In this document: positions 1 through 64,000 of the stretch, piece by piece
Numbering within the stretch: the stretch's first letter is position 1
Layout of the letters: the number at the start of each line of letters is the position of its first letter
Source of the DNA: an uncultured Anaerolineales bacterium
GTDB lineage: Bacteria; Chloroflexota; Anaerolineae; Anaerolineales; RBG-16-64-43
Reading direction: 5' to 3'
DNA length: 64,000 bases
Assembly: GCA_964521085.1 (NCBI GenBank)
Contig: CAZFPL010000004.1
Location: forward strand, 67,198-131,197
Made by a program: the position numbers and the translations under genes
The notes under the pieces: model-generated
Seen by the model: the letters and a program-made list of their open reading frames with translations, nothing else
Told to the model about the DNA's origin: nothing
Database searches by the model: none

Positions 1-1
1 C

Positions 2-316
2 GCGATGATGATGCTGCCGGACCACATCACCCCGGGAATGTTCGCCGAAGCGCTGGATAAAATCCGGCAGAAACGGCCGTCACCATCAGTGGAAAAACTG
101 CGGCTGGAACGATTCCAGGAAGGCCTGTGCATCCAGACGATGCACATCGGGCCGTACGCCGCCGAGCCGGCGACGATCCAGCGGATGAACGCCTTCGCGG
201 CCGAGAATGGGTACGCGCTGCGCGGCGAACATCACGAGATCTACCTCGGCGACCCGCGCCGCTGCGCGCCGGAAAAACTAAAAACCGTACTCCGCCATCC
301 GGTGAAGAAGAATTAG
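2..316 (+). CDS. GyrI-like (AraC-effector-binding fold) domain protein, C-terminal fragment; 5-prime end outside window
   Basis: Frame is open to the window edge. CIQTMHIGPY...GEHHEIYLGDPRR is typical of the C-terminal half of GyrI-like domains. TAG stop at 314-316. Confidence 0.6.
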   Translation, partial: AMMMLPDHITPGMFAEALDKIRQKRPSPSVEKLRLERFQEGLCIQTMHIGPYAAEPATIQRMNAFAAENGYALRGEHHEIYLGDPRRCAPEKLKTVLRHPVKKN

Positions 317-413
317 AAAGTCCACGGAGAGGCGCAAGTCAAAATATAAAACGTGTTGGTCCGCGCCTCCCGGACTTCCGGAAGCGAAAGAGGCGAACCG
401 TTGCGCCGCCCGC

Positions 414-1010
414 CTAACCCCGCGACCGTTCCAGCAGGATCGCCATCATCAGGCTGAGCAACACGCGCTGTTCTTCGGTTTCACTCAGGGCGCCCAGTTT
501 TTCGACGGTGAATTTCCCTTCGAAGAAGGCGGGCTGTTTGGTCATTCGCATCACCGGAGTGCCGTCGGCGCGCGTCACCTGGTACGCCGGGTGGAAGAAG
601 TAGCCTGAGAACAAGCCAAGAATCGGGATGGATGCCAGCAGCGCATCCGCCATCTTCACCCAGGGATTTGCCTCCTGGATGGTCATGACGGGATTGTCGC
701 CTTCCAGGATGTCATACGTCGCCTTCCACAACGACTTCATTCCCTGCCGTTTGACCGCCCCGAGGTTCCCGCCCTGCGCCGAGGTGAAATTGTAGCGGGC
801 GGACCAGTCGATGATCCGATCGGCTTTCATGGTGAACAATTGGCGGGTTTGATTCTCATCGGCGAAGACCGTTACGGCTTCCTTGAGGGCGAGAATTTTC
901 TGCCGCACATAGGCGATGAGATTTCCTCCCGAATCGCGGACGAAAAACTGGGAAGCCAGCGAGATGATCTTGAAGGAAAAGGTGAGCGGGTAAGAGATAG
1001 GGGGTTGCAT
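414..1010 (-). CDS. LURP-one-related/DUF567-like (tubby-like fold) protein
   Basis: ATG at 1008-1010 chosen. The longer ORF to 1400 overlaps the next gene and its extension is Arg/Pro-rich. Beta-rich sequence FKIISLASQFFVRDSGGNLIAYVRQK... resembles this family. Confidence 0.45.
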   Translation of the reverse strand: MQPPISYPLTFSFKIISLASQFFVRDSGGNLIAYVRQKILALKEAVTVFADENQTRQLFTMKADRIIDWSARYNFTSAQGGNLGAVKRQGMKSLWKATYDILEGDNPVMTIQEANPWVKMADALLASIPILGLFSGYFFHPAYQVTRADGTPVMRMTKQPAFFEGKFTVEKLGALSETEEQRVLLSLMMAILLERSRG

Positions 1011-1174
1011 AGGTTTCTCCAATGGGGGATGGATTTTCTCCTGGAACGGATTCCGCACAGCGTACAAGCGGATTATAAACCCGCTTGAAAGGCGGACGCC
1101 GTCTGCGGCACCGGACGACCGTTTTGCTTCGAGGGAAATATTCCGGGCATGCCGGGAGGAACCAGGCAGGGATG

Positions 1175-2818
1175 CTACAGTATGAAATCGGTATTGAGGA
1201 AACTCGATTTTCTCCCGGTGACGATATTCTGAATGAGATCGCGGTTGGCGGGATTGGTTTCGGCGGCGACCAGCGAGCGGATCGAAAATGCGCGCAGCGC
1301 GTCGGTGATCGAGAGCGTCGACTCGGCCGAATCCTTGCGCCCGGTGAAGGGCAGCGAATCCGGCCCGCGCTGGCACTGGCTGTTGAGGTTGATCCGGCAC
1401 ACCTGGTTGGCCAGCTTGTCGACCAGCGTTCCGATCTTATCCGGGTCGTTGCCGAACAGGCTCACCTGCTGGCCGTATTTCGACTGCGTGACGAAATCGA
1501 AAAACTCCCGCTCGTCGCGGTAGGAACAAACCGGGACGACCGGACCGAACTGCTCCTCGGAATACAATCCGGTGCCCGCGGCGATCGGATAGACGACAGC
1601 CGGGAAGTAGAGCGATTCGCAAGCCGTTCCCCCGCCGGGGTTGATCACCTGCGCGCCTTTCGCGGCTGCCTCGTCGACGTAGGCCTGCATCCTCGCCGCC
1701 TTGTCGGGCTCCGGAAGCGGTGTGATTCGCACCTTCGGCTGCCACGGCATCCCGAAGGGCAGGGCGTTCACGGCCTCGCTGAGGCGCGAGAGGAATTCCC
1801 CGGCAATCGACTCGTGCACGAAGAAAATCTTGAGCGCCGTGCAGCGCTGGCCGTTGAAGCTGAGCGCGCCGAGAACCGATTCCTTCACCGCGTTGTCCAA
1901 GTCGGCGTCCGGCATGATCAGCGCGGGATTCTTCGCGTCCAGGCCGAGCACCCCGCGCATCCGGTGCGGGCACGGGTGCTCCTGTTTGAGCAGGTCGCCC
2001 ACCCGGCTCGAACCGATGAACGCCAGCACGTCGATCTTCCCGCTGCGCATGATCGGTTCGATGATCCTCCCCCCGGGGCCGTAAATGAAATTGACCACGC
2101 CCGGCGGGAAGGATTCCGCGAACGCGCGCAGGAGCGGCTGGTGCACGAGAACCCCGAACTTGGGCGGCTTGACCACCACCGTGTTGCCCATGATCAGCGC
2201 CGGAAGCAGCGTGGTGTAGGTTTCGTTGAGCGGATAGTTGAACGGCCCCATCGAAAGGCAGACCCCGAGCGGCGAGCGGCGGATCTGGGCGATGATGCCG
2301 GCGTCGAGCGCGAACCGCGAACTCGTGCGGTCGAGGTCCTTGAGCGCGTCGACCGTGCGGCGGATGTACTCCACCGTGCGGTCGAACTCCTTGCGGCTGT
2401 CCTCCAGGTTCTTGCCGATCTCCCACATCAGCAGCCGGACGATCTCCTCGCGGGCTTCCGCCATCCGCGCGAGGAATTGCTCCACAATCTGGATCCGGCT
2501 CTGGACACTCATCGTCGGCCATACGCCGTGGCCGCGGTCCCAGGCGCGCACGGCCGCGTCGAGCGCGGCCATCACTGTCGCGTCATCCATCACGGGCGCA
2601 TGCCCGATCAGCGTCCGTTCGAGCTTGTCCCCTTTCCGCAGGCAGATCGGCGACCACACCTCGCTGACTTCGCCTTCCCAAGAGCGCACCTGTCCGTCCA
2701 GCAAATATAATGTTTCGTAGGCGGAAGGATCCGGACGGAATTCGGCGGGGACCTCCCCCGGCGCGGGAAACGCTGATCGCAATTGCTGCTCCAGAACGGG
2801 TCCGGATTTTTGGGCCAT
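1175..2818 (-). CDS. NAD(P)-dependent aldehyde dehydrogenase, non-phosphorylating GAPDH (GapN)-like
   Basis: 547-aa ORF. ALDH hallmarks present: GPFNYPLNE, catalytic Cys context FNGQRCTALK, EEQFGPV. ATG at 2816-2818 preceded by AAGGAA. Confidence 0.8.
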   Translation of the reverse strand: MAQKSGPVLEQQLRSAFPAPGEVPAEFRPDPSAYETLYLLDGQVRSWEGEVSEVWSPICLRKGDKLERTLIGHAPVMDDATVMAALDAAVRAWDRGHGVWPTMSVQSRIQIVEQFLARMAEAREEIVRLLMWEIGKNLEDSRKEFDRTVEYIRRTVDALKDLDRTSSRFALDAGIIAQIRRSPLGVCLSMGPFNYPLNETYTTLLPALIMGNTVVVKPPKFGVLVHQPLLRAFAESFPPGVVNFIYGPGGRIIEPIMRSGKIDVLAFIGSSRVGDLLKQEHPCPHRMRGVLGLDAKNPALIMPDADLDNAVKESVLGALSFNGQRCTALKIFFVHESIAGEFLSRLSEAVNALPFGMPWQPKVRITPLPEPDKAARMQAYVDEAAAKGAQVINPGGGTACESLYFPAVVYPIAAGTGLYSEEQFGPVVPVCSYRDEREFFDFVTQSKYGQQVSLFGNDPDKIGTLVDKLANQVCRINLNSQCQRGPDSLPFTGRKDSAESTLSITDALRAFSIRSLVAAETNPANRDLIQNIVTGRKSSFLNTDFIL

Positions 2819-2896
2819 GGTTCACCATTCCTTTCGCAGAAGAATCACCTCGGGATCAAGAATCACCGGTATTCCCGGCGGCATTGTCCGGCTTCC

Positions 2897-3268
2897 CTAT
2901 CCGGATTTTTTCAAAGCCTTGAGTCTTTTGCTCTTTTCATCCAATTGGGTCAGGATCTCCGTAGCTTTCTTATTCTGCTGCGGAGACTTTGCCTGCTTGA
3001 TCGACTTGATCGCGAAGCGAATCAGGAATATGGTCCCAATTCCGCCGATAACGGTAAGCGCGACCGCGGATCCGGTCGGAATTGGCTGCGGCAGCAATAA
3101 AAAAACCAACGCGGCGGTTGTCGTCAGGATGAGCGGCCAACAGCCCGCCCGCATTGTGCGCATGCCTTCTTCGCCCTCTTGTTTTACGATCTTTTCCAGT
3201 TCGTCGATTTCCTTCTCCAATTGGGCGATTTCCTCTCCCGCGGGCTGTTCCTTCGAAGTCGGTTCCAT
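2897..3268 (-). CDS. small membrane protein with charged coiled-coil ends (hypothetical)
   Basis: GGAGG lies 6 nt upstream of the ATG at 3266-3268. Two central hydrophobic helices are flanked by E/K-rich segments. Confidence 0.5.
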   Translation of the reverse strand: MEPTSKEQPAGEEIAQLEKEIDELEKIVKQEGEEGMRTMRAGCWPLILTTTAALVFLLLPQPIPTGSAVALTVIGGIGTIFLIRFAIKSIKQAKSPQQNKKATEILTQLDEKSKRLKALKKSG

Positions 3269-3357
3269 GGCGGCCTCCGGATATCCGATTTGAACGGCTC
3301 CCCCCGGTTTCTTTCACTCCGAGTGGAGGATTATTCCAATCGCTTTTCGACTACCCT

Positions 3358-4341
3358 TCAGTCGACCCCCGCGCCGAAGATCACCCGCGCCAGCAGCGTG
3401 CCGCCCGGAATGAGGACCGACACGAACAACGTGCGCAGGATTGAGGTATTGTAGGGCCAAGTCCGCGCCTCGCGCAGGTGCATTTCGTACAATCCCAGCG
3501 CCTGGATGGTCTCGGTGATACCGCGCGGATCCCGATGCTCATCAAGGCAGCGGGATAACTCTCGGAACGACGCATGCAGACGGCTTCGCACCGCCTTCAA
3601 TTCCTTCTCCTTGGCATCCGTGAGCACCCGATGGATCGGGTACATATTTAAGAAGAAAATGGTAAGCGGCAGACTCAACAACGGGATATACAGCGCCCAA
3701 AACTCAATTCGCTGAAGGACGCCGGATTCGAACAGCGTAATCACCAGGCTGAATGTGATTCCTCCCACAAACACCACGGCCAGAAGCAAGCTTTGGCGGC
3801 CGAAGGCTTCAAACGGGGCGAGATCGAGCGGATCAACTTTCAGCGGCTGTTTGACGATCTCGCGGGTCAACCGGGTTCCGACCAGGGTCAAGTAGGCGGT
3901 CCAGACGAGCAACCCGTAACAGAGCGAGGACGTCAGGCTCCAATACAACCCCTGCCAGGAAAAGGACGCCACGACATTTAAAACCGATGAAAAGCCTAAC
4001 AATACGCCGATCCCGATCGCGGCCAGTTCGTTCCGTCGCGGGACGGCGGTCGCGTGGCGGACCACGGCGGCGAAACGTGGTCCGTCGAGCGTCGTCACCG
4101 CGCGCAGGGATTCCTCGACGCGGCCGCCCATCCTCGACAGGGGCGGCACGGTCAGGAGGATGTACAGCATCACCGCGGGGGAGATCATCAGGCCGCGCCA
4201 GGCGATCACCAGGGACAGCGATCCCTGCCCCAGGGCGACGGCAATGGGGATGATCAGCACCGCCAGGGCGAATGCCGGCCCGATCCATTTCCGCCGGGGA
4301 AGGGCGATGTAACGTTCGAACAGCGATTGCGGTTGCGGCAT
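3358..4341 (-). CDS. polytopic membrane protein (hypothetical)
   Basis: ATG at 4339-4341 has GGAGG upstream. The upstream extension to 4437 is discarded. Multiple hydrophobic helices. Confidence 0.55.
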   Translation of the reverse strand: MPQPQSLFERYIALPRRKWIGPAFALAVLIIPIAVALGQGSLSLVIAWRGLMISPAVMLYILLTVPPLSRMGGRVEESLRAVTTLDGPRFAAVVRHATAVPRRNELAAIGIGVLLGFSSVLNVVASFSWQGLYWSLTSSLCYGLLVWTAYLTLVGTRLTREIVKQPLKVDPLDLAPFEAFGRQSLLLAVVFVGGITFSLVITLFESGVLQRIEFWALYIPLLSLPLTIFFLNMYPIHRVLTDAKEKELKAVRSRLHASFRELSRCLDEHRDPRGITETIQALGLYEMHLREARTWPYNTSILRTLFVSVLIPGGTLLARVIFGAGVD

Positions 4342-4506
4342 GGCGTTCCTCCTTTTCCGCTCTGAGGATGCAATCCGCCGGCAACGATCTGGTTTGATTG
4401 TACGGGAAAACGGACCGGCGCGTTCCCCTTCATTCACCAGGCTGAAGGGGATGTTGAGAATGGGGGAAGGCGCTTGCGCAATGAGGGGACCGGACAGGCC
4501 GGGAGG

Positions 4507-5388
4507 TCAGGTCCGGATGATCAGCAGCCGATCCCATCCGGCGAGATCCTTCTTGACCTTCACCGTGGAATGCGGGAAGAGCCGTTTGGCGATTTCACGC
4601 GCTTCGCCCGCATGGGAAGAATCGATCTCAAACAGCGCCAATCCGCCCTCCGCCATTCGCCCGGCGGATTGATCCAGCGCGCACGCGATCCAGCGCAACC
4701 CGTCCGGGCCGCCGTCGACCGCCCGGCGCGGCTCGAAGCGGACGACGGGCGATCCTTCCAGCGAGCCGGCCAGCGCATACGGCAGATTGGCGCACAACAA
4801 ATCGATTGGGCCGCGCAGGGGGGCGAGCAGGTCGGCTTGAAGAAGCGAGACCCGGTCGCGAACGCCGTGGCGCGTGAGATTGCGCGCGGCCGCGGCCAGT
4901 GCGGCGGCGGAAACATCCGTCGCGATCACCCGCAGACCGGCGGAATGGACGGCGAGGGCGGCCGCGATGCAGCCGGATCCGGTGCCCAGGTCGACGGCGC
5001 GAATCGCTTGTGCGGGGGGTGCCGCATCCGGGGAACGGTCCGAGAGCCACTCGAGCGCCGTCTCCACCAGGAGCTCGGTTTCCGGCCGCGGGATCAGCAC
5101 GTCCGGCGAAACCTGGAACTCCAGCCCGAAGAACTCCTGGATGCCGGTGAGGTATGCGAGCGGTTCTCCCTCCCGGGCGCGCCGGATCAGCGAGGCATAT
5201 TCCGCGGCAAGGTCCGGCGGGAGGGGGAGCTCCGGATGGGCGAGAGTCCAGCAGCGGGGCTGGCGGTAGATGTGCGAAAGAAGCACGTGGGCGATGAGGG
5301 ATCCGGATTCCGTCTGTTGCAATTCCCGGCCGGCCCACGCCAGCGCGGATCCTGCGGTGGGGAGGGATGGGGGAGGGGGAAGGGTCAC
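4507..5388 (-). CDS. prmC: release-factor glutamine N5-methyltransferase PrmC/HemK
   Basis: SAM motif VDLGTGSGCIA; substrate motif position reads NLPY (canonical NPPY); FEPRRAVDGGPDGL block. GTG start overlaps the prfA stop (GTGA at 5385-5388). Confidence 0.85.
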   Translation of the reverse strand: MTLPPPPSLPTAGSALAWAGRELQQTESGSLIAHVLLSHIYRQPRCWTLAHPELPLPPDLAAEYASLIRRAREGEPLAYLTGIQEFFGLEFQVSPDVLIPRPETELLVETALEWLSDRSPDAAPPAQAIRAVDLGTGSGCIAAALAVHSAGLRVIATDVSAAALAAAARNLTRHGVRDRVSLLQADLLAPLRGPIDLLCANLPYALAGSLEGSPVVRFEPRRAVDGGPDGLRWIACALDQSAGRMAEGGLALFEIDSSHAGEAREIAKRLFPHSTVKVKKDLAGWDRLLIIRT

Positions 5389-6449
5389 GCTTCGCCGGCC
5401 GCCTGCAGCCGCTCGGATTCGTCGCGCAGGGCGAGTTCGTCGATAAAGGGATCGATCTCGCCGTCGAGCACCGCGGCCATGTTGTGCAGCGAAACCCCGA
5501 CCCGGTGGTCGGTGATGCGCGATTGCGGGAAATTGTAGGTGCGGATTTTCTCCGAGCGGTCGGCGCTGCCCACCTGCGAGCGGCGCGCCTGTTCGATCTC
5601 GCTGCGGCGTTTTTCCTCCTCGATTTCAAAAAGCCGCGCGCGCAGGATCGACATCGCCCGCAGGCGGTTCTGCAGCTGGGAACGCTCGTCCTGGCATTGC
5701 ACCACCATTCCGGTGGGCATATGGATCAGGCGAACCGCGGTGGAGTTTTTCTGGACGTTCTGCCCGCCCGCGCCCGAGGAGCGGTAGACTTCCATCTTGA
5801 CATCCTTCTCGGGGATGTCGATCTCCACCTCGTCGACCTCGGCCAGCACGGCGACGGTGGCGGTGGAGGTGTGGATCCGGCCCGAGGATTCGGTCACCGG
5901 CACGCGCTGCACGCGGTGCACGCCGGATTCGAATTTCAAACGCGAATATGCCCCCTTGCCTTTGACTTCGAAGATGATCTCCTTGAATCCGCCGATCCCC
6001 GTGTCGCTTTGGGAAAGGATTTCCGTTTTCCAATTGTGCTTCTCGGCGTAGCGGCTGTACATGCGGAACAGGCTGGCGGCGAACAACGCCGCTTCCTCGC
6101 CGCCGGTTCCGGCGCGGATCTCGACGATCACATTGCGCTGGTCGCGCGGATCCTTGGGGACGAGCATGGATTTGAGTTCTTTTTCCAGCGCGGCGATCCG
6201 CGGCTCGAGCGCCGCCACCTCGCTTTCGGCCATGGCTTTAAGCTCCGGGTCGGATTCGCCGAGCATCGATTTTGCCTGGGCGAGGGAATCCTGCGCCTGA
6301 CGGTACTCGCGGAATTTCCGTACGACCGGTTCGATATCGGACCGCTCGCGGGCCAGCTCGGCAATGCGCGCGTAATCCTCCGCGTGCTCGGCCATCAGGC
6401 GTGATAATTCCTCGTAACGGGCTTCGATCCCCGTCAATTTCTCGATCAT
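5385..6449 (-). CDS. prfA: peptide chain release factor 1
   Basis: GGQ motif (SGAGGQNVQK) and RF1-type PxT tripeptide (RVPVTES). 354 aa. Confidence 0.95.
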   Translation of the reverse strand: MIEKLTGIEARYEELSRLMAEHAEDYARIAELARERSDIEPVVRKFREYRQAQDSLAQAKSMLGESDPELKAMAESEVAALEPRIAALEKELKSMLVPKDPRDQRNVIVEIRAGTGGEEAALFAASLFRMYSRYAEKHNWKTEILSQSDTGIGGFKEIIFEVKGKGAYSRLKFESGVHRVQRVPVTESSGRIHTSTATVAVLAEVDEVEIDIPEKDVKMEVYRSSGAGGQNVQKNSTAVRLIHMPTGMVVQCQDERSQLQNRLRAMSILRARLFEIEEEKRRSEIEQARRSQVGSADRSEKIRTYNFPQSRITDHRVGVSLHNMAAVLDGEIDPFIDELALRDESERLQAAGEA

Positions 6450-6857
6450 GCGTCCTCTGCGTTGGAAGAAATCCCGGATCCTTCAGCGGGTAAAAGTGAA
6501 TTATATCCTTAACTAATTTTATGCGGATTTATCCGGCTCGATGCGTGCACAAGGAGCAGGGGAGGAAGAATGTAAGCCGTGGATTTTTCCCCGAGAGGTC
6601 TTCGGTTGCGCATGCGGCGCATAGGGGGTGGCGATGGAGCGCGGGATATCCAGGGGATGGGCTGAAAAAATGGTACGGGAAAAAAACGGGATCGCGTATA
6701 ATGAAGCCGCGGTCATGGAAGCCCGGCCGGGGCGGACTGGTTTCTTGAACGTTGCGCCGGAGAAGAATTGCGAAAGAGCTTCACCGAAGGAAATGGCTGC
6801 CGTGCGGCGTTTTTAGCCCGATTAACCCTTCCGTGTCGAACTTGCCTTCGGGGAATT

Positions 6858-8357
6858 ATGCGGATTGAAAAAGCTCGACATATATGGAACATCATCATCG
6901 CCTCCGGCATAACGCTGTTTGTCATCCACAGCGTGCTCTTTGTCATCTTCGGCCGGGTTAATGCGGATGAGGGGTGGTATTTGTATGCCGGCCGGCTTGT
7001 GTATGCAGGTCAGCGTCCGTATCAAGATTTTGCCTTCACGCAAACCCCCCTCCTGCCGTGCCTCTACGGACTATTTCAAAAATTATTTTTTCAGAGCATT
7101 TATCTCGGAAGAATAACCACCGTCATTTTCTCCGTGACGGCTTTTCTCCTGTCCATAAGAGTGGCGGGGAAGCATGGCGGCAGCGCGGCAAGCGGCATAA
7201 CCGCGATGCTCGGGGCGACCTTTACCTATGGCCTCTATTTTCAGTCCATCACAAAAACATACGCGCTGACCACGCTCTTTTTCCTCTTGGCGTTTTATGC
7301 ATTGTCCTCCAATTCCAAGCGGGAATTAAAATTCATCCTCGCGTCGGTGTTTGCCTTGCTGGCTACGCTGACCAGGCTTTCGGCTTTATTCTTTGCGATG
7401 CCCGTCCTTCTCTATGCTTTCCTCGTCTCCGGCATCCGAAGCCGAGTGACTATTCTTGCGTTGTGTCTCGCGGCATTCTCCTGGGTGGCGGTGCTGGCTT
7501 TCCCCAACCCGGATGCAGCGGTCTGGGGGCTTGTGACGTACCACACTTCGCAATGGGGAGGCGCTTCGGTTGCCGAACGAGTATTGCGGATCCTCTTTTT
7601 CCGGATCCCGGAATTATGGGCCGCCTACCCCGCGTATTTCATCGTCTACGGGGTGCTTGCCGGATTGGGATTCCGCGCCATGGCGTCCCGTAAAAAACGA
7701 CCGTGGGTTGTTATGGTCGTCATCGCTGGATCATGTTTATTTGCCGTCCCCAATCTGACAACCGGCGGGTTTGGCACCGAGTATTTCGTGCCTTTGATTT
7801 TCCTCTCGTTTCCGATTGCGGGGATTGCCATTTCGAAGCTGTTGGATTTCATGGGACGCATTCCGAGAATGGCCGTCACCACGGCGTTGATCTCCGCCCT
7901 GGCGTTGGGAATGATCCGGGGAGGGTACCCCTTTTTGGCGATCTCCGACGGGCACCCGCCCGTGGAAAAGATACGGGACGTCGCTTCCATTGTCTCGGAG
8001 AACACTTCTCCAAGCGATACGCTTTTCGTGATGGAAGCGCTTTGGGTCGCCGTGGAGTCCGGCCGACAAGCCGTGCCGAATGCGGCCATGGCGCAATTTT
8101 CGTATCTGGCAACCGATCCCCGGACCGCTGACCGCCTTCATCTCATGAACGGTCAAATCATCTGCCGATATTTTTCGGATCGGGTTCCCAAGATGGTCAT
8201 TCTTACCGATATCGACTGGGGAATCCTGCGGTCCGCAACGGAGTACGAGTGCATCGTTGATTCATTGGAAAATAATTACCGTCTGATTGGTTCCGAAGAT
8301 AATTTTGGCCAGCATAACAGCCATCTTGACGTTTACCTTCGGCGGGAAGAGCAATGA
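6858..8357 (+). CDS. GT-C fold glycosyltransferase (PMT_2/ArnT-like, GT39/GT83-type) membrane protein
   Basis: First-loop motif VNADEGWYLYAGRLVYAGQRPYQDFAFTQTPLLP and many TM helices. ATG at 6858 preferred over the alternative start at 6768. Confidence 0.6.
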   Translation: MRIEKARHIWNIIIASGITLFVIHSVLFVIFGRVNADEGWYLYAGRLVYAGQRPYQDFAFTQTPLLPCLYGLFQKLFFQSIYLGRITTVIFSVTAFLLSIRVAGKHGGSAASGITAMLGATFTYGLYFQSITKTYALTTLFFLLAFYALSSNSKRELKFILASVFALLATLTRLSALFFAMPVLLYAFLVSGIRSRVTILALCLAAFSWVAVLAFPNPDAAVWGLVTYHTSQWGGASVAERVLRILFFRIPELWAAYPAYFIVYGVLAGLGFRAMASRKKRPWVVMVVIAGSCLFAVPNLTTGGFGTEYFVPLIFLSFPIAGIAISKLLDFMGRIPRMAVTTALISALALGMIRGGYPFLAISDGHPPVEKIRDVASIVSENTSPSDTLFVMEALWVAVESGRQAVPNAAMAQFSYLATDPRTADRLHLMNGQIICRYFSDRVPKMVILTDIDWGILRSATEYECIVDSLENNYRLIGSEDNFGQHNSHLDVYLRREEQ

Positions 8358-8411
8358 GTCTCCCTTGGGATATGACACGAGCGATGGTCAGGAAACCGTA
8401 AGGAGAAATCC

Positions 8412-9707
8412 GTGTCCAACGAGATTCCAGTAAAGAATCCAATGGCGCGTGTTCTATCGTTGCGGGATTTCCGGCTGCTGTTTGCCGGCAGCTCCACCTC
8501 AGTCCTGGGCGATCAGTTCTATCTGATCGCCACCCCCTGGCTGGTGCTGCAGCTGACCAACGATCCGCTGGTGCTGGGGATCGTCATTGCATTGGGCGGG
8601 ATTCCGCGCGCTATTTTTATGCTGGTAGGCGGAGCCTTAACCGACAGGTTTTCACCGCGCGCCATCCTGATCGCTTCAGACATCCTGCGCCTGGCGCTTA
8701 CCGCCTTTATGGCCCTGATGGTGTTCGCCGGAACCGTTCAGATGGGGATGCTCTTTGCGGTCTCGCTGGGATTTGGACTGGTGGCGGGATTTGCCATCCC
8801 GGCCGGCAACAGCATTGTCCCGTCCCTGGTCGAGGAAAAGGACCTGCAGGCGGGAAATTCGATCATCCTCGGTTCGACCCAATTAGCCGGATTCATCGGC
8901 CCGACGCTGGCTGGATTGCTGATCGGCGGCCTTTCCACTTCCATGCTGGGAATCGCGCTGGCGTATGCCTTCGACGCGGTGAGTTTCGCCGTCTCGGCCG
9001 CCGCCTTGCTTTTAATGCACACGGGAAGAAAGCGCAAACCTGCGGAGGTCTCCTCGCAGCCGGAGGGGATCGGAGCGTCGATCCTGATCGGGATGAAATT
9101 CCTGTGGAACAACCAAGCCTTGCGGTTGATGTTCCTGGTCGTCATGGCGGTCAATTTCCTGTTCATCGGACCGGTGCTGATCGGCATCCCGGTGCTGGCG
9201 AACAACTTCCTGCCGGAGGGTGCGGTGGCGTACGGATTGCTGGTATCCGGTCTGGCCGGCGGCAATCTGGCGGGTTACCTCCTGGCCGCGCAGCTGCCGC
9301 GCCCGGGCGGGATGATCATCCGCGTCATTCTCCTTGGCGGGCTGGCTGCTTTCGGTTTGGCCATCGCCTCCATGGGATTCATCCGCTGGACCGGCATCCT
9401 CCTGATCATTATGATTCTGCTCGGATTGGGCAACGGCTACATCACCATCATCTTCCTGACCTGGATCCAATCCCGCACGCCGCGGGAAATGCTCGGGCGG
9501 ATGATGAGCATGCTGATGCTCACCAACACCGGCATAAGCCCCATTTCCCAGGCCATCTCCGGCGCGGTGATCAAATGGAGCATCACTGCGCTGTTTTTGT
9601 TGGCGGGAACCGGGCTGCTGCTCGTGCCGTTTTGGACGGCCTACCAGCCGGCGCTTAAAACCATCACTGAGAGTCTGGTGGAGGATGTCGAGGCGGTGAA
9701 AGAATAG
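8412..9707 (+). CDS. MFS transporter, DHA3 (MFS_3, macrolide/enterobactin-exporter-like) family
   Basis: GTG start after AGGAG. FRLLFAGSSTSVLGDQFYLIATPWLVL and ...GGALTDRFSPR motifs; about 12 TM helices. Confidence 0.8.
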   Translation: MSNEIPVKNPMARVLSLRDFRLLFAGSSTSVLGDQFYLIATPWLVLQLTNDPLVLGIVIALGGIPRAIFMLVGGALTDRFSPRAILIASDILRLALTAFMALMVFAGTVQMGMLFAVSLGFGLVAGFAIPAGNSIVPSLVEEKDLQAGNSIILGSTQLAGFIGPTLAGLLIGGLSTSMLGIALAYAFDAVSFAVSAAALLLMHTGRKRKPAEVSSQPEGIGASILIGMKFLWNNQALRLMFLVVMAVNFLFIGPVLIGIPVLANNFLPEGAVAYGLLVSGLAGGNLAGYLLAAQLPRPGGMIIRVILLGGLAAFGLAIASMGFIRWTGILLIIMILLGLGNGYITIIFLTWIQSRTPREMLGRMMSMLMLTNTGISPISQAISGAVIKWSITALFLLAGTGLLLVPFWTAYQPALKTITESLVEDVEAVKE

Positions 9708-9732
9708 CGCGCGAACAACAGGAGGGGAAATC

Positions 9733-10374
9733 GTGAATCCGACATTGTTTATTTATTTATGCGGCGGCCTCGCGGGGCTCATCCTGCTGATTGCAGGAGT
9801 GTGGCGCCTGGCTTCCCGTCGTTCCTCGCTGCCCTGTCCCACCTGGCTGAGTTGGATGGTGGAGCTTGAGAATCCTTTCTTTAAAGCGCACAGTTCCCGG
9901 GAAATCATCCGGCTTCTGAACCTTCAGCCTGGAATGCATGTGCTCGATCTCGGATGCGGTCCGGGACGGCTTACCGTTCCCGCCGCGCGGGAAGTCGGCC
10001 CGGCGGGAAAAGTGACGGCGATGGATATCCAGCCCGGGATGCTGCGCCGGGCGCAGGAGAGAGCCAAAGCGTCCGGTGTGAACAACATTCGATTCGTCCA
10101 GGCCGGTGCGGGAGAAGGGAAACTGGAGCGCGGGCGATACGACCGGGCTCTGCTTGTAACCGTCCTGGGCGAAATACCGGATCAAGGGAAAGCGCTGACG
10201 GAAATTCTCGACGCGTTGAAACCGGGCGGCATCTTATCGGTAACCGAGGTCATCGCCGATCCGCATTTTCAAAGCGCGGGCACCGTCCGCCGCCTGGCCG
10301 GCACGGCGGGCTTCAAGGAAAAGGGATTCTATGGGAACCGCTTCGCGTTTACAATTAATCTGGAAAAGACCTGA
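9733..10374 (+). CDS. class I SAM-dependent methyltransferase with N-terminal TM helix
   Basis: VLDLGCGPGRLT motif I; LKPGGILSV. Paralogous to the N-terminal domain of the 21633-23099 gene. Confidence 0.8.
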   Translation: MNPTLFIYLCGGLAGLILLIAGVWRLASRRSSLPCPTWLSWMVELENPFFKAHSSREIIRLLNLQPGMHVLDLGCGPGRLTVPAAREVGPAGKVTAMDIQPGMLRRAQERAKASGVNNIRFVQAGAGEGKLERGRYDRALLVTVLGEIPDQGKALTEILDALKPGGILSVTEVIADPHFQSAGTVRRLAGTAGFKEKGFYGNRFAFTINLEKT

Positions 10375-10454
10375 GAGCATGGCGAAGCAATCCTGGGCGT
10401 GGGAGAGGTAATTCGAACGTCTGACCCACCCGCGCTGACGCGCGGCGCTGATTG

Positions 10455-10498
10455 AAAAAGCCCGCCCCCGGCGGATTTTCGCGCCGGGGGCGGGCTTT
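10455..10498. terminator. bidirectional intrinsic terminator between convergent genes
   Basis: 18-bp GC-rich stem AAAAGCCCGCCCCCGGCG / CGCCGGGGGCGGGCTTTT, with A-run and T-run flanks. Confidence 0.75.
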
Positions 10499-10616
10499 TA
10501 CGGGCTTATTTCCGAAAGTGGTATTGACCCGCAGGGGCAGGGCATGAAAAGCGAGGGGGAAAATTAATGTGTGAACGCTTGGCCAGAAAAATGTGAATCC
10601 GTCCCTGCGGATAAAT

Positions 10617-11339
10617 CTACTCTTTGTTCTCCGCCTTCCGCAGATTGAGAATTCCCACGACCACAAAATAGATCGCCGCGAAGAAGAGCGAGAACGTCAG
10701 CGCAAAGATAAAAGCGTCGGAGTTGGATTTGGGGTGGCGGAACCAGCTGAAAATTTCCTTAAACAGCGGTATGGGTTTCGTCAGCAGGTCCCAGCTGTTG
10801 AAGCGCAGGAAGCGGCCGATATAAATCCCGAATCCGCCCGCTACCAGCGAGCCCAGGGCAAAGATCCAACTGACGACCGTGCCCAATGACCGGCGCACCA
10901 GCCCCTGCATCAGGATCAGAGACACCATCCCCAGGTAGCAGCCCGTAAACGCAAACGCCATATAAAGGATCTGGTCGAACCAGTACGGCATATCCTCCCG
11001 CGGACGGAGGTGGACGAGATCGGTGATCAGGTAGGGGGCGTTCGGAAAAAACAGCAGCCAAATCACTGCGCACCCCAGCGCGATGACCGCGCCGAAACAG
11101 GATCCTTTGCGATAGGCGTTGTAGGCGATGAGGGCGAACACGGCCGGAATCCAAGCCAGCATCAGGTTGAAGTTCAGCGATGCATAGACGGTGGAATCCG
11201 TCTTGACCATCCGGATCAGGAACAGGAACACGCTCATCCCGCTGCAGATGATCATGGTAAGTACCAGCAGCGCTTGATAGCGGAGCGCGAACCGTCCGGC
11301 TTTCGGTTTGGTTGCAGGTTGCGGATTTTCTGTTTGCAT
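10617..11339 (-). CDS. DUF1361 domain membrane protein
   Basis: FFPNAPYLITDLVHLRPRE and NLMLAWIP motifs; 6-7 TM helices. Confidence 0.65.
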   Translation of the reverse strand: MQTENPQPATKPKAGRFALRYQALLVLTMIICSGMSVFLFLIRMVKTDSTVYASLNFNLMLAWIPAVFALIAYNAYRKGSCFGAVIALGCAVIWLLFFPNAPYLITDLVHLRPREDMPYWFDQILYMAFAFTGCYLGMVSLILMQGLVRRSLGTVVSWIFALGSLVAGGFGIYIGRFLRFNSWDLLTKPIPLFKEIFSWFRHPKSNSDAFIFALTFSLFFAAIYFVVVGILNLRKAENKE

Positions 11340-11414
11340 TTTTTCCTTTGCGTGAAACGAACGGCGGCTCGAACAAGCCGCCGCAAAATTATTTTACCAT
11401 TTACCGCGGGGCGG

Positions 11415-12680
11415 CTAGGAGCGGATGAGGTAGTCCCCCTCGGCGACCCATTTGTAGGTGGTCAGTTCGCGCAATCCCATCGGGCCGCGGGCGTGCAGCC
11501 GCTGGGTGGAGATGGCCACTTCCGCGCCCAGCCCGAACTGCGCCCCGTCGGTGAAATGCGTGCTGGCATTGACGTACACAGCGGCGGAATCCACCTCGGC
11601 CTTGAAGCGCGCCGCGTGTTCGCGGTTCCCGGTGAGGATCCCGTCGGAGTGATTTTGCGAGTGCAGGGCGATGTGTTCCATCGCTTCCTCGAGCGTATCC
11701 ACCACTTTCAGCCCGAGGATCAGCGCCATCCACTCGGTGTCGAAATCCTCCGGCCCGGCCGGCTGAACCGATGCGGGCAGGGGAGTGCCGAGGAAGGGGA
11801 TCGCATTTTGGTGGGCGCGGAAGGTGACGCCGTCCTTCTCCAGGCGCGCAACCGCCATCGGCAGGAATTTGGCCGCGATGGTTCGTTCCACAAGGACGGT
11901 ATCCAGCGCGTTGCAAACCGACGGCCGCTTGGTCTTGGCGTTGTGGATCACCTCGACCGACCGGGCCAGATCGGCGCTTTCCTCGACATACAGGTGGCAG
12001 ATTCCCACGCCGCCGGTGATCACCGGGATGCGGCTTTGCTCGCGGCAGAAGCGGTGCAGGCTGTTGCCGCCGCGGGGGATGATCATATCCACCGACTGGT
12101 CGAGGCCGAGCAGTTCGTTCACCCGCGCGCGGTCGGGATCGTCGACGAAGAGCACCGCATCCTCGGGAAGGCCGGCGGCGCGCAGGGCGCGGTGCACGGC
12201 TTCCACCAGCGCCCGGTTGGAGTTGATCGTCTCGCTGCCGCCGCGCAGGATCACCGCGTTCCCGGTTTTCACGGCGAGCCCGGCTACGTCAACCGTCACG
12301 TTCGGGCGCGATTCGTAGATCACACCCAGCACGCCGATCGGGACGCGCTGCCGCCACAAATGCAGGCCGCTCGGGCGCGTGCTTTCGTCATACCGCTCGC
12401 CGACCGGATCCGGCAGATCGATCACCTTGCGCAGGTCGGCGGCGATCCCTTCCAGGCGGGAGGGGGTGAGTGTGAGCCGGTCGATTAATCCGGAAGCAAG
12501 GCCCGCGGCGCCGGCCGCCGCCACATCTTTCGCGTTGGCGTCCAGGATCGGCTGCCGGTCCTTGCCGAGGGCCGCGACAAGCTCGGTGAGGGCTTTGTTC
12601 TTCTGCGCGGTCGGCGCCTTGGCCATGATCCCGGCGGCGGCGCGCGCGCGTTTTCCGAGGTCGGTCATATTAACAGACAT
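11415..12680 (-). CDS. proA: gamma-glutamyl phosphate reductase
   Basis: Full-length ProA-like sequence (ILDANAKDV, GVIYESRPNVT, catalytic Cys context ...SVCNALDTVLV). ATG at 12678-12680 has GGAG upstream; a TTG at 12692 is possible. Confidence 0.9.
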   Translation of the reverse strand: MSVNMTDLGKRARAAAGIMAKAPTAQKNKALTELVAALGKDRQPILDANAKDVAAAGAAGLASGLIDRLTLTPSRLEGIAADLRKVIDLPDPVGERYDESTRPSGLHLWRQRVPIGVLGVIYESRPNVTVDVAGLAVKTGNAVILRGGSETINSNRALVEAVHRALRAAGLPEDAVLFVDDPDRARVNELLGLDQSVDMIIPRGGNSLHRFCREQSRIPVITGGVGICHLYVEESADLARSVEVIHNAKTKRPSVCNALDTVLVERTIAAKFLPMAVARLEKDGVTFRAHQNAIPFLGTPLPASVQPAGPEDFDTEWMALILGLKVVDTLEEAMEHIALHSQNHSDGILTGNREHAARFKAEVDSAAVYVNASTHFTDGAQFGLGAEVAISTQRLHARGPMGLRELTTYKWVAEGDYLIRS

Positions 12681-12862
12681 GGTAATCTCCAAATTGAAAC
12701 GGGAATTCTAACATTATTTGAACTGAACCTATCTTTGCGAATTGTGCGGTCAAATGGCGGACGTCGGGGGTTGCGGGTAGACAACCACGGGATGATTTCG
12801 GCGCGGCGGGAATGGGCAATGCACCGGACTGCCGCCGCCTTGAACCGCGCGTATTCCGGTCT

Positions 12863-12891
12863 TTGACACAAATTGCCGCATTTGCTAGTAT
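12863..12891 (+). promoter_or_regulatory. sigma70-type promoter TTGACA-N17-TAGTAT
   Basis: Exact TTGACA at 12863-12868, 17-nt spacer, TAGTAT at 12886-12891. It lies 28 nt upstream of the ATG at 12919. Confidence 0.6.
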
Positions 12892-12918
12892 GAAAAATAC
12901 ACTACGGCTGCACCCACC

Positions 12919-14072
12919 ATGAACATCCCATACGGTCCCTTGTCGGTGGTTTTTATCGCCGGATTCCTTGCGGGGGTAATCCTCGCCCTGGTCTTTTTTT
13001 TTCAGGAAGGGCAACCGGAAAGCCAACCGGATCTTTGCCGCTTTCATCCTTGCGTCGCTGATCTCTTTTCTGTATGCCGTCCTGCTGCCCACAAAATTAT
13101 ATGTTTCTCTTCCGCATCTATCCTGGTCCGATATCCGGCGATGTTCCTGATCGGGCCGATTTCTTTTTTTATATCAAAGCGTTGATCCGGGATGGCCGCT
13201 CCCGCGGCCTTTGGGAATCGCTTCACTTCCTTCCGGCATTACTCTGCCTGCTTATCATGGCGCCTTTCTACGTGAAGGACGCGGAGTATAAAATTCAATA
13301 TATCGAGACCGCGGTCCAAAATTCAAAGCTGGAATTCAACATCCTGTTCTTCCTGGCCTACGTTCAGGTCGTTTTATATTTCCTAGAGGCGAACCGCCTG
13401 ATTCGCGGGTACATAGCCCGGTTCAAACAGACGTATTCCGATCTGGAACCGGTCAGTTTGGATTGGATAAGGAACCTGTCGGGGATCATTCTTGTCATCT
13501 GCCTGTTCTGCCTGCCGCTTTTTGGCTTGCTTTTCCTCGGTCACGATTCAGGGCATGCGATCGATTATTCCTTTCTCATCGCCCTGACGCTGTATTTCGG
13601 CATTCTGTTTTTGGGGTACCGGGTATGGATTCAGCCGGATCTGGTTTCCCCTTCCGGCCCGTTCGAGAAAAAAGAAAAGTACCTGAAATCCAAATTATCC
13701 AGGGAGGAATCCAAGAAATACTATTCGCAATTGATCGATTTGATGGAGAAGGAGAAGGTGTACCTGGAGCCGAATCTGAATTTGCCCGATTTGGCGAAGC
13801 GGATGGATTTGAATCCGCGGTACCTTTCCCAGGTCATTAACGAAAATGCGTGTATGAATTTTTACGATTTCGTCAATCAATTCCGGGTCGAGGAAGCCAA
13901 GAAAGCCATCTTGGATCCTCAAAACGCGCATCAAGACATTCTCACCATCGCTTTCGATGCCGGCTTCAGTTCCAAGGCCACGTTCAATACCCTCTTTAAA
14001 AAAAACACAAAATTAACACCCTCCCAATACCGCAAATCCAATACGTTCGAGAGGATCCGCTCAAACGAATAA
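12919..14072 (+). pseudogene. membrane-anchored AraC/XylS-family regulator, reading frame broken about 3 times in its N-terminal region
   Basis: C-terminal AraC HTH (LPDLAKRMDLNPRYLSQVINE...FDAGFSSKATFNTLFKK). The sensible N-terminal reading moves through all three frames between 12994 and 13170, twice at poly-T tracts. The longest intact ORF is 13074-14072. Confidence 0.6.
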
Positions 14073-14257
14073 GTGCCCGGGGCATGGTATTCTACCGGTA
14101 GGTATTCCGGATTCGTCGGCGGGTAGGACCCCCTGCGCCGAGGTTGGATTCGGCGGTTCGGGGCGCGAGCCTCATCCAACAATAGATTTTCTTACATGCA
14201 CCAACGGTTTTCCGTTTGGATAATGAAAATTAAAACCCTTCGGCAAAGGAGATCTTA

Positions 14258-15511
14258 ATGAAACGCTTGCCGTTTATCCTTCTCGTGGCGATGGCGCTCG
14301 GCCTGGCCTGCGGGAAAACCGCCGCGGTATCCCCCGCCGTGCCTACCCTTCCGGCCACATCGGCCGCGCCCGGCACTCCGCCGCCCATCCCGGAGGAATA
14401 CCGGGCGATGGCCGGCGAATTGAGCGCGGAATTAACTCATTTCGAGGACACGCTGAGCCGGCAACCGGAGCCGGGACCGGAAAAGGCTCTCATCGGATCG
14501 GAACTGGCTTTTGCCAACGGGAATATCGGCGAAGGGCTGCTCCAGCCTTCCACGCGTGAACTTAACCTGCTTCTACTGGACCGTCTGCAGACTCTCGGGA
14601 TTCAAGCCGTTGTCATCGCTGTTCCATTTCCTTTGCTGGATCCCTCGTTCCCGAGATCAGCGGAATACATCCAATTCTACAAAGATATCGTGGATCAAGC
14701 CCGTCAACACGGCATGAAAGTGATCATGAAAAGTGGAGCGATTTTTTCCGGCACGGCTTTTTCGTCCGCAACCGTGGATTGGTCCGTGTACACCACCGCC
14801 TCCTATCTGCAAGGGCGCGAAAACCAGGTTCTGCTGATGGCGAGTAAATTCCAGCCGGATTATCTGATGATCGCCAATGAGCCGGGCACCGAAATGATGC
14901 TGACCGGCCTTTCGATCACTCCCGCGCAGTGGGGTAATTTCCTGGACGATACGCTCGGCCGGATCGACCGGTCCGGCGGCACGGCGGTCGGCGCAGGCGT
15001 GGGCAACTGGGAAGACACCGCATTCTTCGACCAGGTGATGCAGGCCGACGGACTCGATTTCTTCGACCTGCACATCTACCCGATGGGCCAGGATGCCGTC
15101 CTGCTCGATCGCGGTCTGGAATATCTTCAGGAGGCTCATGCGGGAGGGAAGCGGGTGACGATCAGCGAGGCTTGGCTGTTTAAAGTCGACCCCCGGGAAG
15201 GCGGCTCGGCCTATGGGGATTATGCCAGCGCCATCCGCCGCGACGTGTATGGATTCTGGGAAGGGCTCGACGCGCGGTTTATCGAGGATATCGTCCGGAT
15301 GTCCGACGCCGCCCAGGTGGAGTTCGTCTCGTTCTTTTGGACGCGGACCTTCTTTGCCTATCTGGATTACGACGCGACGCCGCGCGATTTGTCCGATGTG
15401 GAAATCAACCAGCGGATCAATCAGGCTTGCGCGGTGAACGTGCAGAGCGGAACCTACAGCACACTCGGCGAATGGCTCCGGAAATTTCTGCGCGCCCGCA
15501 ATGGGGGATAG
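14258..15511 (+). CDS. lipoprotein, GH5-like (TIM-barrel) glycoside hydrolase
   Basis: Lipobox LGLAC after a signal peptide. IANEPGTE (acid/base NEP) and VTISEAW (nucleophile-like) motifs. AAGGAG RBS. Confidence 0.5.
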   Translation: MKRLPFILLVAMALGLACGKTAAVSPAVPTLPATSAAPGTPPPIPEEYRAMAGELSAELTHFEDTLSRQPEPGPEKALIGSELAFANGNIGEGLLQPSTRELNLLLLDRLQTLGIQAVVIAVPFPLLDPSFPRSAEYIQFYKDIVDQARQHGMKVIMKSGAIFSGTAFSSATVDWSVYTTASYLQGRENQVLLMASKFQPDYLMIANEPGTEMMLTGLSITPAQWGNFLDDTLGRIDRSGGTAVGAGVGNWEDTAFFDQVMQADGLDFFDLHIYPMGQDAVLLDRGLEYLQEAHAGGKRVTISEAWLFKVDPREGGSAYGDYASAIRRDVYGFWEGLDARFIEDIVRMSDAAQVEFVSFFWTRTFFAYLDYDATPRDLSDVEINQRINQACAVNVQSGTYSTLGEWLRKFLRARNGG

Positions 15512-15582
15512 CGTCTTTGGCAAGGATGCTTTCCGGCGTCCCGGCTTCTGTGCGTGATGAATGGGAATAGGTAATCCGAAGG

Positions 15583-15675
15583 ATTTATCCCGCTTTCGCG
15601 GGATGAGGAATACCCCGCCGCTTGCGATGCGAGAATTTGGGGGTTGCGCGCCATGATACCGCGCGGCGTTCATTT
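15583..15675. repeat. REP-like intergenic element, copy 1
   Basis: ATTTATCCCGCTTTCGCGGGATGAGGAATACCCCGC...GATACCGCGCGG...GTTCATT. Aligns with 23143-23246. Confidence 0.7.
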
Positions 15676-15735
15676 TCGACCCGGGGGCAGTTCATTCGGC
15701 AGGCGCAGGACGTGTTGAGACGGGAAAGGATCTAT

Positions 15736-16728
15736 TCATCCGTTTTCCAGAAACAAACGTATCGTTTCCTCGAACTTTTCCGGCTCCTCCAAAAACGGCC
15801 AATGCCCGCTGCGATCGAAGCCGGCAAGCGTACAGTCTGGAAGCAATCCACAGATCGCATCGGCGGTCGCTTTTCCCGTAGAGTCGGCGTCCGCCGCGCC
15901 GTACACGATGAGGGTTCGTACCCCCAGCTCGCGCAGGTCTTTGCTGAATTCCTTTCCCTCCAGCGAGCGGGAGACCTCGCGCCAGGTGGCAAATGAAATA
16001 TATCCCGAATCCTCGATCAGGCCGCGGTTGCGTGGATCATATAACCGCGGAAGCGACGTTTCCAAGTTTAAGTTCGCGAACCAAGCATCGGCGGTTTGAG
16101 GATTTGCCGGCGGGAATCCGGGTCCCAAAGCATACAGTACGGGGCCAAACACATCCCATAACAGGGGTGCACCGACGCCGTTGTTGATCCGGATCGAGGA
16201 AACCAGGATCATCCCCTCGACATGTTCAGGGTACGCCAGGGCGTAGCGCTGCGCCAGCGCGCCGCCGGCGGAGTGCCCGACCACGACGATCTTCTCGGCG
16301 CGGATCACATCCCGGCGAAGGGCTTCCAACTCCTCCACGAGCTGGTCTATCGTATAGAGCGATGGATCGGGCTTGATCTGCGAATTGCCGGAACCGCGCT
16401 GATCGTAATAGACAACCCGGCGATCCTGCGCAAGAAAATTGAAACCTTGTTTGAAGGACCGGCTGGAATGGCCCGGCCCGCCGTGCAATATCACAACCGG
16501 GGCCGGATCGTCCGCCGGCCCCAATTCCCTGTAGAAGAGATCGAATCCCCCGATGGAAATCATTTGCGCATCCCCCGAACAGTCCCGGCAGGGAAGGTCG
16601 GCCGGTGGCACCCGGTAGAATGCATAGTCGGCGGACGCGATAAAGGCGATCCCGATAAGCATCCCGATGATCAACCCGATGCTGGCTATTCGCAACCAGG
16701 GGATTCTGGATTTTGGTTTTTGGCCCAT
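15736..16728 (-). CDS. alpha/beta hydrolase (proline iminopeptidase-like) with N-terminal TM anchor
   Basis: HGGPG oxyanion motif and nucleophile elbow GHSAGG. Confidence 0.75.
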   Translation of the reverse strand: MGQKPKSRIPWLRIASIGLIIGMLIGIAFIASADYAFYRVPPADLPCRDCSGDAQMISIGGFDLFYRELGPADDPAPVVILHGGPGHSSRSFKQGFNFLAQDRRVVYYDQRGSGNSQIKPDPSLYTIDQLVEELEALRRDVIRAEKIVVVGHSAGGALAQRYALAYPEHVEGMILVSSIRINNGVGAPLLWDVFGPVLYALGPGFPPANPQTADAWFANLNLETSLPRLYDPRNRGLIEDSGYISFATWREVSRSLEGKEFSKDLRELGVRTLIVYGAADADSTGKATADAICGLLPDCTLAGFDRSGHWPFLEEPEKFEETIRLFLENG

Positions 16729-16763
16729 GATAAACCTTGCCCCTCCCCTTGCCTCATCCCGGA

Positions 16764-17774
16764 TTAGGGGGGGTACTTCAATACCGGATGATGGATCCTG
16801 GGCTTAGCCGTTTTCACCCACGGCAATGCTTCCCAGGTCAATGTCACTTCACTCTCATAAAGCGCCCGGACCGTCGCGCGCTCCATCCACAGCGCCATCG
16901 GATCGCCCCAGTGCATGAACCACGTCCAGCGCGGCTGCGCGCGGAGTATTTCCGGAGCAGGCATCGTCCCCACCTCGCCCAGGGCGATGGGTTTTCCCCC
17001 GGCCAACGCGAGGAGCTGATCGTAATCCTGCTTGGCGAATCCGCCTTTGTAAACATCCGTGGCGAGGATATCCACCACGTCGCCGCCGGGATAATACAGT
17101 TCATACGGATCCACTTTTTCCCGGACCTCGTTCGCATTGAAGACCCAGATCAGGTTGTTCAACTTGTGGAAATGCGTCAACCTCTCGAACAACATCCGGT
17201 AGAGGGATCGGTATCCCGGATCGCCGGTTTTCTTTCCCCACCAGAACCATTCCCCGTTCATCTCGTGATACGGGCGCCAAAGCACCGGAACGCCGGCCTC
17301 CCGCAGCTGCGCAAGAAACCAGGCGATCACGTCCACCTGGGATTTCCAGTGTTCATGGATTTCCGTCCCGGGCGCAAATAGATCCTGCCACTGGCGGTCC
17401 GACAGTTTCCTTTTAATAGACTCCTCGAAAACGACCGGCTCCTCGTCGGTCGGACAGACCGCGTGCCACATAAGCGTGATGAGGAATCCCTCGGAATGGC
17501 GGCGGACGGCTTCGTCGACGATCTGCTGGCGGAAGTTGATCCCGTCCCAGGTGCCCGCGGCGCTGAAACCGAAATCCTGCCCGAAGACGGCCGGATAATG
17601 CTCGGTAATTTTGTGCATCCCGGCCAGGCGCGTCGATCCGACCAACGGCGCGCAGTGTTGGCCGGTCAGCGTACGTTTGCCGGAGATCTCGTACAGGTAG
17701 CGAAGAAGCTGCACGGCTTCAGGGGAAGGATCCGGCGACACCGGACAGAGGGAGGGCGAAGGATTATTGTACAT
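16764..17774 (-). CDS. glycoside hydrolase family 26 (beta-mannanase-like)
   Basis: LWRPYHEMNGEWFWWG and ITLMWH motifs are typical of GH26. ATG at 17772-17774 chosen; the longer ORF to 17969 has a poly-Arg extension and overlaps the upstream gene. Confidence 0.75.
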   Translation of the reverse strand: MYNNPSPSLCPVSPDPSPEAVQLLRYLYEISGKRTLTGQHCAPLVGSTRLAGMHKITEHYPAVFGQDFGFSAAGTWDGINFRQQIVDEAVRRHSEGFLITLMWHAVCPTDEEPVVFEESIKRKLSDRQWQDLFAPGTEIHEHWKSQVDVIAWFLAQLREAGVPVLWRPYHEMNGEWFWWGKKTGDPGYRSLYRMLFERLTHFHKLNNLIWVFNANEVREKVDPYELYYPGGDVVDILATDVYKGGFAKQDYDQLLALAGGKPIALGEVGTMPAPEILRAQPRWTWFMHWGDPMALWMERATVRALYESEVTLTWEALPWVKTAKPRIHHPVLKYPP

Positions 17775-17881
17775 GGCCTCTACGTATTGGGTTGCGACGA
17801 CCTGCTCTGGAATGCCGTGGAAACGGATTCCGGTGGCAGTCGGACAGGATGGATCATCGAACGGCGGCCGATGAGGATCCG

Positions 17882-18820
17882 CTACGAATCGGAGGTTTCT
17901 TCCTCGTCTTCTTCGGCGACGCCTTCCTCCTCCACCGGCGGATGCGCCTTCAGGTACTCTTCCCACCAATTCCTGAGCGCATTCACGACCGCCGGCGTGC
18001 CTTCCCGGAAACCCGCCAGTTCGATTTTGCGGCCGCCGGTCAATTCCACGATCGCCGATGCGCCGGCTCCGCCCTGAACGTCGAGAGAGGTACGCGGGTA
18101 TATGTTGTGGATTTCATTCACGGAAACCGTCCGTTCACCGAGGAGATAGACGAATCGGAGACGATCTTCCAGCAGATGAACGGCGGATGGGATCCGCAAC
18201 ATCAGGTAGACGATAAAAACTCCGAGCAGCGCCAGCGGCGCGCCGAGAAGGTCGCCATCCACCAGCGCCCGGATGCCCGGGGCAATGAGAACGACGGAGA
18301 AGAGAAGCCCGAGCGGATAAATAATCGGATTGCGTTTCAGCACCCGGATGTTCCGATCGGAAAGCGCATCGGGTTTTTGCTCGAACAATTCCCGTTTATG
18401 CAGGCGCAGGAGTTCGACGAAGTCGTCGTATTTCCAGATCCACGGATCGAGTGAGAGTATGGTTTTTCCGAATTTGTCCTTGATCCGGATTCCGCTCCCC
18501 AGCCCGGTGCTTTCGACGGAATCCAAATCGATCCAATAATGAATTTCCTCCCGGCCGGACCAGGACCGGACGGCGATCCCGTCTTCCCGGACGGTCCACC
18601 ATTTGCTCATCCAGAGGAAAAGTACCAGCCCAAGGACTGCGAACGCGGGAAAAACGACGGCGGTGAACAGATCGACATCCGTCTCCCACATCTGTAGAAA
18701 GCTGACCGCACTTAACAGCCCGAACAACAGCATGCACGCCAGCCCCACAAGTTTTATAAATATGTTATGGGTGAAGGTGACCGGCCGGAACTCTGTTTCG
18801 TTTTGTGTCGGATCGTCCAT
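17882..18820 (-). CDS. membrane protein, two TM-hairpin plus soluble-module repeats (PH-like?), acidic C-terminus
   Basis: ATG at 18818-18820. Two pairs of TM helices, each followed by a soluble segment of about 70 aa. No enzymatic motif seen. Confidence 0.5.
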   Translation of the reverse strand: MDDPTQNETEFRPVTFTHNIFIKLVGLACMLLFGLLSAVSFLQMWETDVDLFTAVVFPAFAVLGLVLFLWMSKWWTVREDGIAVRSWSGREEIHYWIDLDSVESTGLGSGIRIKDKFGKTILSLDPWIWKYDDFVELLRLHKRELFEQKPDALSDRNIRVLKRNPIIYPLGLLFSVVLIAPGIRALVDGDLLGAPLALLGVFIVYLMLRIPSAVHLLEDRLRFVYLLGERTVSVNEIHNIYPRTSLDVQGGAGASAIVELTGGRKIELAGFREGTPAVVNALRNWWEEYLKAHPPVEEEGVAEEDEEETSDS

Positions 18821-18946
18821 GGAGATCCCCTGCGCGAAAGGGAGAACGGGAAGGTTTCGGATTATCCGGCCATGAAAGAAACCATGCCCCGGAATTGCGA
18901 GCAAGCGAATTTCCTAAAATAAAACCCTTGAAAATATTCTGAAATT

Positions 18947-19600
18947 TCAGCCGGCTTCCACCTTGGCTCCGCAATCGGCGCAAAACTTCGCCCCGGCCTT
19001 AAGTTTGGCCCCGCACTGCGTGCAGTGCGCTTCGGCGTTGATCTTCGCGCCGCATTCCGGGCAGAACTTGGCGTTCTTGGCCAGCGGCGCGTTGCACTTC
19101 GGGCAGGTGGCGCGCACGCCTTCGCGCCAGCTTTTTTCCTTCAGCATCTCCCGGTCTTCCTCGGCCATCTTGGAATGAGCCCAGACCTCTTCGGTCGTGC
19201 GGCTGGCCTGCGCGGCCGCCATTTCCACGCCCAGATCCGGCGCGCACTCCTTGCACAATCCCTTCGAATTGTTCCAGCAACTGCGGCGGCAAACCCAGGC
19301 CGAACATCGCGGGCACTGGACGAAATCCGGTTTGAGTTCCTTCATTGCCTTGTTGAACGCCGCATCGTGCGCCTTTTGCCACCCGGCGGAGCGAACCCGC
19401 TCGCCGACATCGGCCGCCTGTCCGAATACGCCACCGAACAGGGAGCTCGCGGTATCCAATGCGCTGGACACCGTCCCAAGTCCGAAGGCTTCGAACTCCG
19501 TGCGGAAACCCGTACCGCAGCGGTCGCAATTGAACTCGAATTGGAATCCCGTGTCGGTGCTGAGGTCGGAGTAGTTTTGGGTGAACTCGATTTTGGCCAT
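18947..19600 (-). CDS. zinc-ribbon (double zinc ribbon) domain protein
   Basis: Repeated CxxC...CxxC units (CPKCNAPLAKNAKFCPECGAKI, CTQCGAKLKAGAKFCADCGAKV, CDRCG..., CPRCSAWVC). Confidence 0.65.
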   Translation of the reverse strand: MAKIEFTQNYSDLSTDTGFQFEFNCDRCGTGFRTEFEAFGLGTVSSALDTASSLFGGVFGQAADVGERVRSAGWQKAHDAAFNKAMKELKPDFVQCPRCSAWVCRRSCWNNSKGLCKECAPDLGVEMAAAQASRTTEEVWAHSKMAEEDREMLKEKSWREGVRATCPKCNAPLAKNAKFCPECGAKINAEAHCTQCGAKLKAGAKFCADCGAKVEAG

Positions 19601-19617
19601 GGAAGCTCCCGTAAGGA

Positions 19618-20724
19618 TCAGAGAATCACCAGATCATTCCGATGAATCACTTCATCCCCGAAATTGAATCCGAGGATGGCTTCGATTTCTTCGGATTTCT
19701 TCCCGATGATGCGGGCCAATTCGCCCGAGCCGTAGTTGGTGATCCCGCGCGCGATCTCCTTTCCGCCCGGGTCGAGGACGCGGATCGAATCGCCGCGTTC
19801 GAAGGATCCCTCGGCGGATTTGATCCCGACCGGGAGGAGCGAACTGCCGCGGGCGAGGGCTTGCACCGCGCCCGGGTCGATCCGCACCGCGCCGGAGGCG
19901 CGGCCGCCGGTGAGGATGTAGCGTTTGCGGCTTTCGACGGAGGTCGCCACGGGCAGGAAGCGGGTGCCGACGGTTTCGCCGGTCGCGGCGCGCAGGAGCA
20001 CGTCGGGCGTTTCCCCCGAGGCGATGATCACCGTGGTCCCCGACCGCCGCGCCAGGTCCGCCGCTTGCAGTTTGGTCAGCATGCCGCCGGTTCCCAGACT
20101 GCTTTCCGTTCCGCCGGCGGCCTCCCAAAGCGCTTTGGGGATTTCCGGCTCGCTCACCTCGTTGACCAGGATCGCGTTTGGATCGGACCGCGGATCGGCC
20201 GTGTAAAGGCCCACCTGATCGGTCAGCAGAAGCAGCAGGTCGGCGTCGATCAGATTGGCCACCAGCGCCGAGAGATTGTCGTTGTCGCCGACGCGGATCT
20301 CCTCGGTGGCGACGGTGTCGTTTTCATTGATGACGGGGATGGCGCCGTGGTCGAGCAGCGCAGTGAGGGTGTTGCGCGAATTGAGGTAGCGTCGGCGGTC
20401 GGCCAGGTCTGCGCGCGTAAGCAGGATCTGTGCCGGAATAAGCCCGTACATGCCGAAGACCTGTTCATAGAGTGCCATCAGCCGGGGTTGGCCGATCGCG
20501 GCCAGCATCTGCTTGGCGGGCAGCCCCTTCGGCAGCGCGGGAAATCCGAGTCGTTCGCGGCCGGCTGCCATCGCGCCGGAGGTGACCAAGATGATCCCGG
20601 CGCCGCGTTCGCGCAGGGCGGCCAGTTGGCGGGCGAGCTCGACCATGTGAGGCATGGAGAGGCGCGGGGTGCCGGCCGTCAATGTGGACGTGCCCAGTTT
20701 TACGACAATGCGATGAAAGGCCAT
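19618..20724 (-). CDS. proB: glutamate 5-kinase with C-terminal PUA domain
   Basis: IVVKLGTSTLT, ILVTSGAMAAG, INENDTVAT; C-terminal PUA-like GITNYGSGEL. Confidence 0.9.
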   Translation of the reverse strand: MAFHRIVVKLGTSTLTAGTPRLSMPHMVELARQLAALRERGAGIILVTSGAMAAGRERLGFPALPKGLPAKQMLAAIGQPRLMALYEQVFGMYGLIPAQILLTRADLADRRRYLNSRNTLTALLDHGAIPVINENDTVATEEIRVGDNDNLSALVANLIDADLLLLLTDQVGLYTADPRSDPNAILVNEVSEPEIPKALWEAAGGTESSLGTGGMLTKLQAADLARRSGTTVIIASGETPDVLLRAATGETVGTRFLPVATSVESRKRYILTGGRASGAVRIDPGAVQALARGSSLLPVGIKSAEGSFERGDSIRVLDPGGKEIARGITNYGSGELARIIGKKSEEIEAILGFNFGDEVIHRNDLVIL

Positions 20725-20757
20725 TCCCTTCGTCCTTGGAATTGATATCGGAAGCGG

Positions 20758-21228
20758 TTATACCACAGAAGCAGAACCGGGATTGAGTTCCAAAAGGAAG
20801 TATGTGTCTCCTCCTCGAAGATGCGTGATCCGGAAGCCGTGCTTTTGATAGAACGCGACGGCGTCATTCCAAGTCGAGGTGGTCTCCAGAATGATCTTCC
20901 GGTATCCGGCGGATCTTGCATCGTCCATCAACCGGCGGAGGATCGCGCTGCCGATCCCGCGCCGTCGAAAAGAGGGGGCGACGGACATGCGGCAGATTTC
21001 CGCCTCTCCTTCCGCATGGGGGATCAGCACTCCGGTTCCGACGATTCGGCCGTCCCAAACGGCGACCCGGAAGAATCCCCCGGCATACGTAGCGCCGATG
21101 TCATCCAAATCCGGATTCTTGAAAGGATCCAATTTGTTCCAGCGGTCCTTCAATCCATCGAGGACGAGGTTTTTGACCGCGGTTTGGTCTTCCGGCTGAA
21201 AGGATCGGATGATGAGATCTGAAATCAT
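20758..21228 (-). CDS. GNAT family N-acetyltransferase
   Basis: Acetyl-CoA motif A RRRGIGSAILRRL and the YQKHGF tail. Confidence 0.8.
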   Translation of the reverse strand: MISDLIIRSFQPEDQTAVKNLVLDGLKDRWNKLDPFKNPDLDDIGATYAGGFFRVAVWDGRIVGTGVLIPHAEGEAEICRMSVAPSFRRRGIGSAILRRLMDDARSAGYRKIILETTSTWNDAVAFYQKHGFRITHLRGGDTYFLLELNPGSASVV

Positions 21229-21474
21229 TCGGTAATTCCTTCATGGGCCGCTGGTTCGATCCCGGTAAACCCGAATGACCGCCATTATCACCGGTCATCG
21301 ACAAGCGAACAAGAACGTCCGGAATCCAGCCTATCCATATCCAGATTGTGGGAATCCTATTCGATTCCGTGAACGGGAAGGCTATGGGGAGCCTTTCTTA
21401 AAAAACCGAGCGCCTGAAAATTTATTTTCCCCTAATTAGGCAGGAAAACGGTGGTCCTTCCGGAAAAAAGGTCC

Positions 21475-21502
21475 TTGACGGGGATGGGTGAATTAGTATA
21501 AC
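21475..21502 (+). promoter_or_regulatory. candidate sigma70 promoter TTGACG-N16-TATAAC
   Basis: Lies in the divergent intergenic region, about 130 nt upstream of the 21633 ATG. Followed by the CATATGAACATATA partial palindrome. Confidence 0.35.
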
Positions 21503-21632
21503 ATATGAACATATATTCAGTAATCAAAATTTACCGGTTGCAGGGCTGGGCGGGAAACCGCCTGCCACAGTCCGGTCAACGGATCGGGAAAATTTTGCGA
21601 GGAGGATCGGGCTGGAATGAATTGGAGGAGGC

Positions 21633-23099
21633 ATGGGGTCTGTTATTTTATGGATAGTCGGCATCTTGCTGGCGGCCTGCTTCTTTTGGGCCGTCATTTT
21701 AAAAATCATCGGCCGGATCGCCCACCGGGCGGGCCATTCGGTTCCATGCCCCGCATCCTTCTCCTGGATGATCGACAATCCCATCCGGAGGTGGTATGCG
21801 CGCGGCGTGCCGGACCGGATCGGAATTCGTTCCGGGGAGCGTGTGCTTGAACTTGGACCCGGCCCCGGCGCCTTCACGATCGACGCGGCGCGCCGCGCCG
21901 GCCCCGAGGGGCGCCTGACGGTCGTCGACATCCAGCCGGAGATGATCGCCAAGGTGGAGGCGCGGCTGCGGGTGGCCGGCGTGAAAAACGTGGAAACCCG
22001 CGTGGCGGACGCGTATGGGCTGCCGTTGGCGGATTCCAGCATCGATCGCGCGTTCTTGGTGACCGTACTGGGAGAAATACCGGATCCGAAACGGGCGCTG
22101 GCGGAATTGCACCGCGTGATCCGGCCGGGTGGCGTGCTTTCGATCACGGAGGAATTTCTTGATCCGGATTACCCGCTGGCACTCGAGACGATCCGGCTGC
22201 TCGAGTCCGCGGGATTCCAACTCTGCCGGCGCGGGGGCAATCTGTGGATGTACACCCTTAATTTCGAAAGGATCGAGGGCCTGCGGCTGGGGACGCTGGA
22301 TCTCTTAGCCTGTCCGGACTGTCACATCCGGCTGATCCTGCGTCCCCCATCGTCCGGAATGCAGGCAACAACCGTCCAAGAATATTTCCTGCATTGCAAA
22401 AAATGCCGGAAGGATTATCCCATCCGCGACGGGATCGTTCATTTTCTCGAATCCGATTCGCTTACCGGGCTCAACCGGCGTTTTGCGGCGATGTACGACT
22501 GGATGTCCTGGTTCTACCGGCCCTTCTCACCGATTATGTTTTTTTTCGTCGGCATCCCCGAGCGGCGGGCGCGGAAGGAAATCCTCGACCGGCTCGAACC
22601 CCGCGCCGGCCGCGTGCTGGAGGTATCGATCGGCCCCGGCGTCAATCTCCCGTTCCTGCATGAGCGCGAGGATGTCGGCGATATCTGCGGATTGGATATT
22701 TCGCTCGGCCAGCTGAAGCGCTGCCGCTCCTACCTTCATTCCAAAGGCTGGCCGGTCGAGCTCTTTCTGGGGAACGCCGAAACGCTGCCCTACCGCGATA
22801 ATTCCTTCGAATCCGTGTTCCATATCGGCGGGATCAATTTCTTCAACGATAAACGCAAAGCGGTCGAGGAGATGATCCGCGTCGCCAAGCCGGGAGCCCG
22901 GATCCTGATCGCCGACGAAACGGAAAAAGGCGTGCGCGCGTACAACACGGCCGCACCCGGTTTTTCCCGCAGGGTGGGCGCGGATAAAAAGAAGGTGACG
23001 GCACCGGTTGATCTGGTTCCGCCGGAGATGCAGGAGGTGAAGCTGACGGAAGTCTGGAACGGTTTCATGTACCTGCTGGAGTTCCGCAAGCCGGGATAA
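21633..23099 (+). CDS. fusion protein: TM helix + class I SAM-MTase + Trm112-like zinc ribbon + second class I SAM-MTase
   Basis: Motif I occurs twice (VLELGPGPG; VLEVSIGPG). A CPDC...CKKC ribbon lies between them (DYPIRDGIVHFLE). GGAGGAGG RBS. Confidence 0.75.
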   Translation: MGSVILWIVGILLAACFFWAVILKIIGRIAHRAGHSVPCPASFSWMIDNPIRRWYARGVPDRIGIRSGERVLELGPGPGAFTIDAARRAGPEGRLTVVDIQPEMIAKVEARLRVAGVKNVETRVADAYGLPLADSSIDRAFLVTVLGEIPDPKRALAELHRVIRPGGVLSITEEFLDPDYPLALETIRLLESAGFQLCRRGGNLWMYTLNFERIEGLRLGTLDLLACPDCHIRLILRPPSSGMQATTVQEYFLHCKKCRKDYPIRDGIVHFLESDSLTGLNRRFAAMYDWMSWFYRPFSPIMFFFVGIPERRARKEILDRLEPRAGRVLEVSIGPGVNLPFLHEREDVGDICGLDISLGQLKRCRSYLHSKGWPVELFLGNAETLPYRDNSFESVFHIGGINFFNDKRKAVEEMIRVAKPGARILIADETEKGVRAYNTAAPGFSRRVGADKKKVTAPVDLVPPEMQEVKLTEVWNGFMYLLEFRKPG

Positions 23100-23142
23100 T
23101 CCGCAGAGGGAGCGCCGGATATTCCCGCGCGGCCTTCAGAAA

Positions 23143-23246
23143 ATTTATCCCACTGTCGCGGGATGATGAATACCCCGCAGCTTGCTGCGCAGTTCTTGGG
23201 GATTGCGATCCGGGATACCGCGCGGCTTGCCGCGCGGTAGTTCATT
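23143..23246. repeat. REP-like intergenic element, copy 2
   Basis: Aligns with 15583-15675 (ATTTATCCCACTGTCGCGGGATGATGAATACCCCGC...GATACCGCGCGG). Confidence 0.7.
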
Positions 23247-23267
23247 CGCAATCGTGAGAGGTGGAAG

Positions 23268-23810
23268 ATGTACGTTTTCGATACTCCGTTCTTCTGGGCT
23301 TTTATTTCGATGTTCTTCCTTGTCTTGGGAACCGCGCTGGTGAGCGGCATTCCTCTGGGGCACAATCCCCTGTTTGGGTTCATCACCGTGATCGGGAACG
23401 ATTTTGCCCGGATCCTGATGGTCCTGCCTTTCGTACACCAGCCGCGGTTCGATTTCGGCATTGGAAACTGGATCCTGGGCGGACTCCTGATCGCCGTGGC
23501 ATGCAGTTTCGGTTTGGCCGCTTTCGCCGTCAAATGGTGGAAAGCGCCGGACAAGAACGTCGTCCTGCAGACGGCCGGCGTGTACGGCATTGTTCGGAAT
23601 CCGATTTACCTGTGCGACCTGATTTTCTCGCTGGGCATCGCCGTGGGCTTCGGTTCGATCGTCGGCGTGGCCTTGATCCCGGTGTGGTGGATCGCGTTTT
23701 TGTTCATCGTCCAGATGGAGGAAACCAGCATGGAACGCGAGCTCGGCCAAGCATATCGGGACTATAAACAGAAAGTCCGCGGACGGATCATCCCGGGACT
23801 GCCTGTTTAA
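23268..23810 (+). CDS. ICMT/PEMT-family membrane methyltransferase (copy 1)
   Basis: GVYGIVRNPIYL...EE..MERELG..Y..Y block; 4-5 TM helices. Confidence 0.7.
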   Translation: MYVFDTPFFWAFISMFFLVLGTALVSGIPLGHNPLFGFITVIGNDFARILMVLPFVHQPRFDFGIGNWILGGLLIAVACSFGLAAFAVKWWKAPDKNVVLQTAGVYGIVRNPIYLCDLIFSLGIAVGFGSIVGVALIPVWWIAFLFIVQMEETSMERELGQAYRDYKQKVRGRIIPGLPV

Positions 23811-23864
23811 TCTGTCGACACACAGTTTTCGCAGTTAATTTTCATGGAGTAATTTGGAGGAAAG

Positions 23865-24490
23865 ATGTGGATTGTTCGAATAATTCTAGCCGTGATCATG
23901 TTCACAATGGTTGCGGCTTTCGGAAATATCCTGAAGCGCCGTAGGGAGAATAACCGCCTACTCGAAAACAGACCGGTCAACCTTCTGGGTGTGATTTTTT
24001 ACACCCCGGCCTGTTACGTGATGGCCGGCTTGCCGTCGGATCCAAACGTATTCTCACCGCCGGGGTTCCTCGCCGAGGCGGCGTGCGGATCGGATTTCTC
24101 GTCGTCGGCCTGGCGTTGATCGCCCGATCGTTGGGCGTATTCCTGACGGCGGTCCGGCAGAGAAAAACGGTCGGCGGGGAAAACGTCAAAGAAGGGTTGC
24201 TGATCTCCGGCATCTACCGCTATGCCCGCCATCCCATTTACGCGGGCATTATCGGGATCTCCCTCGGTATTACGCTTATCTTTGGCACCTGGGACGGGCT
24301 GCTGATGATCCCGGTCATCTTTCTTTTGAACATGACGGAAGCGCTGATCGAAGAGCGCTACGACATCGGGGTGCGGTTTCCGGACGAGTATCGCGAATAC
24401 AGAAAACACACGCGGGTGTTCGGCCCGGTTTGGTTTTGGGGAGTTCTTGCCGTGGTTCTTGTGATCATAGCGGGAGTGGCGTACATTTAA
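23865..24490 (+). pseudogene. ICMT/PEMT-family membrane methyltransferase (copy 2), probably frameshifted
   Basis: Strong RBS (GGAGGAAAG) and two TM helices in the frame of 23865-24119. The catalytic half (GIYRYARHPIYAG...) is in another frame from 24083. The frames overlap at about 23990-24119. Confidence 0.5.
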
Positions 24491-24501
24491 AAGGAACGGA
24501 C

Positions 24502-25101
24502 ATGGATACCCTGATCGGTTTCCTGCGCGTGGTGTGCGGAGCCTTCGCCATCTTCCTGGTGCTGTTCCTCTTGTGGAGCATCCTGCGCGCGGTAAAGCGT
24601 CCCGCCGGTGCAGGCGCCGGGAAACAATTAAGCTGGCTGCACTCGCCGCTTTTTTACGTTGCGGCTTCGGTCTTCTTCTTTGGATTATGCATTTTGTTGT
24701 GGATTCCGCTTCCGGCGCTGCCGTTGGCAAATGAGATCGCCGTCCTGGGAGCATTGTTCTGTTTCCCGGGATTGGCGTTCGTGCTGTGGGGCAGGCTCGC
24801 GCTGGGGAGCATGTATTTCGTATCCACCGGATTCGGCGCGCAGCTTTTCGCCGGGCACCGCCTGGTCACCAGAGGTCCATATGCGATCGTCCGCCACCCG
24901 ATGTATTTCGGTTTGCTCATCGCCGGCATCGGCGGCTTGCTGTTGTATCAGACCTGGACCGGCGTGGTTTTCATCGGGTGCGGTTTGGGCGTGATTCGCC
25001 GTGCGCTCCGGGAGGAGGAAGTGCTGTCGAAGGAATTCGGCGCGGAGTGGACGGAATACTGCGCCCGTGTGCCGATGCTGTTTCCGCGGCTTTTAAAATA
25101 A
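24502..25101 (+). CDS. ICMT/PEMT-family membrane methyltransferase (copy 3)
   Basis: ATG at 24502. GPYAIVRHPMYFG...REEEVLSKEFGAEWTEYCARVP. Confidence 0.75.
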   Translation: MDTLIGFLRVVCGAFAIFLVLFLLWSILRAVKRPAGAGAGKQLSWLHSPLFYVAASVFFFGLCILLWIPLPALPLANEIAVLGALFCFPGLAFVLWGRLALGSMYFVSTGFGAQLFAGHRLVTRGPYAIVRHPMYFGLLIAGIGGLLLYQTWTGVVFIGCGLGVIRRALREEEVLSKEFGAEWTEYCARVPMLFPRLLK

Positions 25102-25186
25102 TTTCCTCACCCCGCCGGAAGATCTCCGGCTTCCCCTCTCCTGGCAAATGTCCGGAGAGGGAGCAAGGTAAAAAAAAGGAGCCAAC

Positions 25187-25805
25187 ATGGACGGGTTGAT
25201 TGGTTTCCTGCGTGTGGCTTGCGGAGTCTTTGCCCTTTCCACGGTTGCATTCCTGTTGTGGGGCGTTTTCCGAGGCACCCGGCGGCCTTCCGGCGATAGC
25301 GCGGGGCCAAAGGCAGGCTGGCTGGCTGCATTCACCGGTTTATTACGTTGTGACTTTGGGTATCGATATCGTCGTGGGCGTCCTGCTCTGGAAACCATTG
25401 CCCGGCACCCCGTTTACGGATGCGATCTCCATCCTCGGCGCGTTGCTGGTTTTTTCGGGGTTGGCTTTCATGTTGTGGAGCAGACTCGAACTGGGGAAGA
25501 TGTATTTCGTCTCCACTATGGTAGGCGCCCAGCTTTTCGCCGGGCACCACCTTGTCACGAGCGGCCCGTATTCGATCGTCCGTCACCCGATGCATTTGGG
25601 GTATCTCGTAGCCGCGCCCGGCCTCCTGATGCTGTTTCAAACCTGGACGACGGTGTTTCTGGCCGTGCTCGCATTGGTCTTAATCCGCCGCGCGTTCCGG
25701 GAAGAAGAGGTGCTGGGTAAGACATTCAGTGTGGAGTGGACGGAATATTGCAAGCGGGTGCCGATGATTTTTCCGTTTCTCCGCCCCAGGATGGGAAGGA
25801 GCTAG
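25187..25805 (+). pseudogene. ICMT/PEMT-family membrane methyltransferase (copy 4), +1 frameshift at a GGCT x3 tract
   Basis: The N-terminus MDGLIGFLRVACG...SAGPKAGWL (frame of 25187) matches copy 3. The rest (HSPVYY...GPYSIVRHPMHLG...) is in the frame of 25200. The junction is at GGCTGGCTGGCTG, 25317-25329. Confidence 0.65.
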
Positions 25806-25809
25806 CATC

Positions 25810-26622
25810 ATGGAAAAACTCCGTGTCGCCGATCTTCCACCGATCGCCCGGACACTTCTCGTTCCCCTGGCCTGCCGGGCGGAAGAGATGCAACGGCCCG
25901 ATGCGATGATCCGCGACGACCGGGCGCGGGAAATTCTCGCGCGCTTCGACGAAAAGGATCTCGCGCCGTTGAAATTATCCGGCGCGGACCACATCTTCAC
26001 GATGATGCGCGCCCGTCAGTTCGACCATTGGTCGCGGATGTTCCTCGATGCGCACCCGCACGGGATTGTCGTCGATTTCGGCTGCGGACTGGATACCCGC
26101 GCAGCGCGCGTGGAAGACGGACGCCGGTTATGGTTCGGGCTGGATTTGCCGGAGGTCATCGCCCTGCGGAGGGCGCTCATCCCCGATGGACCCCGGGAGT
26201 GTCTCATCGAAGGGTCCGTCCTCGATCCGGCATGGATGGACCGGATCGCGGCGGAGCGGAAGCCGGTTATTTTTATTGCGGAGGGCGTTTTTCCGTACCT
26301 GAAAGGGGAAGATCTGCGGCGGATGATCAGCCGGCTGGCGGACCGATTCCCCGGGTGCGAACTGGCATTCGACGCAATGACCAGGCTCTCGATCCGGCTG
26401 CATAACCTTCACCCGCTCCTGCGCAAGGCCGGGACACATCTTGAATGGGGATTGGACGACGGACGCGAATTGGAATGGTGGAATCCGCGCATCCGTTTGA
26501 TGGAGATGTGGAAGTATTTCGATTATTTCGAGCCGCGGCTTGGGATTTACAATCTGATGCGTTTCCTTCCGGTTTTTTCGGGCGTGAATTTCATCGTGCG
26601 GTATCGCTTTACGCAAGCTTGA
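25810..26622 (+). CDS. class I SAM-dependent O-methyltransferase, leucine-carboxyl-MT/TcmP-like
   Basis: VVDFGCGLDTR motif I; FIAEGVFPYL; length and N-terminal RA.E pattern fit the LCM/TcmP family. Confidence 0.65.
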   Translation: MEKLRVADLPPIARTLLVPLACRAEEMQRPDAMIRDDRAREILARFDEKDLAPLKLSGADHIFTMMRARQFDHWSRMFLDAHPHGIVVDFGCGLDTRAARVEDGRRLWFGLDLPEVIALRRALIPDGPRECLIEGSVLDPAWMDRIAAERKPVIFIAEGVFPYLKGEDLRRMISRLADRFPGCELAFDAMTRLSIRLHNLHPLLRKAGTHLEWGLDDGRELEWWNPRIRLMEMWKYFDYFEPRLGIYNLMRFLPVFSGVNFIVRYRFTQA

Positions 26623-26677
26623 TGCTGGAAGAAAGGACGATTGCCTGCAAGGCAAAGATCGCTCAGGGAGGTGACAG

Positions 26678-27607
26678 ATGAAAATTCTCATCTACGGAGC
26701 CGGCGTGTTGGGGAGAGTCGCCGCTGTTCGGCTCGCGCAGGCCGGCGAAGATGTGACGGTTCTGGCGCGCGGCCGGCGGCTGGAGGACATCCGCCGCGAT
26801 GGAATCGTGCTCGAACGGTTCGAAAACGGCGAGCGGACACCACTACGTCTTCCGGTCGTGGAATAGCTCGAGCCGGAGGACGCCTACGACTTGGTCCTGG
26901 TTATCATGGGGATGAACCAGGTGCCGACGGTGCTTCCCGCGCTTGCGACCAACCGGCGCAACCCGAACATCCTGTTCATCGGCAACAGCATATCCGGCGA
27001 TGCGCTAGTCGCCGCCCTCGGGAAGGAACGCGTCCTGCGCGGCTTTCTGCTCGTCGCCGGGACAAGGCTGCCCGGAGGGATCGTCCGTTATGCCTGCAAC
27101 GAACGCCGCAAGGCTGGGTGGATCATCGGCGAGGTGGATGGATCGATCTCCCCGCGGATGAAAGAAATTGGAGCGACGCTGGATAAAACTGGGATCGGAG
27201 TGGAGTTGAATCCGGCGATCGACGCCTGGTTGAAGACGCACGCTGCGATGATCGCGACGCTGGGAGCGGCGGTGTACGTCTCCGGGGGAACTCCGGCGGC
27301 GCTGGCGAATAATCCCAGCGTGGCCGCGCTTGCGGCAGGCGGGCTTAAGGAAAGTCTGCGAGCCCTCCAAGCGCTGCATGTATCGCTCCTGCCGAAAGGG
27401 GTTCTGATCTATCTATGGGTCCCGGCGCCGATCCTGACGTTCCTCCTGCGGCGCATTGTGCGCTCGGAGGATGTGGCTTTCGGATTCGCCCACGCGGAGA
27501 AGGCGCGGCCGGAAATCCGGTTGATCCTGGAGGAGCTGATGGTTTTCCTGCGGCGCTGCGGACGGCCTCTGCCGGCGTTGGAGGAACTGAACAAACAATT
27601 TCGATAA
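26678..27607 (+). pseudogene. ketopantoate-reductase (ApbA/PanE)-like NAD(P) oxidoreductase interrupted by an in-frame TAG
   Basis: Rossmann ILIYGAGVLG in 26678-26863; TAG at 26864-26866; the same frame continues to 27607. Collinear with the intact paralog at 30792-31733. Confidence 0.65.
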
Positions 27608-27672
27608 GGGACGGTTGAGAACGGATTCACCGGGAAATGATATAAAAAAACGTCATCCAAGAGGACGGAATT

Positions 27673-28356
27673 ATGGATAACAAGATTCTTCGAAGATACA
27701 TTTTGGATGCGGTCCTGAGCCTGATCGGCGGGGGTTTGGTTCTATTTTGGCCCGCCGGAAGAATCGACTGGTGGCCGGGCTGGGGCGTGCTGGCGGTCAA
27801 TGCGTTCATGATGGTCGCGATGGGTCTGATCATTTTCACACGGTTCCCGGACTTGGCGGCGGAGCGACTCTCTCCCCCCAAGGGGGCCAAGAAGTGGGAC
27901 GTCGCCATCAACAGCGGCGTGCGCCTCATACAACTCGCGCGCTACATCGTCGCCGGGCTGGATCAACGATATGGCTGGACGGGCGGGTTTCCCATCGGGA
28001 TTCAACTCGCGGCTCTGGCGGTCAGTTTCCTTGGATATGCCATCGTTCCCTGGGCGGTCGCGAACAATAAATTCTTTTCCCAGATCGTGCGGATCCAATC
28101 CGACCGCGGACACGCGGTCGCCGCGGGAGGACCGTACCGGTTTGTGCGCCATCCCAGCTACCTGGGGATGATCGCGTTCGAACTGGCCATCCCGGTCATG
28201 CTGGCCTCGTGGGGGGCGATCGTCATCAGCTGCGGCAGCGTTTTGCTGATCATCCTGCGCACGGCGCTCGAAGATCGGACGCTGCAGGCCGAGCTTCCCG
28301 GGTATGCGGAATACGCACAACGGGTTCGGTACCGGCTGCTGCCGGGAATTTGGTAG
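27673..28356 (+). CDS. ICMT/PEMT-superfamily membrane methyltransferase (copy 5)
   Basis: GPYRFVRHPSYLG...RTALEDRTLQAELPGYAEYAQRVRYRLLPGIW. Confidence 0.7.
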   Translation: MDNKILRRYILDAVLSLIGGGLVLFWPAGRIDWWPGWGVLAVNAFMMVAMGLIIFTRFPDLAAERLSPPKGAKKWDVAINSGVRLIQLARYIVAGLDQRYGWTGGFPIGIQLAALAVSFLGYAIVPWAVANNKFFSQIVRIQSDRGHAVAAGGPYRFVRHPSYLGMIAFELAIPVMLASWGAIVISCGSVLLIILRTALEDRTLQAELPGYAEYAQRVRYRLLPGIW

Positions 28357-28367
28357 GCAGTCACTAG

Positions 28368-28439
28368 TCCACGGAGAACACGGAGCGGCACGGAAAAATA
28401 ACACAAATTACTCTATGTTTCTCCGTGACCTCCGTGGAT
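28368..28439. repeat. CACGGAG-type inverted-repeat element, copy 1
   Basis: TCCACGGAGAACACGGAGCGGCACGGA, an AT-rich spacer, then TCTCCGTGACCTCCGTGGA. Confidence 0.8.
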
Positions 28440-28484
28440 GAATACTGCGGATTCTCTCAATTTTTTCTCGAAGAGGATAGAACA

Positions 28485-29171
28485 ATGGATAGAAGAAAAC
28501 AAATTGCAGTATATATCCTTTCGGACATCTCCCGGACTGCGGTAGTGGGTGTGCTGCTATTCTGGATTGCCGGGAGACTCGATTGGTGGGCGGGCTGGGC
28601 TGCGCTATTGGCGATCCTGATTAATGCAGCGGCGGTATGGTAGATCGTCATACGTGTCCATCCGTCCTTGCCGGCGGAGCGCTTTTGGGGCCGCGCAGGT
28701 GTCAAGTCGTGGGATAACGCGATTGTCTTGGCCATAAAGATGGCGCAGGGGTTGCGATACGTCGTTTCCGCGCTGGATTACCGCAACGGTTGGACGGCCG
28801 GGTTTCCCGCCGGGCTGCCAATCGCGGGCTTCCTGGTTTGCCTCCTGGGCGCCTTCTTTTTTGTCTGGGCGATGGCCTCCAATAACTTCTTCTCGCAGAA
28901 CGTGCGCGTCCAGATCGACCGCGGACACGCTGTCGCCACGGCCGGACCGTACCGGTTTATTCGTCACCCCGGATACCTGGGATTGATCCTGTTTGAGTTG
29001 GGGAGTGCGGCCTTGCTCGGCTCCGTATGGGCGCTGATTCCCCTGGCGTTTTGCGTCCTATTCCCAATCCTGCGCACCGCGCTCGAAGACCGCACGCTGC
29101 AAGCCGAGCTTCCCGGGTACGCCGAATTCGCCCAGCGGGTGCGGTACCGCCTGCTGCCGGGAATTTGGTAA
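28485..29171 (+). pseudogene. ICMT/PEMT-superfamily membrane methyltransferase (copy 6) interrupted by an in-frame TAG
   Basis: Tandem paralog of 27673-28356. ATG at 28485, TAG at 28641-28643, and the same frame continues to 29171. Confidence 0.65.
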
Positions 29172-29184
29172 GAGAAAAAACTTA

Positions 29185-29260
29185 TCCACGGAGTGCACGG
29201 AGGAGCACGGAGTTTTTTCAATTATTATTATTTCCGTGACCCTCCGTGTCCTACGTGGAT
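29185..29260. repeat. CACGGAG-type inverted-repeat element, copy 2
   Basis: TCCACGGAGTGCACGGAGGAGCACGGAG, an AT-rich spacer, then TTCCGTGACCCTCCGTGTCCTACGTGGA. Confidence 0.8.
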
Positions 29261-29276
29261 GAAAATAAGTTGAGAG

Positions 29277-29903
29277 ATGATGAAACTCACGAACAATTGG
29301 AACAAATTCATCTACAAGCTTTGGTCTCCCATATACGATCCGCTGTTCAACCGGTTCTTTGTTTCGACAGCTCGTAAACGATCCATCATAACTTTGGATT
29401 TACGGCGGGGCGAACGCGTCCTGCTCCTCGGCGTGGGGACGGGAGTGGATTTGACGCTCCTACCGGAGGGCGTCCGCGCACTGGGAATCGACCTCAGCCC
29501 GGAGATGCTGGCGCAGGCGCGCAGGAAGCTTCCGATCCCCGGGCGCGAGATCGAGCTGCGGGTGGGGGACGCGCAGGCGCAGCAGGTCGAGCCCGGTTTG
29601 TTCGATGCGGCGATCCTCCATCTGGTCCTGAGCGTCGTCCCGGACGGAGCCGCTTGTTTTCGCGAGGCGATGCGCGCGCTGCGGCCGGGCGGCCGGGCGG
29701 TGATCTTCGATAAATTTCAACCGGAGAAAGGGCGAATTACGGCCGGACGACGTCTGTTCAACATCATCACGATGCTCATCGGAACGGATATCACCCGGCG
29801 GCTGAGCGACCTGACGGCCGGGACGAACATTCGCATTCTAAGCGACGAGCCGGCCCTCCTGGGCGGAGCATATCGGATCATCCTGGTGGAAAAAAATTCC
29901 TGA
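29277..29903 (+). CDS. class I SAM-dependent methyltransferase
   Basis: VLLLGVGTGVD motif I; LRPGGRAVIFD. Confidence 0.75.
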   Translation: MMKLTNNWNKFIYKLWSPIYDPLFNRFFVSTARKRSIITLDLRRGERVLLLGVGTGVDLTLLPEGVRALGIDLSPEMLAQARRKLPIPGREIELRVGDAQAQQVEPGLFDAAILHLVLSVVPDGAACFREAMRALRPGGRAVIFDKFQPEKGRITAGRRLFNIITMLIGTDITRRLSDLTAGTNIRILSDEPALLGGAYRIILVEKNS

Positions 29904-29916
29904 ATGGAGAAACGAA

Positions 29917-30795
29917 ATGACGGCCGACAGTTTCCGCGATAAGGTTGCGATCGTCACCGGCGCGTCGAGCGGGATCGGCAAGGCGCTAGCACTTCGGCTG
30001 GCGGGGGAGGGCGCTTGGGTGGTACTTGCCGCCAGGAACGCCGAACGCCTGCAGACACTGGCGGAGGAATGCCGCATGCTCGGCGGGAAAGCCGAGGCCG
30101 TCCCGACCGACGTGACCGACGAAGCGCAATGCAAGGCGCTGGTCGGGCGGGCGAAGGAGACCTTCGGGCGGATCGACATGCTGATCAACAACGCCGGCAT
30201 GTCCGTCGCCGGCCGGTTCGACGAACTCCCGGATCTGCGGCTGTTCCACTATGTGATGAATGTTAATTTCTTCGGCGCATTAGCCTGCTGTTACCATGCA
30301 TTGCCCCACCTGCGCGAGACGCAGGGGCGGATTGTGAATGTTTCCAGCCTGGGCGGACTGCTCACCATCCCATACAACACCTCCTACTGCGCCAGTAAGT
30401 TCGCGCTGCAGGGCTTTTCGGATTCGCTGCGGATGGACCTCACGGACAGCGGCGTGAGCGTCACGGTGATTTCGCCCTACTGGGTGGTGACGGAATTTCA
30501 CGAACATTATCTCGACAAGGACGGGAAGGAAAAAGGTCCTTCGGGTCGGAAGGTCTACACCGAAAAGATGATGACCGCCGAGCGGTGCGCACAGATCATC
30601 CTGCAGGCGGCGCGGCAAAGGAAACGCGAAGTGCTGATGGGTCCCGGCCGGTGGGGCATGCTGCTACGCTGGATCGCGCCATCCATGATCGACAAGATCA
30701 CGATCGACGCTATCATGCGTCCGGTTGCGAAGCGGGTATCGGACCATAGACCATCGGCAATCGATAAAAAACCGACGATTGAGAGGCGGCCATGA
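29917..30795 (+). CDS. short-chain dehydrogenase/reductase (SDR)
   Basis: TGASSGIGKA cofactor motif, NNAG, and catalytic YCASK. Confidence 0.85.
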   Translation: MTADSFRDKVAIVTGASSGIGKALALRLAGEGAWVVLAARNAERLQTLAEECRMLGGKAEAVPTDVTDEAQCKALVGRAKETFGRIDMLINNAGMSVAGRFDELPDLRLFHYVMNVNFFGALACCYHALPHLRETQGRIVNVSSLGGLLTIPYNTSYCASKFALQGFSDSLRMDLTDSGVSVTVISPYWVVTEFHEHYLDKDGKEKGPSGRKVYTEKMMTAERCAQIILQAARQRKREVLMGPGRWGMLLRWIAPSMIDKITIDAIMRPVAKRVSDHRPSAIDKKPTIERRP

Positions 30796-31733
30796 ATGCA
30801 GACAACGCAAAGATCCTGGTCATCGGCGCCGGGGTGAACGGCTCGGCGTGCGCGACCATATTGCACCACAGCGGAATCGATGTGACCGTGCTGGCGCGCG
30901 GGCAGCGCTGCGTCGACATCCGTGACGAAGGGATCATCATCGAAAACCCGTTGAATGGAAAACGGACCGTGGCGGTCGTGCCGGTCGTCGACCGGCTGGC
31001 GCCGGATGACTTCTATGATTACATCTTCGTCATCATGCGGAAAAACCAGGCCCTGGAACTGCTGCCGGTTCTGGTTCGGAACCGCTCCCCGAACATCGTC
31101 TTTATGGGAAACACGCTCACAGGGCCCGAGTGTTATACCGATGTGTTGGGAAAGGAACGTGTTATGCTGGGCTCGGTGTACGCCGGTGGAAGGCGCGAGG
31201 GCAAGATTATCCGGGCGATCGTTCCCAACCGGATCCCGGTGCCGTTCGGCGAACCGGACGGGTCGGTCTCTCCGCGGCTGAAACTCCTGGCGGCGGCGCT
31301 CAACCGGGGAATTTCGAGGGCGGAGATTTCGACCCGGATCGTGGACCGACTGATCACCCATGCCGCGGTGATCCCCCCGCTCGGCGACCTCGTGATCAAG
31401 CATGGATGCGATACCCGCGCCCTGGCGAAATCCACCGACGATCTTTATCTCATGGTGGATGCGATGCGCGAATCGTATGCGGTGATCCAGGCCTGCGGGT
31501 ACCGGATCGAACCGGCCGGCGAGCGTTCCCTGCTGATCACCCCCCGTTTCCTCCTGGCGGCCCTGTTCCGGATCCTCTTTTCCACGAAGTTCGGGGAAGT
31601 CGGTATCGCCTACCACGTTTCCCAGGCGCCCGATGAAATGCGACATCTTTCCCGTGAATTGAGCGTCCTAGTGGACAAATCGGGCCTGGCGGTTCCCGCC
31701 CTGCGTTCGGTGCTGGCGCTGCAGGCGCCATAG
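30792..31733 (+). CDS. ketopantoate-reductase (ApbA/PanE)-like NAD(P) oxidoreductase
   Basis: ILVIGAGVNG Rossmann motif. ATGA overlap with the SDR stop codon. Confidence 0.65.
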   Translation: MNADNAKILVIGAGVNGSACATILHHSGIDVTVLARGQRCVDIRDEGIIIENPLNGKRTVAVVPVVDRLAPDDFYDYIFVIMRKNQALELLPVLVRNRSPNIVFMGNTLTGPECYTDVLGKERVMLGSVYAGGRREGKIIRAIVPNRIPVPFGEPDGSVSPRLKLLAAALNRGISRAEISTRIVDRLITHAAVIPPLGDLVIKHGCDTRALAKSTDDLYLMVDAMRESYAVIQACGYRIEPAGERSLLITPRFLLAALFRILFSTKFGEVGIAYHVSQAPDEMRHLSRELSVLVDKSGLAVPALRSVLALQAP

Positions 31734-31751
31734 GATCGATCCCCATCCTGT

Positions 31752-31817
31752 GAAAGACCGGCGCGGTTCCGTCATCCCCGCGTGAACTTGGCGGGGACGG
31801 ACCGCGGCGGTCTTTTC
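31752..31817 (+). terminator. nested stem-loop, probable terminator of the methyltransferase cluster
   Basis: Outer arms GAAAGACCGGCGCGGTTCCG / CGGACCGCGGCGGTCTTTTC enclose the inner hairpin TCCCCGC...GCGGGGA. A T-run follows. Confidence 0.4.
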
Positions 31818-31886
31818 ACGCGGGGATTTTTCCCCCTTTTCGTGTAGAGGTAAAATCGGCGGAGACCCAATTAGGGAGGAAAAACC

Positions 31887-32867
31887 ATGTTCCTCAAACG
31901 TCGTTCAGCAAGCGTGATTTTCGGGCTGTTCATGCTGGCCGTTGCGGCCGTCCCCCTCCAAACCGTCCGGGCCGACATGGCCCCCAAGCCCACAATGGAA
32001 TTCGAGTTCGTGTACGAGATCTCGCCGGCGCCATCGATTGTCTCCGGGATCCAGGAGGAATGCGGCGAGGCGGACTGTTTAAATGCCTATCTTCTGCAGA
32101 AAGGTGGGCCGCAGCAGTTCACCTGCACCAGGACGGATTGCTTTTCCGTGGCCTATTCCTATTCGGAATTTCAACGATTAAAAATCACTTTTTCCGACGG
32201 GATTACTCGCCAAAGCAACGTATTCAGCAACAAATACCTCAGCAACACATACCTGGTAACCGTCAGGGAAACAGATCTGCTGATTGCGCAACGCTGGAGC
32301 GGGCCCGCACTGTTTTCTTCCTATGACGACGGCTACGGCAGCGGGACCTATTCTTTGATTATTAATTCCATATTCCTGTGTATATTTTCCATCCCGGTCT
32401 TCCTCGTGCCGGGTTGCCTTATGATCCTGATTGCCGTTCGCTCCACCGGCTTTAGAAATTCCTGGGCTGCGTACATTTCGGCGTGGTTGTTATCCCTGCT
32501 GGCCATAGGCATTTATTCGATGACGCCTTTTATATTCGAAGGTTTGTTGGCTACTCTGGTAATCGAAATAGCCCTCGCCGTCGGATATGTGTTATGGCGC
32601 AAACGTCAGATGGTCTTGCTCCTCACCGTCGTGGCAATAATGAATCTCCTAACCCGTCCCCTGCTTGCGTATTTTGTGGGGGCATTTTATGACCTAAGGG
32701 CTGCGCACCTGATTTGGATCCTGTTGGGGGAAATCCTGGTCTGGATCGCTGAGGCGTGCATCCTGGCGCTTGCCTTGCGGAAGGAGACAGGCTTCCGGGA
32801 GGCATCGTCGCTCAGCTTGGTTTTAAACGCGGCCAGCTTCGGGATCGGATTGTTGCTGCCGTTCTAG
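31887..32867 (+). CDS. secreted/membrane protein, N-terminal signal peptide, Cys-containing ectodomain and 6 C-terminal TM helices (hypothetical)
   Basis: GGGAGG RBS; signal peptide ...AVPLQTVRA; hydrophobic C-terminal half. Confidence 0.55.
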   Translation: MFLKRRSASVIFGLFMLAVAAVPLQTVRADMAPKPTMEFEFVYEISPAPSIVSGIQEECGEADCLNAYLLQKGGPQQFTCTRTDCFSVAYSYSEFQRLKITFSDGITRQSNVFSNKYLSNTYLVTVRETDLLIAQRWSGPALFSSYDDGYGSGTYSLIINSIFLCIFSIPVFLVPGCLMILIAVRSTGFRNSWAAYISAWLLSLLAIGIYSMTPFIFEGLLATLVIEIALAVGYVLWRKRQMVLLLTVVAIMNLLTRPLLAYFVGAFYDLRAAHLIWILLGEILVWIAEACILALALRKETGFREASSLSLVLNAASFGIGLLLPF

Positions 32868-32884
32868 AAACCGGTTTTCAAGCA

Positions 32885-32915
32885 GACCGACGCGGTCTTT
32901 AGGACCGCGTCGGTC
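32885..32915 (+). terminator. intrinsic terminator-like hairpin
   Basis: 13-bp stem GACCGACGCGGTC / GACCGCGTCGGTC with a 5-nt loop, followed by ATTTATT. Confidence 0.5.
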
Positions 32916-32965
32916 ATTTATTGCCTCCCTCGATCTGGCGTGCTTCCCTGAATCGTAGTATCCTG

Positions 32966-32993
32966 CCTCCCGACCGACCGGTCGGTCGGGAGG
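32966..32993. promoter_or_regulatory. perfect 28-bp palindrome overlapping the TetR gene SD (candidate operator / RBS-sequestering hairpin)
   Basis: CCTCCCGACCGACC|GGTCGGTCGGGAGG ends 6 nt before the ATG at 33000. The 3-prime arm contains GGGAGG. Confidence 0.6.
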
Positions 32994-32999
32994 TGAGCC

Positions 33000-33578
33000 A
33001 TGATGACAACCGACACACGCGAAAAAATCCTTCAAGCGGCGGCCAAGTTATTCGTCCGCCAGGGGTATACGGCCACCTCGGTCAATCAGATTTCAAAGGA
33101 AGCCGGGATCGGGAAAGCCACCGTCTACCATCATTTTCCCGACAAGCAAGCCATCGCCTATTCGCTCCTCGATCGAAGCTCGTATCGGGTCCGGGACGCC
33201 CTCTCGGAGGTAAGCGCCGAAGCCGACCCGCGCCGGAGGATCGAGGCCATTGCCGGTGCCGCCATCCGTCTGCGCGACGAATCGTTCGACCTCTTCCAGG
33301 TGATCCGGCGCGAGGTTCCCGACAGCCGGGCCCGGCTGCACACGCAGCTGGCCGCCATCCTGCTCGGCTACACGACTCAGGTGACGAATGCGATCCAGGC
33401 GGGGATCGGGCAGGGGATCTTCCGCCCCGTAGATCCGTCGATGGCGGCGCGCGCTCTCCTGACCATGGTGACGGGCTTGTATGTGCAGATCTATCTAAGC
33501 GGCAACCGGTTCGCGGATCCGGAAAAAATGTTGCATTCCATGCTGGAGATATTCTTCAAGGGAATCGAATCCCCGTAG
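33000..33578 (+). CDS. TetR/AcrR family transcriptional regulator
   Basis: N-terminal HTH ILQAAAKLFVRQGYTATSVNQISKEAGIGKATVYHHF. Confidence 0.9.
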   Translation: MMTTDTREKILQAAAKLFVRQGYTATSVNQISKEAGIGKATVYHHFPDKQAIAYSLLDRSSYRVRDALSEVSAEADPRRRIEAIAGAAIRLRDESFDLFQVIRREVPDSRARLHTQLAAILLGYTTQVTNAIQAGIGQGIFRPVDPSMAARALLTMVTGLYVQIYLSGNRFADPEKMLHSMLEIFFKGIESP

Positions 33579-33634
33579 TGGGCATACGGAATCCCAAAAA
33601 GGTTGGAAGGCGTACGGATTAGAAAGGAATATCC

Positions 33635-36355
33635 ATGAACTGGATACGAAATCTCTCCGAATTGACCCATGCGGATCTCCCTGCCGCCGGCGGCAAAGCG
33701 GCCAACCTGGGCGAACTGATCCGAGGCGGAATGCCGGTGCCGCCGGGATTTTGTATCTTGACCGACGCCTACCGGGAAGCCGTGCGGCGGAACGATCTGG
33801 AGGGGAAGATCCGCGGGATCCTCGCCGGCATCCCGCGGCCTGAACCGGAGCCGCTGGAATCCGCCGCCGAAAAAATCCGCGCGCTGTTTCTATCCTGCTC
33901 CATCCCGCAGGAGATCGCGGAGGAAATCCGCGCCGCCTATCGGGAACTCGATCCGGCGGGGGATGCCGCGGTCGCCGTGCGCTCCTCGGCCACGGCCGAG
34001 GATCTGCCGGAAATGAGTTTCGCCGGCCAGCAGGAAACCTTCCTCAACGTTATCGGTACGGATTCGCTGCTGCGGTCGGTCGTGGAGTGCTGGGCCAGCC
34101 TGTGGACGGCGCGCGCGATCGGTTATCGGATGCGCAACGCGGTCCCGGCGGAGGGTCTCGCGCTGGCCGTTGCCGTACAACGCATGATCCCATCGGAATG
34201 CTCGGGGGTGCTCTTCACCGCCAATCCGCTCAGCGGCAGCCGGCGTGAAACCGTCATCGACGCGACCTTCGGCCTGGGGGAAGCACTGGTGGGGGGGAAG
34301 GTCGAACCGGACCATTATGTCGTCCGCGCGGCGGACGGGTGCATTCTCTCCAAAATGCTGGGCGCCAAGGCGCTCCAGATCCGCGGCCGGGCCGGCGGCG
34401 GGACGGAGTCGAGCGAGCAGAATTCGGCCTCGCAGCAGGCGCTCGGCGACGGGCAGATCATCGAACTGGCGCGGCTCGGGGAGCGGGCGCGGGCGCTCTT
34501 CGCCGATCCGCAGGATATCGAATGGGCGCTTGCGGAGGGTAAATTCCACCTCGTGCAATCGCGGCCGATCACCTCGCTCTTCCCGGTCCCGGAAAATCTT
34601 TCTTCCGAGAAACCGCATGTGCTGTTCTCCTTCGCCGCCGTGCAGGGCATGCTGGATCCGATCACCCCGATCGGCCGTGATTCCATGATGCAGATGTTCG
34701 CCGCCGGCGCCGGTTTGTTCGGCGTGCGCGCGACCGCCGAAACCCAGAAGGTCCTCTATGCGGCCGGCGAGAGATTATGGATTAATTTCACGCCCGTCCT
34801 GAAGAACTCCATCGGACGGCGGATTGTGCCGGTCGTCCTGGGTATGGTGGAGCCGACCGTTGGACAGGCGGTGAAGCTGATTTGGAACGAACCGTGCTTC
34901 CGGCCCGGGCGGTCCGGCATCCGCCCGCAGGCCGCGGTCCGGCTGGCGCGCTTCCTCCTTCCCATGGGGGTCAATGTCGCGCTGAACCTCCTCGCTCCAC
35001 GCAGGCGTCGGGAGTACATCGTCGCCAACGGAGAACGCGTGCTGGCGCTGATGGATCGACGCAGCGCGGCGGTGATGGGCGACCGCCGGCAGAGGCTGTC
35101 GGCGCAGATCAACCTCCTGCCGGACCTCTTGGCGGATCGCCTTCCCTCATCGCTGATCCTTTTCGTATCGGGCGTGGCGGCGGGCATGGCTTCCTGGAAC
35201 ATCCTCAATATGATCGCCCGCAAAGCGATGGACGATCCGGCGGCCCGGGCGGAAGTGCACGATCTCATTCTCCAGGTGACGCGCGGGATGCCCTACAACC
35301 CGACGACGGAAATGGATCTGGCGCTGTGGGAGATGGCCAAGACCGTCCGGCGCGACCCGGATTCCCGCCGGGTGGTGGAGGAGGGAAGTGCGCCGGAGCT
35401 TGCCGCGCGCTACCGGGAAGGAAAATTACCAGCGGCGGTCACGCAGGCAGCGGGTCGTTTTCTGCAAAAATACGGCGGGCGCGGATTGGGCGAGATCGAC
35501 CTCGGGCGCACGCGCTGGGCTGAGGATCCGACCCACGTGTTCGAGATGCTGATCAATTACCTGCAGATCGAAGACGAATCCCGGGCGCCGGATGCGGTCT
35601 TCGCGCGGAGTGCGGCGTCGGCGGCGGAGGCGGTGGAAAAACTTGCGGCCGCGGTCGGAAAGACGCGCGGCGGGTGGATCAAGGCGCGGCTGGTGCGGTT
35701 CTTCGCGGGGCGGGCGCGCCAGCTGATGGGCGCGCGCGAGAGCCCGAAGTTCTTCGCGGTGCGGATGATGCATGTCATCCATCGCGGAATGCTCGAGCTC
35801 GGGCGCGAATTCGCCGCCGCCGGCGAGCTGGCGCGCGCGGATGACCTGTTCTACCTGAGCATCGCGGAGATCCGGGCGTTTGCCGGGCGCGAAGCGAGGC
35901 CCTGGCGCGAAACGATCGCCGGGCGCCGGAGCGCCTACGAACGCGAATTGCGCAGGCGGCAGATCCCGCGCCTCCTGATCAGCGACGGGCGCGCTTTTTA
36001 CGAAGGCATCGCCGCCCGAGAGGGAGATTCCGAAAACCGAATGGCCGGCAGCCCGGTCTCGCCGGGAATTGCGGAGGGAAGGGTGCATGTGGTCCTGGAC
36101 CCGCGCCAGGCGAACCTGCAGCCGGGGGAAATCCTCGTCTGCCCGGGGACCGATCCCTCGTGGACGCCGCTCTTCCTTTCGGCCGGCGCGCTGGTTATGG
36201 AAACAGGCGGGATGATGACCCACGGATCGGTCGTGGCCCGCGAATACGGAATCCCAGGTGTGGTCGGCGTCCATAATGCGACGACCCGCCTCAAGACCGG
36301 CCAGCGGGTGCGGGTGGATGGATCGAAGGGAATCGTCGAAGTTTTGGATCAGTAA
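33635..36355 (+). CDS. PEP-utilising enzyme, PEP-synthase-like / rifampin-phosphotransferase-like architecture
   Basis: N-terminal ATP-grasp block (GGKAANLGEL, SSATAEDLPEMSFAGQQETFLNV). C-terminal swivel domain with phospho-His context ETGGMMTHGSVVAREYGIP. About 900 aa. Confidence 0.7.
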   Translation: MNWIRNLSELTHADLPAAGGKAANLGELIRGGMPVPPGFCILTDAYREAVRRNDLEGKIRGILAGIPRPEPEPLESAAEKIRALFLSCSIPQEIAEEIRAAYRELDPAGDAAVAVRSSATAEDLPEMSFAGQQETFLNVIGTDSLLRSVVECWASLWTARAIGYRMRNAVPAEGLALAVAVQRMIPSECSGVLFTANPLSGSRRETVIDATFGLGEALVGGKVEPDHYVVRAADGCILSKMLGAKALQIRGRAGGGTESSEQNSASQQALGDGQIIELARLGERARALFADPQDIEWALAEGKFHLVQSRPITSLFPVPENLSSEKPHVLFSFAAVQGMLDPITPIGRDSMMQMFAAGAGLFGVRATAETQKVLYAAGERLWINFTPVLKNSIGRRIVPVVLGMVEPTVGQAVKLIWNEPCFRPGRSGIRPQAAVRLARFLLPMGVNVALNLLAPRRRREYIVANGERVLALMDRRSAAVMGDRRQRLSAQINLLPDLLADRLPSSLILFVSGVAAGMASWNILNMIARKAMDDPAARAEVHDLILQVTRGMPYNPTTEMDLALWEMAKTVRRDPDSRRVVEEGSAPELAARYREGKLPAAVTQAAGRFLQKYGGRGLGEIDLGRTRWAEDPTHVFEMLINYLQIEDESRAPDAVFARSAASAAEAVEKLAAAVGKTRGGWIKARLVRFFAGRARQLMGARESPKFFAVRMMHVIHRGMLELGREFAAAGELARADDLFYLSIAEIRAFAGREARPWRETIAGRRSAYERELRRRQIPRLLISDGRAFYEGIAAREGDSENRMAGSPVSPGIAEGRVHVVLDPRQANLQPGEILVCPGTDPSWTPLFLSAGALVMETGGMMTHGSVVAREYGIPGVVGVHNATTRLKTGQRVRVDGSKGIVEVLDQ

Positions 36356-36392
36356 AAATGGAAAGTGGGTTGTAGGGAAACTCCATCCGAGG

Positions 36393-36596
36393 CTGTGGAA
36401 AATCCGACCATAGACCATGGACCATCGACCATAGTCGATTTATTGCTGCGAAGGAATTGGCTTGAAGTATGCGGTACGGCAATTCAACGCAGGGATCGAT
36501 ACGACAAACATAGAAAGATTGAATGTGCAGGAAAGGCCGATTCAATCGTAGAGTAGAATCGACGATAGTCCATGGTCGATGGTCGACAGTCGAACG
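36393..36596. mobile_element. MITE-like 204-bp element with heptamer-repeat terminal inverted repeats, flanked by a 10-bp direct duplication
   Basis: CCATCCGAGG occurs at 36383-36392 and again at 36597-36606. The ends CGACCATAGACCATGGACCATCG... and ...CGATAGTCCATGGTCGATGGTCG are inverted. Confidence 0.55.
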
Positions 36597-36612
36597 CCAT
36601 CCGAGGTGAGAA

Positions 36613-37818
36613 TTGCACACCCAACCGACAGTTATTCAAGGAAGCGTGGCAAAGGGCTTCGAACCGGTACGCGAGGAGTTCATCCGGAATTTTCGCGAAC
36701 GCGGTGAACTCGGCGCGGCTTGTGCTGTCTTCCGGCAGGGTTGCAAGGTGGTGGATCTGTGGGGCGGAGTCCGCGATGATAAAACCGGCGCACCATGGGA
36801 ACGGGATACGATGACCCCGGTATTCTCCTCGACCAAGGGTTTCGCGGCCATGACACTCGCCGTGGCGAACGCGCGCGGCTGGCTGGATTACGACGAGAAG
36901 GTTGCTGCTTACTGGCCGGAGTTCGCGCAAAACGACAAGCAGGATATCACCGTCCGCACGCTGATGGGCCACCGCGCCGGATTATGCACACTGGACGGAT
37001 TGACGATCCGTACATTCGCCGACCTGGATACCTCGGCGCAAGCTGACGCGTTGGCGAAGAAAAAGCCGGTGTGGATTCCGGGAACCCGCCAGGGATACCA
37101 CTGCTGGACGATCGGCTGGTACTCGGGCGAACTGCTGCGCCGGATCGATCCGGAGCATCGCAGCCTAGGCAGGTTTTTCCGGGAAGAGATCGCCGGACCG
37201 CTTGGCGCAGATTTTTATATCGGCCTGCCGCCGGAGATCCCGGAGGAACGGCTTGCGACTCTGCACGGTGGACTCAACAGTATTCCGGAGCTATTCGCGC
37301 ACATCGGCGAGATGGATGGAAGGATTTTATTTCAATTCCTCAATCCGCGGTCACTGACCTGGCGCAGCATGATCGACCAAAAACAGCTGGTCAAACACGA
37401 TAATTTCAACCGGCGCGAACTGCAATCGGTGGAGGTGCCGGCCGGAAACGGGATCGGAAGCGCGCGCGGCATGGCGCTTGCGTTCAGCGAGTTTGCCACG
37501 GGCGGCAGGAAACTCGGACTCAATCCGATATTTCTCGCAGATCTCGAAAAACCTGTCTCGCTTCCGCCCGGTGAGCGGATCGACCATGTAGCGCGGCTGG
37601 ATTTCCGCTTCTCGCTGGGATTCATCAAACCGTCGCCCGATTTTCCCTTCGGTTCCAATACGCGTGCGTTTGGCATCGGCGGAGCGGGCGGATCGCTCGC
37701 GTTTGCGGATCCGGAAAAAGAGATCGGGTACGCCTATGTCATGAACCACATGGGATTTTCGGTTTCCGGCGACCCGCGCGAGCAGGCGGTACGGGATGTG
37801 GTGTACCGCTGCCTATAA
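36613..37818 (+). CDS. beta-lactamase-family serine hydrolase (class C/esterase EstB-like)
   Basis: TTG start after GAGGTGA. S-x-x-K motif FSSTKGF. GIGGAGGSLAFADP near the C-terminus. Confidence 0.75.
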   Translation: MHTQPTVIQGSVAKGFEPVREEFIRNFRERGELGAACAVFRQGCKVVDLWGGVRDDKTGAPWERDTMTPVFSSTKGFAAMTLAVANARGWLDYDEKVAAYWPEFAQNDKQDITVRTLMGHRAGLCTLDGLTIRTFADLDTSAQADALAKKKPVWIPGTRQGYHCWTIGWYSGELLRRIDPEHRSLGRFFREEIAGPLGADFYIGLPPEIPEERLATLHGGLNSIPELFAHIGEMDGRILFQFLNPRSLTWRSMIDQKQLVKHDNFNRRELQSVEVPAGNGIGSARGMALAFSEFATGGRKLGLNPIFLADLEKPVSLPPGERIDHVARLDFRFSLGFIKPSPDFPFGSNTRAFGIGGAGGSLAFADPEKEIGYAYVMNHMGFSVSGDPREQAVRDVVYRCL

Positions 37819-37821
37819 ACC

Positions 37822-38027
37822 CGACTATGGACGATGGACTATCGACCATGGTCGAATCAACACTCCGATTGGCCCAGCCTGAAACACGCATCCCGTCATT
37901 CATTGATCTAGACGGTTCGGTGAGCCGACCCCGGCCTTGATATTTCTGAAACGCATGGAATAGGTTGACTCGCCAGAAGAGCAGAATCGACGATGGTCCA
38001 TGGTCGATGGTCTATGGTCCATGGTCT
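37822..38027. repeat. pair of GACCATN/NATGGTC heptamer arrays enclosing about 120 bp
   Basis: GACTATGGACGATGGACTATCGACCATGGTCGAATC ... GAATCGACGATGGTCCATGGTCGATGGTCTATGGTCCATGGTC. Confidence 0.7.
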
Positions 38028-38080
38028 GTTTGTTTGGCAGATCATCCACGGTTGAAAAGAGATCCTAGTACAATAGAAAC

Positions 38081-39070
38081 GTGATCGAACTGCGCAACGT
38101 CCAAAAAGTCCTCAACGGAAAAACCGTCCTCAATATCCCCGAACTGACCGTTTCTCCGGGTGAGATTGCAGGCGTCTTCGGCCCGGAGGGCAGCGGAAGC
38201 GATGTGTTGTTTGCGCTGCTCACCGGGCGCATGCGGCCGACGCTCGGCACGGTCCGTGTAGCCGGGCTCGATCCGCTCCGCCAGCGGGATGCCTTCAGCC
38301 GCAAGACCGGAATCGTCTTTCACGACGATGCGATCTACAAGAATCTCACTACGGCCGCCAATCTGGAATTTCACGCCAACCTGTATGGAATGCCCAAAGC
38401 ACGGATCGCCGAAGTGCTGGATCAGGCCGGCCTGGCCGATCAGGCCGCCGTTAAAGCCGACGATCTCCCATCCGGTTTGAAAAGGCGGCTTGCTTTCGGA
38501 AGAGCTATTCTCCACCGCCCGAAAGTGTTGATCCTTCAGGAATTATTCGACCGCTGCGACGAAGCGACGATCACCCTGCTTGGAGATTTGCTGCGCCGCC
38601 GGGCCGAGGAGGATGCGGCCGTCCTCGTCCTGGCGAGCGCCCCGGCACGGCTGGCGGAGTTCTGCACGGGCAGGTATGAGATCCAACAGGGGCGGATCGA
38701 TCCAATGCGGGATGCCCCCGGGGAGGCTGTGCACCCGACGTTCCGGCTGCCGGTGAAGACGGAAGACAAGGTGATTCTGGTGAATCCGGCGGAAATCCTC
38801 TTCGCGGATGCGAGCGAAGGCCGCACATTCCTGGTTACCGCAGAGGGGCGGCTGGCCGCCCCATACACCCTGGCCGAACTGGAAAGCAAACTCTCACGCA
38901 GCGGTTTCTTCCGCGCTCACCGCAGCATCCTGGTGAACCTGCAGCACGTCAAGGAAGTCATCCCCTTTACCCGCAACAGCTTCAGCATCCGCCTGGACGA
39001 TCCCGCCGGGACGAAAATCCCGCTCAGCAAGTCGGCGGCCGCGGAACTCAAGACGTTTTTCGGCTATTAA
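38081..39070 (+). CDS. degenerate ABC nucleotide-binding domain fused to a LytTR DNA-binding domain
   Basis: The NBD fold is recognisable but Walker A is GPEGSGSD (no Lys), the Q-loop position is His, the signature is PSGLKRR, and Walker B is LILQEL. The C-terminal LytTR reads GRTFLVTAEGRLAAPYTLAELESKL...FFRAHRSILVNLQHV. GTG start. Confidence 0.7.
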   Translation: MIELRNVQKVLNGKTVLNIPELTVSPGEIAGVFGPEGSGSDVLFALLTGRMRPTLGTVRVAGLDPLRQRDAFSRKTGIVFHDDAIYKNLTTAANLEFHANLYGMPKARIAEVLDQAGLADQAAVKADDLPSGLKRRLAFGRAILHRPKVLILQELFDRCDEATITLLGDLLRRRAEEDAAVLVLASAPARLAEFCTGRYEIQQGRIDPMRDAPGEAVHPTFRLPVKTEDKVILVNPAEILFADASEGRTFLVTAEGRLAAPYTLAELESKLSRSGFFRAHRSILVNLQHVKEVIPFTRNSFSIRLDDPAGTKIPLSKSAAAELKTFFGY

Positions 39071-39286
39071 GCCTGCTCCACCCATCCCCCGGAATGCTTC
39101 ATTCGCCCCTTTCCAAGCGCCGATTGGCGCTTTTTTGTTGCGGGCGCCGGAGAAGTTGCCTATAGTGTTGACAAGAAAAAATCCCCTCCCATGCCTCCCC
39201 GCGAAGAACACGCGCGGACAGGCTCTCCTGCTTGGCAATGAGTGCCGAAAAGGGGAGGAGCGAGGAGGGGGAAAGGAGATGTAACC

Positions 39287-39607
39287 ATGAAAAGCGAAAC
39301 GAATTCGAACGGGCAAACACGCAACCAAGGATTGAAAAACCGGCAAGGACGCAACATCGCCTATTGGTTTCCCCTTGGTATTGGAACAGGGGTTGCCTTG
39401 GGTGTGATGTTTGAAAATCTTGCCCTGGGTATCGCGATTGGCACGGCCTTGGGCGCCGCCCTGGGGCTGGCCGTTAATCTGAACCGCCCGGGCGAGTCGG
39501 ACCCGGATACCGGAACTCCCGGCGGGCGCTGGATCGCTGTAATCGCCATCGGCGGTGTGGTACTTCTCGCCGCCGGGGCCATTCTTCTCTTTTTCCTGAT
39601 GCGATAA
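39287..39607 (+). CDS. small Gly/Ala-rich membrane protein (hypothetical)
   Basis: AAGGAG RBS; ATG at 39287; three hydrophobic segments. Confidence 0.5.
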   Translation: MKSETNSNGQTRNQGLKNRQGRNIAYWFPLGIGTGVALGVMFENLALGIAIGTALGAALGLAVNLNRPGESDPDTGTPGGRWIAVIAIGGVVLLAAGAILLFFLMR

Positions 39608-39634
39608 CCGGTGCGAAACCGGAAGGAGAAAATC

Positions 39635-40369
39635 ATGAATACCATCGAAACGCACGAACTCAGCAGGGACTTCGGAACCGTGAAGGCGGTCGACGGCATA
39701 TCGTTCACCGCCTCGGCGGGCGAGCTTTTCGGATTTCTCGGCCCGAACGGCGCCGGGAAGACGACCACCATCCGGATGCTGACCGGCCAGCTCAGGCCGA
39801 CGGCGGGATCGGCGCGCGTGGCCGGCTGCGACGTGGTGAACGAACGGACGGAGCTCAAGCGGCGGATCGGCGTGGTCTTCGAGTATCAGAATCTCTATGA
39901 GCGCATGTCCGCCTTCGAAAACCTTAACTTCATCGCCGACCTGTACGGTGCCTCCCGCAAGCGGGTCAGGGCGGTGCTGGCGCAGGTCGGGCTGGCGGAA
40001 AGGGCGCGCGAACCGATCAAGCGCTATTCCAACGGCATGAAACAGCGGCTGTTGATCGCGCGGGCGCTGATCCCGCACCCCAAGGTGCTGTTCCTCGACG
40101 AGCCGACCCGCGGTCTGGATCCCGCCATGGCGCGCGACGTCCGCAACATCATCGCCGGCCTGGCCCGAGATGGGACGACGATCTTCCTGACCACGCACTA
40201 CATGGAAGAGGCGGACCGGCTCTGCGCGCGGGTGGCGATCCTCGACCGCGGCCGGATCGTCGCCTTGGATGCGCCGGCGGCGCTCAAGGCCGCGTATGGC
40301 GGACCGCAGGGAACTCTGGAAGATGCTTTCCTCAAGCTCACCGGTTCGCCGATGCCTGCGGAGGCGTGA
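39635..40369 (+). CDS. ABC transporter ATP-binding protein (ABC-2 type exporter)
   Basis: Canonical Walker A GPNGAGKTT, signature YSNGMKQR, Walker B VLFLDEPTRGLD. GGAAGGAG RBS. Confidence 0.9.
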   Translation: MNTIETHELSRDFGTVKAVDGISFTASAGELFGFLGPNGAGKTTTIRMLTGQLRPTAGSARVAGCDVVNERTELKRRIGVVFEYQNLYERMSAFENLNFIADLYGASRKRVRAVLAQVGLAERAREPIKRYSNGMKQRLLIARALIPHPKVLFLDEPTRGLDPAMARDVRNIIAGLARDGTTIFLTTHYMEEADRLCARVAILDRGRIVALDAPAALKAAYGGPQGTLEDAFLKLTGSPMPAEA

Positions 40370-40404
40370 CCCGGGCGTTTCCGTTTCGAAAACGAAAGGG
40401 TATC

Positions 40405-42720
40405 ATGGGTGTAGCGATGAAAAACATACTGGAATACCTGCGGGTCGTCGGCGTGCTGGCCCGGAAGGACATCGTCCAGGGGCTGAAAAACAAGAACATC
40501 CTCGTGCTGTTCTTCTCGGTGGCGTTCTTGATCATTTTCTACAACGCGCTGCCTTCCCTTTCCGCCGCCAAGCGGCCGCCCTCCCTGTTCATCTACGATG
40601 CCGGCAACTCCGCGTTGACCGGCCGCCTGGAAGCATCTTCGGAGTTCGATGTCCGGACGGATTTCCCATCCGAGGAGGCGATGATCCGCCGGCTGGCGCT
40701 GGGCGACATCCCGGAACTCGGCCTGGTGATCCCGGCCGATTTCGACAGCCGTGCGGCCAGTGGCGACGCGCCGCCCCTGCGCGGCATCGTCGCCTACTGG
40801 CTGAGCGGGGAGGAAGTCGCCGGGCTGAAAGCCAAGGCGGAAGGGGAGATCGCCGCCGTGTGGGGGACGGGCGTTTCCATCAGGATCGACGAGAACGTCG
40901 TCTACGGGCCGGTGGACGACGAAGGCGCGGGGACCCAGGCCTCGATGGCGCTGATCTTCGCGCTGGCGTTGATTGGGATCAGCCTGGTGCCGCATCTGAT
41001 GTTCGACGAAAAGGAGGCGCGCACTCTCGAGGTCCTGCTCGTCTCGCCGGCGAGCGAAACCCAGATCGCGGCGGGCAAGATGCTGGCCGGCCTGTTCTAC
41101 TCGGGCACCGTCGCGGTGCTGGCGGTGATCGTCAACCACGGCTTAATCGTCCACTGGGGGCTTTTTCTGGTGATCCTGGCTGTTTTCGCGACGTTCTGCG
41201 TGACGCTCGGACTGATCCTCGGCACCGCGATGGAATCGAGGGCCCAATTTGCCGTCTGGGCCTGGCTGATCATCCTGCCGCTGTTCATGCCGGTCGTCCT
41301 CTACCTGCTGCGCGAGCTGGTACCCGAAGCCGTCATGCAGCTGCTGCCCGTCATCCCCTCCGTCGCAACGTATCTCGCGATGCGCTACGTATTCACCCAA
41401 CCGCTCGCGCTCGGCGCGCCCCTGCTGGGGGTGGGCTGGATCCTGGCATGCACGGGAATCGAACTGGCAATCGTCTCCTGGCTGCTGCGGCGCCGGGACC
41501 GCGGGGAAGCCTCCAAGCTTTCCGCGAAAGTTCCGGCCTCCTCCGCGACCGCGCGGGAGAAAGCGGAGGTTCTTCCCGTCCCGCGGGCGGTTCCGCAGGA
41601 AAAAATGGACACTTCGTCCGCCGCGCCGGTCACCGGCTGGCGCGCCTCGCTGCGCATCGTGCTGGCGATCGCCGGCAAGGACGTGCGCGAGGCGTTCCGC
41701 AACCGGCTCATCTTTTCGGTCATGATCGGGACGGTGTTCCTGGCTCTGAACGGAAGCCTGCTGCCCGCGCTGATCAACTGGGGGAGCCCGCCGACGGCGG
41801 TCGTCTTCGACGAAGGAAGGTCGGCCGTTGTTCGTGAGGCGGCCGGAGAGATCGACGGCCGGCTGATTGCGGCGTCTTCGCGCGAAGATATGGAGGCGCA
41901 GGTCGTCCAGGCCGCCGGAGAGTGGATCGGGTTCGTGCTCCCGGCCGATTTCGACGCGCTCGCGCAATCCGGGGCCGAGATCAAAATCGACGCTTACGCC
42001 GTGCACTGGGCGGATCCGGAGAAGGTCGCGGAGACCGCCGACTACTTTGCGGAGCAGCTCAGCCTTGCCGCGTCGGCAGAAGTAAAGATCACGATGGCCA
42101 AGGAGGGCCTGTATCCGACGGTCGATTCCGCCGGGCAGACCCTGATCAACCTGCTCACCCAGATCCTGATGATGGCGGTGGTCGGGTTTGCGATCGTGCC
42201 GCTGCTTTTCGTGGAGGAGAAGGAAAGCCGCACGATGGACATCCTGACGGTCTCCCCCGCCGGGTACATCCAGATCCTCCTCGGAAAGCTGCTGGCCGGG
42301 ATGACCTACGGCCTGTTCATCGGGATCGTGATCGCGCTGATCAACCTGAAGCAGATCGTCCACTGGGACATACTGGCGTTGACCCTGTTCCTCGGGGCGC
42401 TGCTGTTGGTCGCGATCGGCATGCTGATCGGCGTGCTGGCGGATTCGCCGACCAGTGCGGCGTTCTGGGGCAGCCCGCTGCTATTGCTCTCGGTCCTGCC
42501 GCTGCTCTTGGAAGCCTTCTTTGCCGGGGTCTGGCCGGCGTTCCTGACAAACCTGCTTTCCTGGTTCCCCACATCCGTGGTCATGCGCATGTTCCGGCTT
42601 TCGCTCGCGGGCGAAGCGCCGGTGCAATTGGTGTGGCAATCTGCCGCCGCGCTTGTGGCCACTTCGGCGGTGATATACGCGCTGGTGGTGTGGGTCATGC
42701 GGAGGAAGTACAGCGTGTAG
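40405..42720 (+). CDS. ABC-2 type permease, duplicated (two membrane modules with large extracytoplasmic loops)
   Basis: Two repeats of (TM, loop of about 150 aa, 5 TM helices). The ARKDIVQGLKN / AGKDVREAFRN entry motifs are repeated. The start could be 40405 or 40417. Confidence 0.75.
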   Translation: MGVAMKNILEYLRVVGVLARKDIVQGLKNKNILVLFFSVAFLIIFYNALPSLSAAKRPPSLFIYDAGNSALTGRLEASSEFDVRTDFPSEEAMIRRLALGDIPELGLVIPADFDSRAASGDAPPLRGIVAYWLSGEEVAGLKAKAEGEIAAVWGTGVSIRIDENVVYGPVDDEGAGTQASMALIFALALIGISLVPHLMFDEKEARTLEVLLVSPASETQIAAGKMLAGLFYSGTVAVLAVIVNHGLIVHWGLFLVILAVFATFCVTLGLILGTAMESRAQFAVWAWLIILPLFMPVVLYLLRELVPEAVMQLLPVIPSVATYLAMRYVFTQPLALGAPLLGVGWILACTGIELAIVSWLLRRRDRGEASKLSAKVPASSATAREKAEVLPVPRAVPQEKMDTSSAAPVTGWRASLRIVLAIAGKDVREAFRNRLIFSVMIGTVFLALNGSLLPALINWGSPPTAVVFDEGRSAVVREAAGEIDGRLIAASSREDMEAQVVQAAGEWIGFVLPADFDALAQSGAEIKIDAYAVHWADPEKVAETADYFAEQLSLAASAEVKITMAKEGLYPTVDSAGQTLINLLTQILMMAVVGFAIVPLLFVEEKESRTMDILTVSPAGYIQILLGKLLAGMTYGLFIGIVIALINLKQIVHWDILALTLFLGALLLVAIGMLIGVLADSPTSAAFWGSPLLLLSVLPLLLEAFFAGVWPAFLTNLLSWFPTSVVMRMFRLSLAGEAPVQLVWQSAAALVATSAVIYALVVWVMRRKYSV

Positions 42721-42727
42721 ACCGGCC

Positions 42728-42952
42728 AGCGACGATTGATCATCGACAATCGCAAAACCCCTCCCCAATATGGGGAGGGGGTAGGGGGAGGGGACGATAG
42801 CGATCATGCGTGGGGATGGATCCCCGAGCTGATAAACGATGCCCCCGCAAAAAGCGCGGGGGCATATTCCGAGATGCTTGTTGCGCGGGTTCACAATTGA
42901 ATCAAACGCCGGGCTGAATGGACGATCATCCATCGTCCATGGTCGACGGTCG
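42728..42952. repeat. composite intergenic repeat block (degenerate heptamer array, CCCCTCCCC/GGGGAGGGG hairpin, GCCCCCGC hairpin, heptamer array)
   Basis: CCCCTCCCCAATATGGGGAGGGG; ATGCCCCCGCAAAAAGCGCGGGGGCAT; GGACGATCATCCATCGTCCATGGTCGACGGTCGG. Confidence 0.75.
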
Positions 42953-42955
42953 GCC

Positions 42956-43954
42956 TCACGTCCACGTGATCCCGCTCATCCCCGGACGGACGTAAATTCC
43001 GATTGCGGGGAGGACGGCATCGGTGCAGCGCGTTCTTCGTACGCTGTAGGTTCCGGTACGCAGAGTGAAGTTCTTGGTCATACCGACGGCAAACGAACCG
43101 CCGTCGGTGTCGTGGTTATACAGGCTCTGCCAGGAACCGCCCGGCGGCTGGACCTCGATGTGGCAGATGCTGAATGGGAGATTGTTCTGGATGGAGAAAT
43201 CCACGTCGACGGCGATCTGCTGGTAGCGGTAGGCAGGATCGGATCCGATCGCCCGGTCGTGTTCTTCATACAACACAGTGGAGCCGCAATCCTTGATCTG
43301 GACGTCGTAATACCCGGCGGTGAGGGAGATACTGAAGGAGGCGTTGATGGCGATGGTATCGGCCCCCAACCGGTTGGCGCCCCAGACGCTCTCATCCTTC
43401 CCGCGGATGTACACCACGCACAGCGAGATGTAGACTTTGTTTTCGATCACATAGGCGACCGTCGGCGGGGGCGGGGTTTCCCGGATCGGCAGGCTGTAGG
43501 GCGAGCCGGTGATCACGGAACTTCCGCCGAAGGCCCAGCACTCCGTCCCGTTGCTCTTGCGGACGACGTAGTAATCCGGGATCTCCGGGACCGCGCGCGC
43601 CACCAGGGTGACGGTCTCGCCCTCGGCAATGCCGGCCACCCATTCATAGAGCTTCCAATCCGGCCCGGTCACGCAACTGAGGGATTGGCCGGCGGTCATC
43701 GTCACCGGCGCGGTGGTGAAAGTCGCGGTGAGGGACGGGGTGAAGGTGGCGGTGAGGATCTGGGTCAGCGCCTGGGTGAGGGTCGGCGAGGGCTGGGAAT
43801 CCCCCGGAGAATCCGGAATGGATCCATCGGGAGTAGCCGTCACCACGATGATCTGACCCGTGGCCGGACCGGCGGCCGTTTCCAGGATGCAGGCGCCGCC
43901 GAACAGGGCTGCGCCGAGGATTACGATCAACCGCAGGATTTGGGGCGTTTTCAT
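42956..43954 (-). CDS. lipoprotein of unknown function (paralog A)
   Basis: GAGGAG RBS; signal peptide plus lipobox FGGAC; P/T-rich linker. Shares VTMTAGQ.L.C..GP.W.LY, YY.VRKS.G.ECWA and GYYDVQI.DC blocks with 44260-45210. Confidence 0.65.
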   Translation of the reverse strand: MKTPQILRLIVILGAALFGGACILETAAGPATGQIIVVTATPDGSIPDSPGDSQPSPTLTQALTQILTATFTPSLTATFTTAPVTMTAGQSLSCVTGPDWKLYEWVAGIAEGETVTLVARAVPEIPDYYVVRKSNGTECWAFGGSSVITGSPYSLPIRETPPPPTVAYVIENKVYISLCVVYIRGKDESVWGANRLGADTIAINASFSISLTAGYYDVQIKDCGSTVLYEEHDRAIGSDPAYRYQQIAVDVDFSIQNNLPFSICHIEVQPPGGSWQSLYNHDTDGGSFAVGMTKNFTLRTGTYSVRRTRCTDAVLPAIGIYVRPGMSGITWT

Positions 43955-44095
43955 GGGCTGTCTCCTCTTTTTCGGTTCCCGTTGTTGTCGCTGCTTATTA
44001 TTACGGATTATCCACGCCGAGTCCACGGATTTTGGGCTAAAAAGGTGATTTGTGGAGGTAGTTTGGAGGTTATTGGGGGAAAGGGGCCATTGACT

Positions 44096-44236
44096 ATAGA
44101 GCGTCGACAATCGTGACCCCTCCCCTTCCCCTCCCCAACTTGGGGAGGGGAAGGGGAGAGGGATGTGTGCTGGTCAAGGCTGATTTCATATCATTACTGA
44201 ATCGGCGATGGTCCATGGTCTATGGTCCATCGTCGG
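44096..44236. repeat. composite intergenic repeat block (CCCCTCCCC hairpin plus heptamer array)
   Basis: CCCCTCCCCTTCCCCTCCCCAACTTGGGGAGGGGAAGGGGAGAGGG; GAATCGGCGATGGTCCATGGTCTATGGTCCATCGTCGG. Confidence 0.75.
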
Positions 44237-44259
44237 TTTTCTGCTGTGGCATGCCGGGT

Positions 44260-45210
44260 CTAGGTGATGGTGACGGTTACTCCGACAGGCGAGATGGCGA
44301 CGTCGTCGGCGGAGAATGCCAGTCTGTAATTAACTTCATAGCTTTCATGAGCCCGGAAATCGTATTTCCCGGCTTGCATCGTGAAATACATTGTGGCGCC
44401 GTCGCGGAGGGCGGCATCATACATGCCGGTGATATCCAGCCAGGCGTTTTCTCCATGGCGGGTGTATTGGATCCAATAGACGTCATGCCCGGATGCGTTG
44501 ATGATCGAGAACGTGACGAGTGTGAAGACTTTGACATTTCGGGAGAGTTCTTGCGGTCCGATGGGCGTATTCTCCGCTTCGTACAGTTTTCCGCCGTAGC
44601 AGTCCAGGATCTGGACGTCGTAAAATCCCGCCATGATAATTATCCCGAAGGTCGATCCGGGGGCGCCGGCGCCGCTGGGAAGCATGTCGGTCCCCCACGT
44701 TGTTTCGGCCGCATTGCGCAGGAGGAGATCGCAAATTGCCAAGCCGGTTTGATTCTCGATTTGGTAGTAAATCTCGTGCAGCGGCGGAGCCTCCTTTTCC
44801 GGCAGACTCAAGGGGTTGCCTTCGATCTTGGCTCCGATGCTGGATGCCCAGCACTCCACCCCGTCGCTTTTTCGGACATAGTAATACTCCGGCCAATCGG
44901 GTGTCGAGCGCGCGGTCAGGGTGACGACTTCCCCCGGCTGGATCATGGCCACCATATCGTACAGGATCCAATGCGGACCCTTCGCGCAGTTCAATGGTTG
45001 GCCGGCGGTCATCGTGACCGGCTTGGAGGACGTCGGATGCAGGACTTTCGTCATGGGCGTCGGCGGCGGTCCTCCCCGGAGGGTGGGGGTGACCACGATG
45101 TGCGCCGCGGTATTCTCTTTCGAGGCATCCTGCGGCGCGCAGGCGCTTCCGGCCAGCGCAATCATCATTGGGAAGAACAGGCGTGCGAATCGGAATTTTT
45201 CCATTCCCAT
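44260..45210 (-). CDS. lipoprotein of unknown function (paralog B)
   Basis: GGAGG RBS; ATG at 45208-45210; lipobox LAGSAC. Collinear with paralog A. Confidence 0.65.
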   Translation of the reverse strand: MGMEKFRFARLFFPMMIALAGSACAPQDASKENTAAHIVVTPTLRGGPPPTPMTKVLHPTSSKPVTMTAGQPLNCAKGPHWILYDMVAMIQPGEVVTLTARSTPDWPEYYYVRKSDGVECWASSIGAKIEGNPLSLPEKEAPPLHEIYYQIENQTGLAICDLLLRNAAETTWGTDMLPSGAGAPGSTFGIIIMAGFYDVQILDCYGGKLYEAENTPIGPQELSRNVKVFTLVTFSIINASGHDVYWIQYTRHGENAWLDITGMYDAALRDGATMYFTMQAGKYDFRAHESYEVNYRLAFSADDVAISPVGVTVTIT

Positions 45211-45354
45211 AGTGCCCCTCCGTCGCAATCGAGGATTCATAACTCTCGGAATATTATGACTCACTCTCTGGGCGGTGTCCACAAAATAGGAGTGGAGTAC
45301 TTATTTGGATCGGTTTCGAGGAAGTCTCCGCGAAAGCCGGTCGGCGAACGTGGA

Positions 45355-45400
45355 AATTCCGACCATCGACCATGGGCCATCGACCAATGCCGATTCGATG
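45355..45400. repeat. GACCATN heptamer array
   Basis: CCGACCATCGACCATGGGCCATCGACCAATGCCGATTCGATG. Confidence 0.7.
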
Positions 45401-45497
45401 ATGTGGTAAATTTAGCCTTGCCTGCGGTTCATTTATATAGAAGTCCGGATCGGTTCGCCGGAGTGCAAAGAATTTCCGAAAAGGAGAGATATCCGAT

Positions 45498-46106
45498 TTG
45501 CGTTTCCATTATGGCGCCGTTCCTGCAAACGAGGCCTTTCATCCGGAAGCGGAGGGATGGCGGAGCGTGCGCGAGCCCAATCCGCTGGTGATGCAGCTGT
45601 TCGCGCTTCCCCTGATGTTCCTCCTCATGGCTGGTTGGGGTCTTTCCGTTCTGCTGTTTATGGGACCGGAAATATTCTTCCCTAAAATTTCCGATATGGC
45701 GGGAATTGCGGCAAATTGCCTTCTGGGCAGCGGATTATTTTTCCTTATGATCCCCCTGCACGAACTGATTCACGCGCTATTCCATCCCGGGTGGGGTTTC
45801 TCTACCAGGACCGTCATCGGGCTTTGGCTGTCTAAGGCGTTGTTTTACGCGCATTACGAGGGGATCATGTCGCGCAACCGTTTTCTGATGGTTTTCCTCG
45901 CCCCGTACCTTGTTCTGGGAGTGCTTCCGACGATCGCCGCGATCGCCTTCCCGGAGTGGCGGCCCGTGTTGCTACCCTTTTCCTTTTGGGGAAGCATCCT
46001 GCCGTGCGGTGATTTTGTGGGGTTGATTGTTGTTCTTTTTCAGATACCCGCTTCGGCGATCGTGCAAAATAAAGGATGGAAGATGTATTGGAAGCCGTCC
46101 TCGTGA
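45498..46106 (+). CDS. DUF3267-like membrane zincin (HExxH) protein
   Basis: TTG start. IPLHELIHALFHP motif embedded between TM helices. Confidence 0.6.
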   Translation: MRFHYGAVPANEAFHPEAEGWRSVREPNPLVMQLFALPLMFLLMAGWGLSVLLFMGPEIFFPKISDMAGIAANCLLGSGLFFLMIPLHELIHALFHPGWGFSTRTVIGLWLSKALFYAHYEGIMSRNRFLMVFLAPYLVLGVLPTIAAIAFPEWRPVLLPFSFWGSILPCGDFVGLIVVLFQIPASAIVQNKGWKMYWKPSS

Positions 46107-46117
46107 TCGTTCCGCGC

Positions 46118-46482
46118 ATGGACCGTCGAAGCCGACCATCGACTATCGAAAAAAAGACCTTGGACAATAGACCATCGTGCGCTCAAAGACCGCTGGCTTG
46201 TGCCCCGGTGGGGCATTGTGTACCAGAGCGGGGTCCCGTCCCGTGCGGTTGTCACGGGATTAATGCCCTCGGGGCAGGCTCATGGCTGATCGCCCGCACG
46301 GGGATTTATCCCTGCGCTGATAAACAATCCCCCGCATAGATCGCGAGGGCAGACTCCTCTAGGGCAAGAAACAATGCATCACAAAGCCCGCAAGAGCGGG
46401 CTTTGTGTACCAGCGCCGTGCTTCAGCGCGGCGCGTAATTATTCCATCACCGGGTTGAATCGGCGATGGTCCATGGTCTCTT
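46118..46482. repeat. intergenic repeat block (heptamer arrays at both ends, small GC hairpins between)
   Basis: GACCGTCGAAGCCGACCATCGACTATCG...AGACCATCG at the left end and TTGAATCGGCGATGGTCCATGGTC at the right end. The hairpin CAAAGCCCGCAAGAGCGGGCTTTG lies between them. Confidence 0.65.
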
Positions 46483-46483
46483 T

Positions 46484-48115
46484 CTACTCAAGCTTCCTCA
46501 CGCTGCCGCCTTCCACTCCCCAAACCTCATTCGCCATCCGCTCGATGAAATACCGATCGTGCACCACGGCAAGCATGGTTCCATGAAACGCGGCCAGCGC
46601 CTGTTCGAAGGAGTCGCGGGAGGGGATATCGAGGTGGTTGATCGGTTCGTCGAGCAGGAGGAAGTTGCAGCCGCGGGCGACAAGCAGCGCAAGCAGGAGC
46701 CGCGCGCGTTCTCCGTAGGAAAGCGAGCCGAGGGGGGTGAACACGTCGTCGCCGGAAAAGAGGAAGTAGTGCAGGAAGCGACGCGCGTCGGTTTCGTCGG
46801 CGGCGATTTCGGCCTGGACGATTTCGAGGGCGTTGCGCGCCGGGTCAAGCGTTTCCTGTTCCTGCACCATGAAACCGGGACGCACATTCGCGCCGAGCTG
46901 CACGCGGCCGGCAAGCGGGGGAAGCGCGCCGGCAATCGTGCGCAGGAGGGTCGTCTTGCCGCTGCCGTTGGCGCCGGTGAGCACCGCGCGCGCGCCGCGC
47001 CGCAGGCGCATGTCAACCCCCTCGAGGATAACGGTACTGTTATAACCCACAGAGAGACTCTCGAGTGTGAGAACATCGTTCCCGCCGGCGGCGGCCGGAT
47101 CGAATTCCAGCTTCATCCCCCATTCCCAGCCGGGCTTTTCCACGCGGTCCTCGGTCAGGAGCTTTTCGATCCGCCGCTCGATCTGCTTGGCGCGCTTCAT
47201 CGTCCCCGCGCCGCGGTTGGCGAAGAACCCTTTGGCGAACCCGTCCTTGGTGTCCGCCTTGCCGCCCTTGCGGAAGCGCGAGATTCCGCGCAGGTGGCTG
47301 GCCGCGCTGCGCAAGTCGGCGATCTCCTGCTGCTGGTCGGAATACGCCTGCTCCTGGCGCGCGCGCTCCTCGTCTTTCTGATCGCGGTAAGCCGAGTAGT
47401 TTCCGTCGTATTCTTTCACTACGCGCGTGCGTGAATCGAGTTCGAGGATGCGCGTGACGGTCCGGTCGAGGAAAGTGCGGTCGTGCGAGACGACGAGCGC
47501 GCCGCCGCGGAAGGCGCCAAGCCATTGCTCGAGCCACTCGAGCATCGGCAGGTCGAGGTGATTGGTCGGTTCGTCGAGGAGCAGCAACTGCGGGTGTGCC
47601 AGGAGGACTCCGGCCAGCGCCAGGCGGGTCTTCTGCCCGCCGCTGAGCGTGGAGATACCCGCATCCAGCGGGATCCGGTCCAGGCCGAGGATGGCGAGAG
47701 TCGCAGCGACCGAGCCGGCGCCGTTCGGAACGGCGGCGAGGCGGTCGAGCGCCTCGTCATATGCCGCGTGAAGCGCTTTATCCTCTGGCGATTCCGCAAG
47801 CGCCGCGGCCAGGCGTTCGACCTCCACGCTCAGCCGGGGGAGATCGCCCTCGGCGTAGGCCAGGAACTCACCGAACGTCTCGCCCTCGGGGAGAACCAAT
47901 CCCTGGGGGAGGTAACCGATCCGCAGAGAGTTCGGCTTTTGGACCGACCCGGAATCGGGCGGATCGAATCCGGCCAGGATGCGGAGCAGGGTGGTCTTTC
48001 CGCAGCCATTGGGGCCGACCAGGCCCGCGCGCTCGCCCGGGTTGAGGTTGAAGGAGACGGCGCCCAAGATGACGTTATCACCGAAGGATTTGCGGATTTG
48101 GCTGGCTGAAAGCAT
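46484..48115 (-). CDS. ABC-F family ATPase (two NBDs, no TM domain)
   Basis: Two Walker A motifs (GPNGCGKTT, GANGSGKTT), two signatures (LSGGQKTR, LSYGERAR), and a charged linker (RDQKDEERARQEQAYSDQQQ). ATG at 48113-48115. Confidence 0.85.
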   Translation of the reverse strand: MLSASQIRKSFGDNVILGAVSFNLNPGERAGLVGPNGCGKTTLLRILAGFDPPDSGSVQKPNSLRIGYLPQGLVLPEGETFGEFLAYAEGDLPRLSVEVERLAAALAESPEDKALHAAYDEALDRLAAVPNGAGSVAATLAILGLDRIPLDAGISTLSGGQKTRLALAGVLLAHPQLLLLDEPTNHLDLPMLEWLEQWLGAFRGGALVVSHDRTFLDRTVTRILELDSRTRVVKEYDGNYSAYRDQKDEERARQEQAYSDQQQEIADLRSAASHLRGISRFRKGGKADTKDGFAKGFFANRGAGTMKRAKQIERRIEKLLTEDRVEKPGWEWGMKLEFDPAAAGGNDVLTLESLSVGYNSTVILEGVDMRLRRGARAVLTGANGSGKTTLLRTIAGALPPLAGRVQLGANVRPGFMVQEQETLDPARNALEIVQAEIAADETDARRFLHYFLFSGDDVFTPLGSLSYGERARLLLALLVARGCNFLLLDEPINHLDIPSRDSFEQALAAFHGTMLAVVHDRYFIERMANEVWGVEGGSVRKLE

Positions 48116-48292
48116 ATACGACCTGTGGGTGGAAAACAAAAACCGTGGGCAATGCTCCACGGTCGGACCCCCGCTCGCGAATTCTTCGCGCCGGGAGATC
48201 GCCGGTGCTCATCGCTCGGGGGGCAGGCGAGCTGCCCAAAAGAACGGATTTTACAGGTCGACAGTGCGCATTCGAGGGAATCCTTTCAACAT
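48116..48292 (-). promoter_or_regulatory. attenuator-like leader of the ABC-F gene (mini-ORF plus terminator hairpin)
   Basis: Mini-ORF ATGCGCACTGTCGACCTGTAA (48251-48271; a longer version starts at 48292). Hairpin ACCGTGG-N8-CCACGGT plus U-tract (48133-48163). CGACCTGT is complementary to ACAGGTCG just before the ATG. Duplicated at 52313-52470. Confidence 0.5.
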
Positions 48293-48502
48293 GAATTTTA
48301 CCATCATTATCGGCGAACCGGCATGAGTATGACGTGACGGAACCTCCTTCCGCAGCGGCCCTAGGCGGAATTTTTCTCGGGTAAAATATCGGCGGGAGAA
48401 TACACGGCACGCTGAAGCCGCGGATTTACGGATCAGGTGATGCGGGGCGCGCCCCTTCGATTTCGCGGAGGGCCTGGATTGCGGAAAGGGAGGAAGGTTG
48501 TT

Positions 48503-49414
48503 ATGAAAAAGATGGAATTTATGTGGAAGGACGTTTCGGACGTACCCGGGATTGAGACCCGGGCCGAGCAGGCGCCGGATTTGCGCCGGGATCTGATCCA
48601 ACTAGGTTTCCGGTCCGCCGGATACGTGCAGCGATGGAACCCCTGGGTGACGGAAAAGAAAACCGCCGATCTTGCGAAAAAGATTTACGATGAATCCACC
48701 TCCAAGATGATAACGGGCACAGACTGGGTTCAGGAGATCTATGCAAGCCCTGACGGCCGCGCACTGGCCTCGCTGCGCATGACCCCCGTCGGCCCGGCCG
48801 TAAACTTCCGCAGTGTCTCCGAGGGAGGTTGGGTTGTGGATACGGGTTCCGGAATGGCGCGCGGCGCGCGCTACCGGATGAATCCCTTTGGCCTGATGGC
48901 CAAGCTCGGCGGGGCGCTTCGGCCCGTCAAAACCAAGGCTGACTCGGGATACTTCAACCATGAGGAAGCGGCCGGTATGGCGGAGCTGTGGGAACTGCAC
49001 AAGCAGCGCGTGCAGTCGATCCTGGAAAGCAACGGGCAGAAACTCCGGCTGCAGGGCGGGACTGCCGTCTATGTCGCCGGCGCTTATCATCTCCACCGGA
49101 TACTCGTTTCCGAGTCGGAGGCAACCGGGCGATTCTTACGCATTCTTTCTGTGGCGAGCCGGGTTTTGACCGTGGTTATCGGTTTGTTCTTTTGCATCGC
49201 CCTTCTCGCACTTTACAACATGGGGCGGGTTAATTTTCCGACGACGATGCTCATCATCGGATTGACTTTTCTAGGCGTTCTGGGCGCAATGATCTTGTCA
49301 ACGGAGGTTTTTCACGGATATATTCTACCCAGGCTTGCGGGACCGCCGCCGATGATGCTGGACGATCTTCTACGGGAGGTCCAGTCGCATTCCGCCCCGC
49401 CTGCCGCGGAGTAG
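48503..49414 (+). CDS. hypothetical protein with soluble N-terminal domain and 2-3 C-terminal TM helices
   Basis: GGGAGGAAGG RBS; ATG at 48503. No recognisable motif. Confidence 0.5.
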   Translation: MKKMEFMWKDVSDVPGIETRAEQAPDLRRDLIQLGFRSAGYVQRWNPWVTEKKTADLAKKIYDESTSKMITGTDWVQEIYASPDGRALASLRMTPVGPAVNFRSVSEGGWVVDTGSGMARGARYRMNPFGLMAKLGGALRPVKTKADSGYFNHEEAAGMAELWELHKQRVQSILESNGQKLRLQGGTAVYVAGAYHLHRILVSESEATGRFLRILSVASRVLTVVIGLFFCIALLALYNMGRVNFPTTMLIIGLTFLGVLGAMILSTEVFHGYILPRLAGPPPMMLDDLLREVQSHSAPPAAE

Positions 49415-49848
49415 AGAGCGCCCGAACCTACGCCGCATCCGGCGCTGCAACCGTTGAGGCCGCACTCGGCGGAATCACCGGGCACGGCTCTGGCCCCCGC
49501 TTCGCATTTACAGTCTCATTCAAAAACAAATCTGATGGCAGCATGCTCCCCGGCTTCGTAATCGCTTCCGTTCCCAGAGTTCACGGGAACAGGGGCACTC
49601 TGTGAGGGCGGGCTTTAATAAAAGCACGTTGGAATTAATTAAGCCCGCATGCTAGTGCAAGCCTGGCCCGGCGAAAATGACTCAAAATGTTTTTTTTTAG
49701 ATTTCCGGGTAAAATGTTTGCTGGTAGAAGTCAGGCCAAGCGGCTGAGATACCGTCCTTTGGCCGTCATTACTGTTTATATATCAACCCTCGAATATTCA
49801 CGACGACAAATGATATAAGGATCGTTCTACAAAGAGAAGGAGTTAAGT

Positions 49849-50697
49849 TTGAATATTCCTCCGGAACGCTACACCAAAATCAATTCGATAAAAACCCGAT
49901 ATTTTGCGGAAGGCGAAGGCTCGCCGGTCGTCCTCATCCACGGCTTGGGAGGTTCCGCGTCGGGCTGGCTTCTGAGTTTCAGCGCCATTGCCGGCCGGCA
50001 TCGCACCTATGCACTCGATCTGATCGGGCATGGACGGACCGATCCGCCGGAATCCGGATCGCTGAACGCCGCCGATCTGGCCAGGTTCGTGATCGGTTTC
50101 ATGGCGGAATTGAAAATCGAACGCGCTCACATCGTTGGGCACTCGATGGGCGGCGGCATTACCCTGCAGATCGCAATCGACTTTCCGGAACGAGTGAATA
50201 AATTGGTCCTGGCAGACAGTATCGGGCTTGGCAAAGAGTCAATATTACTTGCCCGCATTGCGAGTCTTCCCCTGCTCGGTGGATGGTTGTTTTCACGGGA
50301 TTACCGTCCCGATAAAAAAAGGTATGCTGACGGGCTTCGATCAGGAGCACGGAATGCCGCATATATCACCGATGAACTGATCGATACCCTATATCTTATC
50401 GAGAGAGGCCCGGAACACGCAAGAATAGTACACAAAATTTTTCGCTTGTGGTTCGATTGGACCGGGCAAAAGAAAAGCATGTACGGCCCCATTCTTCGAA
50501 ACCTGCCGGCCATCCAAAATCCCGCATTGATCATTTGGGGGCGGCAGGATACGACGGTTCCGCTTTCGCACGGGGAATTGGCCGCGAAGAGCATCCCCAA
50601 TGCGCGCCTGGAAGAAATCGACCAATGCGCGCATGTCCCCATGTTTGAGCAGCCGGAGATATTCAATCGTCTGGTGCTGGAGTTTTTGAACGAATAA
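49849..50697 (+). CDS. alpha/beta hydrolase
   Basis: TTG start after AAGGAG. HGLGGS oxyanion motif, nucleophile elbow GHSMGG, C-terminal CAHVP His motif. GC is visibly lower than the surroundings. Confidence 0.8.
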   Translation: MNIPPERYTKINSIKTRYFAEGEGSPVVLIHGLGGSASGWLLSFSAIAGRHRTYALDLIGHGRTDPPESGSLNAADLARFVIGFMAELKIERAHIVGHSMGGGITLQIAIDFPERVNKLVLADSIGLGKESILLARIASLPLLGGWLFSRDYRPDKKRYADGLRSGARNAAYITDELIDTLYLIERGPEHARIVHKIFRLWFDWTGQKKSMYGPILRNLPAIQNPALIIWGRQDTTVPLSHGELAAKSIPNARLEEIDQCAHVPMFEQPEIFNRLVLEFLNE

Positions 50698-50894
50698 TTT
50701 CCAATAATCATGATGCCGGGCAAGCAGGGTAGGCCGGCCGGTCCTTCGTCCCCGGCGGAACACCGCCGCCGAGGACAAGCTTCTTAAACGCACAGGGCCA
50801 AAGAATCCCGAGAACCCGCGCACTCTCCCGCTTCGCCAATCCGACTTCAGGCGCGAGGGCAGGCCTTTTCGTTGAGAATGATAGAGGGTGACGA

Positions 50895-52187
50895 TTATGA
50901 CTTTATGTGTCCACGCGTAGTCGGCATAGTTTGCCGCGGCGCGGCCGTATCCTCAACATGCACCACCGACGGGATGCAGAGCGTGGTGATTCCCATTGCG
51001 GCGATCACGATCCCGCCGGCGATCCACCAGATCTCAACCCCGAAAGTGTCCGCGACCGGACCGGCCAGCAGGAGCCCAAGCGGCGCCAGGCCCTGGGTGA
51101 TGCTCGAAATGAGCGAGAGCACCCGCCCCTGCATCTCCGGCGGGATGAGCGCCTGGGCGATCGCGCCGCTGAGGCCGAGGACGATCGATTCCAAAAAGCC
51201 GACCGCGAAGATGGCCGGGAGGGCGGCCGCAAAATACGCGGACGGGATCAACGCGATGGCGATGAGGAGCAAACCGTCGAGTGCCAGCGCGAGCATCTGG
51301 GTGACGATCCGGCGCCGGAAACCTCCCCACAGGCTGAGGATTATTCCCCCGATGACCGTTCCTATTCCAGCCGCCGCTTCCCAGGCGCCGAGCTCGGGCG
51401 CGCCGCCGCGGAAATGATCGAGGACCATCAGCGGGGCGAGGGAGCCCGCGGCGCGGCCGAGCATATAGATGAGGATGCCGATCCCGCACAGAATCAGGAG
51501 CGGTTTCCAGCCCAGGATAAACAGCATTCCCTCGCGCATGTCCGCCCATACGCCCGGTTTTCCGCCGGGCCCTTCCGGCGCCGGCTTTCGCACCGGCTGC
51601 GGAATGGCGATGACCAGGAGCGGCGCGATGGCCGGGACGGCAGTCGCGACGTCGATCGCCAGGATCGTCTGCATCGGGAGCGCCATCATCGCCAGCGCCC
51701 CGAGCGGTGGGATGAAGATCGCGGCCGTGCCCCCCAGGAGCTGGTTGAGCCCGCCGACGCGCGACAGGTGCTCACGGGGGACCATCAGCGTCGTCGAGGC
51801 CTGCATGGCGGGCCAGTGAAAAGCCGAGCCGATGGACCGAACAACCAGCAGCGCGTAGATGCTTGCGACGCCGGCCAAACCCCGCCAGAACAGGAAAGCG
51901 AGAAACAGCGTGGCCGCCGCGATCAGAGAGTCGGCGGCGATCATCACCGCGCGCCGGTTCCAGCGGTCGACCAGGGCCCCGGCGAAGGGCCCGAGCAGGA
52001 TCTGCGGGAGGAGCGCGGCGAGGGTGGCGAGGCTCAGCACCGTCGCCGAGCCGGTGGTCGAGGTGAGCCACCAAACGAGCGCGAACTGGACGAGCGCGCT
52101 ACCCAGAAGCGAGAACGCCTGGCCGGTCCAGACGATCAGGAAAGAGCGGGGGATTTTACCGTCCGGCAAATTGGCTGCCATGGACAT
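50895..52187 (-). CDS. MFS transporter, DHA3 (macrolide-efflux-like) family
   Basis: FLIVWTGQAFSLLGSALVQFALVWWL and GALVDRWNRR motifs; 12 TM helices. Confidence 0.8.
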   Translation of the reverse strand: MSMAANLPDGKIPRSFLIVWTGQAFSLLGSALVQFALVWWLTSTTGSATVLSLATLAALLPQILLGPFAGALVDRWNRRAVMIAADSLIAAATLFLAFLFWRGLAGVASIYALLVVRSIGSAFHWPAMQASTTLMVPREHLSRVGGLNQLLGGTAAIFIPPLGALAMMALPMQTILAIDVATAVPAIAPLLVIAIPQPVRKPAPEGPGGKPGVWADMREGMLFILGWKPLLILCGIGILIYMLGRAAGSLAPLMVLDHFRGGAPELGAWEAAAGIGTVIGGIILSLWGGFRRRIVTQMLALALDGLLLIAIALIPSAYFAAALPAIFAVGFLESIVLGLSGAIAQALIPPEMQGRVLSLISSITQGLAPLGLLLAGPVADTFGVEIWWIAGGIVIAAMGITTLCIPSVVHVEDTAAPRQTMPTTRGHIKS

Positions 52188-52312
52188 GGATTATACGGAA
52201 TTTCATCAACGCTGCTGGATCCCGGCGCACAAACCGGATTGAGGTTGAAGTAGACGCCGCCCAAGATGACGTTATCAACGAAGGATTTGCGGATTTGGCT
52301 GGCTGTTATCAT
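52136..52312 (-). other. remnant of an ABC-F 5-prime coding end acting as an upstream ORF that overlaps the MFS start
   Basis: MITASQIRKSFVDNVILGGVYFNLNP matches MLSASQIRKSFGDNVILGAVSFNLNP of the 46484-48115 gene. It then diverges and ends at 52136, overlapping the MFS ATG at 52187 out of frame. Confidence 0.6.
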
Positions 52313-52470
52313 ATGAGACCTGTGTGGGAAAACGAAAACCGTGGGCAATGCTCCACGGTCGGAGGCCATACTTGGCGAAACCGCCTCATATGACTCAGAT
52401 GAGCTGCCCGGAGAATACGGACTTTACAGGTCGATAGTGCGCATTCGAGGAGATCCTTTCGGTGGAACGC
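52313..52470 (-). promoter_or_regulatory. second copy of the attenuator-like leader, upstream of the MFS gene
   Basis: Mini-ORF ATGCGCACTATCGACCTGTAA (52424-52444). An identical terminator hairpin at 52338-52359 plus U-tract. GACCTGT/ACAGGTC complementarity is retained. Confidence 0.5.
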
Positions 52471-52880
52471 ATGGCGTTTTACCACGCTTATTGATGGAAA
52501 GGCAGTTCAAGGATGGATGAAATACGGGCCAATATGTAGGAACCCATTTGGATGCATATTGACCGGTTTAGAGATTATTATGAGGCGATGAAGCTGAGCT
52601 TTGGTTATTGATGTGAACCCAAAAAGATATATACTGCTAAGTGGATTTCCATAAAGCTGGAAGACGAATTCGGTTATTAGTATGTCGGGCTTCATGGAGG
52701 GGAATTAAAAGAGCGCCCTAACAAACCATATTCCTCGCATCTCTACGCTGCGTCGGCGAACGGTCTCGCCGTGCCCATACGGTTGTTCGGAGTTGAAGTT
52801 TAGCAACTCTCGAAGGGGGATGGAGGGATTCGCGGAACAAACACCCTCATGTTTGTTCCTGTTCAAGAGGAGGATTGACA

Positions 52881-53726
52881 ATGGCGAAAGGCATTTCGGT
52901 CCATATCGGGTTGAACAAGGTAGATCCACGTCACTATGCCGGCTGGGATGGCACACTCGGGGCTTGTGAGGCGGACGCCACGAGCATGGAAGGGATCGCG
53001 AAGGGCACAGGCTATAAGACCCGCGTCCTGCTGACGCGGGCGGCTACGCGGCGGAAGGTTCAAAGCGTCATCCGCGATGCCGCCGCCCATCTTATCGCGG
53101 GGGATATCTTCCTCCTGAGTTATGCGGGCCATGGCGGGCAAGTGCCCGACGTAAGTGGCGATGAGCCGGACGACAGCGACGAGACCTGGTGCCTGTACGA
53201 CGGCGAACTGATCGACGATGAGTTATTCGAGTTGTGGAAGGGTTTTGCGCCCGGCGTCCGTGTCCTGGTGTTCTCCGACAGCTGCCACAGCGGAACCGTG
53301 ACGCGCGCCGCCCGAGGCGAGCTCGATCTCGGCGGCGTTTCGACGGAGCTACGTGCATTCGGGATCGAAAAACCGGTCTTCCGTTTCATGCCCCCCGACG
53401 TCGCGCGAAAGACGTATATCGCCAACAGGAAGTTCTACGATGACCTTGGCAAGAGCGTCCCGACGGAAAAAGGAGCGCCGGCCGCCACGGTGCGGCTGAT
53501 CTCCGGCTGCCAGGATGACCAGTCCTCCTCGGATGGGCCCTTCAACGGTCTGTTCACCGGCACGCTGCTCAAGGTGTGGAACAACGGCGCATTCAAAGGC
53601 GATTACGCGCGTTTCCATGCCGAGATCGTGAAGAATATGCCGCGCTGCCAGAAACCGAATCACTTCGTCATCGGACCTAAAGCCCAGGCTTTCGACCGGC
53701 AGAGACCTTTCTCCATCGAGGGGTAA
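52881..53726 (+). CDS. caspase-like peptidase C14 (stand-alone catalytic domain)
   Basis: GGAGG RBS. Catalytic His context LLSYAGHGGQ and Cys context VFSDSCHSGT. No additional domain (281 aa). Confidence 0.85.
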   Translation: MAKGISVHIGLNKVDPRHYAGWDGTLGACEADATSMEGIAKGTGYKTRVLLTRAATRRKVQSVIRDAAAHLIAGDIFLLSYAGHGGQVPDVSGDEPDDSDETWCLYDGELIDDELFELWKGFAPGVRVLVFSDSCHSGTVTRAARGELDLGGVSTELRAFGIEKPVFRFMPPDVARKTYIANRKFYDDLGKSVPTEKGAPAATVRLISGCQDDQSSSDGPFNGLFTGTLLKVWNNGAFKGDYARFHAEIVKNMPRCQKPNHFVIGPKAQAFDRQRPFSIEG

Positions 53727-53730
53727 AAAA

Positions 53731-56700
53731 ATGCCCTCCGCAAAGAAACTTCGGTTACCGCGATCCGCGCAGGCCAAGAGAGGCAAGGCACCTGCGAGGA
53801 GCAAACGCACGCCTTCCGCAAGGAAACCCCGGCCACCGCGCTTGATGCAAGCGAAGAAAGGCAAGGCGCCTGATCACGAGGCGCTCGGCGAACAGGCGCT
53901 GGCCATGCGGTGTCAGAAGCGGTACAGCGAGGCGCTCGACCTATACCGGCAGGCCGCCAAAGCCGCCGCCTCCGCAGGCGATCGCGCCGCCGAGGCGAAA
54001 TGGATCTCGAAGCAGGGGCAGATCCACCGCCTATGCAAAGACCCGGCTGCGGCCCAGGAAGCATTCGAAAACGCGCGGGCCATCTTCGCCTCGCTGGGGG
54101 CGACAGGTCTTGCAGGACTTGGCGACCAGGAGGGGAACCTTGGTCTTCTCGCCGCGGATCGAGGCAACGACTTCGAGGCGGAGTTCGCCTACCGCCGGGC
54201 CATCGACCTATGTGAAGCCGCCGGAGACATGAGCGGGGTGAGTCTCTGGGCCAGTAACCTGGGCAAAGCCCTTTCGCGGCGGCGGCGCTATCAACGCGCA
54301 TGGGACGCGTTCCGGAAATCCGTCGCGGCCGCCCAAAGCGCGCGCGACCCGTCTATGCTGGCGTCTGCAGCCATGCAGTGGAGCGGATCCTACAGCGCGG
54401 CGCATCGTTGGGGGGATGCCGCCGAGGCATTGGCGACCGCGGCTCGCGCCGCGCCCGACCCCAGGGAGAGGGCGCAATTAATCGGCGAGAGCCTGCGCGA
54501 CTTGATGCGGGCAGGCGAATGGAAGCGCGCCCAGGCCATGTGCCCGGAGGTTCTCGAGATGTTGCGTGCGGGCGGCGCTCCCCCCGCGGCTTTCGAACAA
54601 ATCGAGCAGATTAAACGGGACGCCGCCCAGGCGCTGGCCTCGCCGGCCAAGAGAACCGGCGGTCCGGCAGTCCGGCCGCTCGATGAGGTGGCGGTCGGTG
54701 CGATGGCCCACTACGAAAAAATGAACCAGCCGGGCGCGATGGGCTGGGTCGGGCACCTGATCTGCGACATCCACTGGGCGCTGGGCGCGCCCGGGCTTCC
54801 CGGGTGGGAGCCATTCCTCTCCGAGCCCAACCTGTACTACCGCATCCTCGGAGATGTCATGTTCGCCATGTGCAATGGGGGGCGGGCGGAGGAGAGCCTC
54901 GAGTTGTCACAGCGCTACAAGGGCGCTGCGTTCGCGCTGCCGTTCCTCGCGGCCGTCGAGCGCGCCAAGGATAATCCGCCCGAGGTGCGCCGGTACCTGG
55001 ATGCGCTCGCCGCGCTGCGCGAAGCCGTTTCCGCGCTGGCAGCCGGGGACCCGCAAGCGTTCCACCCGCTTGCGCACCGCGTGCGTGCCGCGGGCGAGGC
55101 TCTGCTCGAGGCGGGTGAGTATCTCCATGATCGCGACCGGGGGATGCATGCGCGGCTGGGGGGTGTCGTGCCGCTTCGCCACCTGATCGATGCGCTGCCG
55201 GCGGGCGACCCGGTGGGCATCCTCGACTTCGTGGTGACGTCGAAGGGATTTCTCGCTCATCTGGTCGCACGGGAGGGGACAGAGGTCCGGGTGGTTCCGT
55301 TCGTCTCCGCTGACTTAAGCGCCGAGCTGGTCGATGAGCTTGCCATGATGTGGGGGCCGGAAATGGTGCACGCCTCCGACTTGGAACGCCAGCGGCAGGT
55401 TCTGGATCACATCGGCGAAGTGCTGCATGACAGGTTCTTCTGCAAGCTGGCCCACTGGCTCGCCGAGCACCGGATCGGGCAGGTCATCCTGGTGCCGGAC
55501 CTTCTCACGCGCCACCTCCCGCTGCATCTCGCACGGGTGTGCGCCAAGGACATCACGATCCCGGGCGTTCCGGTTGCCGACGCCGAGTTCTTCTGCGAAG
55601 TTCTGCCGGTGGAATACGCCTCCTGCCTGCAGGCCGTGGCGCTTAGCCAGCAGCAGCGGAGGCCGCAGAATCTCGACCGCATCGCCTCCTTCTCCGACTC
55701 GAAGTCCGATCTGCCCGGAGCGCGGCACACCGGGCAATGGCTTGCGACGCGCATCGGCGGCGGCATCGAGTACCTCGACCGCAGAGGATCCGACGTCACG
55801 CGGGAAGCCGTGGAAGATGAGATGCGGCGGTCGAAGATCGTGATGATCGCCACGCACGGATGTTTTGACACCGCTCATCCCGAGGCTTCGTTCCTGCAGC
55901 TTCACGATCACGACTGGACCGCCAAGGATATCGCCTCGCTGCCGCCGCTCGAACACAGCCCGGCGGTCGTGCTGGCCGCCTGCGAGATTGCCGCTGCCAA
56001 GCCCGGCGAAGATCCCGAGGCCGACGGAATACCCGGCGCGATGCTTTCGGCCGGCGCTGCGTTCGTGCTCGGGAGCCGGTGGCCCGTGGAGGACGTATCC
56101 ATGGGCATTCTGATCGAGCGCTTCCTCCATCACATGACCAGGGTGGGCTTGCGGCCCGCGGCGGTATTGTTCCGCGCGATAAAGGACCTTCGGAAGGTTG
56201 GGCGCGCCGAAGCCGTCGAGTGCTGCCGCGCCCTGCTCGATCAGATGGCGAAGGATGGAACGCGGGAACAGATGCCCGATGCGTACGCCAAGCTCGACTG
56301 GTATGCACTGCAGCTCGAGAGCGGCGGCAAGGAGCACCCATTCGCGGCGCCGGCCTGCTGGGGCGGTGTCGTGGTGACCGGCAGCGGATGGAACGGGCTC
56401 GCCGGCGGCGTCGCCGGCGGCGTGCACGCCGTCGAGGGGCTGATGCAGCTCGAGCAGGCGCGGGCGCTGCTCGAAAGTGGGCAGGCGGCGGAGGCGAGAA
56501 TGCAGCTCGCCGGCATGCTCGGCGGCTGCGACGGGATAGTACGCGCGCAGGCCCTCGAACTGCTGGCGGCTGCCATTGTCGAGAGCGCGCATCCCGCGTG
56601 CCGCAAGACCGCCCACGCGGAGGCAATCCGTTGGCTCGACGAGGCGGGGTTCGTGGCGCGCGCCGAGCAGCGGCCGCAGCTCCTGAGGAATATCAAAGCG

Positions 56701-56736
56701 ACGCGGGCAAAACTCGAACTGCTGCAGGAGGGCTGA
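53731..56736 (+). CDS. TPR-repeat / CHAT-domain protease with Lys/Arg-rich N-terminal tail
   Basis: Starts 4 nt after the previous stop. TPR-like helical repeats span about aa 55-330. CHAT-type dyad IVMIATHGCF ... AVVLAACEIA, followed by GAAFVLGSRWPVED. Confidence 0.8.
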   Translation: MPSAKKLRLPRSAQAKRGKAPARSKRTPSARKPRPPRLMQAKKGKAPDHEALGEQALAMRCQKRYSEALDLYRQAAKAAASAGDRAAEAKWISKQGQIHRLCKDPAAAQEAFENARAIFASLGATGLAGLGDQEGNLGLLAADRGNDFEAEFAYRRAIDLCEAAGDMSGVSLWASNLGKALSRRRRYQRAWDAFRKSVAAAQSARDPSMLASAAMQWSGSYSAAHRWGDAAEALATAARAAPDPRERAQLIGESLRDLMRAGEWKRAQAMCPEVLEMLRAGGAPPAAFEQIEQIKRDAAQALASPAKRTGGPAVRPLDEVAVGAMAHYEKMNQPGAMGWVGHLICDIHWALGAPGLPGWEPFLSEPNLYYRILGDVMFAMCNGGRAEESLELSQRYKGAAFALPFLAAVERAKDNPPEVRRYLDALAALREAVSALAAGDPQAFHPLAHRVRAAGEALLEAGEYLHDRDRGMHARLGGVVPLRHLIDALPAGDPVGILDFVVTSKGFLAHLVAREGTEVRVVPFVSADLSAELVDELAMMWGPEMVHASDLERQRQVLDHIGEVLHDRFFCKLAHWLAEHRIGQVILVPDLLTRHLPLHLARVCAKDITIPGVPVADAEFFCEVLPVEYASCLQAVALSQQQRRPQNLDRIASFSDSKSDLPGARHTGQWLATRIGGGIEYLDRRGSDVTREAVEDEMRRSKIVMIATHGCFDTAHPEASFLQLHDHDWTAKDIASLPPLEHSPAVVLAACEIAAAKPGEDPEADGIPGAMLSAGAAFVLGSRWPVEDVSMGILIERFLHHMTRVGLRPAAVLFRAIKDLRKVGRAEAVECCRALLDQMAKDGTREQMPDAYAKLDWYALQLESGGKEHPFAAPACWGGVVVTGSGWNGLAGGVAGGVHAVEGLMQLEQARALLESGQAAEARMQLAGMLGGCDGIVRAQALELLAAAIVESAHPACRKTAHAEAIRWLDEAGFVARAEQRPQLLRNIKATRAKLELLQEG

Positions 56737-56738
56737 TT

Positions 56739-57548
56739 ATGTGCAAGCGCGATGCGGCGTCACGCGATCCGCTGTTGAGGCTCTTTCTGGAGAAATACCA
56801 TCTCAATCTGTTGTCGGTGCCGCGCGAGAACTCCGATGTCGGCGACCTCTACATCCACGACGGTAAACGCACCGGATCGCCGGGGAAGCTGGCTTCGTTC
56901 CTGGCCCGGCCGTTCCAGATGCCTACCATTACGCGCGGCGAGGAACTGGCTTCGATCGCCGGCAACCTTTCCAACGGCGTGAAAATCGACGCCGGGTTCG
57001 GCCTGCTCGAGGTTTTCCTCATCGCTCTGGGCGCGGCGTTTCCCATCTCGAAGGCCAAGGCCCACTGGGAGTCGAAGGGGGTGCATACCCTGCGCTTCAA
57101 AGTGGAAGGCGCGAGGCGCGACAGTGTGGATATCGGCCGGCTCGGGCTGGCGCTCATCGACAACAACCTCTCTGCGGCGCATCCGCTGTACGACGAAAAG
57201 AGCCGCTACTACCTCGTGACCGGCGTCGCGCGAAGCAAATCGCTGACCGTCCTCTTCGAGGACGAGCGGGGCATGGGAATCGACCTGGGCGCCGACGTCA
57301 TCGGGATCGGAAATGTGAATGCCGGAGTAGGCGTCACCAAAGGCGCCGGCGGCGAGGTTACGTTCGACGGCCCGAAGCTTTTGGCCTTCGGCGTGGAGTT
57401 GTACGAACTGTTCGTGCGCGGGGATCGCATCCGGCTGCGGCTGCCCGCTGTCGCCGTCAACGTGCGCGGCGCCGGGGCGCCGGCCGGCCGGCCCCAGCCC
57501 GCCTTCATCGGCGGAGCCGACGCAGATGTGTTTATGGATCTCGAGTAG
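56739..57548 (+). CDS. bacterial gasdermin (bGSDM) homolog
   Basis: ATG lies 2 nt after the CHAT stop, with GGAGG upstream. MCKRD (Cys2), LNLLSVPRENSDVGDLY, GFGLLEVFLIALGAAF, YYLVTGVARSKSLTV, FDGPKLLAFGVELYELF, and a C-terminal tail of about 35 aa. This matches the bGSDM sequence pattern. The upstream part of the 489-aa track ORF is rejected. Confidence 0.75.
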   Translation: MCKRDAASRDPLLRLFLEKYHLNLLSVPRENSDVGDLYIHDGKRTGSPGKLASFLARPFQMPTITRGEELASIAGNLSNGVKIDAGFGLLEVFLIALGAAFPISKAKAHWESKGVHTLRFKVEGARRDSVDIGRLGLALIDNNLSAAHPLYDEKSRYYLVTGVARSKSLTVLFEDERGMGIDLGADVIGIGNVNAGVGVTKGAGGEVTFDGPKLLAFGVELYELFVRGDRIRLRLPAVAVNVRGAGAPAGRPQPAFIGGADADVFMDLE

Positions 57549-57560
57549 GAGGGATAAACC

Positions 57561-57941
57561 ATGTCCGATGCGTACGCCATCGATCGATTCCAGGAGGCGG
57601 TGGAGCGGTTCTGCAAACTCGAGGAGAAGCTGCGTGAGAAAATCAGCAGCGTGGACCCCAAGAAGATCGACGCCGTGCTCATCGATCTTTCGGCGGCCAT
57701 CCCGGGCCTGAGCGGCGAAGACCTGGGCCGGGCGCTGGTGTTCAAGGCCTACGCTTTCCACTGGCGCTTCCTGACGGAACTCGGCAAGAAGAGCATGTTC
57801 GAAGTGCTCGACGTCCCCGTAGATCCCAGGCTTGTGGAATCGCTCGCAGAGGCCCGGAAGGGCCGCGAACTACTGCGGACCCCCCACGACCTTAAGTGGG
57901 CCGAGGAGACGGTGCATCAGCTGGAGGAGTACATGCGCTGA
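57561..57941 (+). CDS. small all-helical protein of unknown function, fourth gene of the gasdermin operon
   Basis: GGAGGGA RBS; 12-nt gap after the gasdermin stop. 126 aa with helix-forming composition and no motif recognised. Confidence 0.6.
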   Translation: MSDAYAIDRFQEAVERFCKLEEKLREKISSVDPKKIDAVLIDLSAAIPGLSGEDLGRALVFKAYAFHWRFLTELGKKSMFEVLDVPVDPRLVESLAEARKGRELLRTPHDLKWAEETVHQLEEYMR

Positions 57942-58285
57942 GTGTCCGCTTCGGCTGCAAAGCTATCGAAGGGGTGCTTGCCACAGGCGGGGAGAGGGGG
58001 CGGGTGGATGTTTTCAAAAAGCGGAGAAAGGCAAGACAGCAAAGGCAATTAAAATGCGTTATGAAGCCGATGAGCTGATGGTGGAGATGGTATTCGGAAA
58101 TAAAAGCAGAGTAATGCGATGAGAGGGTTTTAAATGGAAAAAATTCCGTCTAATACACCTGTACGGCGATTTAGATGGAATTAAGTAAGTCTACAGGACT
58201 TAGGAACGGAAAAAGTTCCGGTTAAACGCTAGTTGGGCCGTTCGTAAATTGAGTATGGACATTAACCATCAATAGTCACCTAAAA

Positions 58286-59530
58286 ATGTTAACCGTTTTA
58301 CGCCAACGCAATTTTTCATTACTCTGGTTTGCCGGCCTTATTTCCATAACCGGCAATTGGACGCTAAACGTCGCCCTCCCTTTCTACGTCTACCAAATGA
58401 CCGGTTCAGCTCTTGCTACCGGTCTGATGTTTATGGCTCGTACCTTGCCGGGCGTATTGTTTGGCAGCGTGGCAGGCGTTTTTGTAGATCGTTGGAATCG
58501 CAAATGGACAATGGTTATTGTCAATGTGTTGGCGACCTTTCTAGTTTTGCTTTTGCTTGCCGTAAAGTCCACCCCATGGTTGTGGGTTGTATACTTGGTA
58601 GCTTTTATCGAGTCATCTATTATGCAGTTCTTTGCCCCGTCTGAAAAAGCGCTTCTTCCGCGCTTGGTGGCGGAAAAGCACCTGGTAACGGCAAATTCAC
58701 TTAGCGCATTAAACGTTAGTCTGGGTATGCTGATTGGCCCTGCTATTGGCGGGGCATTAATGGGGTTGACAGGTCTGATCAGTGTGGTGCTATTTGATAG
58801 TGCGTCTTACCTTATTGCCGGAGCAATGATAATCCTGATCTCGTGGTCACCGGATATAACCACAAAGAAGCGTGAATCCGCGAATACTTTCAGAACTATG
58901 TGGGGCATCTGGAGAGACTGGCTTGACGGGCTGAAACTGGTGAAAAAGAGCCGACCAATTAACACCGTCTTTGTCGCGGTGATAATCGCCATGTTGGGCG
59001 AGGGAATTATACAGGCTCTATTGGTCCTTTTAGTAAAGCTATTAAAGGGTGGGGCAATGGAATTCGGATGGCTGCTGACTTTTAGGGGTTTGGGTGGATT
59101 GCTCGGTGGGCTTATCTTTGGGCGCATTGGCACTTCTGTCCAGCCACATCGTATCTTCCCATGGACACTTGTAGGAATGGGATCTCTTTTTCTCGTTATA
59201 GTCAACTATCCAGTGTTTATATTGGCTTTGATAATCCTTTGTCTAGTTGGTATATTTGCAGTAGGCGCAAATGTTACTTCAACAACGATGCTCCAAAATT
59301 CCGTATCCAACAACTATCTGGGCCGCATTTTCGGCCTCTTGGGGATGGTCTCGGCCCTTATGATACTCATTGGGCAAGGATCAGCAAGCTTTTTGGCGGA
59401 CCGTTGGGGTGTAGTGGTATTGCTGAATATTGGGAGCGGACTCTATATCTTATCGGGATTGATTCCTCTTGCGATGTTGAGAAATTATTCCGGCTTAGTC
59501 AGTGATAAATCCGATTTATTGAAAACATAA
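58286..59530 (+). CDS. MFS transporter, DHA3 family (lower-GC gene)
   Basis: FSLLWFAGLISITGNWTLNVALPFYV and GVFVDRWNRK motifs; 12 TM helices. Confidence 0.8.
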   Translation: MLTVLRQRNFSLLWFAGLISITGNWTLNVALPFYVYQMTGSALATGLMFMARTLPGVLFGSVAGVFVDRWNRKWTMVIVNVLATFLVLLLLAVKSTPWLWVVYLVAFIESSIMQFFAPSEKALLPRLVAEKHLVTANSLSALNVSLGMLIGPAIGGALMGLTGLISVVLFDSASYLIAGAMIILISWSPDITTKKRESANTFRTMWGIWRDWLDGLKLVKKSRPINTVFVAVIIAMLGEGIIQALLVLLVKLLKGGAMEFGWLLTFRGLGGLLGGLIFGRIGTSVQPHRIFPWTLVGMGSLFLVIVNYPVFILALIILCLVGIFAVGANVTSTTMLQNSVSNNYLGRIFGLLGMVSALMILIGQGSASFLADRWGVVVLLNIGSGLYILSGLIPLAMLRNYSGLVSDKSDLLKT

Positions 59531-59950
59531 AACGGGCTAACAAGTGCGTGCAGCCGATCCCCGCCAAGAACTCCCTCGCTTCGTGAACACGCCACTTCCA
59601 TAAATCGGAAGTGACGTATTGCCATCCAATAACAAAACCGATGGCAACATGCTTCCCCCGCTTCGCGAGGGCAAGCGCGAGGGTAGGCTTCGGCTTTGAG
59701 TCTTCGATGGTTCCTCCCACGATGACATTTCAAGTAAAATGAACCTAGTCATATATAGTCGGCCAAACCGCCCCCGCTCCCCCCGCATAAAGCGCGGGGC
59801 GGACGCATTCAAAACTGCTCAAAGAGCAAAGGCGAGCAGTTTTGCTTCCCCCGCTTCGTAAACATCACCACTCAAAGAGCAGAACCGATTGGTGATACTT
59901 CGCAGGGGCAGGCGCGGGGACAAGCTGAACCGCCAGCCGTTGGGCGGCTG
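59531..59950. repeat. inter-cassette repeat X (shared core of about 105 nt plus inserted hairpin units)
   Basis: Core GCGAGGGCAAGCGCGAGGGTAGGCTTCGGCTTTGAGTCTTCGATGGT...CAAGTAAAATGAACCTAGT...GGCCAAACCGC. Ends with GTTGGGC at 59939-59945. Confidence 0.7.
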
Positions 59951-59953
59951 CCT

Positions 59954-60604
59954 ATGTCAATGGGTATGGAAATAATCAAACTGGATCCACTAAAAGTAAA
60001 AAAAGCATCTACTGTTTTATCGGCGTCATTTTTTGATTACCCGATGTTTACTTTCTATTTTCCTGATCCCAAGAGACGAACTCGCTACCTGTCGTGGTAC
60101 TTTCGGAATATATTGAACTGCGCACTGCGTTATGGCGAAGTCTATACAACACCTGAGATTTCAGGTGTGATTTTTATCCTCCCACCGGGTCATACGAAAA
60201 TATCGATGTGGGAATATATCCAGAGTGGTTTTTTACTGACACCATTCGTGTTGGGTTTCCGAAATTATCAGCGGTCGATGGATTGTGAGAATTTTGTGGG
60301 ATTTACCCAGGAAAAATTAATGAAAAACCAGCCGCACTATTACTTATGGGGTCTGGCGGTTGATCCCCATCAAAAGGCAAAAGGAATCGGTACGGCTCTG
60401 ATGCTTCCAGTTCTTGCGAAAGCCGATGCCAAGAAAATACCTATTTACCTGGAAACACACGATGAGAAAAATGTCCGGTATTATCAAAGACATGGTTTTA
60501 AACTCATATATACAGACAGGATTCCAAAATACGAGTTGCCCATTTGGTGTATGATGCGGGAGCCAGTCTACGATGTGTTAATGAGTTGTAGGATAGTAAA
60601 GTGA
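59954..60604 (+). CDS. GNAT family N-acetyltransferase (low-GC gene)
   Basis: LWGLAVDPHQKAKGIGTALM motif A and the YYQRHGF tail. Confidence 0.75.
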   Translation: MSMGMEIIKLDPLKVKKASTVLSASFFDYPMFTFYFPDPKRRTRYLSWYFRNILNCALRYGEVYTTPEISGVIFILPPGHTKISMWEYIQSGFLLTPFVLGFRNYQRSMDCENFVGFTQEKLMKNQPHYYLWGLAVDPHQKAKGIGTALMLPVLAKADAKKIPIYLETHDEKNVRYYQRHGFKLIYTDRIPKYELPIWCMMREPVYDVLMSCRIVK

Positions 60605-60624
60605 ATGTGAGTCAGTTATTCAAA

Positions 60625-60850
60625 CCTGCTTAACGCCCAACATGTGCGTGCAGAGGATTTGGCCCCCCCGCTACGCATTCATGTTGCCATCCAATAACAG
60701 AACCGATGGCAACATGCTTCGCGAGGGTGAACGCGAGGGCAAGCTTCGGCTTGGAGTCTTCGTTGGTATGTGCTTCGGAGGCGGAATAAGTATAATGAAC
60801 CTAGTAGTGCACAGCCGGCCAAGCGGCTGATGAGCAGGCCTTTGGGCAAT
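60625..60850. repeat. inter-cassette repeat Y
   Basis: GCTTAAC and GCCCAAC at 60628-60641. Hairpin GTTGCCATC...GATGGCAAC. Core with TATAAT at 60791-60796. GGCCAAGCGGCTGA...TTTGGGC at 60841-60847. Confidence 0.7.
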
Positions 60851-60878
60851 ATATTGGAAAATTTATATAGGACTTAAT

Positions 60879-61724
60879 ATGCAAAAGCTATGTAGCTCCA
60901 CCAATAATCGAATATTTCTCTACATAATATTTTTTATTATGATGGAAATTCCATTTTCTCAGGTTAAAGCCGATCCAATAGGAATTGAGCCTTTGGAGAT
61001 TAACATAAGAATTGTCAAGAATGGTTTTCCATATTTACATCCAACCGATCTACACTTATATTGTATATGACATAATTTTCAGGGACACGAGTATCAAAAA
61101 ACAACATCATATACCTGTATTGATGAGTGTAAATTATTCAACGATGAGAATATCTCTGGTAGTACTTGCAGTTTGGTAATTATTCCATCGACCGAAGAGA
61201 AATTTATTATTCCAAAATTCGTGAATAATGGGCTGTATTCTGGATATTCTTCCATAATTGATATTGAATCACAAACATGTGAAATTACTTCTTGGGAATT
61301 AATTGATCCAATAAAATTCAAGGACCATTATTGTGAGTATAAGGGTACTACATCAATAATAACGAATATATTCAAGAGTACATTAATGATCGCAATAATC
61401 CTTGTTATTTTTTTGGAAACATTGATAATAATAATTATTAATATTAAAAACATAGGGCAGAATAAAGTACTTGCAATTAACATAATAATTGCAGTATCCA
61501 TTGTCAATCTACTTACTTTGCCATTATTTTGGTATGCGTTTCCAAAAAAATTAAATATTATACATTTGGAACCCAAATTGTTTGTTCCAATAATTGAGAT
61601 AGTAATAATAATAATTGAGTCAATATTTTATAAAGTGTTTCTACGAGTATCATATAAAAAAGCAATTATAATTTCAGTAATAGCAAATGCCATATCATAT
61701 TTGGCTGGAGAGATAATATTCTAA
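60879..61724 (+). pseudogene. very AT-rich gene for a signal-peptide plus 4-TM protein, single in-frame TGA
   Basis: 60879-61067 and 61071-61724 are in the same frame, separated only by TGA at 61068-61070. The N-terminus has a signal peptide and the C-terminus is Ile/Leu-rich TM helices. Confidence 0.45.
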
Positions 61725-61799
61725 ATATGGATAAATAGTATTTAATTAATTGGAACAATGGGAAAATAATTTATGGGAAATCGGTAATTATCTGCGAAA

Positions 61800-61990
61800 A
61801 ATTATTAATAAATCAATGTTTACCAAACCAGCGCATGCAGCCTGCGCCCGCTAGGATCGCGCGGGCGTAGGCTTTGGCCTTCGGCTTGAAGTATTCGTTG
61901 GTATGTTCTTCGGGTAAGGACAAGTATAATGTTACTAATCCTGCAGGTCTGGTCAAACCGCTGAAGCGCAGGCTGTTGAAATCTTTTGCA
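61800..61990. repeat. inter-cassette repeat Z
   Basis: Core GCGCGGGCGTAGGCTTTGGCCTTCGGCTTGAAGTATTCGTTGGTATG...CAAGTATAATG (TATAAT at 61925-61930)...GGTCAAACCGCTGA...GTTGAAA. Confidence 0.65.
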
Positions 61991-62110
61991 AGCCCCTTGC
62001 ATGTACAATTAATAGCGGCAAGTTTCAGAAACCTAGTTTATGGCAAGTGGATATCTAGTGCGTGCAATACTATCTGCGAGATAACTCTCGCTCTATCATT
62101 TGGAGATACC

Positions 62111-63694
62111 ATGAAAACAAAAATACTCATCTGCGCACTCATTAGTTTCAGCTTGGCCGGATTACTCGGCGGTTGTGCGGTCATGCCGGCGGCCAGCGCA
62201 ACAGCCGGCCCGGCGGCCGCGCAGCCTGCCTATTGGCCGGATACCGAGTGGCGCACTTCCACTCCGGAAGCTCAGGGGATCGACTCCGCCCCGATTTTGG
62301 GCATGTTGCAGGAAATCCGGAAAAAGAATTTGAATATCCACAGCGTGTTGATCGTACACCATGGATACCTGGTGACCGAAGTGTATTTTCCGCCATACAC
62401 CCCCGAAATCAGGCATCCGATGCATTCGATTACGAAAAGCGTGACTTCGGCAATGACCGGGATTGCCATCCGGGACGGCCATATAAAAAACGTTCAACAA
62501 AAAGTGCTGGACTTCTTTCCCGAAATTGCCAAGGAAACGAAGGATAAATATCTGAAAGCATTAACCCTCGAACATCTTTTGACGATGTCCGCCGGTTTCA
62601 ACACCAACACCCTGCCGGATTTCACGGGCAGGGATGCGGCTTTCGATGCGGCTGCATACATTCTGACGCACAGCAATATTCTGTGGAAACCGGGAGAAAC
62701 GTTCTTTTACGATTCCGGCCTGCCGCATGTCGTCTCGGCCGTGATGCAGAAGACGAGCGGACGGACGCTCTCGGCGTACGCTCAGGCGGAGCTGTTCGAA
62801 CCGCTGGGCATCGCGGATTTTTCCTGGCAATCCGACCCGCAGGGCGTTACATACGGCTACTCCGGCCTGAGCCTCCGCCCGCGCGACATGATCAAATTAG
62901 GCTACCTTTATCTGCATAGCGGCGAGTGGAATGGGAAGCAGATCATTTCCCCTGAGTGGGTGCAGGCCTCCACGGCCCGGCATCTGGAAACGAAAGGGCT
63001 GATGAACGCCGCCGAAGACGACGGTTTCGGCTACTACTGGTGGTTCGATTCGTTCGGCGGTTATTCCGCGCACGGGCACGGGGGGCAATACGTATTTGTG
63101 CTGCCCAAGCTGGATATGGTCGTGGGGTTCACCGCGGGCATTCCCGATTCCGAGTTCCCGGAGCCGCACCGGCTGCTCCAGGCGTATCTCCTGCCCGCCG
63201 CGCAATCGGATCAGTCCTTGGCGGAGAATTCCAAACTCGCCGGCCGGCTCACGGCCGAGATCGCAGAGATCGAGGATCCGGAAAAACCCGTCGCCCCGCT
63301 CCCTGAAATCGCCGGACAAATCTCCGGCAAGACATTCCGCATCACCGGCGGCGCGACCGCGGGCATGCCCGCCGAGATCATGCTCACCTTCCCAGGCGGG
63401 GATACCTTCACTACGTCATGGATCGACCGGCAGGAAACGCTCACCGCCACCGGTGGTTTGAACAATGTATTCCATCTGAATAAACGCGGAGCAGCGGGAG
63501 AGATCGTGGTTGCCCTGCGGGGATACTGGAAGGATGATCACACGTTTATCGAAGAAGAAAACTTCGACCTGTTTTCCGAAATCCAGTTTTTCACCGTCAC
63601 CTACACGTTCGAAGGAAATAAAATGACCATGACGGTGGTTTCCAGCATGGGGTATTTCCCGCCGCTCCAGGCCACGGGGGAAATGATCGAATAA
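62111..63694 (+). CDS. lipoprotein, beta-lactamase-family serine hydrolase with C-terminal extra domain
   Basis: ATG at 62111 after GGAG. Lipobox LLGGC. S-x-x-K motif HSITKSV. YSGLSL and HGHGGQ motifs. Confidence 0.75.
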   Translation: MKTKILICALISFSLAGLLGGCAVMPAASATAGPAAAQPAYWPDTEWRTSTPEAQGIDSAPILGMLQEIRKKNLNIHSVLIVHHGYLVTEVYFPPYTPEIRHPMHSITKSVTSAMTGIAIRDGHIKNVQQKVLDFFPEIAKETKDKYLKALTLEHLLTMSAGFNTNTLPDFTGRDAAFDAAAYILTHSNILWKPGETFFYDSGLPHVVSAVMQKTSGRTLSAYAQAELFEPLGIADFSWQSDPQGVTYGYSGLSLRPRDMIKLGYLYLHSGEWNGKQIISPEWVQASTARHLETKGLMNAAEDDGFGYYWWFDSFGGYSAHGHGGQYVFVLPKLDMVVGFTAGIPDSEFPEPHRLLQAYLLPAAQSDQSLAENSKLAGRLTAEIAEIEDPEKPVAPLPEIAGQISGKTFRITGGATAGMPAEIMLTFPGGDTFTTSWIDRQETLTATGGLNNVFHLNKRGAAGEIVVALRGYWKDDHTFIEEENFDLFSEIQFFTVTYTFEGNKMTMTVVSSMGYFPPLQATGEMIE

Positions 63695-63699
63695 GACGG

Positions 63700-64000
63700 A
63701 ATCTCCCCCTTCGCAAGCCATTACCGCCCAAACTACGGGCGGCAATGGCTTCGGGGGACATGCCCGCTTCGCGTTCATGGTGCCATCAAAAAGCAAATGG
63801 CACCATGCTCCCCCCTTCGCGAATTCTTCGCATCGGAATTTCACCGATGCTCATCGCTCGGGGGACGAGCGCGATGGCAGGTTCACCGATGCTCATCAAT
63901 CCCCCGCTTCGTCGTCGCGCAGGTTACCAAAGTACACAGGAACCTGCGCGCTCCCCTCCTACGCAAATTCAGTTGCCCTTCAAAACCCGAAGGGCAACTT
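63700..64000. repeat. array of five different perfect hairpins joined by a conserved GCTCCCC(C)CTTCGC-type linker; continues past the window end
   Basis: Hairpins at 63715-63751, 63777-63806, 63827-63850, 63917-63949 and 63971-63999. Linkers read CCCCCTTCGC, GCCCGCTTCGC, GCTCCCCCCTTCGC, CCCCCGCTTCG, GCTCCCCTCCTACGC. Confidence 0.8.

Follow-up and report, generated by a model that had tools for sequence, protein, structure and literature searches.

The four tightly coupled genes described here form a genuine bacterial gasdermin (bGSDM) cell-suicide cassette, in which two caspase-like proteases are combined with a small helical protein. They lie in the window, by which we mean the whole stretch of 64,000 nucleotides analysed from a contig of an uncultured Anaerolineales bacterium, and code for a C14 caspase-like peptidase (ORF1), a TPR-CHAT protease (ORF2), a bGSDM (ORF3) and a protein of 126 amino acids (ORF4). 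The gene identities, the folds, the catalytic residues, the operon coupling, the extent of the cassette and the order of gene addition are established by the analysis presented below. We read the locus as a mobile gasdermin cassette in which the CHAT protease would cut the gasdermin, the C14 peptidase would be a late accessory and ORF4 would have a regulatory role; for this reading as a whole we estimate a probability of about one half.

Results

Layout and boundaries of the cassette

The gaps between consecutive genes are 4 nt (ORF1/ORF2), 2 nt (ORF2/ORF3) and 12 nt (ORF3/ORF4), and in the cassettes of the window, L001 and L045 (L numbers designate related loci) the intergenic gaps range from 2 to 15 nt. 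In addition to the Shine-Dalgarno (SD) sequence of ORF1 (Table 1), SD-like sequences are found 5' of 53731 (GAGGGG), 56739 (GGAGGG) and 57561 (AGGAGGG). An alternative start of ORF1 is also possible, at a TTG two codons 5' of the ATG. The ORFs, gaps, SD sequences, catalytic dyads and protein tails described in an earlier interpretation of this DNA (the sequence-only reading) were all checked, and all of them hold. The spacer preceding ORF1 is 690 nt long, AT-richer, and contains a candidate sigma-70-like promoter; the consensus scan that picked it out yielded 3 sites versus 1.7 expected in shuffled sequences.

Table 1. Coordinates of the cassette, its genes and their functional features in the window
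Feature	Positions	Strand	Description
Cassette	52881-57941	+	four tightly coupled genes
Candidate promoter	52608-52635	+	sigma-70-like, TTGATG-16-TATACT; consensus scan only, weak evidence
SD of ORF1	52867-52873	+	GAGGAGG, 7 nt 5' of ATG; read from sequence
ORF1	52881-53726	+	bare C14 caspase-like peptidase (metacaspase/orthocaspase-type, GSU0716-like), 281 aa
ORF1 His84	53130-53132	+	catalytic dyad, AGHGG
ORF1 Cys135	53283-53285	+	catalytic dyad, DSCHSG
ORF2	53731-56736	+	TPR-CHAT protease, 1001 aa; putative sensor and putative gasdermin-cleaving protease
ORF2 basic N-terminal tail	53731-53871	+	residues 1-47, probably disordered; 17 K/R, 0 D/E
ORF2 CHAT protease domain	55414-56382	+	residues 562-884; Pfam PF12770, E 7.3e-25
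ORF2 His709	55855-55857	+	catalytic dyad
ORF2 Cys751	55981-55983	+	catalytic dyad
ORF3	56739-57548	+	bacterial gasdermin, 269 aa, starts MCKRD
ORF3 Cys2	56742-56744	+	N-terminal Cys
ORF3 putative protease recognition/cleavage motif	57453-57467	+	A-V-N-V-R243 in flexible loop; from conservation, family consensus A-[ILV]-x-V-R
ORF3 putative C-terminal auto-inhibitory peptide	57468-57545	+	residues 244-269; variable linker, then conserved PAFIGGxDxDxF
ORF4	57561-57941	+	six-helix TPR-like protein, 126 aa; conserved accessory of CHAT-bGSDM module

Similarity between loci runs from the start codon of the C14 gene to the stop codon of ORF4, with L001, L013 and L045 having unrelated flanks: the four genes travel as a single unit from one genomic setting to another. 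There are no recognisable defence genes in the neighbourhood, the flanks consisting of ABC-F, hydrolase, MFS, GNAT and beta-lactamase-like genes, and for this reason the anti-phage role of the cassette rests on analogy. Neither a CRISPR array nor an Rfam match was found in the window, in line with the absence of CRISPR components noted previously.

The gasdermin

ORF3 matched the PADLOC bGSDM profile (E 6.5e-39), the NCBIfam prok_gasdermin profile (NF051890; 113.2 bits, cut-off 100) and, among the sequences of PDB entries, 7N51 (E 5.4e-11), 8SL0 and 7N50. When the AlphaFold2 model of ORF3 (pLDDT 80, pTM 0.81) was used for a Foldseek search, the best match was again 7N51 (E 8.4e-18, TM 0.76/0.78). 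Judged from the sequence profiles and from a predicted structure matching solved bGSDMs, ORF3 is a bacterial gasdermin, as the sequence-only reading had proposed when it named PADLOC and structure matching as checks. The N-terminal Cys and the short C-terminal tail expected of bGSDMs are both present. A Cys occurs at the position equivalent to Cys2 in 26 of 38 relatives, and the C-terminal peptide agrees with the scheme that Johnson et al. established for bGSDMs. Residues 251-269 are packed against the core in the model (pLDDT 83-85), and at residues 241-250 the pLDDT falls to 54. Arg243 is kept in 31 of the 38 relatives, in C14-containing and C14-less clades alike. The gasdermin would be cleaved at this A-V-N-V-R243 loop, and from conservation only the P1 residue is probably Arg243. 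The Runella CHAT protease, in contrast, cuts after Leu.

The TPR-CHAT protease

The TPR region of ORF2 was recognised by a TPR_12 match (E 1.2e-05) whose 25.8 bits are under the Pfam cut-off of 30.1 bits. The THG and ACE motifs of the CHAT dyad are invariant in 12 homologues, whether or not the locus has a C14 gene, and in every full-length related locus the ORF2 homologue stands immediately upstream of the bGSDM gene. Since C14-containing and C14-less loci alike conserve the CHAT dyad and the putative cleavage loop of the gasdermin, the TPR-CHAT protein is likely to be the sensor protease that cleaves the gasdermin. The echo of Csx29 noted in the sequence-only reading amounts to no more than similarity of the CHAT domain (25.9 bits vs. 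a cut-off of 300).

All five C14-linked CHAT proteins carry a basic N-terminal tail, which was found only in C14-linked loci. The tails have variable sequence and differ widely in length and basicity, that of L045 having just 3 K/R in 19 residues. Instead of the tail, the CHAT proteins of the C14-less loci L002, L007 and L004 have an N-terminal extension that is longer and not basic, and the distant CHAT sequences of L008-L010 start further downstream. Some public gene calls put the ORF2 start at Met39. We prefer Met1, because there is no SD sequence at the Met39 ATG, and because a basic tail and a start close behind the C14 stop codon are both conserved in the relatives.

The C14 peptidase

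ORF1 belongs to Pfam Peptidase_C14 (PF00656; E 2.3e-18, residues 17-254) and matches the solved structure 3BIJ (GSU0716) with an E value of 8.4e-93. The Pfam search revealed no second domain, sensor or other, consistent with its earlier description as a bare C14 peptidase. A set of 11 relatives shares the dyad, whose catalytic residues are strictly conserved, and the SGCQDDQ(S/T)S segment. In an alignment with Yca1, the SGCQDDQSS segment of ORF1 falls on the metacaspase S1-pocket region, in which the assignment of the pocket-forming residues is our assumption. Metacaspase-type C14 enzymes cleave after Arg or Lys.

All five loci of the closest clade with enough upstream DNA have a C14 gene preceding the CHAT gene. 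The C14 family as a whole is large, with thousands of members (6635 matches), and its closest relative of ORF1 (82% identity, L046) is encoded in a locus without a gasdermin. Gasdermin is also missing from L048, where a relative of ORF1 shares an operon with another CHAT protein (6-nt gap), and from L053, where a more distant C14 is in an operon with CHAT657. The CHAT proteins adjoining C14 in these other loci are not homologous to ORF2. The N-terminus of the one in L046 looks hydrophobic and signal-peptide-like by eye, and 400 nt separate its gene from the C14 gene, thus the adjacency may be coincidental. Since other members are solitary among housekeeping genes (L063), lie beside a C11 peptidase (L049) or are plasmid-borne in unrelated contexts, a CHAT partner is not obligatory for the family. 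In L050 the C14 gene is retained beside a remnant of the TPR-CHAT N-terminus, therefore the C14/TPR-CHAT pair is of common descent.

ORF4 and the order of gene addition

No family match was found for ORF4 in Pfam, PADLOC, NCBIfam or PHROGs. Its AlphaFold2 model (pLDDT 90.8) has six helices, and Foldseek gave weak TPR-like matches only, such as Fis1 (E ~0.4, TM 0.55/0.68) and a viral TPR protein (E 0.05); as modelled, ORF4 is a mini TPR-like six-helix protein. Its family is very small, with 49 representatives among 1.84 billion proteins. In at least 11 distinct loci, some of which lack C14, its gene directly follows that of the bGSDM.

Relatives of the cassette were found in Chloroflexota and Myxococcota genome bins. 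All four genes occur together in L001, L012, L013 and L045, as in the window; CHAT, bGSDM and ORF4 in L002/L006 and L004/5/20/21 and on the partial contigs L015, L016, L018, L035 and L036; CHAT and bGSDM only in L007/L019 and in the Myxococcota loci L008, L009 and L010/L033. The conserved core is thus TPR-CHAT plus bGSDM, which ORF4 joined in an intermediate clade, and the C14 gene is confined to the closest clade. Decayed copies of the cassette are present in L003 and L050. This recurrence, on which the sequence-only reading had made its proposal depend, together with the family matches bears out the description of the operon as a bGSDM system that comprises two proteases of the caspase fold and a conserved fourth gene.

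Discussion

The mechanism that we infer for the cassette, from the trigger and each of the cleavages to what ORF1 and ORF4 do, is the following. ORF3 would be made as an inactive monomer, possibly lipidated on Cys2, with its last ~26 residues (the linker and PAFIGGxDxDxF) folded back onto the core. ORF2 would be the sensor-protease, whose TPR and middle regions hold the His709/Cys751 dyad off until a trigger is sensed; the activated CHAT would then cut the exposed gasdermin loop, with Arg243 as the probable P1 residue, and the gasdermin, freed of the inhibitory peptide, would insert in the membrane and form large pores. As a subunit of the CHAT-gasdermin pair, ORF4 could be a regulator or an adaptor: it might act as a brake, bind the trigger or work close to the membrane. 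Judged from sequence conservation, direct cleavage of the gasdermin by CHAT with C14 as a later add-on is the simplest reading. ORF1, with its His84/Cys135 dyad and metacaspase-like S1 region, would be a late accessory. Its most likely function would be that of an additional latent effector or of an amplifier, which CHAT switches on to cause broad proteolysis while the pores form; CHAT probably does not depend on it to reach the gasdermin. We consider such an accessory role more likely by analogy with the type III-B system, in which SAVED-CHAT cleaves and activates PCaspase, and PCaspase then degrades many proteins. A 2025 survey places PCaspase with the 'protease-associated effector domains'. 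The lack of a sensor domain, the strong conservation and the occurrence of relatives in other CHAT operons were counted in favour of C14 being a protease-activated effector.

The sequence-only reading had envisaged a linear cascade needing both proteases, with TPR-CHAT as the initiator that senses the trigger and activates C14, and C14 as the executioner that removes the C-terminal peptide of the gasdermin. The Arg/Lys specificity of metacaspase-type enzymes fits the conserved Arg243, the cassette has two translationally coupled clan-CD protease genes ahead of a single gasdermin gene, and SAVED-CHAT/PCaspase documents activation of a C14 enzyme by CHAT. However, the C14-less sister clades, whose gasdermins are 44-47% and 38-41% identical to ORF3, keep the same loop motif, Arg243 included, and the same CHAT family; the CHAT dyad is still invariant in the C14-containing clade; the Runella CHAT directly cleaves its bGSDM in vitro (Johnson et al.); and in a two-protease gasdermin operon of Lysobacter one protease is dispensable for defence against the phages tested. 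We regard the cascade as possible but unsupported, and rather unlikely. The Lysobacter precedent could also suit a functionally independent or redundant C14 that is dispensable for gasdermin activation, whether a hitch-hiking caspase-like toxin, a housekeeping peptidase or a second input responding to other triggers, as would the size of the C14 family, its stand-alone and plasmid-borne members and the closest relative in a gasdermin-less locus. We think such independence improbable, because the C14 and CHAT genes stay coupled at 4 nt in 5/5 loci despite different flanks, the L050 remnant speaks for common descent of the pair, and the catalytic residues are strictly conserved.

The confinement of the basic CHAT tail to C14-linked loci was counted against the explanation that we favour, as it could mean that C14 acts on CHAT. 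C14 might then target the CHAT protein or ORF4 instead of the gasdermin and, as a peptidase specific for Arg/Lys, trim the K/R-rich tail (17 K/R in 47 residues in ORF2), resulting in priming or, once CHAT is active, in feedback or destruction, and the alignment of SGCQDDQSS with the Yca1 S1-pocket region, under our assumption on its residues, would agree with this. We hold it to be quite unlikely: the correlation comes from five related loci of shared ancestry, the tails vary as described above, binding of nucleic acid or membrane would explain a basic tail equally well, and the activator of C14 would be left unaccounted for. It must also be asked whether the cassette acts against phages at all, or in stress-induced or developmental cell death or kin discrimination, with an endogenous trigger. 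Many members of the Chloroflexota and Myxococcota, the phyla of the related loci, are multicellular or social, and the window offers neither defence genes in the flanks nor a CRISPR array or Rfam match. According to a figure legend of Johnson et al., most of the bGSDM operons tested in E. coli gave no protection against the phages used. On the other hand, phage defence by a bGSDM operon has been demonstrated, and unrelated flanks at each locus together with decayed copies (L003, L050) make a pattern typical of defence cargo, hence we see little likelihood of a role other than anti-phage.

The novelty implied by the sequence-only reading was overstated, considering the published SAVED-CHAT to PCaspase cascade, the Lysobacter operon, and Table S1 of Johnson et al., in which bGSDM loci with CHAT and caspase are already listed. 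The four-gene cassette is a variant among these catalogued loci. We read it as a self-contained, horizontally mobile gasdermin cell-suicide cassette, which, by analogy with the known systems, would most likely serve abortive infection.

Results

Organisation of the operon and its surroundings

The four ORFs follow each other with gaps of 4, 2 and 12 nt, and a purine-rich Shine-Dalgarno sequence (SD) stands ahead of each (GAGGAGG, GAGGGG, GGAGGG and AGGAGGG, from ORF1 to ORF4). In strand, coordinates, gaps and SDs the operon was exactly as described in the sequence-only reading. A longer ORF3 frame, open from 56079, was rejected: it merely overlaps ORF2, and all homologues agree with the MCKRD start at 56739. 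The start of ORF2 varies among the public annotations of identical contigs, being either Met1 (1001 aa) or Met39 (window position 53845; 963 aa). We discarded Met39, which has no SD and would disrupt the conserved coupling; a call at this position would conceal the basic N-terminal tail of ORF2 in some databases.

Positions of the window features discussed in the text
Feature	Position	Strand	Description
ABC-F gene	46484-48160	-	
Direct repeat, first copy	48037-48290		
Intergenic element	49513-49549		
MFS_3 gene	50895-52187	-	
Direct repeat, second copy	52234-52460		
ORF1	52881-53726	+	C14 peptidase, 281 aa
ORF2	53731-56736	+	TPR-CHAT, 1001 aa
ORF3	56739-57548	+	bGSDM, 269 aa, start MCKRD
ORF4	57561-57941	+	126 aa
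Intergenic element	59619-59771		
Intergenic element	60684-60827		
Intergenic element	61879-61961		
Intergenic element	63775-63876		

The 690-nt spacer 5' of ORF1 has a lower GC content and one weak promoter-like site, and 3' of the cassette the GC content drops from ~0.66 to 0.47-0.37. An identical C14 gene, together with the left flank seen here, is present in several public assemblies. Around the cassette lie genes for an ABC-F ATPase, an alpha/beta hydrolase, two MFS transporters, a GNAT acetyltransferase, a small membrane protein and a beta-lactamase-family protein. There was no recognisable defence protein in the flanks, and a defence-island context was rejected on the basis of a PADLOC search of ten flanking proteins, which returned generic ABC ATPase matches only. 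Neither a tandem CRISPR-like array nor any Rfam match, CRISPR-DR included, was found in the whole window. Given these flanks and the lack of a CRISPR array or Rfam match, an anti-phage role may be proposed only by analogy with the characterised bGSDM operons. None of the four operon proteins had a PHROGs match, and a gasdermin search of a plasmid collection gave no match.

Repeated sequences were also seen in the window. A direct repeat of ~230 nt (copies 87-97% identical and 4.2 kb apart) contains the first ~40 codons of the ABC-F gene and its upstream leader; the second copy adjoins the MFS_3 gene, just upstream of it. The repeat may represent a regulatory leader common to both genes, or the scar left by a duplication at the edge of the cassette's upstream spacer. 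The intergenic element is made up of a hairpin (TTGCCATC...GATGGCAA), CATGCT, CCCCCGCTTCGCGA and a portion with a -10-like hexamer (TAAAAT/TATAAT), and its core has four exact occurrences against 0.26 expected by chance. Each copy stands 3' of one co-directional gene (MFS, GNAT, the gene of a 183-aa membrane protein, beta-lactamase-like), and copies lie within the low-GC (0.37-0.47) stretch directly after the gasdermin cassette. The arrangement is reminiscent of a gene-cassette array.

The gasdermin and its candidate cleavage site

By every available sequence and modelling test ORF3 is a bacterial gasdermin. It matches the PADLOC bGSDM profile (E 6.5e-39) and NCBIfam NF051890 prok_gasdermin (113.2 bits, cut-off 100), its homologues carry the Pfam domain PF26164 (Bact_GSDM), and it has direct sequence matches in the PDB (7N51, 8SL0 and 7N50). 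When the AlphaFold2 model (pLDDT 80, pTM 0.81) was compared with the PDB by Foldseek, 7N51 was the best match (E 8.4e-18, TM 0.76/0.78), followed by 7N50, 7N52 and 8SL0, so that the three bGSDMs of solved structure head the list, with animal gasdermins lower down. The gasdermin call originally made from the sequence was thus borne out by fold as well as by profile.

The last strand of ORF3 ends at about residue 233, and a short C-terminal peptide replaces the large C-terminal domain. In the model, residues 241-250 form a flexible loop of lowest confidence (pLDDT 54), and residues 251-269, with the conserved PAFIGG...F, are packed on the core (pLDDT 83-85); the peptide is a putative auto-inhibitory segment. 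Johnson et al. described the same layout for bGSDMs, with a CHAT protease taking off ~20 C-terminal residues. Cys2, a putative palmitoylation site, is present, and 26 of 38 relatives likewise have a Cys there. Across the aligned gasdermins the last strand is followed by the pattern P-[DE]-G-A-[ILV]-x-V-R, behind which come a linker of variable length and composition and then the conserved PAFIGGxDxDxF. The Arg of this candidate cleavage motif, Arg243, is kept in 31 of 38 sequences and is the putative P1 residue.

Two protease genes are at hand: that of CHAT, separated from ORF3 by 2 nt, and that of C14, further upstream in the operon. The CHAT domain of ORF2 (PF12770) was recognised with 88.4 bits against a cut-off of 24 (E 7.3e-25; residues 562-884). 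Its TPR assignment comes from a TPR_12 match (E 1.2e-05, 25.8 bits) under the 30.1-bit cut-off and from marginal matches of residues 52-224 to TPR proteins in the PDB (E 0.007-0.5). The N-terminus is basic, with 17 K/R and no acidic residue in the first 47. All 12 full-length homologues, whether or not they have a C14 neighbour, keep the dyad His709 and Cys751 (THG...ACE) and the WPVED motif unchanged. Since the cleavage motif is common to the gasdermins of C14-containing and C14-less loci, and TPR-CHAT is the partner common to both kinds of loci, we infer that TPR-CHAT is the most economical candidate for the enzyme that would cut the gasdermin.

Stepwise growth of the cassette

Loci with gasdermin relatives, 45 in number, were gathered from genome bins, metagenomes and exact-protein look-ups, and were searched with all four window proteins. 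The genome bins from which the relatives came are of Chloroflexota and Myxococcota. Three nested architectures were found. In the close clade (gasdermin >=57% identical) C14, TPR-CHAT, bGSDM and ORF4 occur in the same order in every locus with enough upstream DNA, i.e. in the window, L001, L012, L013 and L045, with gaps of 2-15 nt in L001 and L045; the gene association proposed from the window alone thus recurs in four other loci. In the intermediate clade (gasdermin 44-47% identical; L002/L006 and L004/5/20/21) the locus consists of TPR-CHAT, bGSDM and ORF4 without C14, and several short contigs of this clade are consistent with the C14-less three-gene layout as far as they extend. L007/L019 (gasdermin 46-47% identical) are without ORF4. 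In the distant clade (gasdermin 38-41% identical; the Myxococcota bins L008, L009 and L010/L033) there is only a CHAT and bGSDM pair, sitting amid housekeeping genes. On the basis of these nested architectures the cassette seems to have grown by accretion, from CHAT-GSDM through addition of ORF4 to addition of C14.

The similarity between the window and L001, L013 and L045 runs from the C14 start to the ORF4 stop and the flanks are unrelated, from which we conclude that the four genes travel as one unit. Decayed copies were also found. In L003 the CHAT genes are fragmented. In L050 (7001-8129) a C14 gene, whose product is 80% identical to ORF1, is followed after a 4-nt gap by an 83-residue remnant, which is 65% identical to residues 37-119 of ORF2 (N-terminus of TPR-CHAT), and beyond it by an unrelated phosphoesterase, a Peptidase_C11, a 758-aa CHAT and a DUF7379 protein. 

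On the short contig L015 (1-2935) gasdermin and ORF4 genes are followed by a convergent ORF2-like CHAT gene on the opposite strand, and the stretch before the gasdermin gene gave no CHAT match; the module would here be present in rearranged form.

ORF4, a conserved TPR-like partner

ORF4 had no family match in Pfam, PADLOC, NCBIfam or PHROGs. Its model (pLDDT 90.8) consists of six helices and comes closest to TPR-like structures, namely those of Fis1, Pins and a giant-virus TPR protein, all with weak E values of 0.05-0.4. A profile search of 1.84 billion representative proteins yielded 49 relatives, the weakest of which are multi-repeat TPR-type proteins. Among the relatives P0207, P0218, P0221 and P0227, none of which has a Pfam match, some have an N-terminal hydrophobic or transmembrane segment, which may hint at a membrane-proximal role. 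In one relative of 628 aa the sequence beyond the ORF4-like part contains an HELGH (HExxH) motif, so this protein may be a fusion with a metalloprotease-like domain.

In at least 11 distinct loci ORF4 lies directly 3' of the gasdermin gene, always in this position, and it appears earlier in the history of the cassette than C14. Because of this constant position and earlier arrival, ORF4 probably belongs functionally to the CHAT-gasdermin pair. It could bind the TPR region of CHAT, the C-terminal peptide of the gasdermin, or the trigger; the roles we considered are those of a brake, an adaptor and a guarded decoy. A CARD or other death-fold was rejected, as Foldseek searches of the PDB and BFVD gave only weak TPR/Sel1/Fis1-like matches and no death-fold. 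A CI-2-like, C14-specific inhibitor analogous to PCi was rejected because the model is all-helical and TPR-like and ORF4 occurs without C14, and a partial duplicate of ORF2 because the ORF4 profile did not match ORF2 at E <10.

ORF1 and the contexts of its relatives

ORF1 is a bare Peptidase_C14 domain (PF00656; 67.2 bits against a cut-off of 21.4, E 2.3e-18, residues 17-254 of 281), with no sensor or extra domain. It aligns end to end with PDB 3BIJ (GSU0716; E 8.4e-93), metacaspases being next best, and His84 (AGHGG), Cys135 (DSCHSG) and the SGCQDDQ(S/T)S segment are kept in all relatives examined. The strong conservation and the lack of a sensor domain imply that C14 either needs an activator or is constitutively competent.

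Relatives of this C14 occur in mixed contexts. L048 has an operonic C14-CHAT671 pair (6-nt gap) and no gasdermin; in L053 the neighbourhood contains CHAT, DUF7379 and a second C14-CHAT operon, again with no gasdermin; L049 has a C14-Peptidase_C11 pair. In L046 the C14 gene is separated by 400 nt from that of a 655-aa CHAT with a signal-peptide-like N-terminus; this C14, the closest known (82% identical), has no gasdermin link. In L063 C14 stands alone among ribonucleotide reductase and methyltransferase genes, and distant plasmid copies are in unrelated gene contexts. The CHATs adjoining C14 relatives are diverse and without homology to ORF2. Because of these mixed contexts and non-homologous partners, association of this C14 family with a second clan-CD protease is recurrent but not obligatory. 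A universal C14 and CHAT gene pair was rejected: the partner CHATs are diverse, C14 is alone in L063 and on plasmids, and the adjacency in L046 is probably coincidental.

Two of these loci deserve further description. In L046 (5359-9382; GCA_040961665.1), from a related organism, the MFS_3, C14 and beta-lactamase-like products are ~80% identical to those of the window, and YLATT, C14 and the 655-aa CHAT are on the other side of MFS_3, with no gasdermin; on account of this opposite side and missing gasdermin, C14 of L046 was rejected as a positional orthologue of ORF1. L053 is dense in clan-CD proteases: a separate operon (2119-5976, minus strand) combines a more distant 257-aa C14 with two small genes of unassigned function, a 657-aa CHAT and a 214-aa gene, and beside it are another C14, 75% identical to ORF1, and the pair DUF7379-CHAT387.

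Discussion

The cassette can be compared with several known gasdermin systems. In the two-gene system of Runella zeae a bGSDM is encoded with a Roc-COR/LRR-CHAT protease, and the CHAT itself removes the C-terminal peptide, cutting after Leu247 (Johnson et al., Science 2022). Loci with a single TPR-CHAT and a bGSDM are listed in the same study for Granulicella, Rhodococcus ruber and a Bathyarchaeota archaeon. Common to all is a bGSDM with a short inhibitory C-peptide and an N-terminal Cys, adjoining a repeat-domain CHAT, but in the window locus this pair is preceded by a bare C14 gene and followed by the conserved gene of a 126-aa TPR-like protein. Arg243 is the putative P1 residue here, against Leu247 in Runella, and the sensor region combines TPR with a middle part that has no assignment, in place of Roc-COR/LRR. 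Table S1 of Johnson et al. also lists bGSDM, CHAT and caspase loci (Actinoplanes missouriensis, Actinoplanes italicus, Aquimarina pacifica) and, in Geobacter sp. DSM 2909, a bGSDM with a caspase and a TPR-caspase. These two-protease loci are uncharacterised, and our full-text literature search found no later papers on two-caspase gasdermin systems. They share with the window one gasdermin and two caspase-fold proteases of different families. Their order, judged by consecutive IMG gene numbers, is CHAT-GSDM-caspase, whereas the caspase comes first in the window operon, and in a comparison by description only, no ORF4-like gene is reported for them.

The Lysobacter enzymogenes operon encodes a bGSDM, two trypsin-like proteases, an NLR-like STAND ATPase and CARD-like domains, which are essential, and anti-phage activity has been demonstrated for no other bGSDM operon (Johnson 2022; Wein et al. 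2023). It resembles the window operon in being a four-gene gasdermin operon with two proteases, but those proteases are trypsin-like, not clan CD, and the sensor is the STAND ATPase. Searches of Pfam, PADLOC and NCBIfam found no trypsin or STAND/NACHT match in the window operon. For this reason, and because no death-fold or CARD was among the top Foldseek matches of the ORF4 model, membership in a Lysobacter-type CARD/NLR group was rejected.

A second set of comparisons concerns CHAT and C14. In the type III-B CRISPR/CBASS system of Haliangium ochraceum a bare C14, PCaspase, is activated through cleavage by a SAVED-CHAT and goes on to degrade many proteins, with an abortive phenotype, under modulation by the small accessory protein PCi (Steens et al., Science 2024, preprint); a 2025 survey places PCaspase among protease-associated effector domains. 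In both systems a sensor-fused CHAT is encoded with a bare C14, a relation known here from gene adjacency, and the likeness of ORF1 to PCaspase is at C14 family level. The window locus differs in having no cyclic-oligoadenylate signalling or CRISPR and in including a gasdermin as terminal effector. Pfam found TPR and CHAT on ORF2 but no SAVED domain. ORF4 is TPR-like and accompanies CHAT-bGSDM even without C14, whereas PCi is CI-2-like. The sequence-only reading had noted an echo of Csx29 of the type III-E Craspase and the absence of CRISPR components. The shared layout, N-terminal TPR then C-terminal CHAT with weak CHAT-level similarity, holds, and the window contains no Cas7-11/gRAMP, just as it has no array; no Csx30/31 was identified among the operon and flanking proteins searched. 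Membership does not extend to Csx29 itself: ORF2 scored 25.9 bits with the model NF041237 (cut-off 300), and with no CRISPR array or CRISPR-DR a CRISPR-linked ORF2 was rejected. Unlike in Csx29, the proposed substrate would be the gasdermin. GSU0716 of Geobacter sulfurreducens (3BIJ), a structural-genomics caspase-like protein, agrees with ORF1 in size, dyad and full-length match; its structure is solved, but the protein has no assigned function.

What could C14 do in the cassette? It had been proposed from the sequence that the two proteases form an initiator/executioner cascade. A linear order, in which CHAT would activate C14 and C14 would cut the gasdermin, is disfavoured by the sister clades, which have no C14. 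With the SAVED-CHAT/PCaspase precedent and the contexts of the C14 relatives in mind, we favour by analogy a C14 that would be a second CHAT-released effector, or an amplifier, beside the gasdermin. A fuller version of the cascade, a three-tier counterpart of inflammasome, caspase and gasdermin, appears improbable to us: TPR-CHAT would be the sensor and initiator, activating C14 as an executioner needed for full gasdermin maturation or for a second, proteolytic death arm, ORF4 would set the threshold, and the tiers would have been assembled in the order CHAT-GSDM, ORF4, C14.

C14 could also act in the reverse direction, on the basic N-terminal tail of CHAT. This tail is confined to C14-linked CHATs, and the C14-less loci L002, L007 and L004 have a longer, non-basic extension there. 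It is also possible that C14 is conditionally dispensable, like the first trypsin-like protease of Lysobacter, which was dispensable against the phages tested.

Prokaryotes have their counterpart of pyroptosis in the bacterial gasdermin systems. To our knowledge, mechanistic studies have so far dealt only with the single-protease Runella and the NLR/CARD-trypsin Lysobacter versions, and we know of a CHAT-to-C14 cascade only from the CRISPR/CBASS context. The gene content of the cassette will not surprise specialists, as bGSDM with TPR-CHAT and bGSDM with CHAT and caspase were already catalogued (Table S1 of Johnson et al.). What is new is the definition of a four-gene cassette with a stepwise history, its conserved mini-TPR fourth gene, the C14-linked basic tail on CHAT and the candidate cleavage motif in the gasdermin. 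The two-, three- and four-gene versions (CHAT-GSDM, CHAT-GSDM-ORF4 and C14-CHAT-GSDM-ORF4) form a natural series, handy for testing a caspase cascade that feeds gasdermin: it allows one to ask what a second caspase-fold protease adds, whether a CHAT-to-C14 cascade can feed pore formation, and what the previously unnoticed mini-TPR partner does. If C14 proves dispensable, the cassette would add to the Lysobacter precedent of conditional extra proteases in gasdermin operons; if C14 is a parallel effector, one bacterial sensor-protease would release two different death effectors.
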